DNA from: a virus
Virus record (IMG/VR): IMGVR_UViG_2509601008_000001
Length of the DNA: 33,868 bases
Direction: 5' to 3' (one strand)
Within the stretch, counting starts at the first letter, position 1. Each line of letters opens with the position of its first letter. The position numbers were made by a program, and so were the translations under genes. Below are positions 1 through 33,868 of this stretch, piece by piece. Under the pieces are notes generated by a model. That model worked only from the letters and a program-made list of their open reading frames with translations, ran no database searches and was not told where the DNA came from.

Positions 1-165
1 ATGTCACAAAACGCACGGATGGTTAGTTTCCTTGCACCGGCTTCACTCATAGAAGAGGTCGAGGCCCTGGTACAAGAAGGGACGTTCACTCACATGAGCG
101 ATGCCTGGCGAGGAGTATCAAGGAACGGAGTAGAGGTAGAACATGGCAGGAAAAAGAAGGTGTGA
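1..165 (+). CDS. Ribbon-helix-helix (CopG/Arc/MetJ-like) regulator, 54 aa
   Basis: Translated by hand: MSQNARMVSFLAPASLIEEVEALVQEGTFTHMSDAWRGVSRNGVEVEHGRKKKV. Strand-helix-helix pattern typical of archaeal RHH proteins. Not in the ORF track. Confidence 0.7.
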   Translation: MSQNARMVSFLAPASLIEEVEALVQEGTFTHMSDAWRGVSRNGVEVEHGRKKKV

Positions 166-391
166 AACAAAGTCCATCTCAATGGACGCGATCACAGAGG
201 AAAACCTAGACTATATCCTAGGTTCTCATTACTGCAACTCATTGGGTGCAAGTGCGTTCATTTGCGCTATTATCAATGAGCGTGCAGCGGAATTGAAGTT
301 AATTAACAGAATGGAAAAGGCCGCTGAAGTTGTCGTGCCACAGGGCTGGTACGGTGGATCGAGTGGTATAGTAGCAATAGCAGGAGTCTGA
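143..391 (+). CDS. Hypothetical protein, possible RHH DNA-binding protein
   Basis: RBS-like GAGGT upstream. KSISMD strand followed by two helices (ASAFICAIINERA). Confidence 0.55.
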   Translation: MAGKRRCETKSISMDAITEENLDYILGSHYCNSLGASAFICAIINERAAELKLINRMEKAAEVVVPQGWYGGSSGIVAIAGV

Positions 392-396
392 GCGAG

Positions 397-594
397 ATGT
401 CAAGAAGTGGAAAAACTGAGACTCGCTCATCTCCTACAACGCAGGAAGAGCAGATAAACCTATCTCAGGATGAGCTGGAAAAGCTGAGAGGGGATTATAG
501 TGACTGCTCTCTGGACTGGGAGCGCCAAGCACAGCAGGGGATCATCTCTCAGAGGGATCTTGCGGAAATCAAAGAACTGTTAGGGGTGGCATGA
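397..594 (+). CDS. Hypothetical protein
   Basis: 65-aa ORF tightly packed in the early operon. Confidence 0.6.
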   Translation: MSRSGKTETRSSPTTQEEQINLSQDELEKLRGDYSDCSLDWERQAQQGIISQRDLAEIKELLGVA

Positions 595-711
595 ATGGCT
601 AAGGCGTGTACATGTGGCGAATGCTCAGAATGTTTGGAGATCATGAGCAGAGAACAGGCAGAGACTAGAGACCGATATGAGAGAGGGCTGTCGGATTGGA
701 GGAACTACTAA
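595..711 (+). CDS. Cys-rich microprotein, 38 aa (CxCxxCxxC)
   Basis: Hand translation MAKACTCGECSECLEIMSREQAETRDRYERGLSDWRNY. Abuts the upstream stop and overlaps the next start (TAATG). Confidence 0.6.
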   Translation: MAKACTCGECSECLEIMSREQAETRDRYERGLSDWRNY

Positions 712-869
712 TGCCCTCCTTTGACCTACCTCTACTGCAAGAGAAGTATGTGCTACAACAGCATGAAATCGAGCTGCTCAAGAGGACAGTAGCGCACTTG
801 CAGAGGGAGAATACAATCATGCTGAGAGAGCTGGAAATCATCAAGAGCCAGAGAGGCACAACAGCATGA
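711..869 (+). CDS. Small coiled-coil protein, 52 aa
   Basis: Hand translation MPSFDLPLLQEKYVLQQHEIELLKRTVAHLQRENTIMLRELEIIKSQRGTTA. Coupled by TAATG and ATGA overlaps. Confidence 0.6.
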   Translation: MPSFDLPLLQEKYVLQQHEIELLKRTVAHLQRENTIMLRELEIIKSQRGTTA

Positions 870-1060
870 TAGGGCCCTCAAAGTGCTGGAGGTGTTCTAA
901 CTGTGATTCAAACAGGATATACCTCCGTACACGGACTAGAGACTATAGATGTTATTATTGTGGGTACATCATGGAAAATCCAAAGCAGTGCGATAGACGC
1001 GGCAATAATCCATCTGGCCCGTTGCCTCCTTCCCGAAATCTGCGGAGGGTAAAAGCATGA
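866..1060 (+). CDS. Zn-ribbon protein
   Basis: CSNCDSNRIYLR...YRCYYCG. ATGA coupling on both sides. Confidence 0.7.
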   Translation: MIGPSKCWRCSNCDSNRIYLRTRTRDYRCYYCGYIMENPKQCDRRGNNPSGPLPPSRNLRRVKA

Positions 1061-1374
1061 AGGTATGTCCAGAATGCAACTCTGCCAGGTTGTACAGGCG
1101 AATATTCGCAGCAGAGTACCGCTGTACAAAGTGCGGGCTGATATTCATTACTCCGAAAATAGTAGACGTACCCCGGGATTATAGCATCAGTACCGGAGTA
1201 CTCACTGCTATAGAGCGGAAGCAGAGGTTGGAAAAGATAGCCCAGGTACACAAAGCAAATCCCCACTACACCCGGACAGATCTTAAAATGGTTTGCTTTG
1301 AATCATACTATATGGTCAGCCGATACTGGAAAGAGGTGTACAATTCACAGATGACGATGAACAAAACGGGATAA
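1057..1374 (+). CDS. Zn-ribbon protein with possible C-terminal HTH
   Basis: CPECNSARLYRR...YRCTKCG, paralogous to 866-1060. Helical C-terminal part. Confidence 0.7.
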   Translation: MKVCPECNSARLYRRIFAAEYRCTKCGLIFITPKIVDVPRDYSISTGVLTAIERKQRLEKIAQVHKANPHYTRTDLKMVCFESYYMVSRYWKEVYNSQMTMNKTG

Positions 1375-1382
1375 ATCCAAAC

Positions 1383-1517
1383 GGGGAGCCCCTCCTCTCC
1401 CCTTAGTGCCGTGGCCAGTGCGTTTGAAGGCGCGGGGTGCGACTCCCTGCCTCGGCTTTTCCGCGTGGGGCTAGTTCTATTCCACTCCCCACCCACGCGG
1501 GCTTCCTTTGGGGAAAC
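1383..1517 (+). ncRNA. Putative structured RNA or leader: four adjacent hairpins, one tRNA-top-half-like
   Basis: GGGGAG/CTCCCC (1383-1402); GCCGTGG/CCTCGGC enclosing CGGGG-TGCGACT-CCCTG (1408-1456); perfect 9-bp CCGCGTGGG/CCCACGCGG (1461-1500); TTCC/GGAA (about 1503-1515). Confidence 0.45.
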
Positions 1518-1542
1518 GGGATAGAAAAGAAGGTGAAAGAAG

Positions 1543-1884
1543 ATGGAAGAAAGGATATGTATCAATGGAATTGAATACGAGCGTGTGAAACCGGTCGGTG
1601 AATTGCCATATGTAATTGCAAGAACATACTCGGCTGGCGTATTTGCCGGATACCTGAAAGAACGCAACGGAAAAGAAGGTACACTTCTCAACGCTAGGAG
1701 AATTTGGTATTGGGATGGTGCGGCATCTTTGTCACAGCTTGCTATGGAGGGTACATCGAAACCCACAAACTGCAAATTCCCCATAGCAGTTGAGCAGGTT
1801 GTGTTGACTGAGATTGTCGAAGTCCTCACTGTCACGCGTGCCGGTAAGAAGAGCATTGAAGAGGTGCCAGTATGGAAGAAATAA
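1543..1884 (+). CDS. DUF6948-like phage protein
   Basis: YVIARTYSAGVFAGYLKERNGKE...NARRIWYWDGAASLSQLAMEG..KP..CKFP closely matches this widespread phage family as recalled. AAGGTGA RBS. Confidence 0.8.
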   Translation: MEERICINGIEYERVKPVGELPYVIARTYSAGVFAGYLKERNGKEGTLLNARRIWYWDGAASLSQLAMEGTSKPTNCKFPIAVEQVVLTEIVEVLTVTRAGKKSIEEVPVWKK

Positions 1885-2150
1885 CCTCTGGATATGGCGA
1901 TGGCTATGGCGATGGCTATGGCTCTGGCCATGGCTCTGGCTATGGCCATGGCTCTGGCTCTGGCTGTGGCGATGGCACTGGCGATGGCTATGGCTCTGGA
2001 TATAGCGATGGCTCTGGCCATGGCTGTGGCGATGGCACTGGCTATGGCTCTGGCACTGGCTCTGGCTGTGGCTCTGGATATGGCGATGGCTATGGCGATG
2101 GCTATGGCGATGGCTATGGCACTAGTGACGATTCAGACAATGATGATTAG
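1872..2150 (+). CDS. Gly-X dipeptide repeat protein with acidic tail
   Basis: GYGDGYGSGHGSG... frame has a GAGGTG RBS at 1861-1866. Such Gly-rich ORFs commonly follow DUF6948 genes. Confidence 0.7.
   Translation: MEEITSGYGDGYGDGYGSGHGSGYGHGSGSGCGDGTGDGYGSGYSDGSGHGCGDGTGYGSGTGSGCGSGYGDGYGDGYGDGYGTSDDSDNDD
1887..2120 (+). repeat. Degenerate hexanucleotide tandem array (GGC-NNT)n
   Basis: ggctatggcgatggctctggccat... with 6-nt periodicity. Several reading frames are open across it. Confidence 0.9.
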
Positions 2151-2177
2151 GTGGACAATGTGACAAGGTGAAAGAAG

Positions 2178-2492
2178 ATGAAGAACGAGAACAAATACAC
2201 GGAATCCATCGTATATATGGAAATGGACAAGATCCTTGAGGGGATTGGAATCAGGCAACTACCTAACCCTGTGCCTCCTGCTCTGGTAGAGAGATTCAAG
2301 AGGGCAGTGCTGGCAAAGGTAAATGATAATACCGATACTGTCGCAATGGTCGGCCGGATGCCTGAGGCAATGGCTATGGTGGTAGCAGCAGCCCTTGCTC
2401 AGAGAGTTACTCGCTTTGAGTATGGCGGGTATAGCCAGGTCTCTCATGTGATTTTTGACTACAGTGAGCAATGCCCGGAGATGAGGGTATGA
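2178..2492 (+). CDS. Small alpha/beta protein, possibly Csx3/Crn3 (STAS-like) related
   Basis: AGGTGA RBS. Motif V-x-M-V-G-R-x-P...A-x-A-L...Y...VIFD recalls Csx3-like proteins. Family call is tentative. Confidence 0.4.
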   Translation: MKNENKYTESIVYMEMDKILEGIGIRQLPNPVPPALVERFKRAVLAKVNDNTDTVAMVGRMPEAMAMVVAAALAQRVTRFEYGGYSQVSHVIFDYSEQCPEMRV

Positions 2493-2863
2493 GCAGTGAC
2501 GCTGCTAGAGACCTAGCTCTCAAAATCAATACTCTCAGAGAGCAGGCTGAAGAGTACGAGGTAGTGCTTAGAGACCTCAGATATCAACACTGGCTCGATA
2601 TCGACACTAGCCAGAAAGAGCTGGGGCTGACTAACGAAACCAAGCGCAAGATGGCTCTTGAGCTAAGGCTAGAGACTGATGAAACGTACAGCAGGATAGC
2701 AAAGGAACTCCGGTATGGGGTCAATATGCTCAAATCATGTATTGACCAAGAAGAGCTAGACCTGCTAAGAGAGTACATCGAGGCAGATGAAAGGATATCA
2801 GAAGAAGATAAGCAAATGGATTTCAAGTATTTTGATGCTGTGGAAATATTACTAGGGATGTGA
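2489..2863 (+). CDS. Hypothetical coiled-coil protein
   Basis: ATGA-coupled start at 2489 preferred over 2471. Helical and acidic. Confidence 0.65.
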   Translation: MSSDAARDLALKINTLREQAEEYEVVLRDLRYQHWLDIDTSQKELGLTNETKRKMALELRLETDETYSRIAKELRYGVNMLKSCIDQEELDLLREYIEADERISEEDKQMDFKYFDAVEILLGM

Positions 2864-2868
2864 GGACA

Positions 2869-3753
2869 ATGGAACTGAGTGTTGATTTATTGAGCGAAAT
2901 GCTTACAGAGAGAGGATTTTACCCTGGGAACATGGGCAATGAGCACGTATGGAAAAACGTAATCAACGGGATACCCTATGCTGTGGATTTCAGAATAGGC
3001 AGCGTATTCCGCTATATGTACGGACAGAGAGAAGAGGACGTAGAAGATGAGGTACTAGCAGACCTGAAAACAGCTATCATAGCAGTAATGCAGGAGGCAA
3101 TAGGCGGGCAGGATGTACAGGCAACAGGGGCTACCAACCAAGAGCCAGAGATCCCACCCACTGAAACAATTGTAACTCAAGAAGATAAGCCTACCGTAGT
3201 GCCTGCGAAAGTACCTCAGAAACCAGCGACTCGTAAGCTGTCCAACGAGGACCTCACTAAAGACAATATCAGACAGTATCTATGCCCAGCTGCTACAGAT
3301 CAGGAAATATTCATGTTCCTCCAGTTATGCGAACATAGAAATTTGAATCCGTTTATCAAAGAAGCATATCTTGTGAAATATAATAATTCTCCTGCAACCT
3401 TGATTGTAGGAAAGGACGCATTCACCAAGAAAGCAGAGGAGCATCCACAGTTTGACGGATTTGAGGCCGGAATTGTAATTGAGAGATCTGGTAAGGTCGA
3501 GTACAGGGCAGGTCAACTAGTTCGGCCTGGCGAAATACTCATAGGCGGCTGGGCTGAGGTGCACAGGAAGGACAGGCAATACCCTTACAGGTCTGAGGTG
3601 TCTATGCAAGAGTATAATACCAACCAGTCCTCCTGGAAGAAATTGCCTGCTACTATGATCCGCAAAGTGGCTCTGGTACAGGCGCTTAGAGAGGCTTTCC
3701 CCTCAGATCTGGGCGGGTGCTACGATTCAGCAGAGATGGGGGAGGTGGTGTGA
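2869..3753 (+). CDS. bet: Phage single-strand annealing recombinase, Bet/RecT family, with N-terminal extension
   Basis: CPAATDQEIFMFLQLC...LNPFIKEAYLVKY...IVGKDAF...GGWAEVHRKD...W.KLPATMIRKVALVQALREAFP. Confidence 0.9.
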   Translation: MELSVDLLSEMLTERGFYPGNMGNEHVWKNVINGIPYAVDFRIGSVFRYMYGQREEDVEDEVLADLKTAIIAVMQEAIGGQDVQATGATNQEPEIPPTETIVTQEDKPTVVPAKVPQKPATRKLSNEDLTKDNIRQYLCPAATDQEIFMFLQLCEHRNLNPFIKEAYLVKYNNSPATLIVGKDAFTKKAEEHPQFDGFEAGIVIERSGKVEYRAGQLVRPGEILIGGWAEVHRKDRQYPYRSEVSMQEYNTNQSSWKKLPATMIRKVALVQALREAFPSDLGGCYDSAEMGEVV

Positions 3754-3909
3754 ATGCATACATATCAATGCTGTGGTTGCCAATTCATGTCAATTCCATG
3801 CAAATTAATTACATGCGACGACGGGGTACTGTTTCCTGACACTTGCCCGATGACCGGGATAAACTATGTTTTCATCGAACTGTGTGGAGAAGAGGAGGGA
3901 ATGAAATGA
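3754..3909 (+). CDS. Cys-rich microprotein, 51 aa
   Basis: Hand translation MHTYQCCGCQFMSIPCKLITCDDGVLFPDTCPMTG... GGAGGTGG RBS; ATGA coupling to the next ORF. Confidence 0.6.
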   Translation: MHTYQCCGCQFMSIPCKLITCDDGVLFPDTCPMTGINYVFIELCGEEEGMK

Positions 3910-4088
3910 TATGCCCACTTCTTTCTTCTTCACATTTTACAAACTGTCAAACATCCAGATGTGGGTGGTGGGATGAAATCCGGCAATGCTGTGCGATTAT
4001 TCCAGCGAATTTCGGACACATGATGAAACAGGCAGCGAAAGCTAGGCTGGACAGTGATGCAGAGCTTAGCGGGGGTGCTCCTGAATGA
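3906..4088 (+). CDS. Cys-rich small phage protein
   Basis: MICP...C....CGWW......CAI motif. Start moved to the ATGA-coupled ATG at 3906. Confidence 0.65.
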   Translation: MICPLLSSSHFTNCQTSRCGWWDEIRQCCAIIPANFGHMMKQAAKARLDSDAELSGGAPE

Positions 4089-4273
4089 GCCCAGAGGAAT
4101 ACATGGACAAGAGAGAGCTCCTGCTCAAGCAGCAACGCAGATGCAAAAACGATGAGGACAGGGCAAGGCTGCAAGCAAAAATAGAGAAGCTCGATAGCAC
4201 ATTTGAGAATGGGTTTTTCAGAAGGGATATAGGTAGACCCGAGCAGAAGTTGACTCAGTACGGGGTGGTGTGA
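4085..4273 (+). CDS. Hypothetical coiled-coil protein
   Basis: ATGA-coupled 62-aa ORF. Confidence 0.6.
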   Translation: MSPEEYMDKRELLLKQQRRCKNDEDRARLQAKIEKLDSTFENGFFRRDIGRPEQKLTQYGVV

Positions 4274-4837
4274 ATGGATCTCTACAAAATAATCTGTCCG
4301 TATTGCAAGCATGAGCAGATGCCTTTCGGATATGAAAAGGAAGGCTACGGAGCGGTGATATGTGAGGAGTGTGGACAGCCATATGTGAATCAGACTACAC
4401 GGACAATAGCATATCACTCCTATGCTCTGGTAGGCATTGGGCCGCAGGAAGAGCCAGCCCTTCCTACAAAAGAAGAGGTACAAGAAGCCAGCGAGGCGGA
4501 CAGAAAGCAGCAGTTCTCAGAAGTGAAACAGAAACTCGAAGAGATTCTGCTGATCTCTGAAGATTCGCCCAGGGCGCTGATCTCTGAAGTTTCGCCCTGG
4601 GTACAAACCCCCGGACACAAAAACGGTATGTACAGAATTGATGGGGAATATGTAGAGGTAAGATACCTATCAAGCCACCCAGTGAGGACCACTCTAGCAG
4701 ACATACACATGCTATGCGAGGAGAGCAACCCCACTGAAGCAATAAACTCCCTGCTAGGCACAACACAGGATACGAGAAACACTGCAGCACTGAATTTTTT
4801 TATCAAAGCTGTGAAAAGAGGAGACGTGATTTTATGA
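4274..4837 (+). CDS. Zn-ribbon-containing hypothetical protein
   Basis: N-terminal CPYC...CEECG. GGTGG RBS. Confidence 0.7.
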   Translation: MDLYKIICPYCKHEQMPFGYEKEGYGAVICEECGQPYVNQTTRTIAYHSYALVGIGPQEEPALPTKEEVQEASEADRKQQFSEVKQKLEEILLISEDSPRALISEVSPWVQTPGHKNGMYRIDGEYVEVRYLSSHPVRTTLADIHMLCEESNPTEAINSLLGTTQDTRNTAALNFFIKAVKRGDVIL

Positions 4838-4968
4838 GCTCGGAACCATGCCCTAGGCACACACAGTGCAGTTACAAGGAGAAGGGGGCTCACTGCCTCC
4901 TGGACAGAGGTGGGGACTGCTATAGGTGGTTTGTCTCTGCTTCCAGGTACGTAGATGAGGAGGTCTAA
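4834..4968 (+). CDS. Cys/His microprotein, 44 aa
   Basis: Hand translation MSSEPCPRHTQCSYKEKGAHCLLDRGGDCYRWF... ATGA coupling. Confidence 0.55.
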   Translation: MSSEPCPRHTQCSYKEKGAHCLLDRGGDCYRWFVSASRYVDEEV

Positions 4969-4969
4969 T

Positions 4970-5113
4970 ATGACCTCTTCTACTACACCAGCTGTATCAG
5001 AGTGCAAGCACAGCAAGAAGTGCAGTAGATACGATCCAGAGAGCTACACATGCACACGTGGAGAGAGCGACTACTGCGGACACTACAAGGCAATTAAGGG
5101 GTTAAGAGTATGA
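4970..5113 (+). CDS. Cys/His microprotein, 47 aa
   Basis: Hand translation MTSSTTPAVSECKHSKKCSRYDPESYTCTRGESDYCGHYK... GAGGAGGT RBS. Confidence 0.6.
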   Translation: MTSSTTPAVSECKHSKKCSRYDPESYTCTRGESDYCGHYKAIKGLRV

Positions 5114-5316
5114 TCTTCACATTCAAAAATAAATACAGTGGACAGGATGAGCAGTACGAAGTGTCAGACAGCCTGTGCGAGTACAAGGGGATCACTCCTA
5201 GTGCTCCTGTGGTGATGGAAACAGACACAGCATACGTATTAGAGCCAGAGAAAGGGAAGCGAGCGTACTTGAACAAAGCACACTGCAAGAAGGTGATTCT
5301 ATATGAGAGAGTTTAA
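5110..5316 (+). CDS. Hypothetical protein
   Basis: ATGA-coupled 68-aa ORF. Confidence 0.6.
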   Translation: MIFTFKNKYSGQDEQYEVSDSLCEYKGITPSAPVVMETDTAYVLEPEKGKRAYLNKAHCKKVILYERV

Positions 5317-5722
5317 ATTTAGAGCATGGGATGAGAAAAACAGTAAAATGTATTATTCTGATAATCTTCCAGCTAATTATTACTTTGGTCACGATGGGAA
5401 CAATAAAATATATTTTTCCGGTGATGTGTGGGATAACGACGAACAAATGTATTATAGAGATACTATATCCTCGGATGCTATGCAGTTCACCGGACAACAT
5501 GATAAAAATGGAAAAGAAATTTACGAGGGCGATGTCGTGGAAGTGGGGGAGTGGAGAGAAAAAGTAGACGAAATCGGATCTCATTGGAAATGGTATGTGT
5601 ACGTCGTGTCTTATTGCGATCAACGATGGTTGCCGGACGACTTAGACGAGGCACGGATCATCGGTAATATCTATGAAAACCCTGAACTCCTCAAGGCACT
5701 AACAGGAGGGATGAATATATGA
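5303..5722 (+). CDS. yopX: YopX family protein
   Basis: MREFKFRAWD...MQFTG..DKNGKEIYEGDVV...IIGNIYENPELL is the YopX signature. Confidence 0.9.
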   Translation: MREFKFRAWDEKNSKMYYSDNLPANYYFGHDGNNKIYFSGDVWDNDEQMYYRDTISSDAMQFTGQHDKNGKEIYEGDVVEVGEWREKVDEIGSHWKWYVYVVSYCDQRWLPDDLDEARIIGNIYENPELLKALTGGMNI

Positions 5723-5889
5723 GCACAATATATAGACCGTGCCCGGAGTGCGGCAGCCCAGTGGAGAGTGATACCGTCAAAGCTAAATGCATTCAGACCT
5801 ATATATGTAGTGTATGTGCAGCGCAGCTTTGGCTAATTCAGACTCCTCTTTTCGACAAACTCATTACTGCACAGGTGGGGAGAAAATGA
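5719..5889 (+). CDS. Zn-ribbon microprotein, 56 aa
   Basis: Hand translation MSTIYRPCPECGSPV...YICSVC... ATGA coupling on both sides. Confidence 0.65.
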   Translation: MSTIYRPCPECGSPVESDTVKAKCIQTYICSVCAAQLWLIQTPLFDKLITAQVGRK

Positions 5890-6158
5890 TCTCACTATCT
5901 GAGTCTGAGTTTATTACCAGAGAAGAGTTTGAGGTGGCCTTGGATGCTGCTGTGCTACAAACCTGCAGAGAAATAGCAGACGATAGAAAGCGAATTACTG
6001 TGCTAGAATCCTTCGCACATGGAGTATTCAACGTACTGTTTATGAAGTTCAGAGGAGTAAGAGATATACTAGATGTCAAAGTCAGGCAATATCTCCCAGG
6101 GTTTGAACTCCAAAACTCTACCGAATCTCTACAGGAGGAGATTAGCGCAGAAACGTAG
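5886..6158 (+). CDS. Hypothetical protein
   Basis: Start moved to the ATGA-coupled ATG at 5886 (MISLSESEFITREEFE...). Confidence 0.6.
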   Translation: MISLSESEFITREEFEVALDAAVLQTCREIADDRKRITVLESFAHGVFNVLFMKFRGVRDILDVKVRQYLPGFELQNSTESLQEEISAET

Positions 6159-6286
6159 TACTACACTGTAGTACTACACTGTTTAGAAAGTCGGCAAAGA
6201 AAACCTACATCGGTTGACATTGTCGAGTGTAGTAAGGAGTGGATACTATATTGCTGTAAAGCAATGTAGTACTACGTAGTACTACA
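6155..6286. repeat. Four copies of the 10-bp palindrome GTAGTACTAC in two pairs (operator or origin candidate)
   Basis: Copies at 6155-6164, 6168-6177, 6266-6275 and 6276-6285. 6265-6286 is a perfect 22-bp palindrome. Half-site at 6227-6234. Confidence 0.9.
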
Positions 6287-6322
6287 CGGTTGCAGAAAAA
6301 AACCCTTCTAGATTGGAGGAAA

Positions 6323-6775
6323 ATGTATCAAAAATCGCATGTTTCGTCTGTTAGGATCAATCCATCGTTGAAAGAATGGTTTGAAGGTACACAAACTATT
6401 CACCATTATGCTCTCTCAGATGCTATGGAGCAAGGCATACTCCACATCCTAAGCAACTATGTCCCTGTATCCGTTTTAGAAAAACAAATACACGAAACCC
6501 GAAAGAAACTTGCAGAACTCGAAAACGCATTGGTCAATGCGAAACACGTAGAAGCAGAAACAATGAAACAGCTAGAGAAGGAAGATCCCTCTACAGCATA
6601 TACAGATATTAGAGAGCAGATCTTCATAGATGATGGCCCAGGTACTATACTAAGAATGCTCAAAAAGAATCAGTCGCCTGCATGGGACAGGGTCTGTCAT
6701 AAGTACGGTTTCTCAAGCTCAAGGGAAATGGAACAGTTCGTTAGGCTAGAAGCATCAAGGAGGGGATTGATATGA
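6323..6775 (+). CDS. Putative DNA-binding protein (RHH-like N-terminus plus coiled coil)
   Basis: GGAGG RBS before ATG 6323. SSVRINPSLKEWF...LSDAMEQGILHIL followed by a heptad region. Confidence 0.55.
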   Translation: MYQKSHVSSVRINPSLKEWFEGTQTIHHYALSDAMEQGILHILSNYVPVSVLEKQIHETRKKLAELENALVNAKHVEAETMKQLEKEDPSTAYTDIREQIFIDDGPGTILRMLKKNQSPAWDRVCHKYGFSSSREMEQFVRLEASRRGLI

Positions 6776-7146
6776 CCTCTCTCTATAATGCTGTTCTGGA
6801 GATACTAGAAACTCCCATGACTCGCTCAGCAATAATGAATGAATTGTACAGATATAACATATCAGCAGCAGTCACTCAAAGCGGATTCGTCAAAGGATAT
6901 CTAGACGCTCTTGTGGATCTAGGTCATCTCTACGTAATCGGTACAGTCCAACGGATGAGAATGTACTCCAAACATCCTGCGAAAGAATATGCTCACAGAC
7001 GCTGTCCGTACTGTCAGACTAATATATTGATATTCGACACAGATACAGGCAGCAAGTACTCCTGCCCCAAGTGCAAGGAAGAATTAGTAGTCGTGATGAC
7101 GTTCAAAGACGGAGTGCAACTACACCCAGCGGAGGGGGTACAATGA
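6772..7146 (+). CDS. Putative winged-HTH plus Zn-ribbon protein
   Basis: LEILETPMTRSAIMNEL...GYLDALVDLGHL, then CPYC...CPKC. Confidence 0.6.
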   Translation: MTSLYNAVLEILETPMTRSAIMNELYRYNISAAVTQSGFVKGYLDALVDLGHLYVIGTVQRMRMYSKHPAKEYAHRRCPYCQTNILIFDTDTGSKYSCPKCKEELVVVMTFKDGVQLHPAEGVQ

Positions 7147-7343
7147 GATACTATCCTCGGCTGTCTCCATGGGCACGGGATATAAAACATCTTATGGGTA
7201 CTGGCTGGTTTTTGTATCGAGATCTACCATCCGAACTACAAGACAAATCTAACCTGCTCAGGGCACACGACAAAGGGCTCTTAGAACGCAGCACGGGGTA
7301 TATTGGGCACGGGAACACTAGAAGGATGTGGCGGGTCAAATGA
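7143..7343 (+). CDS. Small basic hypothetical protein (possible wHTH)
   Basis: GGAGGGG RBS before ATG 7143. ATGA-coupled. Confidence 0.55.
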   Translation: MRYYPRLSPWARDIKHLMGTGWFLYRDLPSELQDKSNLLRAHDKGLLERSTGYIGHGNTRRMWRVK

Positions 7344-7789
7344 CAAAATCCCACACTGCAAAACCTATCGTTTTTAAGTGGACACCTGCTCGCATAAAAG
7401 GGGCAAAACTAGCAGCGAGCACCACAATGACGCAAGAAGAGATCGCAAAAGAGTGCAGTGTTCACAGAATGACCGTTAATGAGTGGTTTCAGGCTCAAGA
7501 GTTCAAAGAAAAAGTTGCAGAGTTAATAATGCAGGATGAGCGGTTTACTAGGCCGGGGCTGCTAAAAATAACCGGGGCGATACTGGATAAAAAAATAGAA
7601 AGAGCAGCGGAGGATCGGTCTACAGCAGCAGACTATATCAAAATAGTAGCCGACATTGCCGGGATAAACAAAGCAGGTAATGAGATCAATATATACAATG
7701 CAGTAGGCGTAGTCAATACCCAGGAGGTGAAGGATGCAGTATCTAGGCTCTGCGAAAAGCTCAGGGAAGCAGACGACTCAACCGACTGA
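7340..7789 (+). CDS. terS: Terminase small subunit (HTH)
   Basis: MTQEEIAKEC.VHRMTVNEW....EF HTH directly upstream of TerL. Start may be 7328 or 7340. Confidence 0.8.
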   Translation: MTKSHTAKPIVFKWTPARIKGAKLAASTTMTQEEIAKECSVHRMTVNEWFQAQEFKEKVAELIMQDERFTRPGLLKITGAILDKKIERAAEDRSTAADYIKIVADIAGINKAGNEINIYNAVGVVNTQEVKDAVSRLCEKLREADDSTD

Positions 7790-10262
7790 GGACGAGCTGC
7801 AAGTGTGGGCTAGCGCTCCTGCAGCCTTTGCCCGGTACTGTAGCGGGGGGCGGTGGTATCCGGCTAAGCATCTAGTAGAGCTATCGCACCGGCTTATGGA
7901 TGTAGCTACCGGGGATATTACGCATCTCATGATATTCATGCCTCCAAGGCACGGCAAAAGTGAACTGACATCTAAGTACTTCCCTGCCTGGTACCTGGGG
8001 AAATACCCAGACAATAGGGTCATCCTCACAGGTTACGAGGCAGACTTTGCCGCTCAATGGGGGTACAAGGCTAGAAATATTATGCATGAGCACGGCCCTG
8101 CTCTATTCAATCTGACAGTAGCAGGCAACTCATCGGCTAGGGATAGATGGGATATAGCCGGTCATCTGGGCGGCATGAGTACAGCAGGAGTAGGGGGTGC
8201 CATCACTGGTAAGGGAGCGCATTGCTTATCGGGTGAAACACGGATACATACTAATTTCGGTATGCTGCGAATCGACGAGGTGGTGCAAAAAGCTAAATAC
8301 GATGAACGGTATAATAACAGGTTAAGGGTGCTAGCATATGACCACCGTAACCAAAGAGCAGTATGGAAAAGAGTTAAAGCTACACGGATTGTCCGAGATA
8401 GGCGACTGTTGGAAATCACCACAGCTAGTGGGGATAAAATCAGAGCTACCGATGAACATCGTTTTTTTGTGCACGAACGCGGATACACAGAAGCGAACCG
8501 TCTGTGTCAAGGAGACCGGTTTATATCGGTCAAAGAGCAGATCAAACAAAACGTGCGCCCAATGTGGAGAAGCGAAGGGTGGCCGGGGTGCACTGTGCAT
8601 GCCGTGTTACCAGAAGCTCAGGACAGTTCACGTAGTTCTGAAATGTTCGCTGTGTGGGGAGATATACGAAATCCCATTATACGATTACCGGAAAGCACTG
8701 GCAAGAAAACAGAAGGATTACTATTGTTCAGTGGCGTGTTCTCGGAAGCACCATGCCATAAAGAATGCAAAACGTTGTGTCGTGTGTGCAGCACCGATGC
8801 CAGGGAAACCGAGAAACATGTACTGTTCCACGGTATGTCGGGAAGCAGCGAGGCCACCGAAAAGGAAAGCGATATGTCCGGTTTGTGGGGATGCATTTTA
8901 CCCAATATCTCACCGGACCGCGCATTGTTCAAGACGTTGCGCCAATACCGCGCACTCAAAGAGAATGACGGGAGCTGGAAATTCTCACTACAAGACCGGG
9001 ACAAGTTATGCGAAGTGGTTCGACGAGATGAGGCCACTCGTGTTGGAGAGAGACGGACACCGGTGTGCCATATGTGGCAGCAATTACAATCTTCATATCC
9101 ACCATATAAACGAAAATGTTGTGGACAACACCCCGACAAACTTAATATCAATGTGCCCCACTTGCCACATCATCCACCACAAATCGAATGCGACACCGTA
9201 TCCTCAGTTACAAAAGTTAGCGGAAACGCGCACACGGTCTATGACATCCAAGTGGAAGACTGCAACAATTTCTTTGCTGAGAACATACTCGTCCATAACT
9301 GCCTGATAATTGATGACCCTATCAAGAACGCAGAAGAAGCCAACAGCAAGACCTATAGAGACAAATCATATGATTGGTACAGATCCACAGCATACACACG
9401 TATAGAGCCGGGTGGGTCTGTGGTCATTATCCAAACACGATGGCACGAGGACGACCTCTCAGGCAGACTCCTTAAGGAAGAGCCGGAAAAATGGACAGTA
9501 ATAAATCTCCCTGCACTGGCAGAGGAAGGAGGGGATCAGCTAGGCAGGCAACCAGGAGAGGCGCTATTCCCAAAACGGTATGATGTACATGCACTCCAGC
9601 AGATCAAAAGGACAGTCGGCACATATTGGTGGAATGCACTCTATCAACAGCGTCCGGCTGCCTCAGAGGGTGCTATATTCAAGCGGCAATATTTCCAGTA
9701 TTGCTATATCGAGGACGGGCTCTATGTGCTCAGAGACAAGCGGGTCAAGTACTACGACTGTACTATATATCAGACATGCGATCCTGCAGTCTCAACAAAG
9801 GCAAGCGCTGACTATTTTGTTCTAGCTACATGGGCTGTAACCCCAGACCAGGATCTTATTCTCCTGGACATCCTCAGAACCAGGCTAGAAGGGCCTGACC
9901 AAATCAATCTATTCAAACAGCAGTATGCTAGATGGAAACCAGCATACCAGGGCATAGAGGCGGTAGGTGTAGGCAAAACACTCTACCAAATGCTTGTGAG
10001 GGAGGGACTGCCTATCAGAGAGCTCAAAGCAGAGTCCGATAAAGTGACCAGGGCTCTTCCCGCAGCCGCTCGCATGGAGTCCGGCAGTGTCTATTTTATG
10101 CAGGATTTGCCAGGGCTAGACGAGTTTGAAGAAGAGCTCTTGTCATTCCCAAAAGGGAAACATGACGATCAGGTAGACTGTCTCTCTTATGCTGTGCAGC
10201 TAGCTCTGCAACAGTACCAGGACTTTGACCTTAGCATGCTCATCAAAACTTTTCCGAGGTAA
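7734..10262 (+). CDS. terL: Terminase large subunit containing an intein
   Basis: GGAGGTGA RBS. Walker A region MPPRHGKSE; Walker B GAH|CLIIDDP restored after splicing; IQTRWHEDDL; nuclease motif HDDQVD. About 483 aa after splicing. Confidence 0.97.
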   Translation: MQYLGSAKSSGKQTTQPTEDELQVWASAPAAFARYCSGGRWYPAKHLVELSHRLMDVATGDITHLMIFMPPRHGKSELTSKYFPAWYLGKYPDNRVILTGYEADFAAQWGYKARNIMHEHGPALFNLTVAGNSSARDRWDIAGHLGGMSTAGVGGAITGKGAHCLSGETRIHTNFGMLRIDEVVQKAKYDERYNNRLRVLAYDHRNQRAVWKRVKATRIVRDRRLLEITTASGDKIRATDEHRFFVHERGYTEANRLCQGDRFISVKEQIKQNVRPMWRSEGWPGCTVHAVLPEAQDSSRSSEMFAVWGDIRNPIIRLPESTGKKTEGLLLFSGVFSEAPCHKECKTLCRVCSTDARETEKHVLFHGMSGSSEATEKESDMSGLWGCILPNISPDRALFKTLRQYRALKENDGSWKFSLQDRDKLCEVVRRDEATRVGERRTPVCHMWQQLQSSYPPYKRKCCGQHPDKLNINVPHLPHHPPQIECDTVSSVTKVSGNAHTVYDIQVEDCNNFFAENILVHNCLIIDDPIKNAEEANSKTYRDKSYDWYRSTAYTRIEPGGSVVIIQTRWHEDDLSGRLLKEEPEKWTVINLPALAEEGGDQLGRQPGEALFPKRYDVHALQQIKRTVGTYWWNALYQQRPAASEGAIFKRQYFQYCYIEDGLYVLRDKRVKYYDCTIYQTCDPAVSTKASADYFVLATWAVTPDQDLILLDILRTRLEGPDQINLFKQQYARWKPAYQGIEAVGVGKTLYQMLVREGLPIRELKAESDKVTRALPAAARMESGSVYFMQDLPGLDEFEEELLSFPKGKHDDQVDCLSYAVQLALQQYQDFDLSMLIKTFPR
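8223..9299 (+). mobile_element. Intein, 359 aa (TerL residues 164-522), inserted just before Walker B
   Basis: Starts CLSGET (block A); TDEHRF (block B TxxH); VYDIQVEDCNNFFAENILVHN (blocks F/G); +1 residue is Cys. Confidence 0.96.
8338..9306 (+). CDS. HNH endonuclease with four Cys4 Zn fingers, nested in the +1 frame of the intein
   Basis: Four CxxC...CxxxC/CxxC fingers; GxGNxxYKxG motif; RDGHRCAICG...LHIHHINEN..DN.PTNLISMCPTCH. True start uncertain (8338 or 8452). Confidence 0.9.
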   Translation: MTTVTKEQYGKELKLHGLSEIGDCWKSPQLVGIKSELPMNIVFLCTNADTQKRTVCVKETGLYRSKSRSNKTCAQCGEAKGGRGALCMPCYQKLRTVHVVLKCSLCGEIYEIPLYDYRKALARKQKDYYCSVACSRKHHAIKNAKRCVVCAAPMPGKPRNMYCSTVCREAARPPKRKAICPVCGDAFYPISHRTAHCSRRCANTAHSKRMTGAGNSHYKTGTSYAKWFDEMRPLVLERDGHRCAICGSNYNLHIHHINENVVDNTPTNLISMCPTCHIIHHKSNATPYPQLQKLAETRTRSMTSKWKTATISLLRTYSSITA

Positions 10263-10264
10263 CT

Positions 10265-10498
10265 ATGGCGAATTACAGCACCAACACAGCCCCTAAACCA
10301 AAACTACATGCTACTATAGAGGTCACTAATATGAAGTACTTGCAGGCTCTCAAAAAGAAACACGATGTGTCTCTATCGCAAGCGGCAGATATGGCTATCA
10401 AAATAGCTAGAGAGATCCAATCTGATGAGCAGGCAGCAGAGAGGATAGCTGAAAAAGTTTGTCAGAAAATGCTTAAAAAACTAGAAGAAATGCAATAA
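10265..10498 (+). CDS. Putative RHH regulator
   Basis: GAGGT RBS. HATIE..NMKYLQALKKKHDVSLSQAADMAIK pattern. Confidence 0.55.
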   Translation: MANYSTNTAPKPKLHATIEVTNMKYLQALKKKHDVSLSQAADMAIKIAREIQSDEQAAERIAEKVCQKMLKKLEEMQ

Positions 10499-10517
10499 TT
10501 AAACTAAAAACGTACTA

Positions 10518-10546
10518 TTTTGATTCTTTTTCTATGTTTTTTTCTT
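10518..10546 (+). terminator. Oligo-T archaeal-type terminator
   Basis: ttttgattctttttctatgtttttttctt directly after the packaging operon. Confidence 0.55.
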
Positions 10547-10557
10547 GTCCAACAAAA

Positions 10558-10586
10558 GTGTACACTAAATTATATATAGTATATAC
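10558..10586 (+). promoter_or_regulatory. Late promoter element, copy 1 of an exact 29-bp repeat
   Basis: GTGTACACTAAATTATATATAGTATATAC: TATA box flanked by two 8-bp palindromes, upstream of the portal operon. Confidence 0.8.
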
Positions 10587-10614
10587 AATGAAACATATAC
10601 GTTGAGGTATACAT

Positions 10615-10806
10615 TTGATTGAAATCACTGAGGCTCAAACTTTTCTTATCGGGCTGGGGGCTGGCCTCCTGGCGTCTGTTAAAATATGGTGGGGGCGCAA
10701 AACAATGGTGCAGAAAAAAGCGGCATTCAATGACGTATTAGACGCTTGTTCAGACAAACGGATCTCTATAGAAGAGGTCAAATATCTAGTAGAAGAACAT
10801 TTCTGA
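10615..10806 (+). CDS. Small membrane protein (N-terminal TM)
   Basis: GAGGT RBS and TTG start. Hydrophobic FLIGLGAGLLASVKIWW. Confidence 0.6.
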   Translation: MIEITEAQTFLIGLGAGLLASVKIWWGRKTMVQKKAAFNDVLDACSDKRISIEEVKYLVEEHF

Positions 10807-10813
10807 GGCTGCT

Positions 10814-12061
10814 ATGGAGATCAATGCAGCAGCAGTCACAACAGAGCAGCTACAGCAGGACTATGAGCTTATGGCAGCTGCATTCTCCACACGGCAGGAC
10901 TATGTAACAGCTACCCGTTACTCATCTTTCGATACAGAAAACAGATTCACTTACTACTCACAGTTAGCAGCGTCTACCCCTCACGCTTCTACTTCTTTGA
11001 TGAAGCTGGCTCTATCGCTAGTTAAGGGGCTCCGGTTCAGCAGCCCTACCAAATCACTGACAAAAGAGTTTACGGCCTGGAGTGATCACGTCAATTTCTT
11101 TGAGCAGGCGTATACTCTAGCTAGTTTGCTGCCAATGAACGGCACATATGCAGGCATCACTACAGGCACAGCAGCAGAGCTCAGGCTACAACATCTACTC
11201 ATGCCGACTGTGACCCTAGTGCCTCCAGGTCAGAAACTAGGTGAAGGAGATAATGGTACGGTACTAACTGGCCCAATTGATAGAGTAATAATCAATGAAA
11301 CCGATGACGAAAACAGAGTAGTATTAAAAGCTTCTCAAGTAGTGTATGGCTCCTTCAATGCGCATCTCAAGAAGCAGCCGGACATCCTGAATAGGAACAC
11401 ATTCGGCATCTACGGCACTTCTCTTTTCGAATCGATTGAGCTCTCAATCAGGAACCTGCTAACGATAGACAGCGGCTATGTATCCTTCGTGAGGAAATAC
11501 GGGCAAGGTAGGTATGTATATGACTTCAAAATGTTGTATGATGCCGTAATCCAAAAAGGCATGAGTCCTCAGAAAGCGCAGGAATTTGTGGATGCTTTCA
11601 TGGAGAAGCACAAATACCTGCAGGCAAACGAGGACATAGCCGGGGTGGGCATTGATGTCAAAGAACTCGATGCTAGCGGCTCTCTGGATGTAATGGCATT
11701 CAAGAAATCGCTAGAGACTAACATCCAGATAGGATTATTCCAATCACCGCTTACTATGGGAGACAGCAAGGGCTCCACGTATGCGGCGGGCTACGTAGCT
11801 GAAGAGGATAGGATGCTAGTACTCGAAGGGCTGCAGCGCATAGTGAGAGACATACTACAGCAGGTCGTGGACAAGCGCCTCCTGCTAATGGGCAAACAGC
11901 CCGGTACGGTCTCAATAGAGTTAGAGCAGCTATCAATCCCAGCCCTCACACTTGGGGATCTGCTTGAGCTATACAATACTTCAGCCATCAACAAAACAAC
12001 TTTTGACCGGGTACTCTCTGAGAGATTCGGCATATCTGTTCTAGAGGAGGCAAGCAAATGA
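10814..12061 (+). CDS. Portal protein
   Basis: 415 aa, located between TerL and MuF. YG.S..ESI motif; helical architecture. Confidence 0.8.
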   Translation: MEINAAAVTTEQLQQDYELMAAAFSTRQDYVTATRYSSFDTENRFTYYSQLAASTPHASTSLMKLALSLVKGLRFSSPTKSLTKEFTAWSDHVNFFEQAYTLASLLPMNGTYAGITTGTAAELRLQHLLMPTVTLVPPGQKLGEGDNGTVLTGPIDRVIINETDDENRVVLKASQVVYGSFNAHLKKQPDILNRNTFGIYGTSLFESIELSIRNLLTIDSGYVSFVRKYGQGRYVYDFKMLYDAVIQKGMSPQKAQEFVDAFMEKHKYLQANEDIAGVGIDVKELDASGSLDVMAFKKSLETNIQIGLFQSPLTMGDSKGSTYAAGYVAEEDRMLVLEGLQRIVRDILQQVVDKRLLLMGKQPGTVSIELEQLSIPALTLGDLLELYNTSAINKTTFDRVLSERFGISVLEEASK

Positions 12062-12150
12062 GGCTACCGCTCTATATTATTGCAATATCTTTCTTTCCGC
12101 TTATGTTAATTTGGAATTTTCTTGAGTTATATTATGCCAGGGGGCACTGA
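12058..12150 (+). CDS. 30-aa hydrophobic microprotein (single TM)
   Basis: Hand translation MRLPLYIIAISFFPLMLIWNFLELYYARGH. ATGA-coupled to the portal and abuts the next ATG. Confidence 0.5.
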   Translation: MRLPLYIIAISFFPLMLIWNFLELYYARGH

Positions 12151-12444
12151 ATGTACGTAATACCGGATACAGACTACACGATTAATGCTTCTGCTAAAAC
12201 AATAACGCTAGCGGCAGCATACGCTACTCTAAGCGCAGGACAGATTACAAAAATTAAGGATATCACTACAGAAGAGATCCTCTATGATTCGGAAAGGGTC
12301 TCGTTTACGGGGCCACAGATCTCGGTTGCTACGGGAGTAATCACCTACACGCAAGGAAACAAAGTGGCCAATACCGATAAGCTGCGCATAGTAGTTGATG
12401 CTAATTACTCAGATATATATCACCTCGATGGAGGGAGCGCATAA
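12151..12444 (+). CDS. Virion beta-rich accessory protein ending in DGGSA
   Basis: YTINASAKTITL...I.DIT..EILY resembles the N-terminal module of phage fibre proteins. Confidence 0.65.
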   Translation: MYVIPDTDYTINASAKTITLAAAYATLSAGQITKIKDITTEEILYDSERVSFTGPQISVATGVITYTQGNKVANTDKLRIVVDANYSDIYHLDGGSA

Positions 12445-13802
12445 TGCCACGTAATCAATTAATACAGATCAGACGGGACACGACAGCAAACTGGACGAAC
12501 ACTAATCCAATCCCTGCAGAGGGGGAGCTCTGCCTGGACACAAATACCGGATACCTGAAAGTAGGGGACGGGTCATCTAATTATGTAGATCTACCTATCT
12601 TCACCCATGGCGCATCTATCACTGAGGCAATAGGCATAGAGTGGGATACCAGCAGCACAAGCCCAACGCTCAAGAGGATCGACATCAATGGTAACGAGCG
12701 CTCTACTGTAGACGCTACATATTTCGATAATCACTCTATCTGGGGAAATATAAAAAGATGCACTATAAACCCAGCTATCGGACTCCCTGTCTACGGCACT
12801 AATGCAAGAGGTGACGGGCTAGATCTAACAGGCGCATCAGGAAACGTGATGGTTAAGATCCCCAAATTCTATGTGAAGTTCAGCACGGACGGAACTTATC
12901 ATAGATGGTGGATTAGTCCTGTTGCCCTCGCTGGTTTCGAGTTACATCCAGCTTTTCTTCAGAGGGGCGGTACAGAAGCAGAGCTTTTTGTTTCGGCATA
13001 TGAAGCGGCAGGGTTCCTGGATGGGGCGACATTCAAACTCACGTCCGCTACAGGACTGCAACCAGTGACGGGTGATGTCTCCTACCCCAATTTGCCGAAC
13101 TCGGGCCGTCTGTACATTATGGACGCCGGCACCTATGCAAATAACATAGGAACTGGCTACGGCATCATGAATATATGGACATGGTCTGCAATCCGGCTAT
13201 TGGTGCTCACTGAACTGGGTACGCTCAACTCACAGGCCGCGTTAGGCAGGGGAATCGTAGATCTTGCATTGGGTACGGGATACGCGGGTCTGCTCACGGG
13301 TGCATTGTCAGCCGATACCAATGTTGCGACAAACGGTTCTGGAATGGGAACGGGAACAAACGGAGCAACTCCCGTTGTATGGCGCGGCATAGAGAATATT
13401 TGGGGCAATACTCTAAGTTTCGTGATCGGAGTAACCTTTTTTGATACCGTTCACTGGGTGCTGAAACCAGACGGGACAGGAGTAGTGGCTGCACCGCTTA
13501 CCACTGGGAACTACGTAGAATCAGCATCAGTGCCGCCCAATACCACGAGTGGATATATCTCAAGAGTGTTCGTGGACAGCGCGCTGAAATATATGATGCT
13601 GGGGTCTGCTGTCGCGGGATCCTCAAGCACCTATGCATGTGATCTGTACACCGTACGCGAAACATCCGCAACAGGTACACACGGACAATGCAGCGGTGCG
13701 TGGGGTGCAGGAGATGGAGCCGGAATAAATTATCAACGTAGCGCGATATACGGCCATTTATCCAGACAAGTAGGGGCAAGGATCGAATTTTTGAAGAGGT
13801 GA
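12444..13802 (+). CDS. Adhesin/fibre: Mtd_N-like N-terminus plus C-type-lectin/FGE-like C-terminal domain
   Basis: IQIRRDTTANWT..NPIPAEGELCLDT.TG.LKVGDG (Mtd_N-like); VMVKIPKFY, HPAF, WRGIENIWGN, and terminal GAW..G..AG...GARI. Confidence 0.8.
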   Translation: MPRNQLIQIRRDTTANWTNTNPIPAEGELCLDTNTGYLKVGDGSSNYVDLPIFTHGASITEAIGIEWDTSSTSPTLKRIDINGNERSTVDATYFDNHSIWGNIKRCTINPAIGLPVYGTNARGDGLDLTGASGNVMVKIPKFYVKFSTDGTYHRWWISPVALAGFELHPAFLQRGGTEAELFVSAYEAAGFLDGATFKLTSATGLQPVTGDVSYPNLPNSGRLYIMDAGTYANNIGTGYGIMNIWTWSAIRLLVLTELGTLNSQAALGRGIVDLALGTGYAGLLTGALSADTNVATNGSGMGTGTNGATPVVWRGIENIWGNTLSFVIGVTFFDTVHWVLKPDGTGVVAAPLTTGNYVESASVPPNTTSGYISRVFVDSALKYMMLGSAVAGSSSTYACDLYTVRETSATGTHGQCSGAWGAGDGAGINYQRSAIYGHLSRQVGARIEFLKR

Positions 13803-13806
13803 TAGA

Positions 13807-14175
13807 ATGGTCGAATCAACAATACAACCAGCTGAAATTTATATAGACCGAATCGAGCACGGTAGAGCTAGACTTCTGTGTAGGTGGAATATCACTACAT
13901 CTACCAGGGACGAACAGACTATCTATTCCTATGAGGAGGTGGTGCTCTGGTGGACGTTCCCGTATATAGACACGGACGGGGTAACAGTCCTGGACAACTA
14001 CGCAGCAATAGAGAAGTTCATGCTCGCGAACAAAGCAGATATCCTCAACTACGCAAGAGGCACACAGACAACCCTCATAGGAAAGGACAAGGGCAAGGGC
14101 AAGCCGCCAGCTGCTGAAAAGGACAAGGGCAAAGGCAAAGAAGAAAAGGAATTCACAATCCGGGGGAACAAATAA
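13807..14175 (+). CDS. Small fibre-associated protein (possible chaperone) with Lys/Gly tail
   Basis: GAGGTGA RBS. Duplicated KDKGKGK. Function inferred from position only. Confidence 0.55.
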   Translation: MVESTIQPAEIYIDRIEHGRARLLCRWNITTSTRDEQTIYSYEEVVLWWTFPYIDTDGVTVLDNYAAIEKFMLANKADILNYARGTQTTLIGKDKGKGKPPAAEKDKGKGKEEKEFTIRGNK

Positions 14176-14190
14176 TCCCCTTCTCTTACT

Positions 14191-15048
14191 ATGAACCTCC
14201 TGCAAACCCGGCCAATTCTCACAATAGAGAGAAACCTGACAGATCTGATAGACCGCACGTTCCGAAAAGCGGCAAGGGTCGCAACGCTTGATTACAAAAA
14301 TGAGCTACCTAATCGGGTTAGGCAGGGGTTCAGGTCACGTACATTTGCATTGCAGCTAGATAAGCTGATTACAGAGCTTATCCTGCAATCTTTTTCTTAT
14401 GCGGACAAGCAGGCTAAGCAGCTGACAGCAGCAGCGCCAGAGCTCAATCCTTCTTACGTGCTCACAGAAGAGGCAGTAAGACTATCTGGGGAACTATCAA
14501 AAGAATGTGCCGAAAGTGTGGTTAGGATGCTCGTAGAGGATGCTATATATTATGAGTCGCCAAGAGCATTAGCTAACCGAATTACAGACCTTTGGGGCGG
14601 TGAAAAGTATAGGGCTGAACGCTTTGCTCGTACGTTCACAGCAGACGTAGCTACAGCCTCTACAGTAAGCCGCTACAGGCAGCTAGGCATTAGATATATG
14701 GAGTTCAACGCAGAGGTAGACGACAAGACTACTGCTCAATGTCGCTGCTTAGACGGCACTATATTCGACCTTGAGAAAGGATCAGTCGATGCATACAGAC
14801 CTCCTTTACATATGCACTGCCGGAGCGGTCTAATTCCAATCACTGAGGATGAGTACGATAAGAGCAGGGAGTTTGAGAACAGGGATTTCAGTACTACTCT
14901 TGATGATCCTAAAGAGGTAGACAGAGCATTCAAGCAGATCGGTAAGTTCAACGATAACTATAGGGTCTCTAAGCTGATTATTGATAAGGATCTAGCAGCT
15001 AGGTACATGTTTGAAAAAGGGTTCTCAGTGAGTATAGAGACCCCTTAA
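14191..15048 (+). CDS. MuF / SPP1 gp7-like minor head protein
   Basis: RAERFART...D.KT...C..LDG.IF......PPLH.HCRS. Confidence 0.92.
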   Translation: MNLLQTRPILTIERNLTDLIDRTFRKAARVATLDYKNELPNRVRQGFRSRTFALQLDKLITELILQSFSYADKQAKQLTAAAPELNPSYVLTEEAVRLSGELSKECAESVVRMLVEDAIYYESPRALANRITDLWGGEKYRAERFARTFTADVATASTVSRYRQLGIRYMEFNAEVDDKTTAQCRCLDGTIFDLEKGSVDAYRPPLHMHCRSGLIPITEDEYDKSREFENRDFSTTLDDPKEVDRAFKQIGKFNDNYRVSKLIIDKDLAARYMFEKGFSVSIETP

Positions 15049-15263
15049 TTCTTGTTTTTCTCTGCGTCTATGCATGTTTGCATAATTCTTATCATATCTC
15101 CGTACCTGATATAATAATACTTGCCTTCGTGTCTCTTGTATCCGTTTTTATCAAGTTCCTCAATAACGGATATAGGCAGTGATGCTATATGATGTCTATC
15201 AATTATTCCTTTTTTTCTAGCTACTTCATCTGACGGTAGTTCCGGTATATCTGTATTAGTCAT
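15045..15263 (-). CDS. Small antisense-oriented hypothetical protein (moron-like)
   Basis: 72-aa AT-rich ORF filling the MuF-protease gap. ATG lies about 28 nt from the TATA element read on the minus strand. Confidence 0.6.
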   Translation of the reverse strand: MTNTDIPELPSDEVARKKGIIDRHHIASLPISVIEELDKNGYKRHEGKYYYIRYGDMIRIMQTCIDAEKNKN

Positions 15264-15278
15264 TGTCTATATTATAAT

Positions 15279-15307
15279 GTGTACACTAAATTATATATAG
15301 TATATAC
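15279..15307. promoter_or_regulatory. Late promoter element, copy 2 of the 29-bp repeat, probably bidirectional
   Basis: Identical to 10558-10586. Divergent ATGs at 15327 (+) and 15263 (-). Confidence 0.8.
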
Positions 15308-15326
15308 CTACATTATACTGTATATA

Positions 15327-16286
15327 ATGATATTAGAGGGCATTGCTTTTCCATTAGACACACTAAACAAGAACGGCTGGGGCATCCCCTCCTCTGATGC
15401 CGACAATGCTATCTCTTCTCTCAAAAACGCTGTAGTCCGGGTCTGTTCTCGCAATGATCCCCACGGCTGTGATATCTCCGAAGATCCTAAAGCAGAAATA
15501 GGTAGAGTGCTAGATGCCTGGAAGGACGGGTCTAATGTATATACCAAAGTAGAGATTACAGATTCGGTAGCAGCAGCCAAAGTTAAAGAAGGAACCTGGC
15601 AGAAAAAGTGGAGCGTATACGGCAAAGCAGGCGCAATAAACGAGGGATGGACTAACGGAGCGTCACTAAAATCTATTACGCTTGTGACAAATCCAGCATG
15701 GGATCAATCCTCATTTGATGTGGCTGCCTCTGCTGAAGATCCCAAATTACTATTTTTCAATGATTTTTCAATAACAGCTTCGGTAGGTAATACCATGGAC
15801 GACAACAACATAACACCACCCGGCGGGGCAATACCTGCCGAATTTGAGCAGCGTATGGCTGACTCACAGAAACAGATCGATACTCTCATTGTAGAGAGGA
15901 AGGCACTTGCTGAGCAGGTAGATGCTCTCACTAAAGAGAGAGATGAACTAAAAACTGTAGCAGCGTCACTGAAAGAAGAGACAGGCAAAATGGTCTCAAT
16001 GGATGAAGTCAAGCAGATGATCGCTGCAGCAAAAGCAGAAGATCGGGAACAGCAGGCTCACGAAGCCGCTCTTGTGAAACTCACAGCAGCAAGAGCAGAG
16101 CTTGGGCTTGAGACCAAAGCAGAGGCATACTCTGAACTTAGCGCATCAGCAATTGAAGAGGCCGCAGCAGAATGGGGTCAGGTACAGATATCAGCATCAG
16201 CAAATCAGATCAAATATCCTTCTACTGTCCCCGCAAACAGTGCCAGGCTTAAGGTATTCGATCCATTCACAGGGGGATACGTATAA
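15327..16286 (+). CDS. Prohead protease-like domain fused to a coiled-coil scaffold
   Basis: MILEGIAFPLDTLNKNGWGI...IGRVLDAW...SITLVTNPAW, then a long Ala/Glu helical region. The ORF-track start at 15279 lies inside the promoter. Confidence 0.75.
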   Translation: MILEGIAFPLDTLNKNGWGIPSSDADNAISSLKNAVVRVCSRNDPHGCDISEDPKAEIGRVLDAWKDGSNVYTKVEITDSVAAAKVKEGTWQKKWSVYGKAGAINEGWTNGASLKSITLVTNPAWDQSSFDVAASAEDPKLLFFNDFSITASVGNTMDDNNITPPGGAIPAEFEQRMADSQKQIDTLIVERKALAEQVDALTKERDELKTVAASLKEETGKMVSMDEVKQMIAAAKAEDREQQAHEAALVKLTAARAELGLETKAEAYSELSASAIEEAAAEWGQVQISASANQIKYPSTVPANSARLKVFDPFTGGYV

Positions 16287-16750
16287 TGGTACAGTTAGGA
16301 TTCAGGAAACCAACTAACAAGTGGAGCCAGGGCGGTGCTCTGGGTGTCGAATATTTCAAAGTTGGCGCAAACGCTACCGCAGCAAAAATGCTTCCGGGCA
16401 TAGCGGTAATCAAAGATGCTAATGATTTCAGTGTCAAGGAATCAGGCAGCTTAGGCAGCACAATTGGGGTGCTCGGATACGATGAGACTCCAGCACAGTA
16501 CAGGCCAACTACCAGCTCTACAGCATACGCATTAGGCGACCACGTAGCAGTGCACAGAGGCGCAGGACGCAGGCAGAAGATGTGGCTCACTACCTCACAG
16601 ACTATAGTGATAGGTCAGCCTCTGATGGTGACCACAGACGGCTATCTCACAGCAGCCACAGCAGGAACTCATGACGTATACTGTGATGCAGCCGAAAGTG
16701 TGACAACCACAAGTGCTGCTGCTGCAATCTGGGTAATTACAAGGAAGTGA
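16286..16750 (+). CDS. Capsid decoration/cement protein
   Basis: Small beta-rich protein between the scaffold and MCP. Confidence 0.7.
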   Translation: MVQLGFRKPTNKWSQGGALGVEYFKVGANATAAKMLPGIAVIKDANDFSVKESGSLGSTIGVLGYDETPAQYRPTTSSTAYALGDHVAVHRGAGRRQKMWLTTSQTIVIGQPLMVTTDGYLTAATAGTHDVYCDAAESVTTTSAAAAIWVITRK

Positions 16751-16757
16751 TTGAAAC

Positions 16758-17678
16758 ATGGTCAACGCATTAGCAAATCTTAAAAATCAGTGGGATAAAG
16801 ACATCGCTCCTACTCTGTATGCTCAGGATATCAGCAAGCAGCTCATGCCAATAAACCCACAGCTCTCTAATCAGGGTCTGGGAGTTCTTAGCATTGACTC
16901 TCTAAAATACGTAGCAAGAGGCAGCGCAAGCATTAACTACGACATTCAGCAGGACATAGAGGATACTGTTGACATTGCACTGGCAAACCTGAAAATCCCT
17001 GTCCAGCAGGACGACACCAAGATCAGGCGCAGAGATTGGGAAGCATACGTAAAGCAGGGTATCCCTATCAGCTCAGATCTTGCTCAGGACATGGCTGCAA
17101 ATATCGCTGTACAGCGCACTACTCTTGTAGTGGATGGCTGGAAACCAGACGGGACAAATTACGATATCAAAGGCATGTACCAGGTAGCAAACAACACTGT
17201 TGCAGGAGCCGATTTTGATACTTTCGGCAACGCATACAAAACAGTAGCAGCCTGCCTTAAGGAGCTCAAGACTGACAAGATTTACAGTCCTGGGTATAAC
17301 CTTGTGCTGGCTGGTCTGAACTACGCTGAACTTATGGGGTCTATCTCCACAAACGGAGTGTCAGAGGCTCAGATGGTCATAGACCTGCTCAACAGAGATG
17401 CACCTCCAGGCACACAGCCAGGTAGGATCTTTGAGGGAACTGATCTTGCGGCAGGTACGGGAATGGTTGCACCTATCGCAGCTCAGGCAAACCTCAGATA
17501 TTTTGACCTGATCGAGACCCAGGAGCCTATTAACCATCTTTGGTTTGAGGATGGCAACGAGGTATCTGGAGACATCAAAGCTAGGCAGATAGGCGCAATG
17601 GTTCCCAGGTTCAAGCACCTAGTGGGCGGTAAGGATAATTGTGTCTGTACAATCAGCTCTGGTCTGGACAGCTCTTAA
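16758..17678 (+). CDS. Major capsid protein (HK97 fold, encapsulin/linocin-like)
   Basis: 306 aa. Position, IP.QQDD..I.RRDW, IKGMY, Y.LVL. Confidence 0.85.
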   Translation: MVNALANLKNQWDKDIAPTLYAQDISKQLMPINPQLSNQGLGVLSIDSLKYVARGSASINYDIQQDIEDTVDIALANLKIPVQQDDTKIRRRDWEAYVKQGIPISSDLAQDMAANIAVQRTTLVVDGWKPDGTNYDIKGMYQVANNTVAGADFDTFGNAYKTVAACLKELKTDKIYSPGYNLVLAGLNYAELMGSISTNGVSEAQMVIDLLNRDAPPGTQPGRIFEGTDLAAGTGMVAPIAAQANLRYFDLIETQEPINHLWFEDGNEVSGDIKARQIGAMVPRFKHLVGGKDNCVCTISSGLDSS

Positions 17679-17693
17679 GCGGAGTGATATCAG

Positions 17694-17933
17694 ATGAGGC
17701 TACGGTGTACGATTGGATCTATGCATATCCTCAGTCGGAGGACTGTTTACAACCGGGGAGACGAGTTTGAAATGGAGGCAACGAAAGCTGCCTCTCTTAT
17801 CTCCTCTGGCTATGCTGTCACGGTTGAAGAGATTGCAGTAGAGCCAGTCAAAGAACCAGAAGCAGAGCCCGTTGAAGGACATATTGAAACCACAAAACCA
17901 ACTCCAAAAAGATCACGTTCTCATAAGAGGTAA
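17694..17933 (+). CDS. Small head-associated protein
   Basis: GGAGTGA RBS. Y.RGDEFE......LI..GYA motif with a basic tail, typical after MCP. Confidence 0.65.
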   Translation: MRLRCTIGSMHILSRRTVYNRGDEFEMEATKAASLISSGYAVTVEEIAVEPVKEPEAEPVEGHIETTKPTPKRSRSHKR

Positions 17934-17938
17934 GCAGT

Positions 17939-18337
17939 ATGGCAATGTGTACTGTCGCTGATGTTAAGGCTATAGTGTCACCAAAAACGGTTACTGATGC
18001 TGAAATCACTAGCATCATTGCTCTAGTTTCTGGGGATATAGCAGCCGACACTGGAGCTAGTACTAGCTCTACAGACAGTACACTAGTCAGGGCGTGTATT
18101 CATTACTCTGCTGCAATCACGTTGCAGAGAATGAAATACACAGGCGAACTGGCTTCTCAGAGGCAGATAGGCGACAGCATGAGGTCTAATAATGTAGATG
18201 CTCAAATCGCTTATCACAACGAGAAGGCCCAGTACTTCATAAACAAATACGTTTCTGCAAATTATGATGAGTACACGATCATATCGGGCAGGATCGGGAT
18301 AGGCGAAGTAGACAACGAGGTGCTCTATGAATACTGA
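17939..18337 (+). CDS. Head-tail adaptor
   Basis: MCTVADVKA start motif and position. Confidence 0.7.
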   Translation: MAMCTVADVKAIVSPKTVTDAEITSIIALVSGDIAADTGASTSSTDSTLVRACIHYSAAITLQRMKYTGELASQRQIGDSMRSNNVDAQIAYHNEKAQYFINKYVSANYDEYTIISGRIGIGEVDNEVLYEY

Positions 18338-18677
18338 TATCCTAATCCACACCTGCTCAATCCTCCATACCGTACCTGTCTCCCAAAACAAATATGGAGA
18401 AGAGGTAAGAGGCGGTCTACCTGTCTCCTCTGCATGCCGATTCTACACATCTCGCAGGATACCAGGGAGGATGTCCTCGGTTGGTATCGGAGAGTTTCAT
18501 ATTGATACACCTAAACTTGCCCTTCCAGCTACTGCTACTGTTACAGAGAACGATATTATCACAAGCTCTGTTATGTCTTTTACAGGGCCGTACAGGGTCA
18601 GCCACGTCAATCCGCTTGCTGACTTGTACTCTAGTACTCTTGACCACATAGAGTGTGAGTTGGAGGCGATTGAATGA
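18327..18677 (+). CDS. Head closure protein
   Basis: NKYGEE, beta-rich pattern, DHIECEL, and position. Confidence 0.7.
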   Translation: MNTDILIHTCSILHTVPVSQNKYGEEVRGGLPVSSACRFYTSRRIPGRMSSVGIGEFHIDTPKLALPATATVTENDIITSSVMSFTGPYRVSHVNPLADLYSSTLDHIECELEAIE

Positions 18678-18913
18678 ACCAGCCCGTAACTCATGCAGAG
18701 TGCCAGGCACGCATGGAGATACTCGAACAGAAGATGCATACCTGCATGAAGGAGGACAAAACCGACTTCAAGGACACCATTACTGATGTGGAGGAATGGG
18801 TCGGGAAACTAGAGTCTAAAATGGACTACATGATATACGGCCTGCTGTTCCTAGCATTAGAAGGCTTCGTAGGGCTTATAATCACAATATTCACTCTGTC
18901 TGGGGGGATCTAA
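18674..18913 (+). CDS. Coiled-coil protein with C-terminal TM (holin/XhlA-like candidate)
   Basis: Heptads followed by YMIYGLLFLALEGFVGLIITIFTL. Confidence 0.6.
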   Translation: MNQPVTHAECQARMEILEQKMHTCMKEDKTDFKDTITDVEEWVGKLESKMDYMIYGLLFLALEGFVGLIITIFTLSGGI

Positions 18914-19347
18914 TGCCTCTACGTGTAGAAGTCCAGGGCATCGAGGAGCTCAGAGCCAAGATTAGAAACATGGGCGAAGAGCTAGCTAATGTGCTAGAGG
19001 ATGCAGCCAACAAGGGGGCCATGATCGTAGTCAAAGAGGCACAGCTCAACAGTGCTAAGGGGGGCGGCTTTCCTAGCAGGATTACAGGTAATCTATTCAG
19101 AAGCATTCCTGCGGTCAGTCCGGTCACTGTATCCAAATCTCGCAATAGAGTAGAGGTAGCAGTGGGCTCCTCTGCTGAATACGCAAGGCGGCTAGAGCTC
19201 GGTTTCACTGGCACTGACAGCCTAGGTAGACATTATCATCAATCTCCCAGGCCGTACATTAGGCCTGCTCTTGTTGCTAATAGAAATAACGTAGAGCAGG
19301 AGATGGCAAAACGTTTCCGGCAGGTTATAGGGGGCTATACTAGATGA
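18913..19347 (+). CDS. HK97 gp10-like tail completion protein
   Basis: V.GIEEL...TGNLFRSI...VG....YA..LE.G...PRPYIRPAL. Confidence 0.9.
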   Translation: MPLRVEVQGIEELRAKIRNMGEELANVLEDAANKGAMIVVKEAQLNSAKGGGFPSRITGNLFRSIPAVSPVTVSKSRNRVEVAVGSSAEYARRLELGFTGTDSLGRHYHQSPRPYIRPALVANRNNVEQEMAKRFRQVIGGYTR

Positions 19348-19775
19348 CCACTATACACGGTGCTATCAGATCATTGCTGCTAGGTTCTACAGCAGTAACA
19401 GACCTAGTGAGCACTCGGATCTATCCTGTGCAGATCCCTTTCGGCACGACCTATCCGGCAATCTCAATACACGAGATCAGCGGCTTAGAGGATTATGTAG
19501 TGGGTTACGAGGCACATAGGTATCAAGTATCCATATTCTCTGAATCATTCACTATAGCTCAGGACATTAAGCAGGCTATTAAGCTGTGTTTGAACAGATA
19601 TTCAGGCACAGTAGACGGACACAACATTAAAAGCCTGTCCTTCCTGAGCAGCCTGGAACTCTATGAGGACGAATCAAGAATGTACCATCTCCCCTTAGAT
19701 TTCCAGATAGTACACTATAACGATTCCGGGGACAACCAGCAGCCAACGCTAAACCTAGACGGTGGCAGCGCATAA
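19344..19775 (+). CDS. Tail terminator (DUF3168-like) with C-terminal DGGSA extension
   Basis: LV..RIYP...P...YPAI...I.G...RYQVSIF, plus extra tail NDSGDNQQPTLNLDGGSA. Confidence 0.85.
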   Translation: MTTIHGAIRSLLLGSTAVTDLVSTRIYPVQIPFGTTYPAISIHEISGLEDYVVGYEAHRYQVSIFSESFTIAQDIKQAIKLCLNRYSGTVDGHNIKSLSFLSSLELYEDESRMYHLPLDFQIVHYNDSGDNQQPTLNLDGGSA

Positions 19776-19812
19776 CGATAACTGAATAATAAACTAAACA
19801 GAGGTCTTGAAA

Positions 19813-20610
19813 ATGGTAACACAAACATCAGTACAGAAGGCTACAGCCATACGTTTTGGCTCTGGCAAGCTTGAGGTAGGCGCAACAGTAGGTACTCTTG
19901 CAGATGTGGGAGCAATCAGAAACGCTACGTTTGCTAGGGAATTTGAGAAAGTAGAAATAATGAGCGACAATGCAGACAGAATAGCTGCAGGCATCAGAGA
20001 TCATTTCGCTTTCATTGAATTTGATATGCTAGAGATCGACATGTCTAAGCTCAGTGTAATCATGGGCGGCCTGGACACCTACGCTACTGTTAACGGTACT
20101 CCTGTCGCCGTAGTCGATGAGCCTATAACCCTCAACGGCACGGACGCAGTAAGACTGGCAAACAAAGAGGGAGACGGTACAGAGGCAGCAAGTATAGTAG
20201 TCACCAATGCCGCAGCAGTAGCAGCGGTTAGAAACACCGACTACGTCATTTCAGTAGATGCGAGCGGCTACACGACCATAGCAAGAGTGGCAGCCTCTGC
20301 AAAGCTTACGGATGGCGGCATTGCTCTTATAGACTATTCATATACACCAAACGCATCAGTGACTCTCAAGAGTGGTGGTAACACTACTATAGCTGACAAG
20401 GTCGTAAGGATTACGAACACCAACGCAGCAGGCAAGACCCTTCAGATCACTGCCTACAAAGCTTCAATTGACGAGGGATGGAGCTACGACTTCCCGGCAG
20501 ATGACGCTTATGAAGTCGGCATGGTTCACATCAAGATGAAGGCAAGGATAGACACTACCAGGACAGTGGGAGACCAGCTCTTCGCTATTGTAGATGAACA
20601 AGGAGTCTGA
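19813..20610 (+). CDS. Major tail tube protein with inserted beta domain
   Basis: GSGKLEVG...DVGAI...F.RE, position, GAGGT RBS. TTG at 19807 is an alternative start. Confidence 0.85.
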   Translation: MVTQTSVQKATAIRFGSGKLEVGATVGTLADVGAIRNATFAREFEKVEIMSDNADRIAAGIRDHFAFIEFDMLEIDMSKLSVIMGGLDTYATVNGTPVAVVDEPITLNGTDAVRLANKEGDGTEAASIVVTNAAAVAAVRNTDYVISVDASGYTTIARVAASAKLTDGGIALIDYSYTPNASVTLKSGGNTTIADKVVRITNTNAAGKTLQITAYKASIDEGWSYDFPADDAYEVGMVHIKMKARIDTTRTVGDQLFAIVDEQGV

Positions 20611-20615
20611 TCTGC

Positions 20616-20945
20616 ATGGATTCTGTGAAAACATTTGGCGGTCTGCTTCCTGAGAAGCGCATAGCAATAATAGCTAATAGAGAGATAGACGTGAGCAGGA
20701 TCCCCTCACGTTTTACTCTTGAGATGATGAATGCTACAAGAGGAGGAGTAGATTACTCAGTCGTTGTGAAAATAATTGCAGACATCTGCTCTAAGAATGC
20801 TCCTGAAATTACTCCTGATTTCCTTCTCGATAATCTGGGGATAGATGAGATCAATGAATTAGTAGAGTACATGATGGAGCCAGTCACCCAGAAAGCCAAA
20901 GCTAAGATGGCAGAGGCAGCAGGTGCAGACCCAAAAAACTCGTAA
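20616..20945 (+). CDS. Tail assembly chaperone (G-like)
   Basis: Located between the tube and TMP; ends in a slippery site. Confidence 0.8.
   Translation: MDSVKTFGGLLPEKRIAIIANREIDVSRIPSRFTLEMMNATRGGVDYSVVVKIIADICSKNAPEITPDFLLDNLGIDEINELVEYMMEPVTQKAKAKMAEAAGADPKNS
20933..20939 (+). promoter_or_regulatory. -1 ribosomal frameshift slippery heptamer A AAA AAC
   Basis: CCA AAA AAC TCG TAA. The -1 frame is open (KLVTFAEIYASVGSMYGW...) into 20978-21229. Confidence 0.8.
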
Positions 20946-21229
20946 CCTTTGCGGAAATATACGCATCGGTTGGCTCTATGTATGGTTGGGCAACTCCCGA
21001 TTATTTGCTCAACCATATGAGCCTCGTTGAAATCCTCGATTATTACGAAAATGGGATCAAATTCGAGGAGTCAAAGGCTCAGATCCTGGTAGGTACTCTT
21101 GCGAAAGCAATGCACAGCGGCTCTGATGATCCCAAGAAACCAGCTAAGCGGATATACAGAGAAGAGCCAGAGCAGACCCCTGACCGTAAAGCCCTGTATG
21201 AACAATTCGGAGACCTGATAAAAACATGA
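20936..21229 (+). CDS. Tail assembly chaperone frameshift extension (GT-like)
   Basis: -1 frame continuation; ATGA-coupled to TMP. Confidence 0.75.
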   Translation, partial: KLVTFAEIYASVGSMYGWATPDYLLNHMSLVEILDYYENGIKFEESKAQILVGTLAKAMHSGSDDPKKPAKRIYREEPEQTPDRKALYEQFGDLIKT

Positions 21230-24200
21230 GCGGTGTACTCGAAACCCTGTCAGTAAACGTTGTTGGTGAAATATCAGACGTAACCAACGCATTCAATCAG
21301 CTAGATCAGCGAGTCGCAGGGTTTGGGAGATCTATGCAGACAATGGGCTCCCAGCTGCAGGGCATGGGTACGTCTATGTCCCTTGCAGTCACCGCTCCGT
21401 TAATGGCTATCGGGGGGCTGGGTCTCAAGACTGCTGTTGATTTTGATGACGCAATGAGGCAAGTGCAGGCCGTCACTGGATCAACGGGCGACTCTCTTGA
21501 TATCCTCCGAGATGCAGCGCTTAGGATGGGCGCTGATACAGCATTCTCTAGCTCACAAGCAGCAGAGGCAATGCTACAGCTTGGGCAAGCTGGATTTTCT
21601 ACTGATGAAATATTAAGCTCTACTGAGCAAGTGCTATCCCTAGCAAGTGCCGGAGCTCTTGATCTTGGTACAGCAGCAGGCATTACGGCTAATGCTCTTA
21701 TGGGTTTTGGCATGGAAGCAGACCAGACGCAGCGAGTAGTAGACCTGCTGGCTATAGGCGCATCTATTTCTACAACTGATGTACAAGGGCTAGGGCTTGC
21801 GCTTTCTTATGTTGCTCCTGTCGCTAATGCTATGGGTATGAGCATTGAAGAGACTACCTCCCTTATAGCAGGTCTGTCTAATGCTGGTATTGAGGGAGAG
21901 AGAGCAGGCACAGCTCTTAGAGGGGCTATAGAGAGGCTGGCCGTACCCACTGATGAAGCAGCCGGGGTACTTCACGGTTACGGGATTGAGCTAGATATGG
22001 TCAACCCGGCAACAACCAGCTTCACTGAGATTCTGGAGGTACTGGCAAAAGCAGGTATGTCAGCCGCTGACGTAATGGCGGTATTTGGGGTCAACTCTGG
22101 GCCCGGAGTACTAGCACTGTTAGGGCAGGGTACTCCTGCTATAGAGGCTCAGACGGCAGCCCTTACAGAATCAGCTGGCGCAGCCAAAACAATGGCTGAC
22201 ACAATGGAGGGCGGTGCAGGTGGAGCAATCAGACAGCTACAGGGATCTATAGAAACATTACAGATCACAATAGGGGATCTTATAGCAGATGCCCTGCTGC
22301 CCTGGATAGACAGAGCTACAGAGCTATTCAATCAGCTCTCTTCTCTTCCTACTCCTTTATTACAAAACATCATAATGATAGCAGGGCTAGCGGCTGCAAT
22401 TGGCCCTGCGCTTATTGCTTTTGGTACTCTGATTAAGTCGACAGGTACTATAATCACATTGTTCTCAGGTCTGCCTATCCTATTCGGTCCGGTGGGTCTG
22501 GCTCTTGCAGGTATAGCAACAGCAGCAGCCATTGTATACACGAATTGGGATAGAGTAGGCCCCTGGTTAGTTCAACAGTTTGAGAACCTAAGAGGGGTAG
22601 CTCTTGCCCTTCTGGAGAGAGTACAATCGCTAGTTAGAGACGGGTTTGAGTATATCTCTAATTGGTGGAGTGCTAACGGCAGAGCGGTACTAGATGCACT
22701 GATAGCAGCATTCCAGAGAACAGTAGCGTTTATTACTCCTGTCTACGAGGCTGTACGAAATCTTGTACTCAATGCACTCACTCTAATCAGCGCATGGTGG
22801 ACGCAGAACGGCAGCGGAGTAATGGAGACGCTGAGAGCTGCGTTCGATAGAATACAGGCGGCTGCTATCCCTCTAATTACTACTATTAGGGATCTTGTAG
22901 AACGAGCCCTCACGGGAATTAGCACATGGTGGACTGGAAACGGTAACGGGGTAATGAATGCGCTTAATGCTGCTTTTACGTGGATCATAGATACTGGCTC
23001 ACAGCTTATTGCAGTAGTGCTTGATCTCGCTAACAGAGGGCTTATAGCTATCAGCAATTGGTGGAGTGCTAACGGTAATACCGTAATGACGGCTCTTAAT
23101 ACTGCGTTTACATGGCTGATTACAACGGGTTCAGACCTCATAGACACAGTATGGGATCTAGCAACCAGAGGGTTCACTGCTATTAGCAATTGGTGGAGTG
23201 CTAACGGAGAGTCTACGCTTAACACACTGTGGCAAAAAATCAATGATCTATATGATGCAATCGAGCCACTTATCCCTATCGTAGTCGAATTTGTGCGGGA
23301 TGGACTGGAGAAGATTAGTGCATGGTGGACAGCGAACGGGCAGGACACACTCGATGCAATACAGAAGCTCACAGATGCAGCAGAGTGGCTGTTCGACAAT
23401 GTTCTCATTCCTGCAATTAATACACTTCAGATCATACTGCCTCCCATAATAGACAGTATCAAATCCTGGTGGGATACTTTAGGGGATGCTTTAGAGTTCA
23501 TTGTAGACCTCATCAATGGAGACTGGGCGGACGCTTGGGAAAACATACAGGCATCCGTATCAGAAGCGTATGAGGACATCAAAAACATATGGGGAACCGG
23601 GGCACTTGCAGAGGTAATAGGGGTAGTATGGGATGCAGTCGGCCTAGACACTTCTACTGCATGGGACGATATAGAGACCGATATTACTGATACATGGGAC
23701 GATATCAAAGAGGCTCTGACCGACAAGGACGGTACATTTAGGACATCAGTGGTTACATTCTGGAAATTGATTAGAGGGGATATCAAAACCGAAGCAGACG
23801 GGATAGGGACAGACGCTAACACCTCCTTCTCTGGGCTATCTACTACAGTCTCAACCCACATGAGCGGCATATCTGCCTCTGTCTCTACAGCATGGAACTC
23901 TATCCGGCAGTCCATATCAGAGAGATTGACAGCCATCCGGGCTGATACAAGCACAGCATGGACGAACATTCAAACCTCGGTTTCCACGTCCCTAAACTCA
24001 ATCAGAGTAACAGTAAGCAATGCCTGGAACACAATGCGCACAGACATTACTACTGCATTGAATTCAATAAGAACAACAGTAGGCACTGCCTGGAGCGCAA
24101 TACAAACAAATGTCTCTACTGCACTCAATAGCATCAGGACAACGTCTACAACTATCTGGAATAATATACAAACCTCAATTACAACCTCACTCAATTCAAT

Positions 24201-25245
24201 CCGAACCACATCAACAACTATCTGGAATAGTATACAGACCTCTGTCTCTAACTCACTGAACAATATAAGAACTACTGCAAGCAACATATGGAACTCCATA
24301 CTGTCTACTATTACAGCTGCACTCAACAACATTAGAACAACGTCTGTCAACGCTTGGAACTCAATTCAGAGCTCCGTAACAGCATCACTGAATAATATTA
24401 GAGCCACTGCTCAGAATATATGGAACTCTATTCACAGTACAATCACCTCAGTACTGAATGGCATCAGAGCAACCTCACAGAGTATATGGGCATCTATACA
24501 GTCTGCTATCTCAAGTGCAATGAACAACATCCGGGCAACTATCGCCAGTGCTTGGAGCAGCATAGCAAGCGGTGTTAGTTCCGGCTGGGCTTCTATCAGA
24601 TCTCGGATACAGGCAGAGATCAATACAATTATATCTGCTATATCCAATGCAGGGAGCAGGTTCTATAGTGCTGCTGCTAGCTGGGTACAGAGCATGGTAG
24701 ACGGACTCACTTCTAGAATATCCTCACTGAGGTCAGCGGTGAACTCGGTACTGTCGTTAGTGTCGACTGGCAACTCTGCCAATATATCAACCTCCTCTAC
24801 TTCAAATATCAGGACAGGCGGCACTTCATCGGGTGGCACAGGGTCGGCTAGAATCACCTCCCTCCCTTCCTACACCGGCGGCAGAACAGCACTATCTGGT
24901 ACGCCTACCACAGTAGGATACAATCCCCTTGAAAAACACGACACTGGCGGCATAGCGGGGTACACTGGCTGGCATTGGATGGAGAAGAACGAATTAGCCA
25001 TCCCCCAAGCGACTAATTGGGATGCTATCCTTATCAATCCTATCAGCAATGCATTAGCTAAAGCAGCTAGCATTACAGCAGGCAGAGGACTAGGCTCTGG
25101 ACCAGGATCAGGTAACGTCACCTATGAGGGCGACACAATATATATCACTGCTAACATGTCTAACGAGTATGGGTTTGATGAGATGATGGATGACATCAAC
25201 AGACGGACAACTAGGGACAGGTTTAGGAGAGGGATCAAATCATGA
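21226..25245 (+). CDS. Tape measure protein (TP901 family), 1339 aa
   Basis: FD.AM..V.A...A..MG..T.FS..QAAEAM..L..AG core; WW..NG repeats; 11-aa Trp-anchored repeats at about 23900-24600. Confidence 0.97.
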   Translation: MSGVLETLSVNVVGEISDVTNAFNQLDQRVAGFGRSMQTMGSQLQGMGTSMSLAVTAPLMAIGGLGLKTAVDFDDAMRQVQAVTGSTGDSLDILRDAALRMGADTAFSSSQAAEAMLQLGQAGFSTDEILSSTEQVLSLASAGALDLGTAAGITANALMGFGMEADQTQRVVDLLAIGASISTTDVQGLGLALSYVAPVANAMGMSIEETTSLIAGLSNAGIEGERAGTALRGAIERLAVPTDEAAGVLHGYGIELDMVNPATTSFTEILEVLAKAGMSAADVMAVFGVNSGPGVLALLGQGTPAIEAQTAALTESAGAAKTMADTMEGGAGGAIRQLQGSIETLQITIGDLIADALLPWIDRATELFNQLSSLPTPLLQNIIMIAGLAAAIGPALIAFGTLIKSTGTIITLFSGLPILFGPVGLALAGIATAAAIVYTNWDRVGPWLVQQFENLRGVALALLERVQSLVRDGFEYISNWWSANGRAVLDALIAAFQRTVAFITPVYEAVRNLVLNALTLISAWWTQNGSGVMETLRAAFDRIQAAAIPLITTIRDLVERALTGISTWWTGNGNGVMNALNAAFTWIIDTGSQLIAVVLDLANRGLIAISNWWSANGNTVMTALNTAFTWLITTGSDLIDTVWDLATRGFTAISNWWSANGESTLNTLWQKINDLYDAIEPLIPIVVEFVRDGLEKISAWWTANGQDTLDAIQKLTDAAEWLFDNVLIPAINTLQIILPPIIDSIKSWWDTLGDALEFIVDLINGDWADAWENIQASVSEAYEDIKNIWGTGALAEVIGVVWDAVGLDTSTAWDDIETDITDTWDDIKEALTDKDGTFRTSVVTFWKLIRGDIKTEADGIGTDANTSFSGLSTTVSTHMSGISASVSTAWNSIRQSISERLTAIRADTSTAWTNIQTSVSTSLNSIRVTVSNAWNTMRTDITTALNSIRTTVGTAWSAIQTNVSTALNSIRTTSTTIWNNIQTSITTSLNSIRTTSTTIWNSIQTSVSNSLNNIRTTASNIWNSILSTITAALNNIRTTSVNAWNSIQSSVTASLNNIRATAQNIWNSIHSTITSVLNGIRATSQSIWASIQSAISSAMNNIRATIASAWSSIASGVSSGWASIRSRIQAEINTIISAISNAGSRFYSAAASWVQSMVDGLTSRISSLRSAVNSVLSLVSTGNSANISTSSTSNIRTGGTSSGGTGSARITSLPSYTGGRTALSGTPTTVGYNPLEKHDTGGIAGYTGWHWMEKNELAIPQATNWDAILINPISNALAKAASITAGRGLGSGPGSGNVTYEGDTIYITANMSNEYGFDEMMDDINRRTTRDRFRRGIKS

Positions 25246-25646
25246 GTACAGGCGACTATCTTGACGTAGTGTTTGATTCTCTAAGGATCTCTGCTCTTTC
25301 TGAGCCTGAAATAGTTGACGATTTCTCTTACAACGAAACCAGACTAGCATCAGGAGAGACGTTTATACAGACCTCTAGTACTCCGAGGTTCTCAAAAACA
25401 TATAGGTGTCTAACAGAGGATGATGTAGAGCGGGATGCAATCAGACTCAAGCGGGGCAAATTCGCAGATCTTGTAATTGATGGCATAACCTATAGCGGCT
25501 GCTGTATCAAGCCCCCCATTAGGTTCAAGTATACCCGTGTTCCTGGGCGGTGGGAATACGATATCACTTTTGTACAACATACTGGCACTCTACCCGTACC
25601 TGTAGCGGATGAACTCCCAGCCCTAATAGATGGAGGCAGCGCATGA
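25242..25646 (+). CDS. Distal tail (Dit-like) protein with C-terminal DGGSA extension
   Basis: Follows TMP. WEYDITFVQ, then LPVPVADELPALIDGGSA. Confidence 0.65.
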   Translation: MSTGDYLDVVFDSLRISALSEPEIVDDFSYNETRLASGETFIQTSSTPRFSKTYRCLTEDDVERDAIRLKRGKFADLVIDGITYSGCCIKPPIRFKYTRVPGRWEYDITFVQHTGTLPVPVADELPALIDGGSA

Positions 25647-25765
25647 TCTCAAATATAGAAACAGGACAGTTTATAATCTCAATAACTAAAATAGATGTCA
25701 ATGGTGTACCTGTTGAGAAAACAACGGTATACCCAGACGGTAAAGAAGTAACAGAGGTTTTATAA
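25643..25765 (+). CDS. 40-aa hypothetical protein
   Basis: Hand translation MISNIETGQFIISITKIDVNGVPVEKTTVYPDGKEVTEVL. Coupled by ATGA and TAATG. Confidence 0.55.
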   Translation: MISNIETGQFIISITKIDVNGVPVEKTTVYPDGKEVTEVL

Positions 25766-26136
25766 TGGCAATACTAACTAACGCAGGCAAAGTGGCAGCT
25801 GCAAAGCTGCTCAATGGTGTGGATTCTGTACCAGCATTCACCTATATCGCAATCGGTAGCGGCAGCACAGCAGAGGCAGCAACACAGACGCAGCTAGTGA
25901 CCGAGATCACAGCAAACGGAGGAGCAAGAGCGGCGGCTACCTGTTCCTATGTGGCATCGAATACAGCCAAATGGGAGAAGGAGTTCGCCTTCACAGGCGA
26001 CGTAACTATAAGAGAGTTTGGGGTATTCTCTGCCTCATCTGGAGGAACTATGCTTGTACGTCACCTGTTAGCAGCAGGCAAGGCTTATGAGAACGGGGAA
26101 AAGGCTCTTGTATCAATTAGTGCTGTAATATCCTAA
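25765..26136 (+). CDS. Tail/baseplate fibre-attachment protein
   Basis: LTNAGK...FTYIAIGSG......T.L..E...IREFGVF resembles tail-collar/fibre N-terminal domains. Confidence 0.75.
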   Translation: MAILTNAGKVAAAKLLNGVDSVPAFTYIAIGSGSTAEAATQTQLVTEITANGGARAAATCSYVASNTAKWEKEFAFTGDVTIREFGVFSASSGGTMLVRHLLAAGKAYENGEKALVSISAVIS

Positions 26137-26149
26137 TCGGAGTTATAAC

Positions 26150-28459
26150 ATGGCTTATCCAGGCTGGAAGTATAAAGGGCATGTGACTTTTGCAGATACA
26201 GCAAAAGCTAAAGAGGTGCAGGCGCTTGTATACATTTATTACCAGACTGGGATGAATTCTGATTTTAGTGACCTCCGTTTTGCTGCAACAGACGGTACTC
26301 CACTGCCGTATTATTTTGACTATGCTACGGCTGGATCAGTGGCAAGAGTTTGGGTCAGAGTTCCAGCCGGACAGACAACAATCAATTTCTATTATGGGAA
26401 TGCTGCAGCTACATCAGAATCAAGCGGAGCCAACACATTCTTCATATTCGATGAATTCAATGATGCGAACTGGGCGGACAACTGGTCCGGCGATACTGCC
26501 TCGTGGACTGCATCGGGCAGCCTGCTCAAGTGCAGCACGTCCGGCAAGAAAATCTATAGAGCGGTATCCGGTGGACTCGATGACAAGGCTATCTATGCAA
26601 GCATAGTCACAAAAGCTAATACTAATTTGAAATTTGGTATAGTGTTCAGGGCTTCCTGGGGAGAAGTCCAATTTACCAGGTCTTATACTTCCTCCTATCC
26701 TCGCAGATGGTCGGATGGTACGTATGTGTCCGGCTCATCTCCTCTATGGTCTGACAATACAGCAGCAGTGGACAGAGTAGATATATTCAGTACAAAAGCT
26801 GCCACTAAATATTATGTGGGAAATACTTCCTGGACAGCAATTACAGGCCCAAATACCCATACTGCTATGCTGTCTGCTGCTGGCCAATTTGGTTTATACG
26901 CCTATGCTCCCAATACGTACCAATACGTACGGTGGGTCAGGGTGCAGTCCTCTGCTACACTACTGAACTATACTGTGACAGTAGACGGTGCGAACAAAGA
27001 GGACATTATAGAATCGTTCAGCCTGCACATCACTCCGTCCCACGGGTTCACCGGGAAACACTATGCAACCCGGGCAGTAACAATTATACCCGAGGTGACT
27101 CCATACGAGACAGGGCTAGTGCTGTCTCCTACTGCGGAAATCAAGGACTACCTGACAGCGTCCACGGGGATCACTGTAACCCCTTCAACAGTAGCAGTCA
27201 ATGACTCTCTCTATGCCTCAACTGATGTTTACGTTACTCCTGCTGCCGATCCATTGATAGAGGGCATGGACCTGGATCAGTATCCCTGGACTGCTCTTAC
27301 TGTCCGCAAATCTATAGCAGATGCGATGTGGCAAATGGATATCAAATTTGAGGGGCATACTGTACCACCTACTCAGCGTAGGATATTCTACGATGTGCTA
27401 GACATATACGGGGACGTCAACCGGATATTTGCAGGTATCATACCTGAACCAGATTATGTAATATCGGACGCAGCAAATAAAACAAGTGTAGTTGCTTACG
27501 ATTATGCGTATTATCTGAGCAGGCAGCTAGTCCCATACGATGAAACCACGATCAAGCTAGTCACTGCGTATCCTACCTGGGGGGATTGGATAGAGCATCT
27601 CCTAGAGGGCACAGGGATCACAGCGTATAGGATAGCGGCAGGGCCTACCACTACAGCAGAGTTTTCCCTTACTCCCAAAACAACCAAGATGCAGGCCATC
27701 AAAAAGATAGCGGACTATCTAGGCTATCTATTCCTAGTCTCCTGGGATGGGGACGATGCTATAGCATATTTCATAGACCCAGCTAACATAGATGAGCCTA
27801 CTGCAGGGCTTGATCTTCCTGCTCAATACGATGTGTACCACACAGACGGGACGCTTGTAGGCATCCCCTCTGCAAAACCAGTGTCTGAGAAAACGTACAA
27901 TAGAATAATCGTTAGGGGCAGAGACCCTGTAAACAATGTGTACCTGACCTCAGTAGCAGAGACAGACAGGCTGACAGGAGGCTATGAGTACGCAAGAGAG
28001 TATTACGAGGAGTCACTGAACTACACTACTCAGGCTATCTGCGATACTCGGGCAGCTTTCCTGCTTGCTGGGCTGTCTACTGAATTGTATACGGTCAGAG
28101 CAACATTCAAGCTTAGGCATGATTTTAGGTTATGGCAAAAAATAAGGTTCCTCGGTGATGGTTTTCCGGCCGCTGTAACCAATATGGGAGTAATGAGGAT
28201 AGTCAACATCTCGCACTCAATCCAGGAAGCAGACTCCACGGTCACTATAGAGTGTACGGTAGATCAGGATATCTCTCTTATCTCTGAACTTGCAGATGTG
28301 TTCGATTCAAACACAGTATCCGAAACAGTAGGAATAGTAGACAATAAATTCTCTACTCAGGCAGAGATCCAAGCAGGCACTATAACAGCCATTAACGGCA
28401 CTACTGCTACGGTATTACTTGAGAACGGAAATACAATACAAGCGAGGCTGCTAGAATGA
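26150..28459 (+). CDS. DUF2341 plus lectin-like domain fused to a baseplate hub (Tal/gp27-like) domain
   Basis: DFSDLRF..DG..LPYY...VWVRVP...YYGN..A.S.S....F.FDEF (DUF2341); C-terminal YNRIIVRG hub-like region. Confidence 0.75.
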   Translation: MAYPGWKYKGHVTFADTAKAKEVQALVYIYYQTGMNSDFSDLRFAATDGTPLPYYFDYATAGSVARVWVRVPAGQTTINFYYGNAAATSESSGANTFFIFDEFNDANWADNWSGDTASWTASGSLLKCSTSGKKIYRAVSGGLDDKAIYASIVTKANTNLKFGIVFRASWGEVQFTRSYTSSYPRRWSDGTYVSGSSPLWSDNTAAVDRVDIFSTKAATKYYVGNTSWTAITGPNTHTAMLSAAGQFGLYAYAPNTYQYVRWVRVQSSATLLNYTVTVDGANKEDIIESFSLHITPSHGFTGKHYATRAVTIIPEVTPYETGLVLSPTAEIKDYLTASTGITVTPSTVAVNDSLYASTDVYVTPAADPLIEGMDLDQYPWTALTVRKSIADAMWQMDIKFEGHTVPPTQRRIFYDVLDIYGDVNRIFAGIIPEPDYVISDAANKTSVVAYDYAYYLSRQLVPYDETTIKLVTAYPTWGDWIEHLLEGTGITAYRIAAGPTTTAEFSLTPKTTKMQAIKKIADYLGYLFLVSWDGDDAIAYFIDPANIDEPTAGLDLPAQYDVYHTDGTLVGIPSAKPVSEKTYNRIIVRGRDPVNNVYLTSVAETDRLTGGYEYAREYYEESLNYTTQAICDTRAAFLLAGLSTELYTVRATFKLRHDFRLWQKIRFLGDGFPAAVTNMGVMRIVNISHSIQEADSTVTIECTVDQDISLISELADVFDSNTVSETVGIVDNKFSTQAEIQAGTITAINGTTATVLLENGNTIQARLLE

Positions 28460-29166
28460 CTTACAATGTAGGAGACAGGGGGCTAGTTGTCACTACTCGC
28501 TCAATGGGTTCAGAGTTCATTAAGAACAATGCTACTGCTGCTGTTGATGACCGGGTATTAATATATCCAATTCAAGGCAAAGCTATTCCTGTAGCAATCC
28601 CTGCAACAGCAAGCGAGGCAACAGACCGAGTATATACTGTTCCTCTGGGGAATGGTAGAGGCTGGGCTGTACAGCAACCACAACCCAAATTCACTATTGA
28701 AGATCCCGAGGTTCCTTCTTCTACTACGGTAGTAGAATTTGATATCAGGATAGATGAGTACCCAGGGGCTACGTATTGGGGCTATGAGCTGTTCAGCAGG
28801 GCAACCTCTGGCACTAATATAGTTTGGATGTTTGGGTTCTCTGGCATAGGGTCTGATACGTATCCTTACAGGCTCAAGGTGATGGCTACCCAGGGAGGAG
28901 TATTCAAATACGTATGTGATGCCTCAAAACAGCTATACATAGGAACCACATATCATATCATATGGACAGCATCAGGAGGCATGTCTGGGATGACAAGAAA
29001 CGGACTACCTCAGGGGGTCCCTTATCCCTGCGTTCTGGAGTACGGCCTGACTACACAGCTCAATTATCCCGATACCGTAGTAGGTACGGGACTGGCACAC
29101 GGTACGCATCAGGCATTCGGCTCTACAAAAGGACTGATTTCAAACATCACAATCACTAATTCGTGA
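28456..29166 (+). CDS. Minor tail protein
   Basis: ATGA-coupled, beta-rich, late tail position. Confidence 0.6.
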   Translation: MTYNVGDRGLVVTTRSMGSEFIKNNATAAVDDRVLIYPIQGKAIPVAIPATASEATDRVYTVPLGNGRGWAVQQPQPKFTIEDPEVPSSTTVVEFDIRIDEYPGATYWGYELFSRATSGTNIVWMFGFSGIGSDTYPYRLKVMATQGGVFKYVCDASKQLYIGTTYHIIWTASGGMSGMTRNGLPQGVPYPCVLEYGLTTQLNYPDTVVGTGLAHGTHQAFGSTKGLISNITITNS

Positions 29167-29176
29167 GGACACAACA

Positions 29177-30877
29177 ATGGCGACAACAGTATCAAGCAGC
29201 GCAGAACTTATAGCAGCCCTTGCAAGGGGCGGCACTATCGAGATAGAACCAGGTACGTACTCTATCAGAAGAGCAGCTATAGCAAAATCAGATACAGCAC
29301 TGGTAGCAGCAGACCAAACAAAGAAGCCAGTGCTGCAAATGGCAGCCAGTCATCCGTCTGCTCCTATGCTCTCTGGGTACAATGTAGACGGAGTAGAGTT
29401 TGAGGATCTTATCTTAGACGGGAATTTCTCCAAACAGCCAGGGGCAATTAGAGGCAGGTCTGAGCTGGCGCTGTGCTGGCTAAGGAATAGTGATGACGTA
29501 TCTATGCAAAACTGCCTGCTCCGTAATGGTGCAAGCGATGGGCTGAAACTTACAACCAGCGATGGGGCAAAGATCCTCAACAATACCGTAGCTCATCTGG
29601 GTCACGATGCTTTCTATTTCATGTATGGGTGTGATAATGGAGTCTATGCAGGCAACAACGTAATGACCAGAACCAACTCGGGCGGCCGCTGGTCTTACGG
29701 TGCAGCAGGTTGGGATATTCACGATAATGAGATATGGTCTGAGATAGAGCCCTGGAGCACAGGGCCGGGCCTTGAGTTCGACAAGCGGATGTTCGTGAAG
29801 ATGAAGATTCACGGCAATAACTTCCACACGCTCAACGGCTCAGGCATCTGGCTATTAGGGGATATAGCAAGCTGTGATAAGGTATCTATCTACGAAAATA
29901 CTTTTGATTTTGTGGGCAGGTACTACAACAATGATCTCAAATACAATGGCTACAGCAATGCAGGAATAGCAGGAGCAGGTTTTGATGGAGTAGAAATAAG
30001 GGACAACATGTTCAAAAACTTGATGTACTGTATAGAGATGTCTGAAGCTCTGTACCCAATCTCGGGTAATTACAGATGGAATTTCAATAATAATACTGTC
30101 AGTAATTGCCGCTATGGGTTTAGGATAGATCAGGCAAGAGGTTCGATCAGAGGCTCAGGAAACAAACTTACGGGTATAACCACATACTCGCATAATCTGA
30201 AAGGAACGCTCAACCTAGTGGCTCCTACGAGCCCAGTAGAGAACGCTGAGCCGATTGATTCAGGAGAAGTAATACAAACCATCCTCTCAGTTGTGGACTC
30301 TGCTGGGAAAATAGGAACTCAAACTATCGATATCAAGACTTCTGCTGTAGCTCCTCGCAATAGTACTCTATCCTTAGCTACTGTCAAACTGTCCGTAGAT
30401 GGAAGGTACGGTACAAGGAACGTAGAGTTTCTTGTATCTACAGCTTCCCCAGAAACGAAGCTACAGACAGCCGTCACCGGAACAGATCTATTGGTCTCAC
30501 TGACACTCAAAAGAAAAGCGTCAAGCGGGTCAGTACAATTCCTCCTGCCTACACTTGAAGCATCTGCAGGATACAACGAGCTCAAAATCAGGACGGCAGA
30601 CGGACGATATGGAGAAGCGAAACTTAATATAGTGTTAGCTGAACCTCCTACACCAGAGCCGGAACCTGAGCCAGCGATAGAGCCTACTCCAGTAGAGAAC
30701 AATATACACTTTACGTTAAGCGTAGATACCAGGAACCAGCGGCTCTATGTCAATGAAAAAGTAGGTACTTCTAAAATAAAAACAGAAGGGGATGGCATAA
30801 CCGGGTATCTCAAACTCAGAACGGCTGATAATTATTATATTGAGATACCCATATCGGGAACGATGGTAAAGGGGTAA
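29177..30877 (+). CDS. Right-handed parallel beta-helix protein (pectate-lyase fold; disaggregatase-like depolymerase candidate)
   Basis: PbH1-type repeats (I..N ladders); DGLK...NNTVAHLGHDAFY...TRTNSG...GPGL...GSGIWL; C-terminal beta modules and a PEPEPEP linker. Confidence 0.8.
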   Translation: MATTVSSSAELIAALARGGTIEIEPGTYSIRRAAIAKSDTALVAADQTKKPVLQMAASHPSAPMLSGYNVDGVEFEDLILDGNFSKQPGAIRGRSELALCWLRNSDDVSMQNCLLRNGASDGLKLTTSDGAKILNNTVAHLGHDAFYFMYGCDNGVYAGNNVMTRTNSGGRWSYGAAGWDIHDNEIWSEIEPWSTGPGLEFDKRMFVKMKIHGNNFHTLNGSGIWLLGDIASCDKVSIYENTFDFVGRYYNNDLKYNGYSNAGIAGAGFDGVEIRDNMFKNLMYCIEMSEALYPISGNYRWNFNNNTVSNCRYGFRIDQARGSIRGSGNKLTGITTYSHNLKGTLNLVAPTSPVENAEPIDSGEVIQTILSVVDSAGKIGTQTIDIKTSAVAPRNSTLSLATVKLSVDGRYGTRNVEFLVSTASPETKLQTAVTGTDLLVSLTLKRKASSGSVQFLLPTLEASAGYNELKIRTADGRYGEAKLNIVLAEPPTPEPEPEPAIEPTPVENNIHFTLSVDTRNQRLYVNEKVGTSKIKTEGDGITGYLKLRTADNYYIEIPISGTMVKG

Positions 30878-30882
30878 GGCGC

Positions 30883-31101
30883 TTACTCTTTTTTCACCAA
30901 CCTTATATTGTTGAAAACTTCTCCTTTTTCCATTAGGTCTAGTAACTCATGATAATCTCTAGCTCTTGGGGTCTCTTTTCTCAACTCCTCCCGTAGAGCC
31001 CAATGCAGGTAATCAGAGAATCTCAATATGGGCACGTCTCTCCATGTTTTGTCTAGGTACTCGGTCTGCATGATAAAAGGGTATAGGAATCTCACCTTCA
31101 A
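30883..31101 (-). CDS. Hypothetical protein
   Basis: Last gene of the minus-strand block. Start uncertain. Confidence 0.5.
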   Translation of the reverse strand: MKVRFLYPFIMQTEYLDKTWRDVPILRFSDYLHWALREELRKETPRARDYHELLDLMEKGEVFNNIRLVKKE

Positions 31102-31506
31102 TCATCCCCATGGCCCGTCATGCATCGTTTTCACAAACGAAACTCTGATTATTACACGATTTGCGGCCCTGTGTTTGGCCAATTCGTTTTTGATGTTTTC
31201 TGCGATATGTGAATCGATTTCTGCCGTAGTGCAGTGGACATAAGTGTCATCTCCTATACTGCATAGTATATCAGACATTATTGCCCCTGTGTGAATCAGC
31301 TCGGCACTGACTGTATCAACCTCCCCTCTATACATATCGTGTATTATGATTTCATATTTCAGGGCTATACTATATTCTACCCCTCTCACAGCCGGGCCAA
31401 AATACAAGGGCAGTACACGCAAATTTAAAAAATCACTATACAACGACTCTAGCACAGCGGCACGAGGTATATCATATAGACGTTTGCTAATGTCTGTTTC
31501 TGTCAT
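31102..31506 (-). CDS. Hypothetical protein
   Basis: 134-aa ORF, ATGA-coupled. Confidence 0.6.
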   Translation of the reverse strand: MTETDISKRLYDIPRAAVLESLYSDFLNLRVLPLYFGPAVRGVEYSIALKYEIIIHDMYRGEVDTVSAELIHTGAIMSDILCSIGDDTYVHCTTAEIDSHIAENIKNELAKHRAANRVIIRVSFVKTMHDGPWG

Positions 31507-31664
31507 TTCATTCGCCTCATTGTAATATATTTTAGCTCCCCCCCCTTCTTACTCATTTTCAAGGTAGGCGCTTCATAGTTCTGCATGATTTGCCCGATTT
31601 TTTCGGCTAGCGGCAGCAATGCTGCGGCTGCTCTATCAGTGAAATTAATCATTGCTGTATTCAT
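31503..31664 (-). CDS. 53-aa hypothetical protein
   Basis: Hand translation MNTAMINFTDRAAAALLPLAEKIGQIMQNYEAPTLKMSKKGGELKYITMRRMK. ATGA overlaps at both ends. Confidence 0.5.
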   Translation of the reverse strand: MNTAMINFTDRAAAALLPLAEKIGQIMQNYEAPTLKMSKKGGELKYITMRRMK

Positions 31665-32122
31665 TCCTTTGCCCACTTTTTGATATCCTCCTGCTGCTCA
31701 GTGGACATTCCATACCATACTATGTATGCAGCGGGACTCAACCAATCTTCTCCATTCCACCACTTAGAATATTTCTCCTGATACAATTCAGATAATATAT
31801 ATTGTTCAGGAGTCTGTATACTGTGCAGCAATGAGATGTTGTGTTCACAGTCGAACAATGAGCACAATACTCTGATTGCTGATTGCTGAATTGTGCTAAT
31901 ATTGATGTAGTGCTCCCTCACTAGATCTACAAGTTGATCCAGCCGGGGTAACCAGGTGCATGAAGTGACCACCACCACTTTTGCCAATTCTGGCAAAGCG
32001 GGGAGTGTAACCACGTTCCCATCTAATTTGTGGAATACAAAGTCACCTTCGCTCGGCTTCCATCTCTCTTGCAATTCCTGTGCTTGTCTGCACATTGTGA
32101 TATATTCAGTAGACGTGTCCAT
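31661..32122 (-). CDS. Phage protein of unknown function
   Basis: MDTS.EYI.MC..A.E.Q..W.P..GD...WLPR.DQL motif, recalled from uncharacterised phage proteins. Confidence 0.7.
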   Translation of the reverse strand: MDTSTEYITMCRQAQELQERWKPSEGDFVFHKLDGNVVTLPALPELAKVVVVTSCTWLPRLDQLVDLVREHYINISTIQQSAIRVLCSLFDCEHNISLLHSIQTPEQYILSELYQEKYSKWWNGEDWLSPAAYIVWYGMSTEQQEDIKKWAKE

Positions 32123-32316
32123 TATTCAGACTCCTCCTGCTCATTGGTCCTCCTCAACTCTTTTATTTTGTTTTGGATGGTTCCCCTAGATAGGGGTATT
32201 CCTCTGAGATTATAATACTCAACAATCTCCACTTGATTATACCCCTCATCGAGTAGGGTTCGCAGGGATTTTAGATCATCATGTAGGGGGATATCAATAG
32301 AGGGGCGGGGCATCAA
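32122..32316 (-). CDS. Small HTH DNA-binding protein
   Basis: GYNQVEI..YY...G.PLSRGTIQNKIKE. GAGGTGAGG RBS. Confidence 0.7.
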   Translation of the reverse strand: MMPRPSIDIPLHDDLKSLRTLLDEGYNQVEIVEYYNLRGIPLSRGTIQNKIKELRRTNEQEESE

Positions 32317-32349
32317 TCCTCACCTCTTTGACACTGCATTTGTATCTCC

Positions 32350-32586
32350 TTATTCCCTCCAATCCTTAGGAATAAGGATTCTCGCTGTCCTCTTGGCCGC
32401 AAGTTCCGCGCGGAACTTACTTGCTTCTGCTCCTGTCTCCACATGGAGACCGAGACAGTCGGTATAATGGACTGACCACACGTACCTAGAACCCATCCTA
32501 GATACGCGTTTTTCAATATAACTGTTGTCCGGCCATACACTGTGTCCAACGTTACTTACTTCTATCATCATTTTCTTCACCTTCAT
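32350..32586 (-). CDS. Hypothetical protein
   Basis: First ORF after the minus-strand promoter. May start at 32571 after an AAGGTGA RBS. Confidence 0.55.
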   Translation of the reverse strand: MKVKKMMIEVSNVGHSVWPDNSYIEKRVSRMGSRYVWSVHYTDCLGLHVETGAEASKFRAELAAKRTARILIPKDWRE

Positions 32587-32599
32587 ATTCCCGTACTAC

Positions 32600-32640
32600 A
32601 ATTACTAATAGGTGCTAATTACATATATAGTTTTTGGCAC
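32600..32640 (-). promoter_or_regulatory. Archaeal BRE/TATA promoter for the minus-strand accessory operon
   Basis: Minus strand reads CCAAAAACTATATATG about 40 nt upstream of ATG 32586. Confidence 0.6.
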
Positions 32641-32641
32641 A

Positions 32642-33868
32642 TTACTTGCTCTTTCTTAGCTTAGCTTGTGTGATAATATCCCTCACTTCTACCCATGCTT
32701 TGAGGGCATGTATTTCTCTTTCGAGCCTCTCAACCTCACTTAATGCCATATCTACCTTAAGTGAGTCCTTCCCTTTTGTAGCTGCATAGGCTTGATTCTC
32801 ATCCTTCATCCTTTGATATTCCTCTGAGCTTTCGAGGTCTACGGCTTCCTGTATCGTAAGTGCTGGCACGTACTGTATGTAGAGATCCCGCAGCTTGTCG
32901 GGCGATGCCCTAAAATATGCTGTTCGTGTAGCGTCTAATGTGTGGCCCATAAAATACTCTGCTATCATCGAGTCACAGCCTGCGTTAATCAGAGCAGAGT
33001 AAAAGACCTTGCGCATGTTATGAGAGCGGATGAGCCCCCACTGGCCCGCTCCTTTCTTACTCTCAATGATATGCTGCATCTCCCTATACACTTCTGCAAA
33101 AGAAGTGCGGCTATACTTGCGCAGCTCTTCATCCTGCGTCTCAAGATATGCTGCAGGTATATGTCCCTTGACAAAGAGGTATCCGTCATCAGTTGTCCGT
33201 CTCTTTTGATATGCTGCGACTACATCTTTGTTTTTGGAGATAGGCGGCACGTCTCTCCACGCTAGGTACTGTTGTACTGCTCTGGAAGCCTCCGGGCTTA
33301 AGAAAGTAACATGATCGTACTGAGCCTTTTCTCTCCTGATATATAGCATAGCGAGCCCGGTCTCCGAGTCGTACCCTTCTCTGAACTGCGATATTTTGAG
33401 GTTAGTTATTTCATTAGCACCTAACCCAGAGCTACAGCCTACCAGGAGAAGAGCCCGTTCCAGTGGGCCCACAACCTCAAGGACTTTTCTTATATCCTCT
33501 ATACTAGGGATCTTTGTATGCTCTTCCCTGGGAGCAGCTCTTTTGAGCTTGCCTACATTGACATTGATATCAAAAGTATTGTAGAAAGAGCGCATTACAT
33601 CTATGAATTTTCTTACAGTCTTAGGCGCTTTGCCCTGCTCTTCCAGGTACTCTTTGTACCTCAGCAATTCTGCTCTATGGGTCTGGAGCCTACGCTGTAA
33701 GTTTCGCTCTCTCTCTGCTTCCTCTAGCATCTCGCTAGGTGTTTTCTGGGTCCATCTGCAATACTGTAATAGGATCTGACAATATGAAGCCCATGTTGTA
33801 GGGGCGGGGGAAATAGACCGCTTCCATTCCTGCACAGCTAGATCTTCGGCTAGTTCGGCTTTATCCAT
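32642..33868 (-). CDS. int: Tyrosine integrase (Methanosarcina-like), 408 aa
   Basis: SAM-like N-domain (APKTVR...RSFY); SSGLGANEI box I; RREK; IRSHNMRK; MGH; catalytic Tyr in AYF. Confidence 0.93.
   Translation of the reverse strand: MDKAELAEDLAVQEWKRSISPAPTTWASYCQILLQYCRWTQKTPSEMLEEAERERNLQRRLQTHRAELLRYKEYLEEQGKAPKTVRKFIDVMRSFYNTFDINVNVGKLKRAAPREEHTKIPSIEDIRKVLEVVGPLERALLLVGCSSGLGANEITNLKISQFREGYDSETGLAMLYIRREKAQYDHVTFLSPEASRAVQQYLAWRDVPPISKNKDVVAAYQKRRTTDDGYLFVKGHIPAAYLETQDEELRKYSRTSFAEVYREMQHIIESKKGAGQWGLIRSHNMRKVFYSALINAGCDSMIAEYFMGHTLDATRTAYFRASPDKLRDLYIQYVPALTIQEAVDLESSEEYQRMKDENQAYAATKGKDSLKVDMALSEVERLEREIHALKAWVEVRDIITQAKLRKSK

Follow-up and report, generated by a model that had tools for sequence, protein, structure and literature searches.

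A terminase intein of a methanogen provirus with a predicted HNH endonuclease gene nested in its +1 reading frame

The large terminase gene (terL) of a tailed provirus from a Methanosarcinaceae methanogen is interrupted by an intein, the central part of which also encodes, in the +1 frame, a predicted zinc-ribbon HNH endonuclease (Table 1). We regard this element, with a probability of roughly 0.8, as a member of a widespread terL intein family whose homing endonuclease is encoded by a nested +1-frame gene of its own and not as a domain of the intein. The layout itself is already known, from brucellaphages described in 2012-2015, and the general design was formalized in 2025 in actinophages; what appears to be new is the archaeal host. 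In what follows, the window is the whole stretch of 33,868 nucleotides that was analyzed. The positions assigned to terL, intein and +1 ORF in the initial annotation all hold, and its proposal of a dual-coding selfish element is supported by comparative evidence, i.e., by the HNH family, the open intein frame and the existence of intein-free alleles.

Table 1. Features of the terL locus in the window (↓ in the text marks a splice junction).
Feature	Coordinates	Strand and frame	Basis or remarks
terL (large terminase) ORF, read straight through the intein	7734..10262	+	842 aa; Terminase_6N, Terminase_6C, Intein_splicing
N-extein, ends ...GGAITGKGAH	7734..8222	+	alignable to intein-free TerL alleles up to GKGA(H/D)
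Class-1 intein, 359 aa, Cys1 ... His-Asn	8223..9299	+	Intein_splicing E 1.8e-15
Intein N-terminal splicing lobe, residues 1-106, blocks A and B	8223..8540	+	AF2 and substitution pattern
Candidate HNH expression signals	8310..8340	+	TATA-like TATAATAA (8310-8317), Shine-Dalgarno-like AAGGGTG (8324-8330), ATG (8338-8340)
Nested ORF, zinc-ribbon HNH endonuclease (predicted), 322 aa	8338..9306	+, +1 frame	homologues, residues, fold
Intein-frame spacer, residues 107-320	8541..9182	+	stop-free, unconserved, predicted disordered
Four zinc-ribbon or treble-clef modules, C73 to C201	8554..8940	+, +1 frame	invariant or near-invariant Cys pairs; weak DZR_2 match
HNH (beta-beta-alpha-metal) nuclease domain, residues 223-308	9004..9261	+, +1 frame	VIA-align and Pfam HNH
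Intein C-terminal splicing lobe, residues 321-359, blocks F and G, ...NFFAENILVHN	9183..9299	+	pLDDT 93-97
C-extein, first residue is the +1 Cys, then Walker B (CLIIDDP)	9300..10262	+	

The 842-aa product of the uninterrupted terL frame is recognized by Pfam as Terminase_6N, Terminase_6C and Intein_splicing (E 1.9e-14), and an identical TerL protein is already present in public collections. The intein had been described as carrying intact splicing blocks next to Walker B, and both the motifs and the Intein_splicing profile (PF14890, 57.5 bits against a cut-off of 35.8) bear this out. Cys1 at 8223 opens the sequence CLSGET, block B is TDEH (residues 76-79), and the VHN end lies at 9299. The +1 Cys at 9300 opens the Walker B segment CLIIDD, which places the insertion directly before Walker B (GKGAH↓C...VHN↓CLIIDD). 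The residues that serve as criteria for class 1 (T76..H79, H358-N359, C1 and C+1) are all there. Intein boundaries were mapped in 92 loci, and those obtained for Gordonia phage Clown agree with the published 2348-3502. C1, H79, D341 and N359 are invariant across 61 relatives, and the C-terminal motif ending in VHN is kept in nearly all loci. In the AlphaFold (AF2) model of the intein frame, residues 1-100 (pLDDT 89-98) and 321-359 are both all-beta, and the spacer of some 214 residues, at a pLDDT of 43-59, has hardly any secondary structure. Folding is predicted for the two splicing lobes only, with a low-confidence linker between them. From the intact motifs and the fact that terL is essential, we infer that the intein of the window splices.

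The nested ORF is a single-copy gene in the genome and ends with a TGA (9304-9306) that spans extein codons +2 and +3 (CTG ATA). The 322-aa ORF is missing from the public protein sets for the source genome; in relatives, terL is often recorded as pieces flanking the HNH gene. The protein family comprises 49 called homologues with identities of 29-55% that retain the catalytic and zinc residues. Among 38 sequences, 90% or more retain H255/H256, N264/N268, H277/H281, C243/C246 and C273/C276. The four Zn fingers noted earlier correspond to four N-terminal CxxC...CxxxC modules, to which the HNH domain's own CxxC...CxxC pair has to be added. The Pfam HNH match of the window protein (residues 243-282, E 2.5e-3) scores 18.4 bits and stays under the curated cut-off of 21.4, and relatives exceed the Pfam cut-offs (HNH_3 in Clown, 26.9 vs 24.8; HNH in locus L007, 21.7 vs 21.4). 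The AF2 model of the HNH protein has a pLDDT of 84.5. With VIA-align, residues 223-308 matched the HNH domains of IscB (Z 8.1), Cap5 (Z 7.9) and EcoKMcrA (Z 7.3), and the top rows for the model are almost all HNH nucleases. A Foldseek search of the PDB with the whole model gave no match at E <= 1e-3, the best being about 1e-2.

The overlap of the two frames leaves a clear mark on the sequence. In the window, the central 210 codons of the intein frame contain no stop and the third frame contains seven; the unstructured spacer has a length of about 214 codons (residues 107-320), not the 225 given in the initial annotation. As a null we used 2000 synonymous-codon shuffles in which the HNH protein and codon usage were held fixed. 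None of the 2000 left the intein frame free of stops, and the mean was 8.4 stops. A stop-free frame by chance, earlier put at about 1e-5, is nearer 2e-4 (Poisson with a mean of 8.4, for this locus alone); its non-chance nature is upheld, with far stronger evidence coming from the family. Across the center of 70 non-redundant relatives, the third frame has 620 stops and the intein frame zero, and the HNH frame is interrupted in 3 of the 70. Homologues with stops in the intein frame, which had been named as an observation that would speak against dual coding, thus number 0/70. A split intein was considered as well and rejected, since the intein frame is without stops in 70/70 relatives.

Conservation follows the HNH frame in the center, where amino-acid identity is 44% in that frame, 23% in the intein frame and 25% in the third frame. 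Substitutions at intein codon positions 1/2/3 amount to 33/21/46% in the N lobe and 54/25/20% in the center, i.e., they favor the intein wobble positions in the N lobe and the HNH wobble positions in the center. This pattern indicates that, along the element, selection acts first on the intein frame, then on the HNH frame and finally on the intein frame again. An added amino-acid constraint on the intein-frame spacer was rejected because identity there is no higher than in the unselected third frame, and the comparison indicates that the approximately 214 spacer codons are constrained solely to avoid stops. Selection on both frames, as proposed in the initial annotation, is borne out by the open intein frame of all 70 relatives, the conservation of the HNH frame and the shuffling result.

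A block with candidate expression signals precedes the HNH frame (Table 1). It is near-identical in the closest relative, locus L019, and mostly retained in locus L020. Because the same bases encode conserved intein residues, this conservation is ambiguous and the Shine-Dalgarno-like and TATA-like elements are to be taken as a hint only. Most relatives have an ATG at intein codons 30-60, often accompanied by a Shine-Dalgarno-like motif. The 5' limit of the HNH-frame ORF is highly variable, and some relatives have no ATG that is accompanied by a Shine-Dalgarno-like motif.

A scan of IMG/VR with the alignment returned 93 matches and a scan with one protein alone returned none; with terL as the blastn query, the phage collection yielded short matches only. 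In 98 of 98 related, independently assembled loci the HNH gene is in the +1 frame relative to a long, uninterrupted terL frame, and no in-frame, canonical version of the HNH intein was found among them. The junction HN↓C(L/I)IIDD is shared across related loci. Members of the lineage occur in viruses of Actinomycetota, Bacillota, Pseudomonadota and Cyanobacteriota and in archaeal tailed viruses (Methanosarcinaceae, Methanothrix), the archaeal members being grouped with moderate support in a quick tree. The initial annotation had called for a search for intein-free terL alleles, and five turned up in related methanogen genomes. These are the five closest TerL alleles (67-70% identity, from other Methanosarcinaceae genomes), and they carry an uninterrupted GKGA(H/D)LLIIDDP. 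A profile search for an HNH homologue found none in the genomes of these five alleles; the profile does match G000. Since intein and HNH are both missing from the closest TerL relatives, their sporadic distribution is consistent with a mobile element. Near-identical inteins in divergent exteins, the mark expected of very recent homing, were not seen in any pair of 62 representatives. Extein and HNH identities were only weakly correlated in these representatives (Spearman 0.32), a hint of older transfers. The window and locus L019 look vertically related, with 72% identity for the exteins and 65% for the HNH protein.

Several known systems share parts of this arrangement. Tevdoradze et al. (2015; PMC4422536) described a brucellaphage intein-encoded HNH that is out of frame within terL, a family the initial annotation had overlooked. 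Brucella phage Tb/Pr (Perisivirus, GenBank JN939332) encodes an HNH homologous to that of the window (tblastn E 5e-31, 34% identity over 72% of the query), likewise in the +1 frame and with the C junction ...NFFANGILVHN↓CVIIDDP before Walker B. The setting differs, being a proteobacterial podophage host rather than an archaeal provirus, and the brucellaphage HNH is shorter (228 aa), has fewer N-terminal zinc ribbons and stops a few codons short of the end of the intein. That case was published without a selection analysis of the two frames. Gordonia phage Clown, an actinophage and thus different in host, belongs to the same family (HNH homologue E 2e-43). Pfam HNH_3 matches only its +1 frame, and its 385-aa intein frame has splicing-domain matches only. 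The insertion site is that of the window, and the junction HN↓C(L/V/G)IIDD is common to the window, the brucellaphages and Clown. Gosselin, Arsenault and Gogarten (2025; bioRxiv 10.1101/2025.01.02.630785) tabulated the Clown intein as 'HNH', outside their out-of-frame types; the alternative-frame actinophage cases mentioned in the initial annotation are indeed found in that work.

The actinophage Endo VII-like inteins share the design, in that the region between their splicing blocks holds a nested, out-of-frame endonuclease ORF of the same strand; many are in terL, and their in-frame translation is without recognizable structure. They differ in having another nuclease (Endo VII-like, reported in 'frame 3'), in belonging to another intein cluster and in being confined to actinophages. 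The ShiLan hidden HNH insertion in phage DNA methylases (Arsenault et al., 2025; PMC11855218), for which internal or leaderless initiation was proposed, resembles the window in that an out-of-frame HNH gene sits in a host ORF that remains open. It is without an intein splicing domain, so the insert remains as a loop in the host protein. In the fractured genes of Dassa et al. (2009; PMC2677866), where a free-standing endonuclease gene separates the two parts of a split intein, intein and separately translated endonuclease also form a single mobile unit. There, however, host gene and intein are physically split and trans-splice, whereas the present intein frame runs on unbroken in all 70 relatives. 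The initial annotation knew of no example from an archaeal virus, and since our literature search found no paper describing one, the present case may be new.

Taken as a homing element, the locus would work as follows. The TerL precursor would splice with the spacer as a floppy linker, restoring TerL; mini-inteins carrying linkers instead of an endonuclease domain can splice. The HNH protein would be translated separately from an internal start, here probably the ATG at 8338 after the Shine-Dalgarno-like AAGGGTG and the TATA-like box. During co-infection or superinfection it would cut intein-free terL at ...GKGA(H/D)↓LLIIDD..., and repair would then copy intein and HNH as one into the empty allele. 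Free-standing translation of the HNH protein and homing are thus what we infer from the sequence comparisons.

The nested HNH could instead serve mainly as a terminase cofactor, like the packaging HNH proteins of HK97-type phages, its site reflecting functional coupling and not homing. HNH genes frequently adjoin terminase genes, which counts in favor of such a role. It was suggested in the 2015 brucellaphage paper (PMC4422536), with Kala et al. (2014) cited. We consider it unlikely: the five closest TerL alleles lack the intein and their genomes lack an HNH homologue, so this TerL lineage works without the HNH; the HNH in terL always comes with the intein (98/98 loci); and Halorubrum virus HRTV-28 has a free-standing relative amid tail genes, not adjacent to a terminase. 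A similarly small chance is given to the HNH of this provirus being a recently inactivated relic in a fixed intein of which only the splicing frame matters. Decay does occur, as the three relatives with HNH-frame stops and an open intein frame indicate, the provirus may be old, and no recent transfer was detected. The window ORF, on the other hand, is intact over 322 codons, has a high-confidence predicted fold and keeps all invariant or near-invariant family residues, because the alignment columns were defined on the window sequence itself.

Ribosomal +1 frameshifting, which would yield a fusion of the N-extein, the N-terminal intein lobe and the HNH instead of a free-standing protein, is less probable still. 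It could account for the variable upstream limit of the HNH ORF and for the relatives that have no ATG accompanied by a Shine-Dalgarno-like motif, and database homologue P0049 can be read as a fusion of this kind. The HNH motif of P0049 is garbled, however, and this copy looks decayed or mis-sequenced, no conserved slippery site was seen, and most relatives have the ATG at intein codons 30-60 described above; an independent HNH start is also annotated in brucellaphage GenBank records. An assembly or sequencing artefact, with two compensating indels that mask a canonical in-frame HNH intein, can practically be dismissed, the frame relation being identical in 98 independent assemblies, including finished isolates (Clown and more than 40 brucellaphage records), and zero in-frame versions found.

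With the nested, separately encoded HNH as the preferred reading, the constancy of the +1 relation in 98 of 98 loci, the lack of an in-frame version and the open intein frames of all 70 relatives suggest that the out-of-frame layout may be the ancestral, obligate and stable state of this lineage, with crossing into archaeal tailed viruses, and no short-lived accident that precedes a canonical in-frame intein. To this we give even odds.

The locus is a clear natural case of long-range dual coding, with frame-switching selection over about 1 kb and one frame that just avoids stops. Gene callers report terL or the HNH, seldom both. Many virus lineages, and now a methanogen provirus as well, would maintain an intein and a separately translated nuclease as a single mobile unit. 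If the out-of-frame layout is indeed ancestral, it would point to selection for a nuclease whose expression is uncoupled from that of the essential host protein.

Open reading frames, splicing motifs and Pfam matches confirm the layout proposed in the initial annotation, in which a terL intein contains an HNH ORF in the +1 frame of the same DNA. The accompanying interpretation, a dual-coding selfish element, is supported by comparison with related loci. This ORF has its TGA stop, read directly from the DNA, at 9304-9306, shared with extein codons +2 and +3. It encodes four CxxC...CxxxC zinc modules and, after them, an HNH motif bearing its own CxxC pairs.

Organization of terL, its intein and the nested ORF
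Feature	Position	Strand	Remarks
terL, large terminase, 842 aa	7734-10262	+	Pfam: Terminase_6N, Terminase_6C, Intein_splicing
N-extein	3' end 8222	+	last residues ...GKGAH
Intein, 359 aa	Cys 8223 (CLSGET) to His-Asn 9299	+	block B TDEH = residues 76-79
C-extein	from 9300	+	Cys first, then Walker B LIIDD
+1-frame ORF, 322 aa	8338-9306	+	HNH protein

Related loci were collected from species genomes (11), from IMG/VR (80) and from the contigs encoding three homologues. At 98 of 98 loci the HNH frame is offset by +1 from a terL frame that stays open over a long distance (517-1379 codons, or to the contig end), and the third frame, used by neither protein, is open for just 5-169 codons. The junction ...NFFA..ILVHN|C(L/I)IIDD is common to nearly all loci. 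Clustering at 90% nucleotide identity gave 70 non-redundant inteins. The centre, i.e., the stretch between the two splicing lobes, contains no intein-frame stop in any of the 70, HNH-frame stops in three, and a total of 620 stops in the third frame. When the window was shuffled synonymously, with the amino-acid sequence and codon usage of the HNH frame unchanged, a mean of 8.4 intein-frame stops appeared and 0 of 2000 shuffles were stop-free. The three inteins with an HNH-frame stop (L033, L080 and L094) still have an open intein frame; their stops may reflect decaying endonucleases or sequencing errors. Locus L005 (2116-5931) encodes a 1271-aa terL with two inteins, the first LAGLIDADG-like and directly after the Walker A motif PPRHGK, the second of the out-of-frame-HNH type and before Walker B; L029 has this pair as well.

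The frame on which selection acts changes along the intein, as judged from amino-acid identity over all pairs and from substitutions between sequences whose centres are 70-97% identical in nucleotides. In the N-terminal lobe, identity is 34% in the intein frame and 17-19% in the other frames, and 33, 21 and 46% of the substitutions fall at intein codon positions 1, 2 and 3, i.e., mostly at the intein wobble position. In the centre, the HNH frame has 44% identity, the intein frame 23% and the third frame 25%, and the substitutions (54, 25 and 20%) peak at intein position 1, which is the HNH wobble position. The C-terminal lobe is mixed, with identities of 52% (intein), 46% (HNH) and 39% (third frame) and substitutions of 39, 24 and 36%. 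Stop avoidance is the sole constraint on the intein frame in the centre, with none on its amino acids. An AlphaFold2 model of the intein frame (61 sequences) folds residues 1-100 (pLDDT 89-98) and 321-359 (93-97) into beta-rich lobes; residues 111-320 have pLDDT 43-59 and hardly any secondary structure. Because the intein frame in the centre is free of amino-acid constraint and of low model confidence, its earlier description as a shadow is accurate, and the claim that both frames are under selection is supported by stop counts, frame-wise identity and substitution positions.

The HNH frame represents a real protein family. Public protein sets contain 49 called homologues (29-55% identity), and every zinc ligand and His/Asn/His residue is kept in at least 90% of an alignment of 38 sequences. 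With the same alignment as input, AlphaFold2 gave a model with mean pLDDT 84.5, of which residues 223-308 match the HNH domains of IscB, Cap5 and McrA (Z 7.3-8.1). The Pfam HNH score of the window is slightly below the cut-off, which relatives exceed. Nearly every homologue ends in the tail ...SMTSKWK..TSL..YSSTTA, which is what intein blocks F and G give when read in the +1 frame, and this common tail was the first sign that the entire HNH family resides within inteins. In the window, the final ~30 HNH codons (9208-9288) coincide with these blocks. The tail is modelled as two confident helices (pLDDT 94-97) and substitutions there are distributed over both wobble positions; the segment may encode folded parts of both the intein and the HNH protein.

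Some homologues (P0026, P0035, P0042 and P0043) have extra N-terminal zinc-ribbon repeats, and at loci L015, L066, L069, L073, L058 and L070 the inteins are far longer (414-502 aa), as are the nested ORFs. Homologue P0049 (535 aa, 43-kb ENA contig) reads as an in-frame fusion of the TerL N-extein, the N-terminal intein lobe and an HNH with a garbled motif; it has the appearance of a copy altered by frameshift or decay, or of a sequencing error. No in-frame HNH version was found among the 98 loci, and the +1-frame arrangement is apparently obligate across the family.

Upstream of the ATG at 8338 are AAGGGTG, with a 7-nt spacer, and TATAATAA, centred ~24 nt away. This block is near-identical in the closest relative, L019, and mostly retained in L020; in numerous other members an SD-like motif accompanies an ATG around intein codon 52. 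It gives a weak hint of a signal for HNH expression, weak because the same bases code for conserved intein residues.

The window is a tailed provirus (integrase, RecT, YopX, Mu-F-like protein, HK97-like capsid match, tape measure protein) residing in a 2.71-Mb genome of two contigs with mcrA, whose product (571 aa) clusters with Methanomethylovorans, Methanolobus and Methanococcoides at 90% identity. A 452-aa protein at 12444-13802 (+) matches Mtd_N, the major tropism determinant N-terminal domain (E 3e-18), and L005 has an mtd_2nd match at the corresponding position. The host genome has one HNH copy, and it is the only one of 401 genomes sampled from the phylum with a full-length match; the element is also present on two Methanothrix MAG contigs. 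In a survey of 284 genomes from this order, the five TerL alleles nearest to that of the window (481-494 aa, 67-70% identity) read uninterrupted through ...GKGA(H/D)LLIIDDP... and are empty sites, i.e., terL without intein. A profile search that matches the host genome at E 8e-128 found no HNH homologue in the genomes that carry these alleles. Across the family, extein and HNH identities correlate weakly (Spearman 0.32), and no very recent transfer was seen. A quick tree gives moderate support to a group made up of the window, L019, L055 and the Methanothrix copy.

The out-of-frame design was formalised in 2025 for actinophages, with Endo VII-like out-of-frame and antisense LAGLIDADG and VSR types (bioRxiv 10.1101/2025.01.02.630785), and a related hidden HNH without intein is known from phage methylases (PMC11855218). 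The family of the window was on record before 2025, in Brucella phages. The terL of Brucella phage Pr (JN939332) is annotated 'intein present', and the gene nested within it in the +1 frame is labelled 'putative HNH endonuclease'; the phage has the same type of junction (HN|CVIIDD) and a homologous HNH (E 5e-31). According to a 2015 paper, all brucellaphages have an intein-encoded HNH out of frame within terL (PMC4422536). The family further includes Gordonia phage Clown, whose terL intein appears in the supplement table of the 2025 preprint simply as 'HNH' and is not marked as out of frame (bioRxiv 10.1101/2025.01.02.630785). In Clown (MT771343 2348-3502), Pfam HNH_3/HNH match the +1 frame only, and the 385-aa intein frame has splicing-domain matches only. 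A distant relative, gp30 of Halorubrum virus HRTV-28 (record 15070-15864, 264 aa), is a free-standing HNH amid head and tail genes; its match (E 1e-10, 28% identity) spans query residues 95-279 only, leaving the intein-shadow tail outside. The window adds an archaeal-provirus member to an already known kind of out-of-frame intein/HNH element, in a family whose 98 collected loci extend over bacterial and archaeal viruses.

What the first reader, a model, noticed from the sequence alone, without database searches (positions are those of the whole stretch)
12424..25646. Three unrelated virion proteins end in the same C-terminal tag, [L/I]DGGSA-stop
Seen in sequence: 12151-12444 ends HLDGGSA, the tail terminator 19344-19775 ends NLDGGSA, and the Dit-like 25242-25646 ends LIDGGSA. 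Codons differ synonymously (GAT/GAC, GGA/GGT, GGG/GGC, TAA/TGA), which points to selection on the peptide. In the last two proteins the tag sits on an added linker beyond the core fold. The first tagged gene is TAATG-coupled to the Mtd_N adhesin, and I recall DGG-x-A motifs next to Mtd_N-like domains in other phage proteins. Inference: this is a modular docking peptide that recruits one trimeric adhesin to three virion positions (head or portal area, neck, tail tip). Caveat: in two copies GGAGG could also act as the RBS of the next gene, but the 19761 copy (GGTGGC) is a poor RBS and is far from the next start.
Basis: partly seen in the sequence, partly recalled or inferred. Interest (0 to 1): 0.8.

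Follow-up and report, generated by a model that had tools for sequence, protein, structure and literature searches.

The report
Shared C-terminal tag docks viral adhesin
A virus integrated in a methanogen genome has put the same six-residue tail (L/I-D-G-G-S-A) on three unrelated particle proteins; comparison with many other viruses suggests that this tail plugs into the N-terminal cap of its single adhesin fibre, but binding has not been measured.

Summary
Three proteins of a Methanomethylovorans provirus end in [L/I]DGGSA-stop: a 97-aa protein, the tail terminator and a Dit-type distal tail protein. These are the only DGGSA in six frames of the 2.7-Mb genome.

The peptide is under selection, not an RBS. 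Relatives at 56-95% identity keep it through synonymous codon changes, while the linkers before it drift. Terminator copies are never SD-like.

In the terminator and Dit-like proteins the tag sits on a 18-20-aa tail that all distant homologs lack. Related proviruses without the tails also lack the 97-aa/Mtd_N-fibre cassette, and their genomes have no Mtd_N domain.

In IMG/VR, 22 of 54 genes directly upstream of distinct Mtd_N genes end in Phi-[DN]-G-G-x-x, against 16 of 2,277 other ORFs. In the reverse test, 22 of 42 DGGSA-stop ORFs are followed by Mtd_N. Streptococcal Tal/HylP and, loosely, BPP-1 Bbp9/Mtd show the same pairing.

Best reading (about 0.65): a portable docking peptide that recruits the Mtd_N fibre to head, neck and tail tip. 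Binding is untested because the complex predictor was closed. The tag also precedes some heads that are not Mtd_N.

This scan noted the tag-then-Mtd_N pairing before on other DNA. New here are the archaeal host and tags grafted onto core ring proteins. I found no paper describing the motif.

The parts
12151..12444 (+). 97-aa stand-alone anchor-domain protein. It has a beta-sandwich core (residues 1-85) and a disordered tail ending in HLDGGSA.
   Evidence: Translation. AF2 gives pLDDT 87 overall and below 50 for residues 93-97. In other viruses the same domain is the N-terminal (once the C-terminal) module of long fibre proteins and carries no tag. Five close homologs and L045 all end in [DN]GGSA.
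12424..12441 (+). Tag copy 1: L-D-G-G-S-A (CTC GAT GGA GGG AGC GCA). The stop overlaps the ATG of the fibre gene (TAATG).
   Evidence: Synonymous variation in homologs is shown.
12444..13802 (+). 452-aa fibre/adhesin: Mtd_N cap (residues 7-45) plus a modular receptor-binding body (58-452). It is the presumed receptor of the tags and the only Mtd_N in the genome.
   Evidence: Pfam Mtd_N scores 65.8 bits against a cut-off of 26.3. There is a single genome-wide match. The body recurs behind Mtd_N, BppU_N, tail-collar-fibre and collagen N-termini. It is 56% identical to the L045 fibre, which lies next to a reverse transcriptase.
13807..14175 (+). 122-aa third gene of the cassette; function unknown, Lys-rich C-terminus.
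   Evidence: No Pfam or PHROG hit. A small gene is syntenic in L008 and L009. It is absent together with the cassette in the G028 relative.
19344..19775 (+). Tail terminator (143 aa): core residues 1-124 plus a 19-aa extension, YNDSGDNQQPTLNLDGGSA.
   Evidence: PF11367 at 1.5e-13 and PHROG tail terminator. Relatives in G028, G031, G013, Blf4 and P0014-18 end at the core. P0012 and P0013 keep the tail and tag.
19755..19772 (+). Tag copy 2: L-D-G-G-S-A (CTA GAC GGT GGC AGC GCA). It is not SD-like, and the next start is about 37 nt away with its own AGAGG.
   Evidence: L022 and L026 read GGC GGC.
25242..25646 (+). Dit/tube-initiator-type distal tail protein (134 aa): core residues 7-112 plus a disordered tail (113-134) ending in LIDGGSA.
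   Evidence: The gene directly follows the tape measure gene. AF2 model. Foldseek matches include the E217, Milano and T1 tail tips and SPP1 Dit, with probability 1.0 and E from 2.6e-4 upward. Of the family, 23 of 27 members lack the tail.
25626..25643 (+). Tag copy 3: I-D-G-G-S-A (ATA GAT GGA GGC AGC GCA).
   Evidence: In L022 the same peptide is encoded by GAC GGT GGC with no overlapping start.
25643..25765 (+). Conserved ~40-aa ORF between the Dit-like gene and the gp80-like gene. Here its ATG overlaps the stop of the tagged gene (ATGA).
   Evidence: Conserved peptide ...NKDG[VI]P[VI]E[KR]T..YPDG.EVTE.L in L022 and L025, where the start is displaced.

Best explanation
[L/I]DGGSA-COOH is a short, portable docking peptide (a plug). 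Its most likely receptor (socket) is the trimeric N-terminal Mtd_N cap of the single adhesin fibre, encoded at 12444-13802. The 97-aa protein is a detached fibre-anchor domain whose disordered C-terminal tail carries the plug for the fibre encoded next to it. The same plug has been grafted, through 18-20-residue flexible linkers, onto two conserved ring proteins: the tail terminator at the neck and the Dit-type protein at the tail tip. One lectin-type adhesin can therefore be displayed at up to three sites on the virion.

Shown here: the peptide is under selection as a peptide; it sits on added, disordered tails; tails and fibre cassette are present or absent together among related proviruses; and across viruses this C-terminal motif is strongly linked to a downstream Mtd_N gene.

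Inferred: that the tag contacts Mtd_N physically; the stoichiometry (three tags per trimer is the natural guess, as for trimeric Tal with HylP); and the virion site of the 97-aa protein.
For: Selection acts on the peptide. All homologs of the three proteins at 56-98% identity keep [DN]GGSA, while codons vary synonymously (GAT/GAC, GGA/GGT/GGG/GGC, AGC/AGT, GCA/GCC) and the linkers diverge with indels.

The tails are add-ons. Distant terminators and 23 of 27 Dit-like relatives stop at the core. AF2 models both tested tails as disordered.

Phyletic pattern. The G028 provirus has the same gene order but portal is followed directly by MuF, with no cassette. Its terminator ends IIHMR* and its Dit-like protein ends GRHTA*. 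All 20 Dit-like loci in 17 other genomes of the class are untagged. None of the 18 genomes carrying untagged terminator or Dit-like homologs has Mtd_N, whereas G000 has exactly one.

Forward test. Of 54 ORFs directly upstream of distinct Mtd_N genes, 22 end in [LIVMFY][DNE][GAPC]Gxx*, against 16 of 2,277 other ORFs (Fisher p = 1e-28). The upstream proteins range from 87 to 1,139 aa. Most of the 16 others also precede Mtd_N-like heads.

Reverse test. Of 42 DGGSA-TAA matches that close an ORF, 22 are followed by Mtd_N within 600 nt, against 1 of 35 chance matches.

Named cases. S. pyogenes prophage Javan489 Tal ends QIILDGGN* and is TAATG-coupled to HylP. BPP-1 Bbp9 ends DLGGIA* directly upstream of mtd.

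Mtd_N as an attachment module. The fibre body recurs behind other known anchor modules. [quoted passage not shown]
Against: There is no physical or structural evidence of contact.

The tag also closes genes followed by heads that are not Mtd_N ('MAIDFPNSP...' and 'MA.YP...V.F...'). Profile comparison does not join these to Mtd_N, so the socket may be broader than Mtd_N or different from it.

About half of Mtd_N genes have no tagged neighbour. L036 has the same fibre family but no tag within 10 kb on either side.

The within-family co-gain of cassette and tails may be a single evolutionary event (n = 1).

The related contigs L022 and L023 carry both grafted tags but end before the place where the cassette would lie, so co-presence cannot be checked there.

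Hexameric rings and a trimeric fibre pose an unresolved symmetry and steric question.
Confidence: 0.65

Rival explanations
1. The tag is a docking peptide, but for another shared partner. Candidates are the 122-aa cassette protein (13807-14175), the gp80-like 123-aa protein (25765-26136) or an assembly chaperone, rather than the Mtd_N cap.
For: The 122-aa gene is gained and lost together with the cassette. The gp80-like gene and the downstream tail-tip genes are also absent from the untagged G028 relative. The tag precedes non-Mtd_N heads in other viruses.
Against: Across IMG/VR the only recurrent neighbour of the tag is an N-terminal head domain on the next gene, and in about half the cases that head is Mtd_N. 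No homolog of the 122-aa protein accompanies those pairs as far as I looked. The terminator tag is not next to any of these candidates.
Confidence: 0.13
2. The motif is an intrinsic C-terminal capping or oligomerisation element of each tagged protein and needs no partner. Its adjacency to Mtd_N genes would then reflect only that fibre segments are encoded in tandem.
For: Many tagged proteins are themselves fibre segments, including collagen-like ones and proteins that carry an Mtd_N head and end in a tag (L056, L060, L084, L107, L134).
Against: In this window the tag sits on disordered linkers added to globular ring proteins whose untagged homologs are complete without it. The tails appear only in the lineage that also carries the fibre cassette.
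Confidence: 0.08
3. The motif is a GG-type processing or conjugation signal, with cleavage after Gly-Gly and possibly covalent ligation, as in ubiquitin-like or SAMP modifiers or double-glycine leaders.
For: The motif is always G-G followed by one or two variable residues at the extreme C-terminus. Archaea possess SAMP/E1 systems (general knowledge).
Against: No beta-grasp fold is present: the 97-aa protein is a beta-sandwich with no significant PDB match, and the other two have terminator and tube folds. No protease, E1 or JAMM gene was found among the provirus ORFs scanned. The motif occurs alike in bacterial phages whose hosts lack such systems.
Confidence: 0.04
4. The motif is a by-product of a Shine-Dalgarno sequence (GGAGG) for the downstream gene.
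For: In copies 1 and 3, GGAGG lies 9 and 6 nt before an ATG (the Mtd_N gene, and the 40-aa ORF at 25643).
Against: Terminator copies read GGT GGC or GGC GGC with no nearby start. The L022 Dit-like copy reads GGT GGC and the small ORF start is displaced. D, S and A are conserved through synonymous changes. The variant tags [DNE][PA]GAS contain no SD.
Confidence: 0.02

Closest known systems
Bordetella phage BPP-1 Mtd (Pfam Mtd_N, PF18454) and its tail fibre Bbp9
   Same: Both have an N-terminal Mtd_N cap on a trimeric lectin-type adhesin that is thought to attach to another virion protein (PMC10743442). The gene directly upstream of mtd ends ...ADLGGIA*. A 56%-identical homolog of this window's fibre lies in a DGR cassette (L045).
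   Different: BPP-1 is a bacterial podophage with one attachment partner. Its C-terminal motif is a looser variant (D-L-G-G-x-A). No partner motif has been described. This window has no DGR and has three tagged partners.
Streptococcal prophage hyaluronidase HylP (PDB 2C3F, 2DP5, 2YVV, 6X3M) with the Tal-type 'Prophage_tail' protein
   Same: These are the only solved structures with this cap. In Javan489 the 682-aa Tal (PF06605) ends ...QIILDGGN* and overlaps hylP by TAATG, as at 12444 here.
   Different: There is one tag, on the natural trimeric tip protein next to the fibre gene. All the structures are of HylP alone, so the joint has never been seen. The host is a bacterium.
Modular receptor-binding-protein anchors of tailed phages (BppU_N on Dit in lactococcal phages, tail-collar fibre N-termini, T4 gp10-like and CBA120 TSP anchor domains; general knowledge)
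   Same: Interchangeable N-terminal modules fix a swappable distal head to the particle. The same head fold as this fibre body occurs behind BppU_N and Phage_tail_fib N-termini.
   Different: Those joints are domain-to-domain contacts specific to one site. Here the virion-side partner would be a six-residue C-terminal peptide that can be moved onto unrelated proteins.
Earlier notes of this scan on 'DGG tail then Mtd_N head' (giant viruses and phages)
   Same: The same motif and the same gene-order rule. I re-derived the rule independently on IMG/VR loci.
   Different: Those cases are tandem fibre cassettes. Here the host is an archaeon, and two of the three tags are on core ring proteins far from any Mtd_N gene, with an untagged sister provirus available for comparison.

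Membership tests
Mtd_N-capped fibre (Pfam PF18454) | HMM match above the gathering score, located at the extreme N-terminus | tested here: met
   65.8 bits against a cut-off of 26.3, residues 7-45 of 452. It is the only match in the genome.
Mtd_N-capped fibre (Pfam PF18454) | Trimeric beta-prism cap | not tested
Mtd_N-capped fibre (Pfam PF18454) | Followed by a distal receptor-binding body | tested here: met
   Atlas structural neighbours (TM 0.83-0.95) are phage fibre heads behind Mtd_N, BppU_N, Phage_tail_fib or collagen. PHROG 5302, tail protein.
Phi-[DN]-G-G-x-x-COOH plug / Mtd_N socket pairing (defined by this scan, not published) | Motif within the last 6-7 residues, with a hydrophobic residue before D/N | tested here: met
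   The three copies read HLDGGSA, NLDGGSA and LIDGGSA.
Phi-[DN]-G-G-x-x-COOH plug / Mtd_N socket pairing (defined by this scan, not published) | The next gene begins with an Mtd_N head | tested here: inconclusive
   Met for copy 1 (TAATG overlap). Not met for copies 2 and 3, which are followed by the major tail protein and by a 40-aa ORF plus the gp80-like gene. The single Mtd_N gene lies 7-13 kb away.
Phi-[DN]-G-G-x-x-COOH plug / Mtd_N socket pairing (defined by this scan, not published) | Peptide conserved independently of the nucleotide sequence | tested here: met
Phi-[DN]-G-G-x-x-COOH plug / Mtd_N socket pairing (defined by this scan, not published) | Physical contact between the tag and the cap | not testable with these tools
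No solved complex exists.
Tail terminator (Tail_completion_gp17, PF11367) | HMM match, and a gene position between the gp10-like gene and the major tail gene | tested here: met
   51.4 bits against a cut-off of 24.5. PHROG 347 and 78. Synteny.
Dit / tube-initiator distal tail protein | Tail-tube-type fold, and a gene directly after the tape measure gene | tested here: met
   Foldseek probability 1.0 to E217, Milano and T1 tail tips and to SPP1 Dit. The gene overlaps the end of the tape measure gene. There is no Pfam or PHROG sequence match.
Ubiquitin-like / SAMP modifier | Beta-grasp fold ending in GG, with E1 or JAMM enzymes | tested here: not met
   The folds are a beta-sandwich, a terminator fold and a tube fold. 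No such enzymes were found in the provirus ORFs scanned.
DGR variable protein | VR/TR repeat pair and a reverse transcriptase nearby | tested here: not met
   No direct repeats in 12000-16000 and no RT among the window ORFs scanned. The L045 homolog does have an adjacent RT.

The most novel reading that the evidence does not exclude
A six-residue C-terminal peptide (Phi-D-G-G-x-x-COOH) is a universal, transplantable plug for capped viral fibres, used by bacterial phages, archaeal viruses and (according to earlier notes of this scan) giant viruses. This provirus shows evolution using it like a natural affinity tag: adding linker plus tag to a terminator and to a Dit ring was enough to decorate the neck and tail tip with an adhesin that was acquired as a cassette in the head module.
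Probability: 0.5. Interest if true: 0.85.

Novelty: new variant of a known kind. Interest (0 to 1): 0.72.

Why it matters
How receptor-binding fibres are fixed to virions, and how they are exchanged between viruses, is a central question for host range. For Mtd and HylP-type fibres the joint has never been seen. If a short C-terminal peptide is the virion-side half of that joint, three things follow. It explains why these fibres move so freely between unrelated viruses. It gives an annotation rule for finding which protein carries which fibre. And it predicts adhesins at unexpected places on the particle (capsid or portal, and neck) as well as at the tail tip. The window offers a clean natural comparison: sister proviruses with and without the cassette and tails, in a methanogen virus, a group in which almost nothing is known about adsorption.

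Tried and rejected
RBS by-product: rejected as a general cause.

Cultured-phage database: megablast of the structural region and tblastn of the 97-aa and Dit-like proteins found nothing. The terminator found only Methanoculleus virus Blf4/L4768 at 25% identity, which is untagged.

PDB by sequence with two Mtd_N profiles: only isolated HylP structures.

Literature: searches for the motif strings, for Mtd_N, and for HylP or Mtd attachment found no description of the tag.

Foldseek of the 97-aa model: no match at E <= 1e-3. Only weak phage rows appeared (Chi tail tip, CBA120 TSP4 N-terminus, DT57C neck) and I do not rely on them.

PHROGs on the whole Dit-like family: no family.

Are the other heads that follow tags remote Mtd_N relatives? 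hhalign gave probability 39% over 18 columns in one case and nothing in the other, so this is not established.

A second tagged terminator: L099, a PF12691 terminator ending EINGGIN*. It has no linker and the motif is not conserved in Javan489, so it remains open.

Frameshift fusion of the 97-aa protein with the fibre: considered, but it cannot explain the other two copies and was not pursued.

Host ORF ending NLGGSA* (C1:161948, minus strand): not examined.


Full report
Observation.

DGGSA occurs three times in six frames of the window and three times in the whole 2.71-Mb genome, always directly before a stop. The pentapeptide is not intrinsically frequent. What is improbable is that three of 47 genes share their last five residues, which by composition has a chance of about 2e-8. 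The window holds no weaker variant of the tag and only one Mtd_N head.

Setting.

The window is G000:C1:1194285-1228152, in a genome that encodes McrA. That McrA is 95-98% identical to McrA of Methanomethylovorans genomes. The element is therefore an integrated tailed virus of a methanogen of the Methanosarcinaceae.

The gene order is as follows:
- RecT, YopX and a large terminase containing an intein;
- portal;
- a 30-aa membrane peptide;
- the 97-aa protein, the 452-aa Mtd_N fibre and a 122-aa protein;
- MuF, scaffold, decoration protein and an HK97-fold capsid protein;
- connectors, a gp10-like protein, the terminator and the major tail protein;
- chaperones and a 1339-aa tape measure protein;
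- the 134-aa protein, a 40-aa ORF and a gp80-like 123-aa protein;
- a DUF2341 protein, a 236-aa protein and a beta-helix spike;
- the integrase.

What the tagged proteins are.

The product of 19344-19775 is a tail terminator (PF11367, PHROG 347 and 78).

The product of 25242-25646 has no sequence family. It folds confidently over residues 7-112 into the tail-tube/Dit fold. Foldseek gives probability 1.0 to the E217, Milano and T1 tail tips and to SPP1 Dit. The gene follows the tape measure gene directly. "Dit-like" is therefore correct.

The 97-aa protein is a small beta-sandwich with pLDDT above 90 for residues 1-85. It has no significant PDB neighbour. Its relatives are informative. In IMG/VR the same ~85-residue module is usually the N-terminal domain of long fibre-like proteins of 226 to 1886 aa, and once it is C-terminal. 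It is therefore a fibre-anchor domain that stands alone in this provirus. The gene lies in the head module here, and also in L011 and L045 (directly after a Mu-gpT-type capsid gene) and in L008 (after MuF). This suggests, but does not show, a capsid- or portal-proximal site.

Peptide or nucleotides?

All five close homologs of the 97-aa protein (56-95% identity) end in [D/N]GGSA. All three homologs of the Dit-like protein (62-94%) end in IDGGSA. Both close terminator homologs (71-98%) end in DGGSA. In every family the residues just before the tag diverge and carry indels.

The codons vary synonymously at D, at both G positions, at S and at A. Terminator copies read GGT GGC or GGC GGC and lie 20-37 nt from the next start, which has its own AGAGG. 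The L022 Dit-like copy reads GGT GGC. The conserved 40-aa ORF that overlaps the stop codon in this window starts further downstream in L022 and L025.

An SD role may add some constraint in the 97-aa family, where the second Gly codon is always GGG. It cannot explain the motif as a whole.

The tails are grafts.

Terminators of related archaeal proviruses (G028, G031 twice, G013), of Methanoculleus virus Blf4 and of five metagenomic relatives end at or just after the core (...IIHMR*). They lack the 19-residue tail. A full-database HMMER search for the Dit-like protein found 32 relatives. In an alignment of 27 family members, 23 end at the core, and only the query and its three close relatives carry the ~20-residue tail. 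AF2 models both tested tails as unstructured and of low confidence.

Phyletic co-occurrence.

The G028 provirus shares the gene order, with 30-57% protein identity. There, portal is followed directly by the small membrane peptide and MuF, so the cassette is missing. Its terminator and Dit-like proteins also lack tails.

Among 392 genomes of the class, 17 others have Dit-like homologs at 20 loci. Every match stops at model position ~113-114.

None of the 18 genomes with untagged terminator or Dit-like homologs has an Mtd_N domain. G000 has exactly one. Cassette and both grafted tags are thus present together or absent together. This may still reflect a single evolutionary event.

Generality of the link to Mtd_N.

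Forward test. From 80 Mtd_N loci in IMG/VR (58 distinct sequences), 22 of the 54 ORFs ending directly upstream of the Mtd_N gene end in [LIVMFY][DNE][GAPC]Gxx*. Only 16 of 2,277 other ORFs do so (Fisher p = 1e-28). The tagged upstream proteins range from 87 to 1,139 aa. Their tags include VDGGSA, LDGGSA, IDGGSA, LDGGVS, IDGGNG, LDGGGA, VDGGHA, IDGGGP, INGGTP, LDGGPA, YDGGNS, INGGNA and a clade with [IL][DNE][PA]GAS. The 16 "other" hits are all co-oriented with the Mtd_N gene, and most are themselves followed by Mtd_N-like heads. L107 has three such genes in a row.

Reverse test. A scan for the DNA pattern of DGGSA-TAA alone gave 42 matches that close an ORF of at least 60 aa. Of these, 22 are followed within 600 nt by Mtd_N. 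Only 1 of 35 chance matches is, and that one is a real tagged ORF cut by the locus edge.

Named examples. In S. pyogenes prophage Javan489 the Tal-type tip protein (PF06605) ends ...QIILDGGN* and overlaps hylP by TAATG. In BPP-1 the putative tail fibre Bbp9 ends ...ADLGGIA* directly upstream of mtd.

Limits of the rule.

Some tagged genes are followed by other N-terminal heads ("MAIDFPNSP...", "MA.YP...V.F..."). Among them are gpV-type hub proteins of 141 aa. Profile comparison does not connect these heads to Mtd_N.

About half of Mtd_N genes have no tagged neighbour. L036 carries the same fibre family but no tag within 10 kb on either side.

G061, a complete 102-kb virus with a homologous stand-alone anchor protein ending IDGGTP* before its Mtd_N fibre, has only that one tag.

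Mechanism.

The most economical reading is that Phi-D-G-G-x-x-COOH is the virion-side half of a plug-and-socket joint, and that its other half is the N-terminal cap of a trimeric fibre. In this provirus the only capped fibre is the product of 12444-13802.

Its body is a modular receptor-binding head that other phages combine with BppU_N, tail-collar-fibre or collagen N-termini. A 56%-identical homolog is the target of a diversity-generating retroelement (DGR), as Mtd is. No DGR exists in this window.

[quoted passage not shown] Solved structures contain the cap only in isolated HylP. I found no paper that names the motif.

Binding itself could not be tested, because the complex predictor was closed. 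Contact, stoichiometry (three tags per trimer; two fibres per hexameric ring?) and the site of the 97-aa anchor are all inferences.

Rivals.

I considered and ranked lower four alternatives: another shared partner; an intrinsic capping element; a GG-type processing or conjugation signal; and an RBS by-product. The evidence for and against each is given in the rival explanations.

Novelty and verdict.

Modular fibre anchors are known. A transplantable six-residue C-terminal plug is not described in the papers searched. Earlier notes of this scan reported the same tag-then-Mtd_N pairing in giant viruses and phages, and I re-derived the rule independently.

This window adds three things. It is an archaeal example. 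Its tags are grafted through flexible linkers onto two core ring proteins that are not next to any fibre gene. And sister proviruses lacking tails, cassette and Mtd_N together provide a direct comparison.

I class it as a new variant of a known kind, with interest 0.72 and confidence 0.65 in the docking-peptide reading.

Noticed in passing
window 7734-10262: The large terminase (842 aa) is interrupted by an intein. Pfam Intein_splicing covers residues 180-522, between Terminase_6N and Terminase_6C. Another note of this scan already covers it.
   Followed up: no
window 25643-25765: Unannotated ~40-aa ORF between the Dit-like and gp80-like genes. Its peptide is conserved in L022 and L025 (...NKDG[VI]P[VI]E[KR]T..YPDG.EVTE.L), so it is probably a real small tail-tip gene. 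Gene callers missed it on those contigs.
   Followed up: partly
window 12058-12150: 30-aa hydrophobic peptide gene (MRLPLYIIAISFFPLMLIWNF...) between portal and the 97-aa gene. An analogous membrane peptide sits between portal and MuF in the cassette-less G028 provirus, so it is not part of the inserted cassette.
   Followed up: partly
L045:2843-6119: Related cassette directly after a Mu-gpT-type capsid gene: a 96-aa anchor protein ending VDGGSA*, a fibre 56% identical to this window's, a 101-aa gene and a reverse transcriptase. This is a DGR that diversifies the fibre. The two fibres differ most in the last ~50 residues.
   Followed up: partly
L134:626-826 (minus strand) and L141: A 66-aa protein that is only an Mtd_N cap followed by ...LPDEIDGGSA*, that is, socket plus plug with nothing between. 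It may be an adaptor or extension piece.
   Followed up: no
L107:5516-8369: Three consecutive genes end in VDGGEF*, IDGGSF* and IDGGSY*. Each is followed by a gene with an Mtd_N-like 'IRIKRR...' head, which suggests daisy-chained fibre segments.
   Followed up: partly
L099:1507-1956: A streptococcal HylP-type prophage has a PF12691 tail terminator ending ...KLEINGGIN*. It could be a second tagged terminator or chance. There is no linker, and the motif is not conserved in Javan489.
   Followed up: partly
L154:11642-12067, L155:7106-7528, L182: gpV/VgrG-type OB-fold hub proteins (PF04717, ~141 aa) of other viruses carry a ~50-residue tail ending [FV]IDGGSA*. This is another example of the tag on a core baseplate protein.
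   Followed up: partly
window 25765-30877, compared with G028 (L116): The tail-tip module here (gp80-like 123 aa, the N-terminal half of the DUF2341 protein, a 236-aa protein and a 566-aa NosD/pectate-lyase-type beta-helix spike) has no counterpart in the G028 relative. The tail tip was therefore also remodelled in the tagged lineage.
   Followed up: no
G000:C1:161948 (minus strand): A 231-aa host ORF ends ...GGLNLGGSA*, which resembles the BPP-1 Bbp9 variant DLGGIA*. It is probably chance.
   Followed up: no

What the first reader, a model, noticed from the sequence alone, without database searches (positions are those of the whole stretch)
29177..30877. Virus-encoded beta-helix enzyme resembling Methanosarcina disaggregatase
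Seen in sequence: a parallel beta-helix with the motif series LDGN, DGLK, NNTVAHLGHDAFY, TRTNSG, HDNEI, GPGL, GSGIWL and AGIAGAGF. From memory, this series matches the beta-helix domain of Methanosarcina disaggregatase-related proteins. Established knowledge: disaggregatase degrades the methanochondroitin matrix that holds Methanosarcina aggregates together. Inference: a captured host enzyme used as a tailspike depolymerase or release factor. It is the last late gene, has no signal peptide, and no pseudomurein endopeptidase is present. It would also support the host assignment.
Basis: inference. Interest (0 to 1): 0.72.

Follow-up and report, generated by a model that had tools for sequence, protein, structure and literature searches.

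The report
Virus-borne disaggregatase-type beta-helix enzyme
A virus integrated in a methane-producing archaeon encodes, at the end of its tail genes, a signal-less relative of the enzyme family its host uses to dissolve its own sugar coat; it is probably how the virus cuts through or escapes that coat, which has not been described for archaeal viruses.

Summary
Window 29177-30877 (+) is a 566-aa ORF holding all eight motifs. It folds as an N-terminal right-handed beta-helix (residues 1-347), an Ig-like sandwich, a Pro/Glu linker and a small C-terminal beta domain.

The resemblance to disaggregatase is real. The host is a methanogen, apparently Methanomethylovorans, not Methanosarcina. It has eight secreted paralogues built as beta-helix/PF08480 + PKD + PF06848. 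They match residues 18-281 at 29-35% identity (E down to 9e-35) and share 47 of the viral family's near-invariant residues.

It is not a recent capture. The protein sits in a well-supported clade of leaderless proteins (SH-aLRT 97). Every member examined lies in a tailed-virus structural module, and two still carry genuine Disaggr_repeat domains. The host's own paralogues fall in the other clade.

Here the gene closes a conserved tail-tip cassette (Gp80-like, DUF2341, LamG-like lectin, beta-helix) and is its most divergent member.

Best reading: a surface-glycan depolymerase carried on the tail tip. It has no N-terminal anchor, and trimerisation and virion presence are untested, so a soluble enzyme released at lysis remains a strong rival.

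The scan has noted similar enzymes in Methanosarcina viruses on other DNA. I found no publication.

The parts
29177..30877 (+). 566-aa leaderless beta-helix protein (P0001), virus-lineage member of the disaggregatase-type beta-helix family
29177..30217 (+). Right-handed parallel beta-helix, residues 1-347, with N-terminal capping helix 8-17. Carries the family-invariant residues D81 G82 N83 Q87 D121 G122 G142 H143 Y147 T164-S168 R171 N184 S188 S194-P197 E200 D202 K203 W225 Y259.
   Evidence: model pLDDT mostly above 90; VIA-align AlgE4 Z 34.7, rmsd 2.3 A over 318 residues; residues shared with host paralogues
30269..30622 (+). Ig-like beta-sandwich, residues 365-482. It stands where the cellular paralogues have PKD and Disaggr_repeat domains.
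   Evidence: only generic Ig-like matches, best Z 4.7
30635..30697 (+). Pro/Glu-rich flexible linker, residues 487-507
   Evidence: sequence; pLDDT below 50 at 493-507
30698..30862 (+). Small C-terminal beta domain, residues 508-562. Present in only some clade members and shuffled independently of the tail cassette.
28456..29166 (+). 236-aa LamG/concanavalin-A-like (lectin-fold) partner directly upstream. It is 71-76% identical in the two related viruses.
   Evidence: Atlas feature score 0.95-0.96 and TM 0.56-0.62 to Laminin_G_3 proteins; conservation
26150..28459 (+). 769-aa DUF2341 tail-tip protein
   Evidence: Pfam PF10102 7.3e-19; 62% identical in L038 and L051
25765..26136 (+). 123-aa Gp80-like fibre or baseplate tail-fibre-network protein
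   Evidence: Pfam PF23140 3.7e-09; PHROG tail fibre / virion structural hits
25242..25646 (+). 134-aa tail-tip protein, homologous to the C-terminal half of the 267/269-aa proteins that follow the tape measure in L038 and L051
21226..25245 (+). Tape measure protein, marking the start of the tail-tip module
   Evidence: PhageMin_Tail 4e-44; phrog_1272 5e-120

Best explanation
The gene encodes a leaderless, virus-lineage member of the disaggregatase-type right-handed beta-helix family (CASH/NosD-like fold). Shown: it is homologous to the beta-helix of the host's eight secreted disaggregatase-related surface proteins, and it keeps the same set of invariant polar residues, spaced about one rung apart. 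Inferred: those residues line a substrate groove, and the protein binds and cleaves an extracellular host glycan. The likely target is a uronic-acid-containing matrix of the methanochondroitin type, or an S-layer or surface glycan. Inferred: it is made late with the tail-tip genes (Gp80-like fibre protein, DUF2341 protein, LamG-like lectin partner) and rides on the virion tail tip as a tailspike-like depolymerase that clears a path to the cell surface. Excess free protein released at lysis would also loosen the matrix for progeny. Because it has no signal peptide, it can reach its substrate only on a virion or after the cell is opened.
For: Homology: BLASTP to the eight host paralogues over residues 18-281, 29-35% identity, E 4e-23 to 9e-35. 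Those paralogues are PF13229 + PF08480 + PKD + PF06848, and seven of the eight have hydrophobic N-termini. 47 of the viral family's near-invariant residues are also fixed in the host paralogues. Clade relatives at 43-48% identity pass Pfam's PF08480 cut-off. Enzyme-like fold: AlgE4/AlgE6 epimerase A-modules Z 34.7 (the only PDB sequence-profile hit, E 0.0034), phi29 gp12 Z 33.4, polygalacturonases, the biofilm lyase RbmB Z 31.2, and the HK620, Dettilon and CBA120 tailspikes. Viral lineage: a leaderless clade of 27 rows with SH-aLRT 97. All members examined lie in tailed-virus structural modules. Tail context: it is the last gene of a cassette conserved in L038 and L051, and the most divergent member (48%/37% identity against 62-76% for its neighbours), as expected for a host-recognition protein. 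The 123-aa neighbour hits fibre/baseplate families. The partner has a lectin fold. In L052 the gene follows baseplate genes. No holin-like membrane ORF lies beside the gene.
Against: There is no N-terminal virion-binding domain; the beta-helix starts at residue 1. The C-terminal modules are swapped among viruses that share the same tail cassette, and P0038 lacks the sandwich altogether, which argues against a conserved C-terminal anchor. In other viruses the gene sits between MuF and the scaffold gene, upstream of the terminase, or between terminase and portal. The best structural match, AlgE4, is to my knowledge a monomeric secreted enzyme. Trimerisation and virion presence could not be tested. 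No catalytic residue has been defined for any member of the family, and the AlgE catalytic motif is not recovered in a weak alignment. Whether Methanomethylovorans makes methanochondroitin is unknown to me. The two UDP-sugar dehydrogenase genes in the host are not discriminating.
Confidence: 0.45

Rival explanations
1. Soluble exit or dispersal enzyme. The same depolymerase chemistry applies, but the protein is not part of the virion. It accumulates in the cytoplasm late in infection and is freed when the membrane and S-layer are breached. It then dissolves the extracellular matrix that would trap progeny inside host aggregates, as a functional analogue of an endolysin or of the cell's own disaggregatase.
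For: It has no signal peptide and no N-terminal anchor. It occupies the position that a lysis cassette takes after the tail genes in many siphoviruses (established knowledge). Its position varies among other viruses, including outside tail modules. Its C-terminal modules behave like exchangeable binding modules. The nearest folds include monomeric secreted matrix enzymes, AlgE4 and RbmB. Reviews report that M. mazei forms methanochondroitin-sheathed aggregates when challenged by MetSV (PMC13437554), so a matrix barrier to virus spread exists in this family.
Against: No holin-like or other membrane protein gene is adjacent. The gene is tightly embedded in a conserved tail-tip cassette, and it evolves faster than its neighbours, as a receptor-recognition protein would. 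Ig-like domains in tailed viruses are typically on structural proteins (established knowledge).
Confidence: 0.3
2. Non-catalytic receptor-binding protein or adhesin. The beta-helix only binds a surface glycan, as in PfbA-like adhesins or the NosD-like viral 'adhesion' proteins proposed for ANME enrichments, and serves as a tail fibre without cleaving anything.
For: The adhesin PfbA is among the good structural matches, Z 30.8. A 2026 paper proposes adhesion roles for viral NosD-like beta-helices (PMC13452462). No catalytic residues are defined for the family. The AlgE catalytic motif is not conserved in a weak alignment.
Against: A dense set of invariant charged and polar residues (D81, D121, H143, R165, R171, E200, D202, K203) is strictly conserved between viral and cellular branches at about 30% overall identity. 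That is more typical of an active site than of a binding face that tracks variable glycans. The family is named after an enzyme with demonstrated matrix-dissolving activity (PMC12369344).
Confidence: 0.15
3. A host gene recently picked up by the provirus, or a cellular gene at the provirus edge, acting for the lysogen in cell-surface remodelling rather than for the virus.
For: It lies near the integrase-proximal end of the element, and the host has eight paralogues.
Against: It groups with viral proteins, not with host paralogues. It is only 29-35% identical to the host paralogues. It lacks a secretion signal. The same gene sits in the same cassette in two related viruses. No viral-type copy was found in 150 related genomes.
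Confidence: 0.03

Closest known systems
Methanosarcina mazei disaggregatase and the cellular 'disaggregatase-related' proteins (Pfam PF08480 Disaggr_assoc + PF06848 Disaggr_repeat)
   Same: The beta-helix is homologous (E to 9e-35 against eight such proteins of the host), with the same invariant residue set. Clade relatives pass the PF08480 threshold, and two viral relatives keep PF06848/CBM96. The presumed substrate class is the extracellular matrix polysaccharide of Methanosarcinaceae.
   Different: It has no secretion signal, no PKD and no Disaggr_repeat. The query itself falls below PF08480 detection. It is virus-encoded, in a separate clade, with its own Ig-like C-terminal modules. The host is Methanomethylovorans-like, whose matrix chemistry is unknown to me.
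Phage tailspike or capsule depolymerases (CBA120 TSP2, HK620/Sf6/P22-type tailspikes, phi29 gp12, Klebsiella phage depolymerases)
   Same: Right-handed beta-helix fold (Foldseek E 5e-9; VIA Z 29-33). The gene lies at the distal end of the tail module and is the fastest-evolving member of the cassette.
   Different: There is no detectable sequence similarity: no tblastn hit in 50,697 deposited phage genomes. There is no N-terminal anchor domain. The trimer state is untested. The host is archaeal.
AlgE4/AlgE6 mannuronan C5-epimerase A-modules and alginate epimerase/lyases (CASH/NosD-type beta-helices acting on polyuronates)
   Same: They are the best structural match over the whole beta-helix (Z 34.7, rmsd 2.3 A, 318 residues) and the only PDB sequence-profile hit. 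The LDGN rung aligns. Both act, or are presumed to act, on uronic-acid polymers.
   Different: Identity is 16%. The YG(F/I)DPH(D/E) catalytic motif is not recovered in the weak alignment. No Ca-binding R-modules are present.
Viral NosD-like beta-helix proteins from anaerobic alkane-oxidising enrichments (PMC13452462)
   Same: They are virus-encoded NosD/CASH-type beta-helices in archaea-rich anoxic communities. The same three hypotheses (attachment, lysis, adhesion) were raised.
   Different: That paper draws no link to the disaggregatase family or to Methanosarcinaceae proviruses. Sequence relatedness to this protein was not tested here.
Pseudomurein endoisopeptidases PeiW/PeiP/PeiR of Methanobacteriales viruses
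   Same: They are the only characterised envelope-degrading enzymes of methanogen viruses, and they are also leaderless (PMC10791045).
   Different: The fold, chemistry (cysteine peptidase) and substrate are unrelated. No PF12386 match was found in this genome (the control was uninformative).

Membership tests
Disaggregatase-related proteins (PF08480/PF06848) | Beta-helix homologous to that of PF08480-bearing proteins | tested here: met
   BLASTP E 4e-23 to 9e-35 against eight host PF08480 proteins over residues 18-281; 47 shared near-invariant residues
Disaggregatase-related proteins (PF08480/PF06848) | Direct match to Pfam PF08480 (Disaggr_assoc) above the gathering score | tested here: not met
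   No PF08480 hit for P0001 even at E<=10. Homologues P0007, P0010, P0013, P0021 and P0029 (41-48% identical) do pass, at 28.7-40.4 bits against a 22.6-bit cut-off.
Disaggregatase-related proteins (PF08480/PF06848) | Disaggr_repeat (PF06848) module(s) | tested here: not met
   Absent from P0001. Present in the viral clade members P0042 and P0043.
Disaggregatase-related proteins (PF08480/PF06848) | Secretion signal / extracellular location | tested here: not met
   No hydrophobic N-terminal segment (maximum KD 0.9), against 1.2-2.4 in seven of the eight host paralogues
Disaggregatase-related proteins (PF08480/PF06848) | Dissolves methanochondroitin or cell aggregates | not testable with these tools
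   Needs a biochemical assay
Phage tailspike depolymerase | Right-handed parallel beta-helix with a carbohydrate-enzyme-like groove | tested here: met
Phage tailspike depolymerase | Encoded in the tail or baseplate module | tested here: met
   It is the last gene after TMP, the Gp80-like protein, DUF2341 and LamG. The position differs in other viruses.
Phage tailspike depolymerase | N-terminal particle-binding (anchor) domain | tested here: not met
   The beta-helix cap starts at residues 2-20
Phage tailspike depolymerase | Homotrimer | not testable with these tools
Phage tailspike depolymerase | Present in the virion | not testable with these tools
   Needs virion proteomics
AlgE-type mannuronan C5-epimerase A-module / CASH-NosD beta-helix | Fold and NosD/CASH-type repeats | tested here: met
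   Pfam NosD 40.1 bits against a 23.6-bit cut-off; VIA Z 34.7
AlgE-type mannuronan C5-epimerase A-module / CASH-NosD beta-helix | Catalytic YG(F/I)DPH(D/E) motif | tested here: inconclusive
   A weak profile alignment (domain E 16) places D121-G-L-K-L-T on that rung. No structural superposition of side chains was possible.
NosD (N2O reductase maturation) | Full-length match to TIGR04247 | tested here: not met
   23.5 bits against a 300-bit cut-off

The most novel reading that the evidence does not exclude
Tailed viruses of Methanosarcinaceae carry their own ancient, monophyletic lineage of leaderless disaggregatase-type depolymerases. The genes move between head, tail and packaging modules, and some keep Disaggr_repeat/CBM96 modules. 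On this reading these would be the first polysaccharide-matrix depolymerases of archaeal viruses. They would be the viral answer to the aggregate/methanochondroitin defence seen against MetSV, and possibly the evolutionary source of, or a reservoir for, the cellular disaggregatases.
Probability: 0.4. Interest if true: 0.7.

Novelty: new variant of a known kind. Interest (0 to 1): 0.55.

Why it matters
How archaeal viruses cross or leave the archaeal cell envelope is largely unknown (review PMC10791045). For methanogens, the only known virus envelope enzymes are the pseudomurein peptidases of Methanobacteriales viruses. A virus-borne lineage of the disaggregatase family gives a concrete, testable candidate for entry or exit through the polysaccharide matrix of Methanosarcinaceae. 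These organisms dominate many digesters and sediments and aggregate in response to virus attack. The enzyme could also serve as a tool to disperse aggregates of methanogens that are hard to handle genetically. It would also help define the catalytic residues of a family that has no solved structure or defined mechanism.

Tried and rejected
- The primary disaggregatase papers (Xun 1990; Osumi 2008) are not held. Statements about the enzyme rest on the review PMC12369344.
- phmmer of the protein against PDB sequences found nothing.
- The family profile found only AlgE4, weakly.
- The C-terminal 217 residues gave no usable Atlas feature hit and only low-TM structural rows (<=0.31), and only generic Ig-like matches at Z <= 4.7. 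No specific fold or anchor function could be assigned.
- tblastn against 50,697 deposited phage and archaeal-virus genomes found no match.
- Megablast of the second replicon against PLSDB found no match, so the host could not be named that way.
- The PF12386 (PeiW-type) search found nothing, but the controls did not ring, so it is uninformative.
- UDP-sugar dehydrogenase genes are present in the host but also in 13 of 14 controls, so they say nothing about methanochondroitin.
- NosD proper was rejected.
- Recent capture from this host was rejected.

Full report
**1. Observation**

Window 29177-30877 (+) is an ATG-initiated ORF of 566 codons. Pfam gives Beta_helix (PF13229, 1.5e-14) and NosD (PF05048, 3.6e-10), both above their cut-offs. 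It gives no hit to the two disaggregatase families PF08480 and PF06848, even at E<=10. NCBIfam rejects true NosD (23.5 bits against a 300-bit cut-off).

An AlphaFold2 model built on a 30-sequence alignment has mean pLDDT 83.6. It shows:
- a right-handed beta-helix, residues 1-347, mostly above pLDDT 90
- a beta-sandwich, residues 365-482
- a Pro/Glu linker
- a small beta domain, residues 508-562

The protein has no hydrophobic leader. A minus-strand ORF ends 5 bp after its stop codon, so it is the last gene of the plus-strand late block.

**2. Context**

The window is a siphovirus-like provirus. Its genes include RecT, a large terminase with an intein, portal, an Mtd_N fibre-like gene, MuF, an HK97-type capsid protein, tail completion proteins and a tape measure. 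After these come a 134-aa protein, a 123-aa Gp80-like fibre/baseplate-network protein, a 769-aa DUF2341 protein, a 236-aa protein and the beta-helix. Minus-strand small genes and an integrase follow. The 236-aa neighbour has a LamG/concanavalin-A-like lectin fold.

The provirus lies at C1:1194285-1228152 of a 2.71-Mb, 99.99%-complete genome with mcrA, so the host is a methanogen. The genome has two replicons, of 2,428,904 and 285,109 bp. From memory, these sizes match Methanomethylovorans hollandica DSM 15978 and its plasmid pMETHO01. The tool evidence is that the nearest named cellular homologues come almost entirely from Methanomethylovorans MAGs. The host is therefore in the Methanosarcinaceae but is not Methanosarcina.

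**3. Relation to disaggregatase**

The host genome holds eight PF08480 genes. Each has Beta_helix + Disaggr_assoc, and most add PKD domains and one to three Disaggr_repeat copies. Seven of the eight have hydrophobic N-termini; the eighth (host6) shows none from its first ATG. All eight hit residues 18-281 of the provirus protein at 29-35% identity, with E from 4e-23 to 9e-35.

In a joint alignment, 47 of the positions that are at least 95% conserved in the viral family are also fixed in the host paralogues. They include D81-G-N, Q87, D121-G, G142-H143, Y147, T164-R-T-N-S168, R171, N184, S188, S194-T-G-P197, E200, D202-K203, W225 and Y259. Their spacing of about 22 residues places them on successive rungs, which I infer to be a substrate groove.

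Viral homologues at 41-48% identity pass Pfam's PF08480 cut-off over residues ~206-340. The query has simply drifted below detection in that stretch.

According to the review PMC12369344, disaggregatase activity has been shown only for M. mazei. There it cleaves methanochondroitin and disperses aggregates.

**4. A virus lineage, not a recent capture**

A word-indexed search found 31 relatives besides the query itself, most of 420-700 aa. An exhaustive profile search of 1.84 billion representatives found 625 at E<=1e-3. There is a clear break in that list. About 16 top representatives have the beta-helix starting at residue 1. Hundreds of lower-scoring proteins have it behind a leader or inside a multidomain protein.

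In a maximum-likelihood tree of the beta-helix domain (98 rows), 26 leaderless proteins plus one N-terminal fragment form one clade with SH-aLRT 97. The host's paralogues lie in the other half of the tree. The root is a midpoint root only, so the direction of transfer is unresolved.

Every member of the leaderless clade whose context I fetched is in a tailed-virus structural region:
- L038 and L051 share the window's cassette: TMP ... 123 aa, DUF2341, ~220 aa, beta-helix, strand switch.
- In L035, L036 and L037 (two of them IMG/VR contigs) the gene lies between MuF and the scaffold/capsid genes.
- In L047-L049 it lies just upstream of the terminase, and it still carries genuine PF06848/CBM96 modules.
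- In L050 it lies between terminase/dUTPase and a putative portal.
- In L052 it follows baseplate genes.

No viral-type copy (E<=1e-40) was found in 150 other genomes from 16 genera of the host's family. By contrast, the cellular PF08480 family is present in 10 of 10 other genomes of the host's genus and in 6 of the 16 genera. No deposited phage or archaeal-virus genome has a tblastn match.

**5. Fold comparison**

By Foldseek, the best matches are the CBA120 TSP2 tailspike (5e-9) and the AlgE6/AlgE4 epimerase A-modules. By VIA-align the order is:

| Match | Z | Notes |
|---|---|---|
| AlgE4/AlgE6 A-modules | 34.7 | rmsd 2.3 A over 318 residues |
| phi29 gp12 | 33.4 | |
| Polygalacturonases | ~31 | |
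| RbmB, Vibrio biofilm lyase | 31.2 | |
| PfbA, adhesin | 30.8 | |
| HK620, Sf6 and Dettilon tailspikes | 29.5-30.5 | |

These scores are close, so the fold says "carbohydrate-active beta-helix" rather than naming a family. AlgE4 is nevertheless the only PDB sequence-profile hit (E 0.0034). That alignment superposes the LDGN rung, but not the AlgE catalytic YGFDPHE motif.

The C-terminal part, modelled alone (pLDDT 72), gives only generic Ig-like matches at Z <= 4.7.

**6. Mechanism**

The family-level claim is well supported: this is a virus-borne, leaderless disaggregatase-type beta-helix with its groove residues intact. How the protein reaches its substrate is less certain.

Evidence for a virion-borne, tailspike-like role:
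- It closes a tail-tip cassette that is conserved in three viruses.
- It is by far the most divergent member of that cassette: 48%/37% identity, against 67%, 62% and 71-76% for the neighbours.
- Fibre/baseplate-type and lectin-fold neighbours flank it.
- No membrane-protein gene is adjacent.

Evidence against, which favours a soluble enzyme released at lysis:
- It has no N-terminal anchor.
- The C-terminal modules shuffle independently of the tail cassette.
- The gene's position varies in other viruses.
- The top structural match is a monomeric enzyme.

I put the virion-borne depolymerase at 0.45, the soluble exit enzyme at 0.30, a non-catalytic adhesin at 0.15, and a recent host capture or lysogen function at 0.03.

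**7. Literature and earlier scan notes**

None of the 15 held papers that mention disaggregatase appears, from its title and abstract, to link it to a virus; I opened only one of them. Reviews state that how archaeal viruses breach the envelope is largely unknown. They also state that M. mazei aggregates with a methanochondroitin sheath when challenged by MetSV. A 2026 paper discusses viral NosD-like beta-helices in ANME enrichments and raises the same three hypotheses.

This scan has already noted disaggregatase-like beta-helix genes in several Methanosarcina viruses on other DNA. Some of these have lectin-like partners, and some sit in candidate lysis cassettes. Those are unchecked AI notes. 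I used them only as a lead to test the 236-aa partner, which turned out to have a lectin fold.

**8. Verdict**

This is a new variant of a known kind: the virus-encoded beta-helix depolymerase, here in an archaeal virus and drawn from the disaggregatase family. It belongs to a recurrent viral lineage rather than being a one-off capture.

Noticed in passing
L047:700-12949, L048, L049: Related viral contigs encode a leaderless beta-helix + Disaggr_repeat/CBM96 protein just upstream of the terminase. Right after the capsid genes they also carry a run of three glycosyltransferase genes (GT4, GT4, GT2 + methyltransferase), so these viruses hold both glycan-cutting and glycan-building genes.
   Followed up: partly
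window 12444-13802 and L037:15004-16656: The Mtd_N-headed fibre-like gene and the beta-helix gene swap places between virus groups. In the window the Mtd_N gene sits in the head module (between portal and MuF) and the beta-helix at the tail end. In L035-L037 the beta-helix sits in the head module (MuF to scaffold) and the Mtd_N gene lies after the capsid gene.
   Followed up: partly
window 7734-10262: The large terminase is interrupted by an intein (Intein_splicing 1.9e-14 between the Terminase_6N and 6C halves). Another agent of this scan has already followed this up.
   Followed up: no
L020 (JAUVAV010000004.1, candidate division FCPU426 bacterium MAG): One bacterial MAG carries a cellular-type homologue (34% identity over residues 25-281) among otherwise Methanosarcinales hits. 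This could be cross-domain transfer or a binning artefact.
   Followed up: no
G063:C36:80425-81003 (genome of the same family): A 976-aa PF08480 open frame in a relative's genome contains one in-frame TAG. It could be a pyrrolysine/read-through codon or a pseudogene. An earlier scan note reports amber read-through in a viral disaggregatase-like gene.
   Followed up: no
G000:C2:279472-281871 (L044): One of the eight host disaggregatase-type paralogues lies on the 285-kb second replicon. Its 800-codon open frame has its first ATG only at codon ~164, so it probably uses a non-ATG start or is 5'-truncated.
   Followed up: no
window 28456-28459: The start of the LamG-like 236-aa gene overlaps the DUF2341 stop codon (ATGA-type overlap), suggesting translational coupling within the tail-tip cassette. 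In L038 a DNA methyltransferase gene is inserted between the two.
   Followed up: partly
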